Shown here one piece after another: positions 1 through 24,000 of a stretch of DNA of 24,000 nt. The position numbers and the translations under genes were made by a program. Source of the DNA: Candidatus Woesearchaeota archaeon (GTDB lineage: Archaea; Nanobdellota; Nanobdellia; Pacearchaeales; GW2011-AR1); NCBI GenBank assembly GCA_964360985.1, contig CAYHYK010000009.1:1-24000 (forward strand), given 5' to 3'. Position 1 is the stretch's first letter; every line of letters begins with the position of its first letter. The notes below the pieces were generated by a model. That model saw only the letters and a program-made list of their open reading frames with translations. It had not been told where the DNA came from and made no database searches.

Positions 1-335
1 AAACATTTTGATAAATTGGGGGGGGGGCGAAGCTTACTTAGAGTGAATATAGCTATTTTTTACTGGATTAAAGCGCCTCAACACCGAGCCTTTTAATGAA
101 TTCATCTCTCACAATCTTTTTCTTAACTTCTGAAACAGAGAACAAAAGTCTTTTAACCATCTTTTCAGAAATAGTAAAAATATAATTCAACTTAACTATA
201 AATCCTCCCATACTTTATCGTCTTTATTATCCCATAATTCTTTCATTTTTTCAGCCTGTAAACTATATAATAACTGGTCATATCTATTCTCTTTTCTAAA
301 TTCATTATAAGTTCCTGCCATTTTTTCAACCAAAA

Positions 336-1613
336 TTACTCAACCCTTAAACTCTCATTCAATTCTCCAGCAAAATTCTCAAGCATCTTTTCCTTTGCTT
401 TTCCAACCCATCCACGATGCCCTAATACCCAACCTAATTTAACGAATGCACTTTCACTTAACATATCTTCTAGAAATATAACTCCTGCATCAATCAATTC
501 TCTTCCATTGGAATAAACAAGTGGATCTAATCTTCCATTTATTGTTTGAGCAGCACAACAAACAACAAATCCATTTCTAATATGTTTCTTGATCGTTGCC
601 AGCCAATTATGTCCTGCCTCTCCAACAGGTAAATGTCCCAATCCCGAAGCCTCAACAATAATTCCTTTATTTTTTAAAGCATAAAAATCAAGAATAGAAG
701 CATCCTGTCCAGGATAAAACTTAACGAGTGCAACTTTATCGCTAAAATTCACATCCAATTCAACTTTTCTTTTATTATCTCTTTTATCATATTTTCTTAA
801 AAATTCAACTCTATCAGGCCAAACTTTAGCAATAGGAATATCATTAATAACTTTAAATGCATCTCTTCTTGAACTATGCATTTTCCTCGTCTTACTTCCA
901 GGTAAAGCATAACAATAATCATCATTTAAAGTTGCATGTCCCACAACTACAACTTCAGCACAATCACTTATTGCCATTCTAGCCGCACACTGTAAATTCA
1001 AATTAGCATCACTAGAAGCTCTATCAATACTTCTCTGACTATAAGTTAAAACAACCGGTTTATTTAAATCTCTTAAAAAGAAAGATAATGCTCCTGCAGT
1101 ATATCCTAAAAAATCAGTTCCATGAGTTACAATAACCCCCTCTATATCCTTATCATCTAACATTTTCTTCGCACTTTCAGCAATTTTAATCCAATGTTCG
1201 CTTGTCATACTTTCAGAAGCAACCATAAAAGGCACTTCTATTTCTTTAACATTTGCAATTTCTAATAATTCAGGATAAAATTTAATAAATTCATCAAGAT
1301 TAGTAAGCCATTTTACTCCTCCTGTTCTAGGATCTAATTTACTTGCAATAGTTCCTCCTGTAACAATCAGCCCTATATTCTTCAACCCCTCCTTTCTTTT
1401 AAATTCAAACTTTTCAACATTTTCATTTTCTTTAAATCTTCTCAAAACCTTCCCAGCCAAAATATTATCTCTAGGAATTCCTATATTATATCCAGAATCC
1501 AATTTAAGCAGCATAACACTAGAATCGCTGCTCTCTAAAACTTTAGCTTTCAACTCATCTTTAGCTAATCTAATTTCAACAAAATCTCCTGGATTAAAAT
1601 TCAATTCAACCAT
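336..1613 (-). CDS. gatD: Glutamyl-tRNA(Gln) amidotransferase subunit D (GatD)
   Basis: ORF 336..1655. It has a GatD-type N-terminal domain (MVELNFNPGDFVEIRL...) followed by an L-asparaginase-type domain (IGLIVTGGTIASKLD, VIVTHGTDFLGYTA). The track start at 1655 is a GTG. I prefer the ATG at 1613 because a TTTTTATAA box (minus strand, 1634-1642) lies 21-29 nt upstream of it, the spacing seen at other genes here. Confidence 0.85.
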   Translation of the reverse strand: MVELNFNPGDFVEIRLAKDELKAKVLESSDSSVMLLKLDSGYNIGIPRDNILAGKVLRRFKENENVEKFEFKRKEGLKNIGLIVTGGTIASKLDPRTGGVKWLTNLDEFIKFYPELLEIANVKEIEVPFMVASESMTSEHWIKIAESAKKMLDDKDIEGVIVTHGTDFLGYTAGALSFFLRDLNKPVVLTYSQRSIDRASSDANLNLQCAARMAISDCAEVVVVGHATLNDDYCYALPGSKTRKMHSSRRDAFKVINDIPIAKVWPDRVEFLRKYDKRDNKRKVELDVNFSDKVALVKFYPGQDASILDFYALKNKGIIVEASGLGHLPVGEAGHNWLATIKKHIRNGFVVCCAAQTINGRLDPLVYSNGRELIDAGVIFLEDMLSESAFVKLGWVLGHRGWVGKAKEKMLENFAGELNESLRVE

Positions 1614-1649
1614 AAATCTTCCAATAATAGTAGTTATAAAAACCTTGCT

Positions 1650-1863
1650 AATCACTTTCCTATGTATAGCCTAGGGACATATGTCCTACCCCTAAAATTT
1701 GATAAACAATACAAATTTGTCTTTAATAAATGAGTTAATTGGTTAAAATTCGCTCCTTGAGCCATTCTGAGTTTTAAAAATTAATAAAATTGCAATCTTC
1801 TCTATAAAATTAGATTTCTTACCTAGGACATATGTCCGTGGGGAGCACACAATCACTTTCCTA
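1650..1863. repeat. MITE-like intergenic element: 13-bp direct repeats flanking a 188-bp segment with palindrome-containing imperfect terminal inverted repeats
   Basis: aatcactttccta occurs at 1650-1662 and 1851-1863. The perfect 12-bp palindrome ggacatatgtcc occurs at 1675-1686 and 1826-1837, 12 and 13 nt inside the direct repeats. The left end compared with the reverse-complemented right end matches at about 20 of 29 positions. Confidence 0.35.
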
Positions 1864-1880
1864 CTAATTCAAAATAAGAT

Positions 1881-2297
1881 TTACCTTCTTACACTAACAT
1901 TCCCTACAAGTTGATCTAATCCTATTTCTTTAGCATCATAAACTTTTTTCATAATTGAATATGCAGATTTTGTCGTTAACTCTTTGATCCTTTTTCCTGG
2001 CATAACAAGATCAAGAAATTTATCAATAATTCCAAAAGAATTGTAGAGTAAGTCTGGTACTCCAAGTTCTTCAAAAAATTCATTTACTGCTAATTCTAGA
2101 TGATTTAATTCACCTTCTAATTTAATTCTTAATAACCCTCCAGCTAAAGGAAAATTACATCCATGGAAACCAGCTTTTATATTTACATCATTATGTCTCT
2201 GAGAAATTTCATTAATCAAATATCGGTATTCTAATAATTTTTCTCCAAGAATATCTCTCAGCTCTGAATCAAAATATCCAAATGTTGCCTTTTCCAT
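1881..2297 (-). CDS. Hypothetical protein (138 aa from ATG), no recognisable motif
   Basis: ORF 1881..2306 lies between proS and gatD on the same strand. The track start is a GTG. The ATG at 2297 (MEKATFGYFD) has an A/T box (2317-2326) 20 nt upstream. I recognise no family. Confidence 0.5.
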   Translation of the reverse strand: MEKATFGYFDSELRDILGEKLLEYRYLINEISQRHNDVNIKAGFHGCNFPLAGGLLRIKLEGELNHLELAVNEFFEELGVPDLLYNSFGIIDKFLDLVMPGKRIKELTTKSAYSIMKKVYDAKEIGLDQLVGNVSVRR

Positions 2298-2333
2298 AAA
2301 AAGCACTATCTATTCTATTATTTAAGCATTTAT

Positions 2334-3773
2334 CTAATAACTCTTAGCCACATATCCTATAGTATTAACATTTTCTCCACAAAGAATGCATTTCCCTTCC
2401 TTTTTCATATCTTCAATAATTCTAGAATTTGCGCCAGTTTTTTCTTTTAATTCGCTCTCCATTTTTTTATCATTTTTTAGGTAAACCTTTACAATTTTTC
2501 CCTCTTTGAGTTTTTTCTCTAGTTCCTTAAGAGTTTTTGCTTCATCTATTCTTGAATGTAAAAACTTTTCAGCTTTTTTATACATGTCTCCCTGCATCTC
2601 TTCTAAAATTTCTCCATATCTAGGAACTATTTTTTTCTCATCAACCTGTTCTTTCTTTCCATTATCTCTTCTAACTATAGTAACTTTTCCAGCGCTAACA
2701 TCTTTTGGTCCTATTTCAATCCTTAAGGGAATTCCCTTTAACTCCCATTCATTGAATTTCCATCCAGCAGAGTATTCGGTTCGGTCATCCAAATTAACTC
2801 CAAATTCTATAAGTTTCTTTTCAATTTCCTTGCATTTCTTCAAAACTTTTTCACGCGAATCGTCAAATAATATAGGCACTATAACTCCTTTATTATCTGT
2901 AACTCTAGGAGGTAAAACTAATCCTTTATCATCTCCATGAACCATTATTAAAGCACCAATAAGTCTTGTAGAGAATCCCCATGAAGTTTGATGTCCGTAA
3001 TATTCTTTCTCGTCTTTCCCTTTAAACATAACATTAAAAGCCTTAGCAAAATTATCGCTCAAGTTATGTGAAGTCCCACACTGTAATGCTTTTCCATCAG
3101 GCATTATTGCCTCAATAGTCATTGTAGTTCTCGCACCTGGAAATTTCTCTCCCTCAGATTTCTTCCCAGTTAAAACTGGTATAGCAAGAATTTCAACCAT
3201 CATTTTTTCATACTCTCGAATAATTTCCTCCATATTTTCTATAGATTCCTCCTCATTAGCAAAAACACAATGTCCCTCCTGCCACAAAAATTCCCTAGTT
3301 CTAACAAATGGTTTAGTTTGTTTAACTTCCCAACGCAAAACATTGCACCATTGATTAATTTTTAAAGGCAAATCTCTATGACTTCTTATCCACTTAGAAT
3401 AAGCATCATACATTATAGTTTCAGAAGTAGGCCTTATAGCATATTTTTCTCCCTCTTCGCTTTCCTGTACATAAGCAAGTTCAGGAGCAAAGCCCTCAGC
3501 ATGCTTTGCCTCTTTCTTAAAAAATGAATCAGGAATAAGTAATGGAAAATAAGCGTTCTTTACTCCTTTCTTCTTCATAACACCATTAAAATAATTCTGA
3601 ATATTTTCCCATATAGAATAGGCATTTGGGCGTATAACCATAAAACCCCTTATAGGAGCATAGTCAGCAAGTTCAGCCTTCTGAACAATTTGAGTGTACC
3701 ACTCAGAGAAATCTTCCTCTTTCTTAACTGTCAATCCTTTTGTATCTTCTTTCTTTTCATTTGACTTTTTCAT
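2334..3773 (-). CDS. proS: Prolyl-tRNA synthetase, archaeal/eukaryotic type
   Basis: 479 aa with class IIa synthetase architecture: FSEWYTQIVQKAELADY, RPTSETIMY, RTREFLWQEGH, and an anticodon-binding domain. The C-terminal zinc-binding tail characteristic of archaeal-type ProRS ends ...CILCGENVNTIGYVAKSY. Confidence 0.9.
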   Translation of the reverse strand: MKKSNEKKEDTKGLTVKKEEDFSEWYTQIVQKAELADYAPIRGFMVIRPNAYSIWENIQNYFNGVMKKKGVKNAYFPLLIPDSFFKKEAKHAEGFAPELAYVQESEEGEKYAIRPTSETIMYDAYSKWIRSHRDLPLKINQWCNVLRWEVKQTKPFVRTREFLWQEGHCVFANEEESIENMEEIIREYEKMMVEILAIPVLTGKKSEGEKFPGARTTMTIEAIMPDGKALQCGTSHNLSDNFAKAFNVMFKGKDEKEYYGHQTSWGFSTRLIGALIMVHGDDKGLVLPPRVTDNKGVIVPILFDDSREKVLKKCKEIEKKLIEFGVNLDDRTEYSAGWKFNEWELKGIPLRIEIGPKDVSAGKVTIVRRDNGKKEQVDEKKIVPRYGEILEEMQGDMYKKAEKFLHSRIDEAKTLKELEKKLKEGKIVKVYLKNDKKMESELKEKTGANSRIIEDMKKEGKCILCGENVNTIGYVAKSY

Positions 3774-3858
3774 TTCCTATCAAATAACTTCTATTTCTTA
3801 AATCTTGTTATTCTTGCAACCTTCATAAAATATATAAACTCCCTTATATTTCCAAAAT

Positions 3859-4467
3859 ATGAAACCAGTTTACAGACCAAAATTAGCTTATCAATCTTCA
3901 AAAAAAGATAATTATGCTATTCCTAAATTAAATTACAAAACACTCTATTTAGAAGAATATGAAATTTTTGCAACAGTAGAAACTGACGAAGAGAATATTC
4001 CGCACTTAGAAAAAAACTTAGAAACTATTATAGAGAATTTATTAAAAGATACTAATCCAAATACAAAAAGGAAAGATCCTAAAATAATTAATTTAGAGGA
4101 TAGAATTAAAAACATAATCCCTAAAAAAGAAAGGGAAAATCCAGAAGAAATTTACTACCCTAATGAAGATCCAAAAGAAAAAGACTATAGTATTGGATCA
4201 ACCGATCGTAAAAGCGGAGCAAAAGTAATTTATGTCGATCAGTCCTCACTACCATTAAATGTTTTAGGATTGTACAAACCTTCAAACCATACAATCTACA
4301 TCAATAAAGATCTTCCAGCATATCAAAAAGAATTTGTTTATCATCATGAAGTAGCTCATGCCCTGGGAATAAGAAATGAGGTTGAAGCAGATAAATATGC
4401 TGCTTCAATAGTAGGATATAATTTAAGATCTCCTCAAGAAGCATACAGAGCACAAATGGCTGCTTAA
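3859..4467 (+). CDS. Hypothetical protein with C-terminal ImmA/IrrE-like HExxH metallopeptidase motif
   Basis: 202 aa, charged and low-complexity N-terminal half, no signal peptide. Residues 163-182, HEVAHALGIRNEVEADKYAA (nt 4345-4404), fit the COG2856-type pattern HExxH...E.EA[ND].[FY]A. An A/T box at 3825-3838 lies 21 nt upstream of the ATG. Confidence 0.55.
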   Translation: MKPVYRPKLAYQSSKKDNYAIPKLNYKTLYLEEYEIFATVETDEENIPHLEKNLETIIENLLKDTNPNTKRKDPKIINLEDRIKNIIPKKERENPEEIYYPNEDPKEKDYSIGSTDRKSGAKVIYVDQSSLPLNVLGLYKPSNHTIYINKDLPAYQKEFVYHHEVAHALGIRNEVEADKYAASIVGYNLRSPQEAYRAQMAA

Positions 4468-4507
4468 AATAGAATAGTTATATAAAGAAAAAACACATTC
4501 AAAATAT

Positions 4508-4936
4508 ATGGCTTACGAGTTAAATACTAAAAACTTTAAACCAGAAATAGAAGTAACGGGATGTATAATAGAATCAAAAGGAAAAATAATTTTATTAAAA
4601 AGGAAAGATTCTAAAGTCGAAGGTGGTAAGTGGGGGATACCTTCTGGAAAAGTAGAAAAAGAAGAGAGTTTATTAGATTCAATAAAAAGAGAGATAATAG
4701 AAGAAACAGGAATTGAAGTAAATAAAAAAGAAATAAAATTCATCAAGACATATAAAGTGCGAAGCCCGAGATATGATTTCATTTACCATTTATTTTACAC
4801 AAAAATACCTAATATGGAAGAAATTTTATTGAATAATGAAGAACATTTAAAAGCTATTTGGATATCTCCGCACAAAGCACTTGAACTCCCCTTAGTAGAA
4901 GGAACTGAAAAATTTTTAGAAAAAATCTACAATTAA
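4508..4936 (+). CDS. Nudix hydrolase
   Basis: Complete Nudix box Gx5Ex7REUxEExGU at aa 47-69, GKVEKEESLLDSIKREIIEETGI (nt 4646-4714). 142 aa is a typical single-domain size. Confidence 0.85.
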   Translation: MAYELNTKNFKPEIEVTGCIIESKGKIILLKRKDSKVEGGKWGIPSGKVEKEESLLDSIKREIIEETGIEVNKKEIKFIKTYKVRSPRYDFIYHLFYTKIPNMEEILLNNEEHLKAIWISPHKALELPLVEGTEKFLEKIYN

Positions 4937-4939
4937 AAA

Positions 4940-5091
4940 CAGACCCAGGAGGAATCGAACCCCCGTCACAACGTTTCTTCTCTTCTCCTTTAAGAAAGAT
5001 TGGCTCTCTTAAAGGAAGGTTGAACAACAAGGAAACCTTAGTTTCCTTATGATCCGAAGCGTCGTATTCTAATCCACTGAACTATGGGCCT
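4940..5091 (-). tRNA. tRNA-Arg (anticodon UCG) with a roughly 79-nt intron at the canonical 37/38 position
   Basis: Hand-folded from the reverse complement. Acceptor stem AGGCCCA/TGGGTCT with discriminator G; D arm GTTC-AGTGGATTA-GAAT; anticodon stem CGACG/CGTTG with loop CTTCGG|A; T arm GGGGG-TTCGATT-CCTCC. Exons are 5054-5091 and 4940-4974, and the intron is about 4975-5053. CUUC of the anticodon loop pairs with GAAG at the intron 3' end, flanked by 3-nt bulges (GGA and AAA), which is BHB-like. Confidence 0.85.
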
Positions 5092-5231
5092 AGACTTTCC
5101 AAAAGAATTAAATAATTTCCCTTTTTATAGTTATAGACCTTAATTTTGGTCTTAACTATTTAGGGAAAGATATAAGTAAGTAGATACAATTATATATCTT
5201 TCACTATAATCCTATTGAAGAAAGAGATAAA

Positions 5232-6344
5232 ATGGTAAAATCACTAGCAGGCATAGCTACACTACTTGGTACAATAATAGGTGCAGGAATTCTAGGAATA
5301 CCTTATGTAGTAATGAAATCAGGATTTTTATTAGGAGCTCTAAATATTCTAATTCTGGCAGTTATGATGGCTATTATCTGTTTGTGTATAGGAGAGATAA
5401 CATTAAGAACAAAATCAGACCATCAACTAACGGGTTACGCTGAAAAATATCTAGGCAAAAGAGGAAAAATATTAATGTTTATAATAGCCGCATTCGGTGT
5501 GATTTCAGCGCTTCTAGCCTACTTAGTTGGAGAAAGTGAATCGATATCCTATCTAATTTTTAATTCTTCAACTTACAAATTAGAAATGGGTTTGTTCTTT
5601 TGGGTTCTTTTATCAATCCTTTCACATAAAGGAATAAAAACTTTAAAATTAGGAGAAGAAATAGGATTAACTCTTGTTTTAATATTTCTAATTTCTATAG
5701 GAATATTCTCATTAAATAATATATCTACAGAAAACCTTATATATAATAATCCTAAAAATATATTCGCTCCATTTGGAGTTGTACTTTTCTCTCTTTTAAG
5801 TTTTTCAGCAATACCTGCATTAAAAAGAATTTTGGATAAAAACAAATCCTCTCTAAAAGGAAGCATAATCAAATCATATACATTTGTTACTATCATCTAT
5901 CTTCTATTTACTGCAATAGTTTTAGGGCTAAAAGGATCTAACACTCCTCAAATAGCAACGTTAGCATTAGGAAAACCTTTCATCTTACTAGGAATGTTAA
6001 CAATGTTTATGGCTTATCTTTCTCTATCAAATGCCCTTAGAGATGCATTTACTCTGGATTTTGGTTTATCTCTCAATAAAGCATGGTTTATTACTAGTAT
6101 TGTTCCTCTAGCATTGTTTATCTTTCTTCAAATAACCAACAATGCAAACTTCATTAGAATAATGGAAATAGGAGGAACTATTTGTGCAACTCTTGCAACT
6201 ATAATGATTTTCATTATATTCCACAAAGCAAAATATCTTGGAGATAGAAGACCAGAATATCAAATAAAATTACCAAAAATAATAATTTTCTTAATAGTAA
6301 CACTATTCATCATAGGAGCCATAGCCAACCTTATGACTATTTAG
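5232..6344 (+). CDS. Amino acid permease (Aa_trans / aromatic amino acid permease-like, multi-pass membrane protein)
   Basis: 370 aa with roughly 10-11 hydrophobic helices. The N-terminal signature IATLLGTIIGAGILGIPYVVMKSG is typical of the amino-acid/auxin-type and Trp/Tyr permease families. Confidence 0.7.
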   Translation: MVKSLAGIATLLGTIIGAGILGIPYVVMKSGFLLGALNILILAVMMAIICLCIGEITLRTKSDHQLTGYAEKYLGKRGKILMFIIAAFGVISALLAYLVGESESISYLIFNSSTYKLEMGLFFWVLLSILSHKGIKTLKLGEEIGLTLVLIFLISIGIFSLNNISTENLIYNNPKNIFAPFGVVLFSLLSFSAIPALKRILDKNKSSLKGSIIKSYTFVTIIYLLFTAIVLGLKGSNTPQIATLALGKPFILLGMLTMFMAYLSLSNALRDAFTLDFGLSLNKAWFITSIVPLALFIFLQITNNANFIRIMEIGGTICATLATIMIFIIFHKAKYLGDRRPEYQIKLPKIIIFLIVTLFIIGAIANLMTI

Positions 6345-6726
6345 AAATATAAACTGCTATTGCAATTATAGAAATTAATACATGAAATAAAAAAGAAGTT
6401 AACAAATTTTTAATATGGAAGTAATTTCTTTTTCTATCTACTATAGGAACAATTTGATCTGATATCATACTTAGTCCGATAGCCATCAGAATAACGTTAA
6501 GTTTGCTAAATCCAAAAAATAGCACCCAAAATAGAATTAAAATTGAAATAATTATTCCAAAATGAAAATGATGCCAGTCAAAACCAGTTTTAATTCTAAG
6601 CCATCCAGTTACAGTTTTTGATTTCTCTTTCTTTGTCCCATAATTCTTCATGTCATGAGCAGAATGAGCCCAAATTCTAACCACAAAAAAAGTTAAAAAT
6701 AAAGAAAATATAAATAAATATATCAT
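6337..6726 (-). CDS. Small integral membrane protein with His-rich motifs (hypothetical)
   Basis: 129 aa with about 4 TM helices and AHSAHD and DWHHFHFG motifs. It is the last gene of an apparent gatB-83aa-129aa operon, starting 10 nt after the 83-aa ORF. Confidence 0.5.
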   Translation of the reverse strand: MIYLFIFSLFLTFFVVRIWAHSAHDMKNYGTKKEKSKTVTGWLRIKTGFDWHHFHFGIIISILILFWVLFFGFSKLNVILMAIGLSMISDQIVPIVDRKRNYFHIKNLLTSFLFHVLISIIAIAVYISK

Positions 6727-6736
6727 TATATCGTTA

Positions 6737-6988
6737 TCACCACTTTCTTCTTTTTATAAAAGTAATAGCTCCAACGATTAGAATAACCACCGTAAAAACA
6801 CTTGCCAAAATTGCAGATAGAAAAACAGGAACTGCAGAACTAATACTAGGAGATAGCAGAATATCTCCAAAATTTTGTGTAACTCCCTCTCCAACAGAGA
6901 AAAAAACTACTTTAAAAAAAGAAAAAAGAGTAAAAAATAAAGCCATTAATATAGTGATAACAAATATTAACACTATTAAAGAATTCAT
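6737..6988 (-). CDS. Small membrane protein (hypothetical, 2 TM)
   Basis: 83 aa with two hydrophobic helices and a C-terminal KRRKW. Its start codon overlaps the gatB-like stop in an ATGA arrangement, which suggests translational coupling. Confidence 0.45.
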   Translation of the reverse strand: MNSLIVLIFVITILMALFFTLFSFFKVVFFSVGEGVTQNFGDILLSPSISSAVPVFLSAILASVFTVVILIVGAITFIKRRKW

Positions 6989-8358
6989 TTTAACATCTCC
7001 TTCAAAACTTCTCTTGCAATATTAAAATCTGCTCTTCTATTTGTCTTCTTCATTATTTCTCCCATTAAATAATTCAAAGCATTATGTTCTCCAGCCTTAT
7101 AATCGGCAACAACTTTAGAATTCTCTTTAATAATTTCTTTAGCAATTTTAGTAAGTTCTTTCTTATCTGTTATTCTTGCCTCTTTCTCAACCACATTCTT
7201 TACAGAAAAGCTCTTTGGATAAAATTGTTTTAAAATTTGTTTTCCTTTCAAAATACTTATTTTTCCACTTTTGATATTATCAAGTAGTTCAACAAAATGC
7301 TCTATCTTCATATCTACTTTAGCCAGTACAGTCTTATTTTCATTTAATAATCTAAATAATTCAACCGTAATCCAAGGCAAAGCAAATTTTGCCTCAATCT
7401 TTTCAACAACTCTCTCAAAAAATTCAGCTATATCTATATTTTGCACTAAAACTTCAGCATCACTTCCACCTATTTTAAATTTCTTTATGATTTTATCAAG
7501 TTTCTCTTCGGGACTTTCAGGCAAAGTTTCGTCTAACTGCTCAACTAGTTTATTATCTACTACTATATCTGCTAAATCAGGATCAATTATAAATCTGTAA
7601 TCCATCGCATCTTCTTTTCCACGCATTCTTACAGTTTTTCCTTTTACTTCATCATATCTACGAGTCTCTCTTTCACTACCCTCACTCATCTGTCTTTCGA
7701 GTTCGTAATCTATCGCCTTTCTTATATTATCAATTGAATTCAAATTTTTAATTTCCACTCTCTCAGTTTTTCCAGGCAGATTTACATTTACATCAACTTT
7801 AATCCCTGCATTACTATCAACACTTTTCAAATAAGCTAAAGAGTGCAATAATTTATTTAACCATTCAACAACCTGTATAGAATCACTAAAATCTGGATCA
7901 GTTATTATTTCCACTAAAGGCAATCCCGATCGATTATAATCTATATATCCTGTATCTGGTTCCCAAGAAGCAGGATCTTCTTCTAAATGCATACTTCTTA
8001 TTCTAATGCCATAAAATTTTCCATCAATTCCTGTTCCAGTTACTCCACCAGAAATAGTATTTTGATATCCCTTAGGCAAATCCGGCCAATCATAATGTTT
8101 TCTCTGCCAAATCATTTCACTATTTATTTTACATCCCAACATTAATCCTATTCTTATTGCCTGTTTAACTGCCTCTTCATTTGCAGACATAGGTTTGGCT
8201 CCAGGCTGTCCCGTACAAATAGGGCATATATTAACATTCGCTCTTAATCCTTTTTCCCTTGAAGCAATACATCTACAAAATAATTTCTCTTTTGTCACAA
8301 TATAAGTATGAATTTCAAGTCCAATCATGCCATTTAATACCTGCTTCGCTTGTTGCAT
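6985..8358 (-). CDS. gatB: Asp/Glu-tRNA amidotransferase subunit B family (GatB-length; GatB/GatE family)
   Basis: 457 aa. Motifs: GLEIHTYIVTKEKLFCRC, CPICTGQPGAKP, RKHYDWPDLPKGYQ, MHLEEDPA, DYNRSGLPLVEIITDPD, and a C-terminal YqeY/GatB tail (NALNYLMGEIMKKTNRRADFNIAREVLKEML). I see no AspRS-like insertion of the kind that makes canonical GatE about 600 aa or longer. Confidence 0.75.
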   Translation of the reverse strand: MQQAKQVLNGMIGLEIHTYIVTKEKLFCRCIASREKGLRANVNICPICTGQPGAKPMSANEEAVKQAIRIGLMLGCKINSEMIWQRKHYDWPDLPKGYQNTISGGVTGTGIDGKFYGIRIRSMHLEEDPASWEPDTGYIDYNRSGLPLVEIITDPDFSDSIQVVEWLNKLLHSLAYLKSVDSNAGIKVDVNVNLPGKTERVEIKNLNSIDNIRKAIDYELERQMSEGSERETRRYDEVKGKTVRMRGKEDAMDYRFIIDPDLADIVVDNKLVEQLDETLPESPEEKLDKIIKKFKIGGSDAEVLVQNIDIAEFFERVVEKIEAKFALPWITVELFRLLNENKTVLAKVDMKIEHFVELLDNIKSGKISILKGKQILKQFYPKSFSVKNVVEKEARITDKKELTKIAKEIIKENSKVVADYKAGEHNALNYLMGEIMKKTNRRADFNIAREVLKEMLK

Positions 8359-8397
8359 ATTATTTCAAAACTTTAAGCTTATAAATAACTTTCTGAT

Positions 8398-8733
8398 CTA
8401 TTCAACACTACCTATAGCTCTCTCAAAATCAGGCTCTTCTGCATCTCCCTCTGGAACTCTAAAAACTGCAATATTAGCACGACCATATTCATCCATAGCT
8501 TCTTTATACAAATGATTTGAATTAGTACTATGCCCACAGCGAATCCCATCGCAATAAACCACACTTTCCCCTGAATATCTTCTCAATCTGCCGCTTTCAA
8601 AATCGTCCGAAAAAGCTTGTTTATTAGTAATATTTCTACTAGAACTAGAAACTCTTCCATTAAGCTCCACTCCAGCGAGCAAATAATATCTTAAATAAAT
8701 TCTTTTTAATCTCCTTTCTCCTATATCAGCCAT
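8398..8733 (-). CDS. Hypothetical Arg-rich 111-aa protein (orphan)
   Basis: Clean ORF starting at an ATG, with an A/T box upstream (CTTTAAAGG on the minus strand). One 60-nt line counts 43% G+C. I recognise no family. Confidence 0.4.
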   Translation of the reverse strand: MADIGERRLKRIYLRYYLLAGVELNGRVSSSSRNITNKQAFSDDFESGRLRRYSGESVVYCDGIRCGHSTNSNHLYKEAMDEYGRANIAVFRVPEGDAEEPDFERAIGSVE

Positions 8734-8789
8734 ATAAAAAAGAAATATTCTTCCTTTAAAGATATTATGAATCTTAAATCCGAAGATCT

Positions 8790-9788
8790 TTAATTCCCAG
8801 CAAAACTCTTCGCAACTAATAAAGGAAACAAAATAGTTGCATCTCCAAAAACTTTAATACTCTTCGCATCCCCTTTTATCTTTCCCCAAGATATGGCTTC
8901 TTCAGGCATTGCTCCAGAATCACTCCCATCATATTCCATAGCCGTATTAATATAAACACTATAATCACATCCATTTCTCAACATATTAGCATTAAGTATA
9001 GAATGTTTAACAACTCCAGACCCCAATATTACTGCCCCACTCTTCTTCAATCCCACAGTAGTATTATTCAATCTCTTTACATCCTCTACTAAATCTATTT
9101 TAAAATCCTCATTATTCAAAGAGAAAAAATAAATATTATCTCCTAAAGCCCCATCTGTCAAAGCCGGACAATAAATTCTTATCTTATTTTTCCATGCCCA
9201 ATAACATATACTTTCTTTATTATTTATCTTCTCCCCCATTTTCCAAATCAAATCACTTCCACATATTATCTTCCCAGTTTTTTTCTGTTCTTCATATATC
9301 TCCTTCAATAATGGCTGTATAAATTTCTCAAATTCAACATATCTATTATTAGCAACAAAAATGTTTCCAATTCTATTTATTCCCTTTTTTCTTAACTCTT
9401 TTCCATCAGCCTTAAAGTCACCTAAAACAAAATTTCCTAAACATTTTATTATATCTTCTTCAATTCCACCGCATGTGGTAACAATAGTATTAACCTTCTT
9501 ATGTTCAACTAAATATCTAAATACCTCTCGTAATCCAGAACTAACCATATTTGAAGTATATCCTAGAAATATAAACGCCTTATCCTTAATCATAGAATTT
9601 GTAATTTCAATAGCCCTATGCAAGTGTGTAGCCATAAACCCTGTTTCTCCAAAACTATTAATTATTTTATCATAATCAACACCCTCGTTAAAGTCATATC
9701 CCTTTATAGCTATCCCTTTTACTTCCTCGCTTTTTCTAAGTAAATTCTTCCTAGCTATCTGCTCATTATCTTTACTACTTTCATCCAT
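8790..9788 (-). CDS. dys: Deoxyhypusine synthase
   Basis: 332 aa. Motifs: GYTSNMVSSGLREVFRYLVEHKKVNTIVTTCGGIEEDIIKC, and the catalytic-lysine region EEAISWGKIKGDAKSIKVFGDATILFPLLVAKSF, which closely parallels the eukaryotic DHS C-terminus. Confidence 0.9.
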   Translation of the reverse strand: MDESSKDNEQIARKNLLRKSEEVKGIAIKGYDFNEGVDYDKIINSFGETGFMATHLHRAIEITNSMIKDKAFIFLGYTSNMVSSGLREVFRYLVEHKKVNTIVTTCGGIEEDIIKCLGNFVLGDFKADGKELRKKGINRIGNIFVANNRYVEFEKFIQPLLKEIYEEQKKTGKIICGSDLIWKMGEKINNKESICYWAWKNKIRIYCPALTDGALGDNIYFFSLNNEDFKIDLVEDVKRLNNTTVGLKKSGAVILGSGVVKHSILNANMLRNGCDYSVYINTAMEYDGSDSGAMPEEAISWGKIKGDAKSIKVFGDATILFPLLVAKSFAGN

Positions 9789-9848
9789 AACAAAACCTCA
9801 TTTTATCAATATATAAATCTTTATTAATTAAATTTTTATGCAGTTAAA

Positions 9849-10124
9849 ATGGAATCAAAAGCACTTAACATTATACTTGGTTTAATAGGTGTAATCTCTT
9901 TTATATGGTCTTACTTCTCTGAAGAAAACAGAATTATAGCATTAATTATTGGATTTACTATTTTCATATTAATATTTTTATCAGAAAAGAATGATAAAAT
10001 AGATAGTATCCTATCAACACAGCAAAAATTAGAAGAAAAGCTTAAAATACATGAACAACTAATAGATATTAAAAGTGATGTCAATATATTGAAAAGACAA
10101 GCTAACAATGGCAAGAAAAAATGA
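9849..10124 (+). CDS. Small membrane protein with C-terminal coiled-coil-like tail (hypothetical)
   Basis: 91 aa with two N-terminal TM helices followed by a charged helical segment (QQKLEEKLKIHEQLIDIKSDVNILKRQ). Confidence 0.4.
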   Translation: MESKALNIILGLIGVISFIWSYFSEENRIIALIIGFTIFILIFLSEKNDKIDSILSTQQKLEEKLKIHEQLIDIKSDVNILKRQANNGKKK

Positions 10125-10214
10125 CTTTAGTAATACTTTAATTGATCTAATAAAGATAGCAGCCATATTGATATTGGGATTTATAGTTGTAAAAGGCCTT
10201 TTGCAAGCAATCAA

Positions 10215-11255
10215 TTAGCCCCCACCAAACCTTCTCTTTCTTCTTCCATATTCTTTTATGGCTTCATCTAGTTCTAAAACTCCAAACTCCGGAAAATAAA
10301 CTTTTGTAAAGTAAAGTTCAGCGTAAATACTCTGAAAGGGCATAAACCCACTTAATCTATATTCCCCGCTAGTTCTTATAATTAAATCTGGATCAGGCAT
10401 ACCAGAAGTATCCAAAAATTCTGTAAAATCATCTTCACTCATTTCTTTTCTCTTTGATTTTATAACTTTATTAACTGCTCTTACAATCTCATCCCTTCCC
10501 CCATAATCCAAACACAATAAGACATTAAACTCCATGTAATTACTAGTCTCCTTTTCCAGTTTATCCAACGATTTAATCAAATTTTTAGGCAATCTATCTT
10601 TCCTTCCAATATGTTTAAAGTTCATCTTGTTTTCCTTGGCAAATTTCATAAATCTCTCAACTCCCTTGAGCAACATATCAAAAATAGCCTTTCTTTCTTC
10701 ATCCTCTCTCTTCCAATTTTCTGTAGAAAATCCCCATATAGAAACATACTTTACTCCTAGATTTTTAGCTTCTTTAAGTAAAGATTCTATACTACTATAA
10801 CTTCCTGCTCTATAATGTCCAAACTGAGGTTGTAATCCTCGTAGTTTTGCCCATCTCCTATTTCCATCAGGAATTATAGCTACATGTTTTGGAATTTTAC
10901 TAAAATTCCGACTACTTTTAGCCCTAAATATTCCTTTAAACAATCTTGATATACTCTTTAGTTTATCAACAAAAAAATTACCCTCACGAACAATAACAAA
11001 TCTGGAAGAAACTTTTTCTATGTCTCTCCAATTAACTTCTAGGTTTTCAACCTTGGATAGTCCTGGACTCCCTTCAAGCCATTTTATCATATTATTAATA
11101 TCTTCTCTTTCACCCTGAACAACAATAAGTACTCCTCCATTAACAAGATTCATAGCACTACCTCTTAACGCACAATCATCAGCATATTTCTTTACCTCTT
11201 TCCTAAAATGTATTCCCTGTACTCTTCCTCTAACCTCTATTCTTGCTTCTTTCAT
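10215..11255 (-). CDS. uppS: Acylphosphatase-domain / cis-prenyltransferase (undecaprenyl-diphosphate synthase family) fusion protein
   Basis: Residues 1-90 carry an acylphosphatase signature (IEVRGRVQGIHFRKEV...GSAMNLVNGGVLIVVQGE). From about aa 120 the UPPS motifs appear: HVAIIPDGNRRWAKLRG, VSIWGFSTENWKR, IIRTSGEYRLSGFMPFQSIYAELYF, and a C-terminal RRKRRFGG. Its start overlaps the upstream DHH gene stop by 4 nt. Confidence 0.85.
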   Translation of the reverse strand: MKEARIEVRGRVQGIHFRKEVKKYADDCALRGSAMNLVNGGVLIVVQGEREDINNMIKWLEGSPGLSKVENLEVNWRDIEKVSSRFVIVREGNFFVDKLKSISRLFKGIFRAKSSRNFSKIPKHVAIIPDGNRRWAKLRGLQPQFGHYRAGSYSSIESLLKEAKNLGVKYVSIWGFSTENWKREDEERKAIFDMLLKGVERFMKFAKENKMNFKHIGRKDRLPKNLIKSLDKLEKETSNYMEFNVLLCLDYGGRDEIVRAVNKVIKSKRKEMSEDDFTEFLDTSGMPDPDLIIRTSGEYRLSGFMPFQSIYAELYFTKVYFPEFGVLELDEAIKEYGRRKRRFGGG

Positions 11256-12307
11256 TTTTTATTTGCCTCCATTATAAAACTCTCTTTAAATTTCTCAAAA
11301 TCAGAACTCTGTATTCTAGCCCCAACTGCATCTTCATGTCCTCCTCCAGTTGCATTCTCAAATTTATTCAATATCTTCTCCAAAATTTTCTTAACACCCT
11401 TTCCTCTTAAAGAAATATTTATATTGCTTCCTTTTTTATAAGCCACAGCAATATATTTTTCAGGATGTAAATAAGACAACTCATTAGAAATATCCGCACT
11501 TATACTTAAATCTCCTCCATAATCAAAAAATATAACATTCTCATAAACAGAATTCTTAGCAGTATTTAACAACTCATCATATTTCTTTCTTATTTCCCTA
11601 TATTTCTTTCTAAAATTATAATTTTCTTTAACTTCAATTAGAACATCTGAAGAGCCTTTGCATGAAATTAAAAAATTCTGTAAAAATATTACATTGCTTA
11701 TACTATCTTTCAATCCAAAATTAAAAGCTTGCGCAATCTTCCCTATTTCCGTTTTATAATAAGCATCAAACGGCTCCTTAACATTTCCCCACAACTCACT
11801 ATATTCTTTAGCAAATTCCTTGGCAAAATCAGGCATATAATGATCTGCAATACATCCTATAACTGCCAACCACAAATCTTCCTTCCTTCCAGTTAATCTA
11901 TAAGTCAAATAAGTAACTGGTTCTTCACTTTTATCTTTTCCAGTATTCTTAGTTGGATTATATACAAAAAAATCATTATATTTGCTATAATCCAAAGTCC
12001 CAACATCATGATGATCTATCCAGACTAAAGGCAAACCAAGTTCCATTACCTCTTCAACAAACTCTTTAGAAATAACTGGTTTATCCAAAACAAAAACATA
12101 ATCTGCATTTAACTCTCTAGCTTTTCTGGCATAATCTTTATTCAATTCAGGAAAACTTCTTACAGCTACTCCTTTTCCTCTCCCTAAATATCTTCGCAAA
12201 ATGAGAAAACTACACAATCCATCACAATCATTATCATAATAAAAAATAGGATTTTGTGCCCTTTCAAGATGTTCTTTCAGTTCGTTAATTTGTTCAATAG
12301 TAAACAT
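11252..12307 (-). CDS. RecJ-like DHH/DHHA1 family phosphoesterase
   Basis: 351 aa. Motif I YDNDCDGLCS is RecJ-like DxDxDG. Also present: VFVLD, motif III WIDHHD, and DHHA1 GGGHEDAVGA near the C-terminus. Confidence 0.75.
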   Translation of the reverse strand: MFTIEQINELKEHLERAQNPIFYYDNDCDGLCSFLILRRYLGRGKGVAVRSFPELNKDYARKARELNADYVFVLDKPVISKEFVEEVMELGLPLVWIDHHDVGTLDYSKYNDFFVYNPTKNTGKDKSEEPVTYLTYRLTGRKEDLWLAVIGCIADHYMPDFAKEFAKEYSELWGNVKEPFDAYYKTEIGKIAQAFNFGLKDSISNVIFLQNFLISCKGSSDVLIEVKENYNFRKKYREIRKKYDELLNTAKNSVYENVIFFDYGGDLSISADISNELSYLHPEKYIAVAYKKGSNINISLRGKGVKKILEKILNKFENATGGGHEDAVGARIQSSDFEKFKESFIMEANKK

Positions 12308-12371
12308 CTTAAAAACAAAAAAACTCTCTATTTAAACTTGATGAAACTACCTATCTTCTTAAAATATCTCT

Positions 12372-14771
12372 CTAGTAAAGAATTCCACCATAATAATTCT
12401 CTTCAAAAGGAAGTTCTATTTCAGAAATTTCCTTATTATCTACTAAACTATTAGCCTTTATCTTCGCAGGAGATAAAGTGTATAAATTATCCCCAATATA
12501 TAGACTTCTCTGCACCTGATATTTATAATCATAGAAGGGATTATTGTTAATTCCTCCAGGTAATGAATCAATCATCTCATTACTCCAAATATTTTCATAA
12601 TATCCATAATACGATCTAGTAGCTATATCTGAATCTTGCTCATATAATCCTACTCTATCCGTTTCCCATTTATCTTCAGCAACTTTAGTCCATATCTCTC
12701 CACTATGTCCCTCTCTCTTAGCTCCGATCGGTTCCTCAGAAGCAGACCCATATTTTTTAATATCATCAAAATGAGTTACTTGTCCTTTTACTTTAATTTC
12801 ATTTTCTTTTATATCAAAAATATAAGCTCCTTGCCATACAACTTCTCCATAAGCCCATTGAGGATTTTCACTATTATATTGATTTTCTTTTATCTTTGCT
12901 AAATTTATAGGCAATACCATTAAGTTTCTACTCTTATCGAATAAGAAAGCCTTATGATCATATAAAGCATTGCTATCAGTTCCTTTATCTCCAATAACTA
13001 TTTTAGCACTCTCCTTAGGATTTGCAACATCTCTAACATCAAATATTGCAATCTTCAATCCTTGAGGTGAAACAAAATCTCTTCCATTATTAGAAATCTC
13101 CACAGTTTCTTTTCCTATTCCTATAATATGATTTTCATCATAGGCATGTAAATAATCAGAATATCCCGGAATCTTCAAATATCCTAAAACTTTAGGTTCA
13201 TTCGCTTCAGACAAATCAATAACATAAAAAGGATCTATCTGTCTGAATGTAACTAAGTAAACTCTATCTTCAATAAATCTTGCAGAATAAATTCTCTCTC
13301 CTGGAGCTAAGTTTTCTATTTCTCCCACCAAGTTTAAGTTCTCATTCAACACATAAATGTTATTTTTACTATTTCCATTCCAAGACTCTCCAGAAGTAGT
13401 TGCTATTCTAAAATAACCTTCATTCTCATCCATAGAAAATTGATTTAGAACACTTCCCTTAACCTCTCCCTCTGTAATATATTCTATTTCTTCTTCATCA
13501 ACTCCAATTTTATGAATAACCGTCTTCTCTCTTTCCTCCCTTAATTCTTGAACAAATTCATTCATTCCATTATATAGCTTCTGATCAAAATCATCTTTAT
13601 CTCTTCCTTCCAAAGAACTAGAATAATCTGATACAATTTTATTTATCTCATTGCTTTTTTCAAAAAATGACTCATCGCTTGACAATATCCCTCTTATTTC
13701 ATTCCCTTCATTAGAAGGAACAATAGGCAGAACAACCTCTTTTATCATATCCTCAAAATAATCTCTCTGATCCAAAAACTTTGTATAAGTTAAATAGATA
13801 TTATCTTCAGAAACATATATATTATTACTTGATCCAGTAAGATAAACTTTATTATCAACTTCCCCATTATCAATATTCACCGCACTAATTGTATTAAAGG
13901 CATATTCATAATCCCAATAATCAAAATAATAAAGATCACTTATAGCCATTCTTTCTTCAACTCCATTTACTTTTAACATAGGCATTACAGGATCATTACC
14001 ATTCACATATTTAGAACCAATAACATAAACATAATCTCCAATCATTCTAGAATTAATATAATTTCCTTCAACACTTATTTCATCATCCAATTCAGGCCTA
14101 GCTCTATCGCTGATATCATAAATATAAGTATAAATTTTAGATTCTCCACCATAATAAGAAGGAGCTATCATACCTGTCGCTACGGCTTCAGATGCAATCT
14201 TAGCATTTTCAACACCTTCAACATTATGCACTACACTTCCTTCTACCCCCTGTCCAGAATTGATTGTCTCATAACCCTGAGCAAAAACTACAAGTTTATC
14301 CTCATTAACAAATATTCCCAATAAACTTTCATCTTTAAATTCAATTTCGCTTACAATTTTCATTCCCTCAGCAGGGAAAGCATTAACAATAACTACTTTA
14401 TTTCCAACAATATCATAAATATATTTTCCATCATTCTTCACAATATCTGCTTCATCTACTCCCTCTACCTGAATATTAGTTTTTGAATAATCTCCAGTCT
14501 TCGCTCCAGAACCTTCTGCAGTCACACTTGCTGAATCTTCCTGTGCAAATTGTCGATTAACAGCCGGCAAAACTCCATTTAATATTCCTGAATTTTCAGA
14601 TTGACTTTCTTCTAAGAATTCTTTCAGTTCAGAATAAGAACTAAAACTCTTTATTTTATCACTTGAAATTCTTTCATTAATATTCGAGTCAAACATAGAA
14701 ACTACTATCATTCCTAAAACAAACATCAATAATATTACAACAATACTTATGTTCTTAGTTTCATCTTTCAT
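12372..14771 (-). CDS. Secreted/anchored beta-propeller domain protein (COG4880 / PF09826-like)
   Basis: 799 aa with an N-terminal signal-anchor (ISIVVILLMFVLGMIVVSMF) and the hallmark motif YSKTNIQVEGVDEADIVKNDGKYIY. The remainder is long and rich in beta-strand-type sequence, with recurring blade-like segments. Confidence 0.7.
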   Translation of the reverse strand: MKDETKNISIVVILLMFVLGMIVVSMFDSNINERISSDKIKSFSSYSELKEFLEESQSENSGILNGVLPAVNRQFAQEDSASVTAEGSGAKTGDYSKTNIQVEGVDEADIVKNDGKYIYDIVGNKVVIVNAFPAEGMKIVSEIEFKDESLLGIFVNEDKLVVFAQGYETINSGQGVEGSVVHNVEGVENAKIASEAVATGMIAPSYYGGESKIYTYIYDISDRARPELDDEISVEGNYINSRMIGDYVYVIGSKYVNGNDPVMPMLKVNGVEERMAISDLYYFDYWDYEYAFNTISAVNIDNGEVDNKVYLTGSSNNIYVSEDNIYLTYTKFLDQRDYFEDMIKEVVLPIVPSNEGNEIRGILSSDESFFEKSNEINKIVSDYSSSLEGRDKDDFDQKLYNGMNEFVQELREEREKTVIHKIGVDEEEIEYITEGEVKGSVLNQFSMDENEGYFRIATTSGESWNGNSKNNIYVLNENLNLVGEIENLAPGERIYSARFIEDRVYLVTFRQIDPFYVIDLSEANEPKVLGYLKIPGYSDYLHAYDENHIIGIGKETVEISNNGRDFVSPQGLKIAIFDVRDVANPKESAKIVIGDKGTDSNALYDHKAFLFDKSRNLMVLPINLAKIKENQYNSENPQWAYGEVVWQGAYIFDIKENEIKVKGQVTHFDDIKKYGSASEEPIGAKREGHSGEIWTKVAEDKWETDRVGLYEQDSDIATRSYYGYYENIWSNEMIDSLPGGINNNPFYDYKYQVQRSLYIGDNLYTLSPAKIKANSLVDNKEISEIELPFEENYYGGILY

Positions 14772-14789
14772 ATTATATAAAAATCTCCC

Positions 14790-14800
14790 TTATATTTAAA
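14790..14800 (-). promoter_or_regulatory. TATA-like box (TTATATTTAAA) of the beta-propeller gene
   Basis: 18-nt spacer to the ATG at 14771. Confidence 0.3.
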
Positions 14801-14832
14801 CAGTCCTTTGGGTTCAATAGTTCTTGCACCAA

Positions 14833-15435
14833 TCATTTTCTTCTCCATAAATTTAACACCATAAATATCAACAATGCAGACAATGCTCCAGCTAAAAACC
14901 AAAGCCATACATTTTGAGCAATATTAATTATTTCAATAGTTGGAGTTCCAAAATTTTCAGAAACTTTGGCTAATTCAGATGCAATTCCTCCAACACCCTC
15001 ATCCATAACTTTCTGAGCTACCTGTAAATTCTGACTAGTATTTTCAGTTAATCCTCTAGAAACTCTATTATCCACAAAAATCTTTATTCCTAAAGCCAAA
15101 GCTCCTGTAATTAAAATAGTAGGAATAACTCCCCTTATAATATTTCTAGGAGAAATAATAATTTTCTTATTTGCAATCTTATATTTATGAATTCTTTTTC
15201 CTTTAACGCTCCACAAAAATACCTTAACTTTTTCTATTAATCCTGCCCCTTCCAATTTTTTAATATTGTATCCAACGGTATTCATAGGCGCCCCTATGCC
15301 TTTAGCAATTTCACTCTCACTTAATTCATTATCTGCCAAAAGAGTTAATATCTTCTTAGAAGTCTTGTTAGATATAACATCTGCAATCTTTTCCGTTCTA
15401 GGATCATTTAAATCGATCATAATTGAATTAGACAT
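14833..15435 (-). CDS. Membrane-anchored ArsR-family winged-helix transcriptional regulator
   Basis: 200 aa. wHTH region: ISNKTSKKILTLLADNELSESEIAKGIGAPMNTVGYNIKKLEGAGLIEK. Two TM helices follow (GVIPTILITGALALGIKIF and VWLWFLAGALSALLIFMVLNLW), bracketing a loop of about 50 aa. A TATA-like box at 15458-15467 lies 23 nt from the ATG. Confidence 0.75.
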   Translation of the reverse strand: MSNSIMIDLNDPRTEKIADVISNKTSKKILTLLADNELSESEIAKGIGAPMNTVGYNIKKLEGAGLIEKVKVFLWSVKGKRIHKYKIANKKIIISPRNIIRGVIPTILITGALALGIKIFVDNRVSRGLTENTSQNLQVAQKVMDEGVGGIASELAKVSENFGTPTIEIINIAQNVWLWFLAGALSALLIFMVLNLWRRK

Positions 15436-15457
15436 ATAAAATCTAGCAATTTATCCT

Positions 15458-15467
15458 TTATAAATAA
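15458..15467 (-). promoter_or_regulatory. TATA-like box (TTTATAAATA) of the ArsR-TM regulator gene
   Basis: 22-nt spacer to the ATG at 15435. Confidence 0.35.
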
Positions 15468-15499
15468 AACTAAAGGTTCAATTCAATCTGAACCTAAAA

Positions 15500-18259
15500 C
15501 TAAGCATAATCTCTAATAATATCTTTAATAGCCTCATCCACCTTAGGATCATTTAAAACATCCTCTACACCTAATGCTGCTCCGCCACCAACTCCAACAG
15601 GACTATAATCCTCGCAATCAAGTTCATCTAAAGTGCTATCAGTTCCTCTATCAGGATAAGGTTCTTTTATAATATTTCCTCCTGAAAATAAATAATTTAA
15701 GGTATAAATAGCATCTGACAAATCAATTTCTCCGTCATCATTTGCGTCAGCAGCATCTTTGCAATCAACTATTCCTGTACCAGTAAACAAGAAACTCAAA
15801 GTATTAACAGCATCAGAAATATCAACAGCTCCATCAATATTACTATCTCCTCTTAAGAAAGTTTTTTCTCTTTCATCGCACACATCTCCAGTTCCGTCAC
15901 CGTCACCATCTTCTTGCAACGGATTAAATATGAAAGGACAATTATCTATAGAATTACTAACTCCATCTCCATCACTATCTTCTTCCTTTACAGTCAATGT
16001 TAATATCTTCTCATCAGTCAAATAACCATCGCTAACTTCAAAAATAATTTTATATAGGCCAAAGTCTTGCATAGAAGGTGTAAAACTAAACTCTCCTGTT
16101 ATTGAATTAAACTCAAAATCCTTGCCTGCCAAAGATACATCTGCATCACTAGAATAAATTAAATTATCTTTATCTGGGTCACTTCCATTCAATTGCAAAG
16201 TTAGTTTCTCCCCTATGTCTATAGTTCTATCTTCTATAGATTCCATAACTGGAGCAATATTAGTTTCATCAGCAAACAAAGGGGCTACCAAGAATGGAGT
16301 ATAACTTACCCTTCCTAAATTGCCTGCATCGAAAAAGTCAACTATTCTATGAGTTATTCCTAGTTTATACTTGCTTCCCCACCAATTAGACAAAGCATCA
16401 ATATCTATATTTTGGTTATTCTTTAAAGCCGACTGGCTATTCCTAACTAAATCATTGTTTGTTATATCATTACCTCTACTCTCTAGTTCTAGCACAATTC
16501 CATTTAAATTATTTGTTATAGAGTTACCATTAATAAAACCTGAATTAAAATTCTTAACAAATAATCCAAAGTTATTATTATTAATTATATTATTATTAAT
16601 ATTATTACCCAAAGCAGGATTGACATTGCTACCCATAGCAGAAATTCCCTTGTCATAATCTTTAACATTGCAATTAGTTATTTCTACATTATCCTTTCCA
16701 CCTAAATTGGAAATTCCTATTCCTGCCTTATTACTACCTTGTAAGATTGCACCATTACAATCTAAAACAACATTATCATTCTCAATTTTAACTCCACTTG
16801 GAATATTATAACTAAACTTACAAAATTCTGTATTAGACTTTATGCTCATTCCATTTTCAGCCATATCACAACCCAAAAAACCAAATAATGCCTTTGCATC
16901 AACTCTAGCACTACTTATTCCGTTGCCGCTATCGATAACTTTAGGTGAATAAGTTTTAAGCATGTCCACTATCTCAGTCACACTTAAAGTTGAATCGTAT
17001 TGTTTGATCAATGCAATTATTCCTGCTACATGAGGCGCCGCTGCAGAAGTCCCGCTTCTTGTGGAGAAACCTCCACCTAAATCACTAGAAAGAATTCTTG
17101 AGCCAGGAGCAACAAAATCTAGTTCCATATAACTATTCGAAGAACAAACAACTTGGTCTGCACTAGTAGTGCTATCTGTGCATGTTCTTTTGCATTCCCC
17201 AGTTTGTAAATCACTTTCCACACAAAAAGTCCTTGAACCCACATCAGCGTCGTAAACTGAACCAACAGAAATAGCCTTTGGACTACAAGAAGGGTAACTA
17301 ATTCCATTCTTTGCGCCTCCATTTCCAGAAGCAGCTACAAAGGGCATTCCTAAATCATAAGCCCTATTTATTAAAACGTCCATCTCAGTCTGAGGACAAT
17401 TAGAACTCTCATATATAGAACTTCCAATACTCATAGTAATTATATCCGTTCCTAAATCAACTTGTTTCTCTAAACACCAATCAATACCTGCATTAATTGC
17501 TGAATCAAAACAATTTTCATTTGCATCACAAACTTTAGCTGCTAACAATTTAACATCAGGAGCAACACCTATAGAACCAGCTTCTAAACTAATAATTCCA
17601 GCAACATGAGTTCCATGACCACTTCCTTCATCCATAGGATCAGCGTCATTATTAGCAAAATCATATCCTCCAATAACCTTTGAACCTGTACCCATAAATC
17701 CTCCTAAATTAGGATGAGTGTAATCTATTCCTGTATCTACAACACAAATAACCTGTCCATTTCCAGCTAATCTCTTTCCCTCATGCACGACATTATGAGC
17801 ATCATCAGCATTTATAAGTGGAACACTTTCAGACATCAACGGCTTATACATCTTATCAGAATAAATTCTTTTGACATTGCTGTTAGAAGCCAACTTATTC
17901 AAGCCATTTTTATTAACTTTTCCTGAAAATCCAGGCACCATTTTATATTTATATTTCAGTTTAAAATCACTTCCAACCAGAGATAAAACTCCGTCCTCTT
18001 TTAATTTAATTTTATACTTATAATCATTAATTTTGCTTTTATCAAATCCGCTGTCATAAAGTTCAACAACTACAGAAGTATAACTTTCCTTAGTCAGCTT
18101 ATCAAAAACAAGAGATTCTACCTTGCTAGAATAAGATGAACTATAACTGTAAGAAGTACTAGGGCTGGGAGAAGGATAATAACTCTGAGCAGAAACAAAA
18201 ATTAAACCGTTAAATAATAAAAAAACAGCCAAAATCTTCTTAAAATTGCTTCCATCCAT
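15500..18259 (-). CDS. Secreted subtilisin-like serine protease (S8) with I9 propeptide, parallel beta-helix, Ig/cadherin-like, TSP3 and dockerin modules
   Basis: 919 aa with a signal peptide (KKILAVFLLFNGLIFVSAQS). Catalytic triad: D175 (VVDTGID, nt 17735-17737), H216 (HGTHVAG, 17612-17614), S405 (SGTSAAAPHVAG, 17045-17047). Beta-helix repeats span aa ~495-625. An Ig/cadherin-like domain spans aa ~668-758. TSP3-like DSDGDGVSNSIDNCPFIFNPLQEDGDGDGTGDVCD follows, then a dockerin pair at aa 801-868. Confidence 0.9.
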   Translation of the reverse strand: MDGSNFKKILAVFLLFNGLIFVSAQSYYPSPSPSTSYSYSSSYSSKVESLVFDKLTKESYTSVVVELYDSGFDKSKINDYKYKIKLKEDGVLSLVGSDFKLKYKYKMVPGFSGKVNKNGLNKLASNSNVKRIYSDKMYKPLMSESVPLINADDAHNVVHEGKRLAGNGQVICVVDTGIDYTHPNLGGFMGTGSKVIGGYDFANNDADPMDEGSGHGTHVAGIISLEAGSIGVAPDVKLLAAKVCDANENCFDSAINAGIDWCLEKQVDLGTDIITMSIGSSIYESSNCPQTEMDVLINRAYDLGMPFVAASGNGGAKNGISYPSCSPKAISVGSVYDADVGSRTFCVESDLQTGECKRTCTDSTTSADQVVCSSNSYMELDFVAPGSRILSSDLGGGFSTRSGTSAAAPHVAGIIALIKQYDSTLSVTEIVDMLKTYSPKVIDSGNGISSARVDAKALFGFLGCDMAENGMSIKSNTEFCKFSYNIPSGVKIENDNVVLDCNGAILQGSNKAGIGISNLGGKDNVEITNCNVKDYDKGISAMGSNVNPALGNNINNNIINNNNFGLFVKNFNSGFINGNSITNNLNGIVLELESRGNDITNNDLVRNSQSALKNNQNIDIDALSNWWGSKYKLGITHRIVDFFDAGNLGRVSYTPFLVAPLFADETNIAPVMESIEDRTIDIGEKLTLQLNGSDPDKDNLIYSSDADVSLAGKDFEFNSITGEFSFTPSMQDFGLYKIIFEVSDGYLTDEKILTLTVKEEDSDGDGVSNSIDNCPFIFNPLQEDGDGDGTGDVCDEREKTFLRGDSNIDGAVDISDAVNTLSFLFTGTGIVDCKDAADANDDGEIDLSDAIYTLNYLFSGGNIIKEPYPDRGTDSTLDELDCEDYSPVGVGGGAALGVEDVLNDPKVDEAIKDIIRDYA
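15656..15859 (-). other. Dockerin-type Ca-binding repeat pair (C-terminal module of the S8 protease)
   Basis: RGDSNIDGAVDISDAVNTLSFLF...VDCKDAADANDDGEIDLSDAIYTLNYLFSGG: two EF-hand-like loops each followed by a helix, as in dockerin type I. Confidence 0.7.
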
Positions 18260-18281
18260 ATAAAACCTACCTAATTAAGGT

Positions 18282-18293
18282 TTAAATATATTT
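18282..18293 (-). promoter_or_regulatory. TATA-like box (TTAAATATATTT) of the S8 protease gene
   Basis: The same 12-mer as at 22101-22112, with the same 22-nt spacer to the ATG (18259). No SD-like sequence lies in between. Confidence 0.4.
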
Positions 18294-18339
18294 GGTTATC
18301 TAAAATGTATTGAATAATTCCCAAAAAGAAACACAGTTT

Positions 18340-20427
18340 TTATTTAAGACTATAATTAGTAATCAGATCACATCTCCCTTCAATAATCGTCAACCCATTA
18401 CAACAACCAAGCATATTGACTGCATATGCTCCTTGAGGGGCGCACACAGATTGACAAGTATAATCTTCGGGAGAATCGCCCCAGCAATATCCACTACCAC
18501 ATTCAGTATTGCAATCACAAGATTCTGACTGACTGCACTCAAGTTCAGAATTACACTCTGTAGGATTATTTACACAAGATAAATCTGTTAAAGTCTCTTT
18601 GATACATATTCCATTTTCCAAAATCTTAGAACAGCAATTAAGAGGATTGTTTGTCCTTGCGCCTTCAGGAGCACAACCAGACTGACATACATAATCTCCT
18701 GAATTATCATTCCAGCAATATCCGCTAGCGCATTCACTATAACAATGGCATTTATCACCGCTCTTGCAGCTCAAACTAGAAGTGCAGAAAAAAGGATTAT
18801 TTTCACAGCTAGCAGGTAATCTTTGGCATTGCCCATCCTTACATTCAAATCCCTGACTGCACTGACTATTACTATTACAGTTAGCAATAGCAGCACAATA
18901 TCCATTTTTACATTCTAATCCAGAAGAACATTCTCCACTACATTGACAAATCTGCCCAATACCACAAGATAAAGAATCACAACTATTTTCATCATTATCT
19001 ACACAAGAAGAAATTCCAGAAGTTGCACAAGCTCCATCAATGCATTTACTCATATAACAACCCATTTCTGTTTCAGAAATATCTGAACCATCACAACTAT
19101 ACTCTACTAATATAGACTGATCCTTGCAATAATCTTCTTTTGAAAAGGCCAAGCCCCCGCTTCTCCCGGAAATAATCCCTTTCCTAGAAGCTATTTTTCC
19201 ACTATCGCTGTCAACACAAGAATCTTCTTCATTAAAAGGGGTAAAAACTTCGCATACATCTAAAGAAGAACATCTAAGTCCATTAGCACATTCTACATCA
19301 CAATCACATCTAGTTGCTCTACCACAATTATCATCCTCAAGTTCATTATTGCACACGTCAATAGGATTGTTACCACAGCTAATTTCTTTACTCGCCTCTT
19401 CTACACATTCTCCTCCAATACATCCATTTTCACAAACTTTATTTTCTTGCAAAACTTCTTTATTATCACAATAATATTCTATCAATGTATTCTCTAAACA
19501 ATAATCATCTTTTGTATCTATTTCTCCATCCTTCAAAAATGTAACACTTCCAACTCTAGAATATTCAATTCCTCCATCTATATCGAAACATTCGTCATCA
19601 ACAATTTCTCTTTTCTTTTCATTTACGCAAACACCTTCGCTACATCCATTTTCACAAATCTCGGCTTTTTCTGCAAGTTTCTCACCTTCACAATAATATT
19701 CTATAAGTTGCCCTCCCCTACATAAATCATCTCTAATAAACGGAGAGCCCTTATTATATCCAGTTACCCTTCCTTTAACTTCTACATCATTAACACTATC
19801 TATATCTTTACATGAGTTGCTCAAACTTTTACTCTCCTCTCTAAACAAGTATTTCTTAAACTCTGCTCTATCCTTAAAATCAACAGCTCCGTCATTATTA
19901 ACGTCCGCATTACTTTTACATTTTACATTTGATTTACCAAGTATAGCCTCAGTCACAGACGTATAATCTGACTCTTCTATTTTTCCATCTCCATTCACAT
20001 CTCCCACATAACTAGAACAATCTTTTTCTTCTAAGGAACCATCAATGTTGGACACTCTTTCATCAGATCTTTTTCCAATATCAGAACCAACATCTGGACT
20101 TAGTATATTTCCCTCCAAACCTCTATCAACTCCACTTCCCCTGGATAATAAATAGGTAGTTAATGCTCTTGAATCAAGGTTATCAATGATTCCATCAGAA
20201 TTAAAATCAGCATTACTAGTACATTCCAATTTATTTCCTTCCAAAAAATCCTTTATAGACTTAACATCATAACTATCAATGACACTATCTCCATTACTAT
20301 CTCCTTTAATAGATGAACAACTCTTAAAAAACAGAATTCCTCCGCCTATTCCTACCAAAACAAGCAATAAGATCACCGAAAAAGACAAAACACCAATATA
20401 TTTGCTCCCTATATCAACCTCATCCAT
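18340..20427 (-). CDS. Cysteine-rich modular surface protein with N-terminal anchor and two dockerin-type modules
   Basis: 695 aa with a TM anchor (IGVLSFSVILLLVLVGIGGGILFF). Dockerin pairs are at aa 42-94 and 142-195. The rest holds about 66 Cys arranged in two repeat families: module A x3 at aa 206-267, 280-341 and 404-467; module B at aa 351-392, 475-511, 517-534, 541-608 and 618-686. Confidence 0.75.
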   Translation of the reverse strand: MDEVDIGSKYIGVLSFSVILLLVLVGIGGGILFFKSCSSIKGDSNGDSVIDSYDVKSIKDFLEGNKLECTSNADFNSDGIIDNLDSRALTTYLLSRGSGVDRGLEGNILSPDVGSDIGKRSDERVSNIDGSLEEKDCSSYVGDVNGDGKIEESDYTSVTEAILGKSNVKCKSNADVNNDGAVDFKDRAEFKKYLFREESKSLSNSCKDIDSVNDVEVKGRVTGYNKGSPFIRDDLCRGGQLIEYYCEGEKLAEKAEICENGCSEGVCVNEKKREIVDDECFDIDGGIEYSRVGSVTFLKDGEIDTKDDYCLENTLIEYYCDNKEVLQENKVCENGCIGGECVEEASKEISCGNNPIDVCNNELEDDNCGRATRCDCDVECANGLRCSSLDVCEVFTPFNEEDSCVDSDSGKIASRKGIISGRSGGLAFSKEDYCKDQSILVEYSCDGSDISETEMGCYMSKCIDGACATSGISSCVDNDENSCDSLSCGIGQICQCSGECSSGLECKNGYCAAIANCNSNSQCSQGFECKDGQCQRLPASCENNPFFCTSSLSCKSGDKCHCYSECASGYCWNDNSGDYVCQSGCAPEGARTNNPLNCCSKILENGICIKETLTDLSCVNNPTECNSELECSQSESCDCNTECGSGYCWGDSPEDYTCQSVCAPQGAYAVNMLGCCNGLTIIEGRCDLITNYSLK
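19843..20004 (-). other. Dockerin-type repeat pair 2 of the Cys-rich protein
   Basis: GDVNGDGKIEESDYTSVTEAILGKSNVKCKSNADVNNDGAVDFKDRAEFKKYL. Confidence 0.65.
20146..20304 (-). other. Dockerin-type repeat pair 1 of the Cys-rich protein
   Basis: GDSNGDSVIDSYDVKSIKDFLEGNKLECTSNADFNSDGIIDNLDSRALTTYLL. Confidence 0.6.
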
Positions 20428-20448
20428 GTTCTAAAAAACAAAAAGCAA

Positions 20449-20460
20449 TTTATATATTTT
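20449..20460 (-). promoter_or_regulatory. TATA-like box (TTTATATATTTT) of the Cys-rich protein gene
   Basis: It lies in the 34-bp spacer between the M64-like stop (20462) and the ATG at 20427, with a 21-nt spacer to the ATG. Confidence 0.35.
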
Positions 20461-20461
20461 G

Positions 20462-22078
20462 CTAGCCAAAGGTTTTGCTAAACCATCCTGTAATTAACCC
20501 TGAAATTCTATCGAATACAGAATAACTTTCTGAATATGATATGGGACTTGTAGAAGATGATGCTGAGGCAGAAGAAGAAGCTGAAGCACTAGGTTTAACG
20601 CTAGAACTAGGAGAAGCAGTTGGAGCAATACTTGAACTAGGAGATATGCTAGGTCTAACACTAAAAGTTGAACTAGCTGAAGCACTAGGTTTAACGCTAG
20701 AACTAGGAGAAGCAGTTGGCGTAGCGAAATCATTCAAATAAACTTCTAGCCATTCTATATCCAAAGAATCTATTTTATCATCTCTATTCACATCCGCATT
20801 GTCAGCACAAATAAATAGAACTTCTTCATTCAAATAAAGATTAAGCCATGTCACATCCTTACTATCTATTTTGCCATCACTATTTACATCTCCTAAATTA
20901 TCATTGCATATCTCAACTGAACCTAAAGGAACTTTCTTTCCCTCTTCTCTAATTTCTATTTTTTTAGGATCTTCATTTCTAGAAACTTCAATTTTTGCAT
21001 AAAAAGGCTCAGGCTCTATGATAAATACTTCTCCTTCAAATTCATCAGTTTCAGGATCTATTCCATCACTATAAAGATATTCTTCTTGATTCTCGAAAGT
21101 TTCCCCACTCATATAAACTTGTTTTTCAAAATCAGGTAAATCAGTATAAATGTAATCTGGATTTATTTGATTAATATCAAAAAATTCTCCCTCATCATTT
21201 GAAAATCCTACTTCATAACCTCCTACACCGTTATCTCCAACACACCCTTCCTCTATTTTTGCATCAATCTTAAATCCTTCTTCATCTCTAACTCCCTCAA
21301 CCAAATAATATTCGCTGTCGTAGCAATCCTCTCTGACCTCAATTACATTTCCAGTTATCCCAACATTGCTTTGTTTTTCAATTTTATCCGCCACAACTTG
21401 TCTGTCAAATTTTCCATAATTATTTGTTCTTAATGTTCTCATAACACCGCTCTCGATAGACCGGCTATATTCTCCTTCAGAACATCCACTAAAACACCCT
21501 TCATTCATTCCATCAAACTCACCACAATCAAGAACGCAATTTCCTGCAGAATTACGAGGTATTTTAGCAGGTACATACTCCTCGGCCAAATTCACAAATG
21601 AATGTCCAAATTCATGAACAAAAACATTCTTGGAATGCTTATAATTCAAACTCATAACATTAACATAACTTGAACTTCTTATACTCTCTGACTCATCATC
21701 ATTTATCACAACAATATAATCATTTGGACAAGACCCTGATTTTTTTATCAAATCTCTATTATAACACAACAAAGCAATTCCCTTATATATTTCACATAAA
21801 GGATAATAATCGCCAATATAATAAAAATTAAATCTATCTGCATAGCTGTTAAAAGGATCTGTCTCTAAAAAATAATTCATATAATCTAAAGCAATTTCTT
21901 TTTTATTAGCAAAAAATACAATATCTATCCCGTTATTTGAAGTCTTTTTCAAAGTAGTGCATTTTGCCAATCCTGATTCTGATAATTTAAGGTCATCTTG
22001 AGAAACATAAAATAAAACTCCTCCTATTCCCAATAAAACAAATACTACTAAAACAATAAAATAAACAAACCTTGCCAT
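20462..22078 (-). CDS. M64-like zinc metallopeptidase with dockerin-type module and Pro/Ser-rich repeat linker
   Basis: 538 aa with an N-terminal anchor (FVYFIVLVVFVLLGIGGVLFYV). The motif VHEFGHSFVNLAEEY (nt 21575-21616) matches the HExxHxxxxLxDEY pattern I associate with the IgA-peptidase M64 family. A dockerin pair is at aa 394-449, a P/S/A-rich linker at aa 452-518, and a short tail FDRISGLITGWFSKTFG ends the protein. Confidence 0.7.
   Translation of the reverse strand: MARFVYFIVLVVFVLLGIGGVLFYVSQDDLKLSESGLAKCTTLKKTSNNGIDIVFFANKKEIALDYMNYFLETDPFNSYADRFNFYYIGDYYPLCEIYKGIALLCYNRDLIKKSGSCPNDYIVVINDDESESIRSSSYVNVMSLNYKHSKNVFVHEFGHSFVNLAEEYVPAKIPRNSAGNCVLDCGEFDGMNEGCFSGCSEGEYSRSIESGVMRTLRTNNYGKFDRQVVADKIEKQSNVGITGNVIEVREDCYDSEYYLVEGVRDEEGFKIDAKIEEGCVGDNGVGGYEVGFSNDEGEFFDINQINPDYIYTDLPDFEKQVYMSGETFENQEEYLYSDGIDPETDEFEGEVFIIEPEPFYAKIEVSRNEDPKKIEIREEGKKVPLGSVEICNDNLGDVNSDGKIDSKDVTWLNLYLNEEVLFICADNADVNRDDKIDSLDIEWLEVYLNDFATPTASPSSSVKPSASASSTFSVRPSISPSSSIAPTASPSSSVKPSASASSSASASSSTSPISYSESYSVFDRISGLITGWFSKTFG
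20579..20718 (-). repeat. Two perfect 44-bp direct repeats (20579-20622 and 20675-20718), 96-bp period, inside the Pro/Ser linker
   Basis: gctgaagcactaggtttaacgctagaactaggagaagcagttgg occurs twice and encodes PTASPSSSVKPSASA at aa 486-500 and 454-468. Confidence 0.9.
20732..20899 (-). other. Dockerin-type repeat pair of the M64-like protease
   Basis: GDVNSDGKIDSKDVTWLNLYLNEEVLFICADNADVNRDDKIDSLDIEWLEVYL. Confidence 0.65.
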
Positions 22079-22100
22079 CTATCTAAAAAATAACGATAGC

Positions 22101-22113
22101 TTAAATATATTTT
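22101..22113. promoter_or_regulatory. Shared TATA-like box TTAAATATATTTT between divergent genes
   Basis: Exactly 22-nt spacers separate it from the ATG at 22078 (minus strand) and the ATG at 22136 (plus strand). The element is nearly palindromic. Confidence 0.4.
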
Positions 22114-22135
22114 GGATAACGCACAAATTTAAATA

Positions 22136-23761
22136 ATGAGAAATTTAATATACCAAATGAATAAAAGATGTATTTTTTTAAGTTTATTTTTAATATTATC
22201 AATTTCTAATTCCTATGCACTAAATAATGCAGATTTCGCAATTTATACAGGATCAGGAACATGGGAACATAGTATTACTTCATTTGAAAAATTTTTAGAA
22301 TGGAAAAATCTTTCCTACGAAGAGATAAGCGCATGGAATTTAAACCATGAAAGTTTAATAGGTAAATACAATGCAATATTTTTCCCAGGCGGCTGGGCTT
22401 ACAATTACAAAAAATCAATACATGATTCTGGAAATCAAAACATAAGAGATTTTATATATTCAGGAGGCGCATATATAGGAATGAGTGCAGGCGCTTACTA
22501 TGCATGTGACAATGTCCGTTGGGATGGCCAAGATTATCCTTACTATCTAAATCTCTTCCATGGAGATTGCATAGGTCCAATCGAAGAAATAGCCTCCTGG
22601 CCAAATTATATCATGACAACAATATCAATAAATCCCTCTCACGAAGCAAATATTTATGAACCCTCAACAGAAGATGTTCTCTATTATGGAGAGCCTTATT
22701 TCATCCCATATCAAACTCAAGAAATGCAAACATTAGCATCATGGAATATTCCATCAAATCCTTCACTGGATAAAACTTCTGGAATCATCAGTTTTAATTA
22801 TGGCTCTGGCAGAGTTCTTTTGGTCGGCCCGCATCCAGAAATAGAAGAAGATTCTGATAGAGATGGTAACTCATTTGGTGAAGAACTAAATGACGAAGGT
22901 TCAGACTGGCCATTTCTTTGGACTGCAATAGATTGGCTTATGAAAAAACCAATCTCATTACCTCCAGAACTTCCTCAAGGAACTACACAAGCAAATAATG
23001 ATACCATTGCCCCAATAATCCATTCCTTCTCAGACTCTCCAGATCCTTTAACAGCAGGCACGTTACTAACAATAAAAGCAAATGTAACAGACAACATAGC
23101 AATTAGCTCTGTAAGAGTTAATATTTTAGATATCTTCTACCCAATGTCTCTAGAACAGGGTCCGCCAGCAGCAATTTTTTATGATAATTTCGAATCAGGT
23201 TCTCTAGCCGGCTGGACAAACACTGCAATTTCAGGTGGACAAAAATGGACAGCCTCAACAGTAAATCCATTCCAAGGTTCATGGCACGCCCAATCACAGC
23301 CTCGCTCAACTAACGAGCCAGCAAGCACTTTAGAAAGAACCGTCCCAACAACAAATTATCAAGGAATAACAATAAAATACGCCAGAAGACTAGTTGGTTT
23401 AGACGCAGCAGACGAATTCAAAGCAAAATGGTTCGATGGAGCAGCATGGAATACTTTAGAGCAAACAAGATCTAAATCAGCTAATGATGCTTCATATATA
23501 ACAAAATCCTTCTCTCTTCCCTCAAGCGCAAATAACAATCCTAACTTCAAAATAAAATTTGAATGCACAGCGGGCGCAGTATCAGAATACTGCAGAATAG
23601 ACAATATAAACATCTCTGCCTCAAGCTCTCCAACAGGCCTCTATATATATAAATTCAACACTGCAAACTTAACAAACGACACACACGCCTATACAATTTA
23701 TGCTGAAGACACTTCAGGAAATCAACCAGTCCCACAAGGCGGAGATTTCACAATTATTTAA
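22136..23761 (+). CDS. Secreted class-I glutamine-amidotransferase-like (BPL_N-like) protein with C-terminal Ig-like domain interrupted by a MAM/lectin-like jelly-roll domain
   Basis: 541 aa with a signal peptide (CIFLSLFLILSISNSYA). The GATase1/BPL_N-like core reads AIYTGSGTW...AIFFPGGWAYNY...IYSGGAYIGMSAGAYYAC...LLVGPHPEIEED. An Ig-like segment at aa 291-340 resumes at aa 497-541. The inserted domain at aa ~345-496 begins FYDNFESGSLAGWT and ends CRIDNINIS. An alternative start is the ATG at 22157 (MNKRC). Confidence 0.65.
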   Translation: MRNLIYQMNKRCIFLSLFLILSISNSYALNNADFAIYTGSGTWEHSITSFEKFLEWKNLSYEEISAWNLNHESLIGKYNAIFFPGGWAYNYKKSIHDSGNQNIRDFIYSGGAYIGMSAGAYYACDNVRWDGQDYPYYLNLFHGDCIGPIEEIASWPNYIMTTISINPSHEANIYEPSTEDVLYYGEPYFIPYQTQEMQTLASWNIPSNPSLDKTSGIISFNYGSGRVLLVGPHPEIEEDSDRDGNSFGEELNDEGSDWPFLWTAIDWLMKKPISLPPELPQGTTQANNDTIAPIIHSFSDSPDPLTAGTLLTIKANVTDNIAISSVRVNILDIFYPMSLEQGPPAAIFYDNFESGSLAGWTNTAISGGQKWTASTVNPFQGSWHAQSQPRSTNEPASTLERTVPTTNYQGITIKYARRLVGLDAADEFKAKWFDGAAWNTLEQTRSKSANDASYITKSFSLPSSANNNPNFKIKFECTAGAVSEYCRIDNINISASSSPTGLYIYKFNTANLTNDTHAYTIYAEDTSGNQPVPQGGDFTII

Positions 23762-23825
23762 TAGTATACAAAAATTTTATAATGCAATAAACATTAATTA
23801 AAATGAATCCTAAAGAATTCTTTGC

Positions 23826-23999
23826 TTATGATTCCAAACTCATTAGACTTATTTGATTATCCAGAGCTTTTCTTCTGACTACTTCATTTATACAGGCCTG
23901 TTTTTTTGAATTGAATGTATCGTAGATATTGCCTATTGAATAATTTTCTATGTTTGTTCCAAGAGAAATTATCTGGCTTGCAACACTGATAAGTTCATC
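23826..23999 (-). CDS. C-terminal fragment of an unidentified protein (gene continues beyond the window end)
   Basis: Open frame entering from the window edge: ...DELISVASQIISLGTNIENYSIGNIYDTFNSKKQACINEVVRRKALDNQISLMSLES, with its stop at 23826-23828. It is not in the ORF track, probably because it is truncated. Confidence 0.3.
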   Translation of the reverse strand, partial: DELISVASQIISLGTNIENYSIGNIYDTFNSKKQACINEVVRRKALDNQISLMSLES

Positions 24000-24000
24000 T

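Follow-up and report, generated by a model that had tools for sequence, protein, structure and literature searches.

Why should three adjacent genes of an archaeon encode proteins with dockerins when no cohesin, the defining partner of a dockerin, is in sight? The question is raised by one part of the 24,000-nucleotide stretch of DNA analysed here (the window), where the initial annotation had placed genes for an S8 subtilase, a Cys-rich modular surface protein and an M64-like zinc metalloprotease side by side on the minus strand, a placement that is borne out (Table 1). The context of the block is archaeal, as the window encodes GatD, deoxyhypusine synthase (DS) and an archaeal-type ProRS at a GC content of about 0.31, and the DS gene is also found on a contig labelled 'Hain_H51_01um', which we take to denote Hainich groundwater and a 0.1 um filter fraction. 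Judged from these sequences, the host is probably an ultra-small, AT-rich groundwater archaeon that is DPANN-like and related to Woesearchaeota. Its lineage name comes only from the labels, Woesearchaeota and Nanoarchaeota, of distant homologues with the type-A modules described below. All three proteins contain even numbers of Cys (18, 66 and 12) and, by hydropathy scan, an N-terminal hydrophobic segment. Two of these segments, aa 1-28 of the M64-like protein and aa 4-40 of the Cys-rich protein, agree with the two anchors proposed previously. The former is probably an uncleaved signal-anchor, with no small-residue cleavage motif seen by eye, and a hydrophobic N-terminus is found in all orthologues of the Cys-rich protein. 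The segment of the S8 protein is shorter, ends in VSA-QS and is read as a cleavable signal peptide.

Table 1. Predicted features of the dockerin gene block and the adjoining gene (positions in the window)
Feature	Residues	Position	Strand	Description or basis
S8 subtilase gene	919 aa	15500-18259	minus	Signal peptide, I9-like propeptide, catalytic domain, NosD-like beta-helix, Big_9/cadherin-like domain, TSP3 repeat, RGD-type dockerin, helical acidic tail
S8 C-terminal tail	aa 891-919	15503-15589	minus	GGGAALG, then acidic amphipathic helix
S8 RGD-type dockerin and C-terminal extension	aa 801-890	15590-15859	minus	Invariant pair C833/C882
S8 thrombospondin type-3 Ca-binding repeat	aa 759-796	15872-15985	minus	TSP_3, 31.3 bits (cut-off 25)
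Cys-rich modular surface protein gene	695 aa	18340-20427	minus	66 Cys; N-terminal TM anchor, two dockerins, three type-A six-Cys modules, several EGF-like Cys knots
C-terminal EGF-like 'type-B' Cys knots	aa 475-690	18358-19005	minus	Cys columns conserved in alignment
Type-A module 3	aa 404-467	19027-19218	minus	Orthologue alignment, architecture scan
Type-A modules 1 and 2	aa 206-267 and 280-341	19405-19812	minus	Regex and HMM
Cys-rich dockerin 2	aa 137-198	19834-20019	minus	Dockerin_1; invariant pair C137/C170
Ca loops of Cys-rich dockerin 2		19966-20001 and 19870-19905	minus	Six-frame motif scan
Cys-rich dockerin 1	aa 37-97	20137-20319	minus	Dockerin_1; invariant pair C37/C69
Ca loops of Cys-rich dockerin 1		20266-20301 and 20173-20208	minus	Six-frame motif scan
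Cys-rich TM segment core	~aa 10-34	20326-20400	minus	Hydropathy 2.69 over aa 4-40
M64-like zinc metalloprotease gene	538 aa	20462-22078	minus	N-terminal signal-anchor, HEFGH catalytic region, dockerin, Pro/Ser-rich linker, invariant C-terminal tail
M64 Pro/Ser-rich linker, then C-terminal tail FDRISGLITGWFSKTFG		20465-20722	minus	Orthologue alignment
M64 dockerin	aa 391-452	20723-20908	minus	Dockerin_1; Cys pair C391/C424
Ca loops of M64 dockerin		20855-20890 and 20759-20794	minus	Six-frame motif scan
M64 N-terminal hydrophobic segment	aa 1-28	21995-22078	minus	Hydropathy 2.91
BPL_N-like secreted protein gene	541 aa	22136-23761	plus	BPL_N, 83.1 bits; C-terminal beta-rich domains

A six-frame scan of the whole window for the 12-residue Ca-loop motif found exactly eight loops in four pairs, all within these three genes and none outside them, which matches the four dockerin-type repeat pairs first noticed in the sequence. 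A dockerin repeat was defined by two D.N.DG..D..D loops about 32 residues apart, each followed by a helix. The loops are 31-33 residues apart in all four pairs, and in the AlphaFold model of the S8 module (pLDDT 87) a helix is predicted after each of them (H20-31 and H53-65). Against the Pfam family Dockerin_1 (PF00404, gathering threshold 22.9 bits), the Cys-rich protein scores 65.9 bits over two stretches (the best at aa 142-194) and the M64-like protein 43.6 bits (aa 395-449), but the S8 protein reaches 16.4 bits (aa 804-852), so that three of the proposed dockerins pass the profile test and the fourth stays under its threshold. The fold of the S8 module was checked by structure, while the other three modules were compared by sequence with solved dockerins. 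Every one of the first 27 PDB matches that Foldseek gives for the S8 model is a dockerin, with a target TM of 0.51-0.83 (in most cases 0.7 or more) and an rmsd of about 2 Å, and EF-hand proteins appear only at E > 7 and TM < 0.2. Dockerin 2 of the Cys-rich protein matches the solved type I dockerins 4fl4, 1daq, 2mte and 1ohz (E from 5e-6 to 4e-4), and the profile of the M64 dockerin matches PDB dockerins with a best E of 6e-9. No EF-hand family of Pfam matches any of these proteins at E<=1, and the TSP_3 match of the S8 protein (aa 759-781) adjoins the dockerin without overlapping it. Therefore, generic EF-hand or TSP3 calcium loops, the identity named beforehand as the one that would speak against dockerins, do not explain these modules. 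By sequence comparison and, for S8, also by its structural model, all four are genuine dockerins on proteins predicted to be exported or membrane-anchored.

The four modules have in common a Cys five residues before loop 2 that is invariant across all orthologues. The initial annotation had treated this Cys as one shared feature; it is present in all four modules, but it belongs to two Cys-pair patterns and two dockerin subtypes. In both dockerins of the Cys-rich protein and in that of the M64-like protein, the partner Cys is found, also invariant, six residues before loop 1, and C391 and C424 are invariant in four M64 orthologues. In the S8 module it lies about 45 residues downstream, as in a widespread RGD-type dockerin-like subfamily (FxRGDxNxDGxVDISDA...CxDAADANDDG...PxPxxGxDPTxDxLxC) of which the S8 module is a clear member, with an FxRGD lead-in, a CxDAADxNDDG second loop and a P-rich extension that closes with a conserved Cys. 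The identity of the S8 module to 41 modules of this type is 40-62%, and it has the invariant R, the two Ca loops and the two Cys in common with them; it differs from them in its carrier, an archaeal subtilase, and in an extra conserved helical tail behind the module. Its search returned 46 homologous modules at E<=1e-3, one of them, from a MAG, named 'dockerin type I repeat-containing protein [Planctomycetota]', and R9, C39 and C88 of the segment (C39/C88 being C833/C882 of the protein) are invariant in a 42-sequence alignment. The pre-loop-2 Cys is present in 41 and the downstream Cys in 43 of 48 RGD-type modules, a subfamily for which no characterised partner or function was found. Among unrelated dockerin-like modules, the pre-loop-1 and pre-loop-2 Cys occur together in eight, the first only in two, the second only in four and neither in 62 (Fisher p=1e-6), and the N-terminal Cys staple, a feature of dockerins that is new here, is found in none of 110 ordinary dockerins. 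In the S8 module model, DSSP assigns both C833 and C882 as isolated bridge residues. Most likely, the invariant Cys pair of each module forms a disulfide brace. Disulfide chemistry in anoxic groundwater is uncertain.

As first noted, the window appears to encode no cohesin: PF00963 has no match at E<=1 in ORFs of at least 80 aa, a scan that covered all but the DHH gene (11252-12307) and six overlapping ORFs of 84-144 aa. Nor was a cohesin found in two orthologous neighbourhoods (L001 and L003) of about 22 kb each, among the large Ig-like proteins encoded there (at E<=1), or in the Pfam lists of the L001, L003 and L010 loci. A verified CipA cohesin profile gives hhalign probabilities below 1% with the BPL_N and Cys-rich families. 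The partner that defines a dockerin is therefore absent from all the sequence searched, that is, from the window and about 44 kb of orthologous flanks. A further neighbour is the BPL_N-like protein, whose gene adjoins the block and is divergently transcribed, as it is in L001 and L003, making it block-linked in three genomes. It is unusually conserved (83-86% identity, versus 32-59% for the dockerin genes), no PDB sequence relatives of it were found, and hhalign gives it a probability of 0.1% against the cohesin profile. It is a candidate dockerin partner, though not cohesin-like by sequence.

That no cohesin is found in any sequence examined fits dockerins that have no protein partner at all and serve as Ca2+-dependent structural, stabilising or spacer elements or as non-specific glycan or S-layer binders, kept as stabilisers of exoproteins in a Ca-bearing aquifer. 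Dockerins without scaffoldins occur in many non-cellulolytic organisms according to the relevant part of PMC9012536, and the extra Cys brace and the TSP3 Ca repeat adjacent to the S8 dockerin would suit a role in stability. Two of the three carriers already have membrane anchors of their own and therefore do not need a dockerin for their retention, an observation that also counts against the explanation that we prefer. The clustering of the dockerin-bearing genes speaks against dockerins without a partner, as does the conservation of the modules. The M64-Cys-rich-S8 block is syntenic in four related genomes, as was to be checked, its order being kept in the window, L001/L002, L003/L006 and L010, and in L009 the Cys-rich gene adjoins a different, non-homologous gene whose product also has a stapled dockerin; this clustering therefore suggests a common partner. 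The Cys-rich gene is the fastest-diverging of the neighbourhood, with 32-41% identity to orthologues versus 56-86% for its neighbours, yet its dockerins are the most conserved segments of the protein (region identities of 0.63 and 0.59 versus 0.32 for the linker, dockerin 1 being the highest of all), which is more than a spacer should require. Moreover, archaeal dockerins tested to date bind cohesins, as cited in the same part of PMC9012536. Dockerins without partners thus appear unlikely. From the sequence identities, the dockerins seem to be under strong constraint, including that of the S8 protein (0.75, versus 0.72 for the catalytic domain). Conservation of the M64 dockerin is only moderate (0.42, versus 0.65 for the C-terminal tail of that protein), which counts against the preferred explanation. 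The block had also been called an island; however, the housekeeping genes that accompany it in the window (HTH, beta-propeller, DHH, UPPS and DS) are collinear with it in L003 too, and the recurrent order in four genomes within these surroundings therefore indicates a core cluster and not a mobile island.

The cargo is proteolytic or modular, with no GH or CBM families detected in the window or the orthologous flanks. The S8 protein scores 147.1 bits with Peptidase_S8, and its triad motifs D175-T-G, H215-G-T-H and S402-G-T-S405 are invariant in orthologues. Big_9 scores 26.1 bits, and Beta_helix (22.5 bits) and NosD (19.2 bits) are both below their cut-offs. Its C-terminal tail is conserved in three orthologues and is predicted to be helical (pLDDT ~90). 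The match of the second protease to Peptidase_M64 is marginal (28.4 bits, cut-off 26) and is confined to aa 88-171, corresponding to profile positions 81-164 of 302; its profile matches the PDB peptidases 4df9 and 3p1v weakly (E 0.016-0.076), and 'M64-like' is the safe family label on these comparisons. Its HEFGH motif is invariant and its tail FDRISGLITGWFSKTFG nearly invariant among orthologues, which are 48-49% identical to it. By these motifs, both proteases have intact active sites.

The Cys-rich protein contains two further kinds of module. The type-A module, with the six-Cys consensus C.D[ST]DGG...KG...D.C....L.EYYC...C..GC..G.C, is predicted by AlphaFold from a 44-sequence alignment to be all beta (pLDDT 92). 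This model has no Foldseek match in PDB or BFVD (best PDB hit at E 0.28 with TM<0.25), and the module has none in Pfam or NCBIfam; an unannotated six-Cys module, all-β in its model and without a Pfam or PDB match, is thus new here. Module 3 (region identity 0.59) is retained by all six orthologues, which is true of no other type-A copy. The type-B knots, described from sequence as SC.NNP..C...L.C..G..C.C..EC.SG.C, have an additional copy at aa 351-392 between type-A modules 2 and 3 and match no Pfam family at E<=1.

This architecture, with an anchor, repeated modules and dockerins of its own, mimics that of a scaffoldin, and it raises a cohesin-free form of self-assembly in which the type-A or type-B modules of an anchored Cys-rich scaffold would receive the S8 and M64 dockerins to form a surface 'proteolysome'. 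Type-A modules and dockerins co-occur in other proteins of unrelated architecture (10 type-A modules and one dockerin in P0079; one dockerin and 11 type-A modules in P0081), stapled dockerins are found mainly in the sequence space of type-A proteins, and the type-A fold is predicted with confidence, matches no solved structure and has no known function. Nevertheless, a search profile that contained both module types has biased this co-occurrence, 113 of the best 150 matches have type-A modules without a dockerin, and the orthologue P0005 has lost two of the three type-A copies, all of which makes self-assembly very unlikely. It is highly improbable that the Cys-rich protein is instead a multi-headed Kazal/EGF-like inhibitor of the S8 and M64-like proteases, co-localised with them through dockerins. 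Some of its distant homologues have Pfam Kazal domains, and dockerin-bearing protease inhibitors (serpins and Dpi) are known in cellulosomes (PMC12484212), but the Kazal domain of the homologues is a separate N-terminal module (aa 25-104) outside the region aligned with the Cys-rich protein, the protein itself matches neither PF00050 nor PF07648 at E<=1, and no inhibitor structure matches the type-A model.

The initial annotation contrasted the cargo and the missing cohesin with classical dockerins. Both are observed here, but dockerin-tagged proteases, dockerins in tandem and archaeal dockerins without a cohesin are all known from earlier work. The block resembles cellulosomes in the family of plug module and in the presence of several exoenzymes, each tagged with a dockerin, and differs from them in that the window and orthologous flanks contain no cohesin, scaffoldin, CAZyme or CBM. 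There is a close likeness to Clo1313_0689 (PDB 8X39/8X3A), an S8 protease of C. thermocellum whose double dockerin fastens it to ScaD, a scaffoldin bound to the cell (PMC12484212), and whose dockerins match the window modules directly in sequence and in fold. Both systems have an S8 subtilase with a dockerin, tandem dockerins and a proposed anchoring of the protease at the cell surface. However, Clo1313_0689 plugs into the known ScaD cohesins of a cellulosome whereas no cohesin is known here, its tandem dockerins are on the protease whereas here they are on the Cys-rich protein beside an N-terminal membrane anchor, and it has a non-covalent clasp where the window dockerins have a Cys brace. 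The profile of the M64 dockerin also matches the C. perfringens NagH dockerin 2jnk (PDB 2JNK/2OZN) at E 2.7e-4. Dockerin-cohesin pairs of C. perfringens reportedly assemble secreted hydrolases into non-cellulosomal toxin complexes; that system differs in that its partners are known X82 cohesins from the same genome, in its glycosidase cargo and in lacking a Cys brace.

Dockerin-bearing proteins outside cellulosomes, among them cohesin-less ones of archaea and others of non-cellulolytic bacteria, were surveyed by Peer et al. (2009, FEMS Microbiol Lett), a study that PMC9012536 and PMC10066038 cite in the parts that deal with the subject. The non-cellulosomal dockerin proteins of Archaeoglobus fulgidus, ANME archaea and Omnitrophota (giant ORFs) are likewise of the PF00404 type, in organisms that do not break down cellulose, with non-CAZyme cargo and often no scaffoldin, and adhesion or complex formation has been suggested for such proteins in those same parts. 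The block described here differs from them in consisting of three syntenic genes, in its DPANN-like genome and in its invariant extra Cys pair, and our literature search found no paper on dockerins that concerns Woesearchaeota, Pacearchaeota or Nanoarchaeota. For dockerins outside cellulosomes, a role as adhesins has been suggested in ultra-small Omnitrophota (PMC10066038) and, in the relevant part of PMC9012536, one as syntrophy factors in ANME archaea, precedents for an apparatus of host attachment or attack in which dockerins or Cys-rich modules would bind a host surface and the proteases would breach or harvest its envelope. A source that resembles an ultra-small-cell fraction as we read the sample label, an AT-rich genome with a reduced-looking gene set, and a divergence of the Cys-rich protein typical of interaction surfaces under diversifying selection are all consistent with this. 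We nonetheless judge it quite unlikely: no host has been identified and nothing ties the proteins to a partner organism, symbiosis markers are absent from the window, and it is the dockerins that are conserved, not the distal modules that would face a host.

We propose instead, and give about an even chance to, a conserved chromosomal cluster that acts as a proteolytic and adhesive toolkit of the cell surface, with dockerins that plug into a receptor encoded elsewhere. The M64-like Zn-metalloprotease would be held in the membrane through its N-terminal signal-anchor, the fast-evolving, disulfide-knotted, modular Cys-rich protein would be anchored at its N-terminus, and the S8 subtilase would be secreted and soluble. 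The dockerins would most likely act, as elsewhere, as Ca-dependent protein-protein plugs that keep the soluble S8 protease at the envelope and bring the two anchored proteins together in a single surface complex, and the gene of their receptor, whether a cohesin or something functionally equivalent, would lie outside the 24 kb. We infer that the dockerins bind such a receptor and that the toolkit serves to harvest protein from the surroundings or from a host. If, on the other hand, and this we hold very unlikely, the type-A modules or EGF-like knots of the Cys-rich scaffold were themselves to receive the stapled dockerins of the two proteases, DPANN-type archaea would have a cohesin-free, proteolytic counterpart of the cellulosome whose receptor has a new fold, possibly one that grips and digests the host surface.

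The paired calcium loops that the initial annotation described in three adjacent same-strand genes are confirmed as dockerins. A six-frame motif scan found exactly eight Ca-loop motifs, arranged as four pairs and all located within the genes encoding an S8 subtilase, a Cys-rich protein and an M64-like metalloprotease. At a cut-off of 22.9 bits, Pfam Dockerin_1 matched the Cys-rich protein in two stretches (65.9 bits) and the M64-like protein (43.6 bits), with a sub-threshold score on the S8 protein (16.4 bits); the modules also align to type I dockerins with known structures from C. thermocellum and its relatives. The AlphaFold model of the S8 module (pLDDT 87) has the expected helix pattern, and its top 27 Foldseek matches in the PDB are all dockerins (target TM 0.51-0.83, mostly >=0.7; rmsd ~2 A), with EF-hand proteins found at E>7 only. 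The TSP3 repeat of the S8 protein (aa 759-781, 31.3 bits) is a distinct element neighbouring the dockerin, and the modules are therefore more than generic EF-hand or TSP3 loops.

All four modules had been credited with a shared cysteine three to four residues before loop 2. This cysteine is invariant in every orthologue and lies five residues before the loop, and it covers two patterns. Both modules of the Cys-rich protein and that of the M64-like protein have a second invariant cysteine six residues before loop 1, giving the pairs C37/C69, C137/C170 and C391/C424, which we call the N-staple. The partner cysteine of the S8 module is C882, about 45 residues downstream, and C833 and C882 are both invariant in an alignment of 42 sequences, drawn from 46 database homologues, of a dockerin-like subfamily with the pattern FxRGDxNxDG...CxDAADANDDG...GxDPTxDxLxC (RGD-type), one member of which is annotated as a dockerin protein in a Planctomycetota MAG. 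Among RGD-type modules, the cysteine before loop 2 is found in 41 of 48 and the downstream one in 43 of 48. Both S8 cysteines are isolated beta-bridge residues in the model, which fits a C-terminal extension that may fold back onto the inter-helix linker. Outside the gene family, eight non-RGD modules possess both N-staple cysteines, two the first only, four the second only and 62 neither (Fisher p=1e-6, the eight paired modules coming from four proteins only). A stapled-module profile search recovers ordinary PF00404 dockerins, in which the Cys pair is present in 0 of 110 modules; stapled modules also occur in a few environmental proteins (P0120, P0181, P0204, P0153 and P0079), and the cluster of P0079 includes Woesearchaeota-labelled members. 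We infer that the invariant cysteine pairs are disulfide braces.

The S8 protein begins with a hydrophobic segment ending VSA-QS, which we read as a putative signal peptide. Next come an I9-like propeptide, the catalytic domain, whose triad is invariant, and two further domains, one a NosD-like beta-helix and the other Big_9/cadherin-like. The TSP3 repeat then precedes the RGD-type dockerin, and the protein closes with a conserved tail in which GGGAALG is followed by an acidic helix (pLDDT ~90). S8 orthologues in two related genomes (loci L001 and L003) have an extra Cys-rich insert, QTCGN..E.IEQCD, between the TSP3 repeat and the dockerin, which is missing from the window gene. The M64-like protein consists of a probable N-terminal signal-anchor, an HEFGH region that clears the cut-off of the M64 model by a small margin and with partial coverage (28.4 vs 26 bits), a dockerin and a linker rich in Pro and Ser, and it ends in an invariant tail, FDRISGLITGWFSKxFG (FDRISGLITGWFSKTFG in the window). 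By eye, neither protease tail resembles a C-terminal membrane-anchor sorting signal. In the Cys-rich protein, an N-terminal TM segment is directly followed by the two dockerins, three six-Cys modules termed type-A and several EGF-like knots. An A/T-rich, TATA-like element lies no more than 60 nt before the ATG of each of the three genes.

Coordinates of the features in the window and in loci of related genomes and contigs, with amino acid identity to orthologues
Feature	Sequence	Position	Strand	Identity
S8 subtilase, 919 aa (ORF)	window	15500-18259	-	58-59%
S8 conserved tail	window	15503-15589		
Region compared for the Cys-rich insert	window	15860-15880		
Cys-rich protein, 695 aa, 66 cysteines (ORF)	window	18340-20427	-	32-41%
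Type-A modules	window	19027-19812		
M64-like metalloprotease, 538 aa (ORF)	window	20462-22078	-	48-49%
M64 conserved tail	window	20465-20533		
BPL_N-like protein	window	22136-23761	+	83-86%
HTH-TM (ArsR/HTH_20)	window	14833-15435	-	61%
Beta-propeller	window	12372-14771		56%
DHH	window			75%
UPPS-type prenyltransferase	window	10215-11255	-	70%
Deoxyhypusine synthase (DS)	window			86%
BPL_N-like protein	L001	6009-7622		
BPL_N-like protein	L003	6620-8224		
S8 orthologue	L001	12675-15533		
S8 orthologue	L003	12110-15010		
HTH-TM (ArsR/HTH_20)	L003	15073-15636		
Toxin-antitoxin-like pairs	L001	15589-18380		
459-aa dockerin protein	L009	560-1939		
Tail-tube-like/dockerin protein	L007	8928-11710		

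The gene order M64-doc, Cys-doc, S8-doc is found again in L001/L002, L003/L006 and L010, so that synteny of the block is conserved in related genomes. The BPL_N gene is divergently oriented upstream of the block in L001 and L003, and the downstream genes of L003 are the same as those of the window (HTH-TM, beta-propeller, DHH, UPPS and DS). Because the block is collinear with housekeeping genes, the earlier term island does not hold: these genes form a core cluster of the chromosome rather than a mobile element, with an only slightly different composition (GC 0.33-0.35 vs 0.29-0.32). A search of metagenome contigs with the M64 alignment returned only a 149-kb contig that was already known, and exact look-ups of the Cys-rich and S8 proteins matched no recorded contig. 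In L001, PIN and HEPN/nucleotidyltransferase toxin-antitoxin-like pairs replace the HTH and beta-propeller genes downstream, marking a synteny break point. L009 is the relative that diverges most; there, the Cys-rich orthologue is preceded not by the M64 protease gene but by one for a non-homologous 459-aa protein with its own Cys-stapled dockerin (LCGDIPGDANNDG...WICKENSDVNSDG). Directly downstream of the S8 gene, a position kept in L003, lies an ArsR/HTH_20 winged-helix fused to two C-terminal transmembrane segments, which may regulate the surface cluster while tethered to the membrane. The UPPS-type prenyltransferase has an acylphosphatase domain fused N-terminally, and the fusion is also kept in L003.

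The Cys-rich protein is most conserved in its dockerins (0.63 and 0.59 vs 0.32 for the linker), and conservation of the S8 dockerin equals that of the S8 catalytic domain. Judged from sequence divergence, conserved plugs on a rapidly evolving ectodomain are consistent with a surface protein in which the docking interface would be fixed; beside these values, the reading of the dockerins as orphan structural Ca modules seems unlikely. The secreted BPL_N-like protein is as conserved between genomes as deoxyhypusine synthase and far above its neighbours (32-61%), which is unusual for an exported protein.

The window, part of a 25,264-bp contig, is AT-rich (GC 0.29-0.35) and encodes the archaeal markers GatD, GatB/E, deoxyhypusine synthase and an archaeal-type ProRS; no tRNA was found in it. 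All 2-kb bins of positions 1-22000 except 4001-6000 show a strongly negative GC skew (-0.31 to -0.46), which parallels the near-uniform minus-strand gene orientation and relaxes at the plus-strand genes (4-6 kb and 22-24 kb). The DS gene is also present on an ENA contig labelled Hain_H51_01um, which we take to be Hainich groundwater, 0.1 um filter fraction, and the closest proteins with related modules and a taxon name come from MAGs labelled 'Candidatus Woesearchaeota' and 'Nanoarchaeota'. The archaeal markers, the groundwater label and these MAG proteins together suggest a DPANN-like host. Attachment of such a cell to its own host, which the initial annotation had offered for the dockerins, appears quite improbable.

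The type-A module is a six-Cys, all-beta unit of about 62 aa with the pattern C.D[ST]DGG...EYYC...C..GC..G.C and up to 11 copies in one protein (among proteins P0079-P0221). Neither Pfam nor NCBIfam has a family that matches it, and Foldseek found nothing similar to its model (pLDDT 92) in PDB or BFVD; the module seems to represent a domain family not yet described. When 1.84 billion representative proteins were searched with a profile, 4145 matched at E<=1e-3, and among the best-scoring 150 of these environmental relatives, 125 proteins contain type-A modules and 113 matches have type-A without a dockerin. Most of the 86 type-A-bearing proteins scanned are without any Pfam family, with Dockerin_1 in 13 and Kazal in eight. 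Type-A modules and dockerins are found together in several scaffoldin-like architectures, where a cohesin-free scaffold with type-A modules as receptors could be envisaged; we consider this even less probable than host attachment. The Kazal domains would be in line with a protease-inhibitor pair, but in these distant homologues they fall outside the aligned region; the Kazal-inhibitor idea was therefore rejected, and such a pair is highly improbable.

The initial annotation had recognised no cohesin in the window, and the search bears this out: PF00963 gave no match at E<=1 in the scanned ORFs of at least 80 aa, which included every principal gene except DHH. Cohesins were likewise absent from the called genes of L001, L003 and L010 and from the giant Ig-like neighbours of L001 and L003. 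With a profile built on the CipA cohesin sequence, verified against 1OHZ_A and 1ANU, hhalign gave a probability of <1% for a cohesin hidden in the BPL_N or Cys-rich family at the sequence-profile level, and that candidate was rejected; PDB sequence searches with the BPL_N protein gave no match. The contexts of other dockerin proteins were uninformative: a virus-like contig carries P0016 and a bacterial one P0019. On a virus-like contig (ERZ27280358 k141_513365, which also bears part of a family-B DNA polymerase and numerous ORFans), the protein of L007 joins a Phage_TTP_14 tail-tube-like domain to a Dockerin_1 module, which might be a case of dockerins employed by a virus.

The initial interpretation is thus supported in part. 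With about an even chance of being right, we propose that the three genes encode a surface toolkit in which the dockerins would act as Ca-dependent, disulfide-braced plugs that fit an envelope receptor encoded elsewhere. Such docking would keep the soluble S8 protease at the envelope and bring together the two anchored proteins, the Cys-rich and the M64-like one.

Dockerins without cohesin are established in archaea and other non-cellulolytic organisms, according to Peer et al. (2009) as cited in PMC9012536 and PMC10066038. Dockerins on an S8 protease also have a structurally characterised parallel in the S8 proteases with tandem dockerins of C. thermocellum (PDB 8x39/8x3a; PMC12484212). What goes beyond the known cases is the N-staple dockerin variant, its grouping within a conserved gene block of DPANN-like type, and the type-A module, which has no annotation. 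A limited literature search, which is not proof of novelty, found no paper describing native disulfide-braced dockerins and none linking dockerins with Woesearchaeota, Pacearchaeota or Nanoarchaeota.

If a canonical cohesin is encoded elsewhere in the genome, the block would be one more non-cellulosomal cohesin-dockerin set, useful but ordinary. To our knowledge, almost none of the ultra-small DPANN archaea have been cultured, and little is established about how they build their surfaces and hold their partners. Three conserved exoproteins with a common plug module offer an expressible bait for the receptor, whether on their own envelope or on a host. The type-A module may represent a new family of domains used in the surface proteins of these lineages, and the Cys-braced dockerins widen the known range of the dockerin family and could be more robust docking tags.

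Follow-up and report, generated by a model that had tools for sequence, protein, structure and literature searches.

An open reading frame encoding 695 amino acids was found on the minus strand of the window, which is the whole 24 kb stretch of DNA analyzed in this study. The nucleotide coordinates given in the first-pass annotation are correct, and the estimate of about 66 cysteines made there could be sharpened to exactly 66 (9.5% of the residues), whereas histidine occurs once in the 695 residues. The encoded protein consists of an N-terminal anchor, two dockerins, three copies of a module termed A and five units of the module B type, with the approximately 500 residues after the dockerins arranged in the order A-A-B-A-B-hairpin-Blong-Blong. 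From the N- to the C-terminus the modules contain 2+2+6+6+8+6+8+4+12+12 cysteines and none was found outside these even-count modules. The features of the locus are as follows.

22136..23761, plus strand: BPL_N-like protein of the conserved block, transcribed divergently and starting with a hydrophobic segment at its N-terminus (Pfam BPL_N, 83 bits)
20462..22078, minus strand: upstream gene, M64-like zinc metalloprotease with N-terminal anchor, dockerin and Ser/Pro/Ala-rich tail (Pfam)
18340..20427, minus strand: whole ORF of the cysteine-rich protein, 695 aa, 66 Cys, ATG start, stop codon included in the coordinates
20326..20397, minus strand: N-terminal hydrophobic segment, aa ~11-34 (Kyte-Doolittle scan, peak 2.69)
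20146..20319, minus strand: dockerin 1, aa ~37-94 (extent from PDB dockerin alignments; Pfam counts two stretches and lists only 142-194)
19843..20019, minus strand: dockerin 2, aa ~137-195 (Pfam best stretch 142-194; conserved Cys pair C137/C170)
19618..19821, minus strand: module A copy 1, aa 203-270, 6 Cys (independent profile, 51.2 bits)
19396..19599, minus strand: module A copy 2, aa 277-344, 6 Cys, the modelled copy (54.8 bits; AlphaFold2 pLDDT 94)
19249..19383, minus strand: module B short copy 1, aa 349-393, 8 Cys (B-core profile, E=1.2e-10)
19018..19227, minus strand: module A copy 3, aa 401-470, 6 Cys (52.5 bits)
18892..19011, minus strand: module B short copy 2, aa 473-512, 8 Cys (B-core profile, E=1e-12)
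18823..18885, minus strand: isolated 4-Cys hairpin, aa ~515-535 (B-core profile positions 16-40, E=4.2e-6)
18592..18816, minus strand: module B long copy 1, aa 538-612, 12 Cys, the modelled copy (AlphaFold2 pLDDT 88.4)
18358..18585, minus strand: module B long copy 2, aa 615-690, 12 Cys, at the C-terminus
15500..18259, minus strand: downstream gene, secreted S8 subtilase with beta-helix, Ig-like, TSP3 and dockerin-like modules (Pfam)

The cysteine-rich gene is flanked on both sides by genes for secreted proteases. The M64-like neighbor matches Peptidase_M64 with 28.4 bits and Dockerin_1 with 43.6 bits in Pfam and carries an HEFGH motif at aa 160, while the S8 neighbor matches Peptidase_S8 with 147 bits and TSP_3, together with a Dockerin_1 match (E=0.011) that falls under the cut-off of that family. 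Five further metagenomic contigs with an ortholog (L001-L004 and L006) keep the order of M64-like-dockerin, cysteine-rich and S8 subtilase-dockerin genes. Relatives come from groundwater metagenomes. The first-pass annotation did not mention that the gene keeps this position with a dockerin-tagged protease gene on either side. The cysteine-rich gene is the fastest-evolving of the locus with 32-41% identity, compared to 48% for the M64 gene, 57-59% for the S8 gene, 75% for DHH and 82-86% for both BPL_N (to L001 and L004) and DHS. Both gain and loss of modules were observed between the orthologs. Such fast divergence and module turnover are typical of an exposed interaction surface. A pseudogene in relatives had been considered earlier, and the orthologs P0001-P0005 (38-41% identity) were all found to be intact. 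The gene is real and conserved, and the surface protein that it encodes is membrane-anchored and belongs to a tiny archaeon of the DPANN type, as judged from gene content and relatives. A TATA-like AT-rich box lies ~25-33 nt upstream of the ATG of each gene, so that co-transcription of the genes is not established.

The N-terminal anchor proposed earlier was recovered as one strongly hydrophobic segment, and N-terminal hydrophobic segments were found in five consecutive genes of the window. In the cysteine-rich protein this segment is probably a signal anchor that leaves the N-terminus in the cell and exposes the remainder of the protein; the orthologs carry a positively charged N-terminus ahead of the equivalent segment. 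The two dockerin pairs noted in the first pass are supported by two stretches matching the type I dockerin family (PF00404) with 65.9 bits, where the cut-off is 22.9, and by PDB dockerins with E-values down to 2.5e-5. Each dockerin contains two duplicated loop-helix segments (D-x-[ND]-x-[DN]-G...D) that are predicted to bind calcium, namely GDSNGDSVIDSYD and NADFNSDGIIDNLD in dockerin 1, and GDVNGDGKIEESD and NADVNNDGAVDFKD in dockerin 2. The cysteine pair C37/C69 of dockerin 1 is invariant in 6 orthologs. No family besides Dockerin_1 was found in the Pfam search of the whole protein. At E<=1, NCBIfam matched the dockerin region alone (CelK model), and the PDB sequences gave essentially dockerin/EF-hand matches only, plus one chance-level match (E 0.53) in the cysteine-rich part.

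We know of no description of a double dockerin combined with cysteine-rich modules. The PDB entries 8X39/8X3A (‘Serine protease’), which are probably dDoc_0689, the double dockerin of an S8 protease from Clostridium thermocellum, align over both dockerins. According to PMC12484212, a rare double dockerin on an S8 protease of this bacterium is proposed to hold the enzyme at the cell surface. The two proteins have in common the two tandem type-I-like dockerins and the link to an S8 subtilase, which is encoded by the adjacent gene in our locus, and the role proposed for dDoc_0689 is cell-surface anchoring and not enzyme carriage. In contrast to dDoc_0689, the double dockerin described here is found in an archaeon, is N-terminal and right behind a membrane anchor, has a conserved cysteine pair in each dockerin and is fused to a cysteine-rich array instead of a protease.

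Archaea such as Archaeoglobus fulgidus are known to have non-cellulosomal cohesin and dockerin modules. These dockerins also occur on secreted proteins, including peptidases, that have no link to cellulose, although no cohesin has been identified for the lineage studied here. With regard to a cellulosome-like organization, three adjacent dockerin-bearing proteins were found. Neither the 24 kb window nor ~20 kb of sequenced flanks of related contigs yielded a cohesin, which makes the docking partner hypothetical.

The three copies of module A marked in the first pass (aa 206-267, 280-341 and 404-467) share 15 invariant columns when aligned. An independent profile made of 1,272 copies, all of them from other proteins, gives them 51-55 bits, compared to a best score of 3.5 bits in 200 composition-preserving shuffles of the cysteine-rich region. 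The consensus of 1,291 copies reads C-x-D-[ST]-D-G-G ... D-x-C ... [LV]-x-E-Y-Y-C-x11-C-x3-5-C-x-[DN]-G-x-C, with D6, D8, D32 and E42 conserved, and all three copies in the window keep the six cysteines and the four acidic positions. The profile matched 12,137 protein cluster representatives, a single protein having as many as 26 copies, and the named carriers are mostly DPANN archaea (Micrarchaeota, Woesearchaeota, Nanoarchaeota, Ca. Bilamarchaeum and Anstonellales). This phyletic survey runs counter to the earlier view that the protein is unusual for an archaeon. Single matches labelled Myxococcota and only ‘bacterium’ were also seen. A word-indexed search with the module A alignment returned only 17 short single-module proteins. 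Partner domains of module A include S_layer_C, CARDB, PKD, Laminin_G_3, FG-GAP/VCBS, Kazal and dockerin, of which an N-terminal Kazal domain is the most common (33 of 85 proteins). Module A is a general extracellular building block that is common in archaea yet unnamed.

Tandem module A arrays headed by a Kazal domain, represented by P0007, P0009 and UniRef100_A0A5E4LRB4, occur in DPANN archaea (Micrarchaeota and others), where they are annotated as hypothetical proteins or ‘Kazal-type inhibitor’ and carry a lipobox-like signal in about one quarter of cases. They share with our protein the extracellular tandem arrangement and a module A with six cysteines, the D/D/D/E acidic positions and the EYYC motif, but differ in having the Kazal head, in carrying as many as 26 copies of the module and in lacking dockerins and module B.

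The AlphaFold2 model of module A copy 2 is a confident, compact all-beta structure. It found no close structural relative, as the best Foldseek match in the PDB has E=2 with a TM-score below 0.4 and the BFVD database gave no match, and the best match of the module A profile among PDB sequences has E 3.1. Two of the three copies match no Pfam family and the third gave chance-level matches only (E 0.07-0.09); a protein with 10 copies was likewise found to have no Pfam family for module A. When every module was searched singly against Pfam at E<=10, just five chance-level matches (E 0.07-1.8) were obtained, in two modules and far below the cut-offs, among them Dickkopf_N on a hairpin (E=1.8). Modules A and B are not Kazal domains, as hhalign against 37 Kazal domains taken from module-A proteins gave probabilities of 0.5% and 0.3% respectively, and no Kazal-type inhibitor family (PF00050/PF07648) matched the cysteine-rich protein in Pfam. 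Modules A and B were also found to be unrelated to each other (hhalign probability 4%). No description of either module was found in the literature on cysteine-rich, Kazal or dockerin proteins of DPANN archaea. The earlier statement that neither module could be assigned to a named family agrees with the lack of a significant match in Pfam, NCBIfam or PDB sequences and in the Foldseek searches with the models of module A and long module B.

Two long copies of module B had been proposed and these are 51% identical to each other (BLASTP E=6e-22). Among the three shorter copies proposed, those at aa 349-393 and 473-512 match the B-core profile with E-values of 1e-10 to 1e-12, whereas the unit at 517-534 corresponds to the last 4-Cys hairpin only; this isolated hairpin is conserved in the orthologs. 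Module B was found only in the small ortholog family of the cysteine-rich protein. When the B-core profile was run against 197 proteins, one hairpin and nothing else was matched outside this family. A word-indexed search that used the alignment of the long B copies gave no match and is uninformative, as it missed even the known orthologs, and a pattern scan of metagenomes, with patterns that were too narrow, gave no confirmed locus.

The description of module B as knottin/EGF-like is weakly supported. In the Foldseek search with the long module, colipase (1eth_B) ranked on top with E=0.23, probability 0.80 and a TM-score of 0.39 over 37 aligned columns, followed at E 1.8-4.7 by the knottin toxins atracotoxin and maurocalcin and by SOTI-III, a trypsin inhibitor of the knottin type, and none of these matches is significant. 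The TM-scores to knottins normalized by the target are 0.57-0.84 over only 25-37 residues, and those normalized by the query are at most 0.40. Module B shares with knottins and colipase the small size, the dense disulfides predicted for it and the little regular secondary structure, but has 8 or 12 cysteines instead of 6 or 10 and no sequence-family match. The likeness to EGF found no support, since no EGF family was matched by any module at E<=10 in Pfam.

Cysteines of both modules were observed to be lost in pairs. In module A, Cys4 and Cys6 are jointly absent from 10 fully aligned copies, each belonging to a different protein, against a chance expectation of ~0.15, and single losses of these two residues were found 3 and 1 times; this pattern argues for a disulfide and not for a metal site. 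In long module B, one cysteine pair is jointly lost in P0001, P0003 and P0005 (three copies) and is retained in P0004. Together with the even cysteine counts, this covariation speaks for disulfides in the protein, which is predicted to be extracellular and disulfide-rich, as was proposed earlier.

We tentatively propose, as the best of the readings considered though somewhat less likely than not, that the protein is a type-II-anchored, non-catalytic and protease-resistant stalk or binding subunit in a dockerin-organized set of extracellular proteases. Outward from the membrane, the transmembrane anchor would be followed by two Ca-dependent dockerins and ~500 residues of disulfide-locked small modules. 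Through its dockerins the protein would attach to a partner with cohesins that is encoded at another locus, beside the dockerin-tagged M64-like and S8 proteases, and the heavily cross-linked array could form a rigid stalk that survives next to them. At the tip, the fast-evolving and family-specific module B units may bind a target on a host cell or a substrate.

The two protease neighbors, the frequent Kazal partner of module A (33/85) and the weakly knottin-inhibitor-like fold of module B would fit about as naturally with a docked protease inhibitor, the main alternative to our proposal, although we regard this role as rather unlikely. Here module B, possibly with module A, would restrain the neighboring S8 and/or M64 proteases or foreign proteases, and the dockerins would bring the inhibitor into the same surface complex in the manner of cellulosomal serpins and Dpi. 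Cellulosomal inhibitors with a dockerin are exemplified by the serpin PinA in C. thermocellum and Dpi in C. cellulolyticum, which are likewise non-catalytic dockerin proteins among dockerin-tagged enzymes including S8 proteases (PMC12484212). In contrast to these, our protein has neither a serpin nor any other known inhibitor domain, and inhibition is hypothetical here. The rapid evolution of the gene within its conserved block is also typical of inhibitors, and SOTI-III is among the structural neighbors of module B, but the Foldseek matches of this module are not significant (E 0.23-4.7), and neither module is homologous to Kazal (hhalign probability below 1%). No S8 or M64 gene was called within ~6 kb of module-A proteins in the three loci examined: two of these proteins have no protease gene at all within this distance and the third (P0009, in L010) lies ~2.5 kb from a partial Beta_helix/NosD gene at the contig edge. 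Moreover, no reactive-site loop is identifiable, and ten modules with a membrane anchor are more than an inhibitor needs.

It is less likely still that the protein is a generic adhesin or stalk for host contact which functions independently of the proteases, the neighborhood being a mere cluster of genes for secreted proteins. Thousands of surface proteins combine module A arrays with partner domains of the adhesion type (PKD, CARDB, LamG, S-layer), the gene evolves fastest in the locus with a variable number of modules, and each gene has its own TATA-like element. Nevertheless, the dockerins on all three adjacent proteins and the gene order kept in spite of the divergence of the cysteine-rich protein to 32-41% identity argue for a shared assembly. 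Coordination of zinc, iron or other metals by the cysteines in a metallothionein-like or zinc-ribbon-like manner is very improbable given the extracellular location, the near absence of histidine (1/695), the loss of cysteines in pairs and not in fours, the confident all-beta or knottin-like models obtained without metals and the disulfide-stabilized mini-proteins that neighbor module B in structure. Such a role would be suggested by the very high cysteine content, by a likely anoxic groundwater habitat as judged from the source of the relatives, and by the frequent interpretation of small cysteine-rich archaeal domains as metal binders (PMC13607799). We consider it equally improbable that the knottin-like modules are toxin-like effectors, freed by the flanking proteases to act on membrane proteins or ion channels of a host. 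The weak fold likeness that module B bears to the knottin toxins of spiders, scorpions and cone snails is not significant and reflects only a generic small disulfide-rich fold, and the protein is membrane-anchored, with no cleavage sites and no archaeal precedents for such a role.

How DPANN archaea make contact with the cells to which they are attached is poorly understood. A more far-reaching picture, which we consider doubtful, is that module A represents a very large (over 12,000 clusters) Ca-binding, three-disulfide beta family that lacks any solved structural relative and characterizes the DPANN cell surface. The locus would then encode a dockerin-organized extracellular protease machine, and the S8 and M64 proteases would be controlled by the cysteine-rich protein, as a knottin-type inhibitor or adaptor, at the contact between symbiont and host. 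Aside from this picture, the lineage has a conserved three-gene, dockerin-tagged secreted set of two proteases and a cysteine-rich protein, which suggests a cohesin-dockerin assembly for extracellular proteolysis and not for polysaccharide breakdown. These findings overturn no current idea. They bring forward an abundant extracellular domain, often fused to Kazal, that is missing from the copies of Pfam-A and NCBIfam searched and from solved structures, and the protein offers concrete targets for defining families, solving structures and assaying binding or inhibition. An organism of a probably anoxic habitat also appears to depend heavily on extracellular disulfides, of which this protein would have 33. 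At the DNA level, the repeats within the cysteine-rich gene are weak, which indicates that the duplications are old.

The minus-strand ORF at 18340..20427 was found to encode a real 695-residue protein with an ATG start and exactly 66 cysteines (9.5% of residues), and the module boundaries and nucleotide coordinates proposed in the first-pass annotation are correct. All 66 cysteines fall within modules, each of which holds an even number, with 2+2 in the dockerins, 6+6+6 in the A copies, 8+8 in the short B copies, four in a hairpin and 12+12 in the long B copies. When aligned, the three A copies share 15 invariant columns, among them all six Cys along with three Asp and a Glu. They score 51-55 bits against an independent profile of 1,272 copies taken from other proteins only, compared to at most 3.5 bits when the Cys-rich region was shuffled 200 times with its composition preserved. 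The long B copies share 51% identity (E=6e-22) and the two short copies match the B-core profile with E-values of 1e-10 to 1e-12, while the match of residues 517-534 is limited to the last four-cysteine hairpin of the core. The gene is under selection, its orthologs being intact with conserved cysteines, and no decay into a pseudogene was observed in the relatives. Short ORFs in other frames (18310-18528, plus; 20494-20733, minus; 20541-20741, plus) overlap real genes and are most likely spurious, as low-complexity repeat-region products or antisense.

The protein combines a membrane anchor and two dockerins with a modular ectodomain that is predicted to be locked by disulfides; it is conserved beside two dockerin-tagged proteases and diverges fast. 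The genes surrounding it are as follows.

Genes of the locus in the window
22136-23761, plus strand: BPL_N-like protein
20462-22078, minus strand: upstream M64-like metalloprotease with an HEFGH motif, N-terminal anchor and dockerin
15500-18259, minus strand: downstream S8 subtilase with beta-helix, Ig-like, TSP3 and dockerin-like modules
14833-15435, minus strand: 200-residue protein with an ArsR-type HTH_20 domain and two C-terminal hydrophobic segments, 61% identity in L004
10215-11255, minus strand: 346-residue fusion of acylphosphatase and cis-prenyltransferase (UPPS-type), 70% identity in L004

The order BPL_N-like (divergent), M64-dockerin, Cys-rich and S8 was found again in two contigs, L001 (GCA_053534655.1) and L004 (groundwater metagenome). 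In the related contigs L002 and L006, BPL_N is present as an edge fragment only, and L003 ends after the S8 start. Beyond S8, L004 and the window share HTH, beta-propeller, DHH, acylphosphatase-UPPS and DHS genes. An additional 150-residue ORF without a Pfam match lies between the Cys-rich and S8 genes of L006 (5084-5536).

Amino-acid identity to the window is 86% for DHS, 82-86% for BPL_N, 75% for DHH, 70% for UPPS, 57-59% for S8, 56% for the beta-propeller, 48% for M64 and 32-41% for the Cys-rich protein, which is therefore the fastest-evolving gene in the block. Its orthologs gain and lose modules, with P0005 having no counterpart of the first two A copies and others having extra B units; the cysteines are fixed throughout.

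Each dockerin of the locus contains a conserved Cys pair, one Cys immediately preceding each of its two Ca loops.

Dockerins of the locus
20146-20319, minus strand: dockerin 1 of the Cys-rich protein, pair C37/C69, invariant in six orthologs
19843-20019, minus strand: dockerin 2 of the Cys-rich protein, pair C137/C170, invariant in six orthologs
about 20730-20900, minus strand: dockerin of the M64 gene, Cys pair also present

These pairs may form a disulfide staple, which is not known from classical clostridial dockerins. Neither the window nor the flanks of the related loci yielded a cohesin. A C. thermocellum S8 protease provides the nearest described parallel to the N-terminal half: its double dockerin, a rare arrangement, is proposed to anchor the enzyme to the cell surface (PMC12484212).

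Outside the dockerins, no named family was recognized. Dockerin_1 was the only Pfam match (two stretches, 65.9 bits; cut-off 22.9), NCBIfam matches came from the CelK model and were confined to the dockerin region, and the PDB sequence matches were to dockerins and to a 151-residue 'Serine protease' chain (8x39/8x3a) spanning both of them. Pfam scans with single modules at E<=10 gave nothing meaningful. By hhalign, module A is not related to module B (probability 4%), and neither of them is related to Kazal domains (<1% each). Within the copies of Pfam-A, NCBIfam and PDB that were searched, both modules are thus unnamed, and neither the module-by-module profile comparison nor Foldseek gave a secure family assignment.

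Module A is nevertheless one of the commoner DPANN extracellular domains. A profile of 90 copies, run against 1.84 billion cluster representatives, matched 12,137 proteins at E<=1e-3, of which 4,618 also pass E<=1e-10 and 882 pass E<=1e-30; a single protein can carry as many as 26 copies. The named carriers are mostly DPANN archaea (Micrarchaeota, Woesearchaeota, Nanoarchaeota, Ca. Bilamarchaeum dharawalense and Anstonellales), so the protein is not unusual for an archaeon as had been suggested. One hit is labelled 'bacterium' and another is from Myxococcota; the latter protein comes from a MAG, so the module is not strictly archaeal. This protein belongs to a set of small ones (P0181-P0197, about 80-130 residues), each consisting of one module A.

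The consensus of 1,291 copies is C-x-D-[ST]-D-G-G-x-[DN]...G...D-x-C-x5-[LV]-x-E-Y-Y-C-x11-C-x3-5-C-x-[DN]-G-x-C, in which the cysteines are 94-99% conserved, D8 91%, D32 98% and E42 94%; the acidic cluster suggests a putative Ca site. The commonest non-canonical pattern is joint loss of Cys4 and Cys6, seen in 10 proteins with one fully aligned copy each, against three and one single losses. About 0.15 joint losses are expected under independence, and the excess indicates a Cys4-Cys6 disulfide.

In other carriers, module A is found with domains of typical cell-surface kinds, namely S_layer_C, CARDB, PKD, Laminin_G_3, FG-GAP/VCBS and dockerin. The leading partner is one N-terminal Kazal domain (33 of 85 high-scoring proteins), and a lipobox-like signal occurs in about a quarter of the module-A proteins (40 of 164). 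The dominant architecture, an N-terminal signal, a single Kazal and 4-10 tandem A modules (e.g. P0007, P0009, P0012, P0033, P0044 and P0045), looks like an uncharacterised DPANN surface lipoprotein family with a protease-inhibitor head.

Module B is specific to this lineage and family, as its core (SC-x-NNP-x2-C-x3-L-x-C-x2-G-x2-C-x-C-x2-EC-x-SG-x-C-x4-C; 8 Cys) and its long form (12 Cys; core plus YCW...Y-x-C-x3-C-AP-x-G...CC...G-x-C) are confined, among the sequences collected here, to the window protein and its five orthologs. Two long-B cysteines are absent together in P0001, P0003 and P0005 (SGC to AEL, and NCC to NCR at the second Cys of the doublet) and both are retained in the close relative P0004; they, too, behave like a disulfide pair. 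The AlphaFold2 model of long B is fairly confident (pLDDT 88.4). Its best Foldseek neighbour is colipase (E=0.23, probability 0.80, TM 0.39), followed at E 1.8-4.7 by knottins, among them atracotoxin, maurocalcin, a conotoxin and SOTI-III, a trypsin inhibitor of spinach; none is significant. The alignments cover 25-39 residues. As a label for module B, 'knottin-like' thus describes a statistically insecure, fold-level resemblance, with no membership claimed.

A non-catalytic stalk or binding subunit is our best, if tentative, inference for the role of the protein. Its dockerins would bind a cohesin partner that is encoded at another locus and shared with both proteases, the cross-linked modules would confer resistance to these neighbours, and the distal, family-specific B units could offer a binding surface. 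The main rival, a docked protease inhibitor, is somewhat unlikely: the gene's position in the locus, the partnering of module A with Kazal in other proteins, the resemblance of module B to a knottin inhibitor and the precedent of cellulosomal serpins and Dpi (PMC12484212) speak for it. Against it stand the non-significant B fold matches and the surroundings of three other module-A proteins: no protease gene lies close to two of them, and the third has a truncated Beta_helix/NosD gene at a distance of about 2.5 kb. We regard an adhesin acting independently of the proteases as unlikely, a metal binder as highly improbable and a toxin array as equally hard to credit. Dockerin-bearing non-catalytic surface proteins are a known kind; what is new is module A, which despite more than 12,000 clusters has neither a curated name nor a relative of solved structure in the libraries covered here, the lineage-specific module B, and the joining of an N-terminal anchor and double dockerin to Cys-rich modules within a conserved protease gene set.

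N-terminal hydrophobic segments were found in five consecutive gene products at 12372-23761 (beta-propeller PF09826, S8, Cys-rich, M64-like and BPL_N-like), a secretome island that is conserved in L004. The secreted BPL_N-like protein is unexpectedly the most conserved of these. The HTH_20 gene, placed between the S8 and beta-propeller genes, looks like it encodes a membrane-tethered regulator. The window is archaeal, and it also contains GatD/GatE-type amidotransferase subunits, an archaeal-type ProRS with a ProRS-C_1 domain and deoxyhypusine synthase.

Each gene has an AT-rich, TATA-like box that precedes its ATG by about 25-33 nt, so separate leaderless transcripts are as possible as an operon.

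TATA-like boxes
20428-20461, minus strand: AAATATATAAA, Cys-rich gene
18260-18339, minus strand: AAATATATTTAAA, S8 gene

With a GC content of about 31%, such boxes are compatible with separate leaderless archaeal transcripts and are weak evidence either way. Finally, the M64-like protease ends in a C-terminal Ser/Pro/Ala-rich tail (PTASPSSSVKPSASASS...) that is encoded by imperfect 30-nt tandem repeats at 20552-20714 and is probably a glycosylated linker; a comparable S/Y/P-rich stretch follows the signal peptide of the S8 protein.
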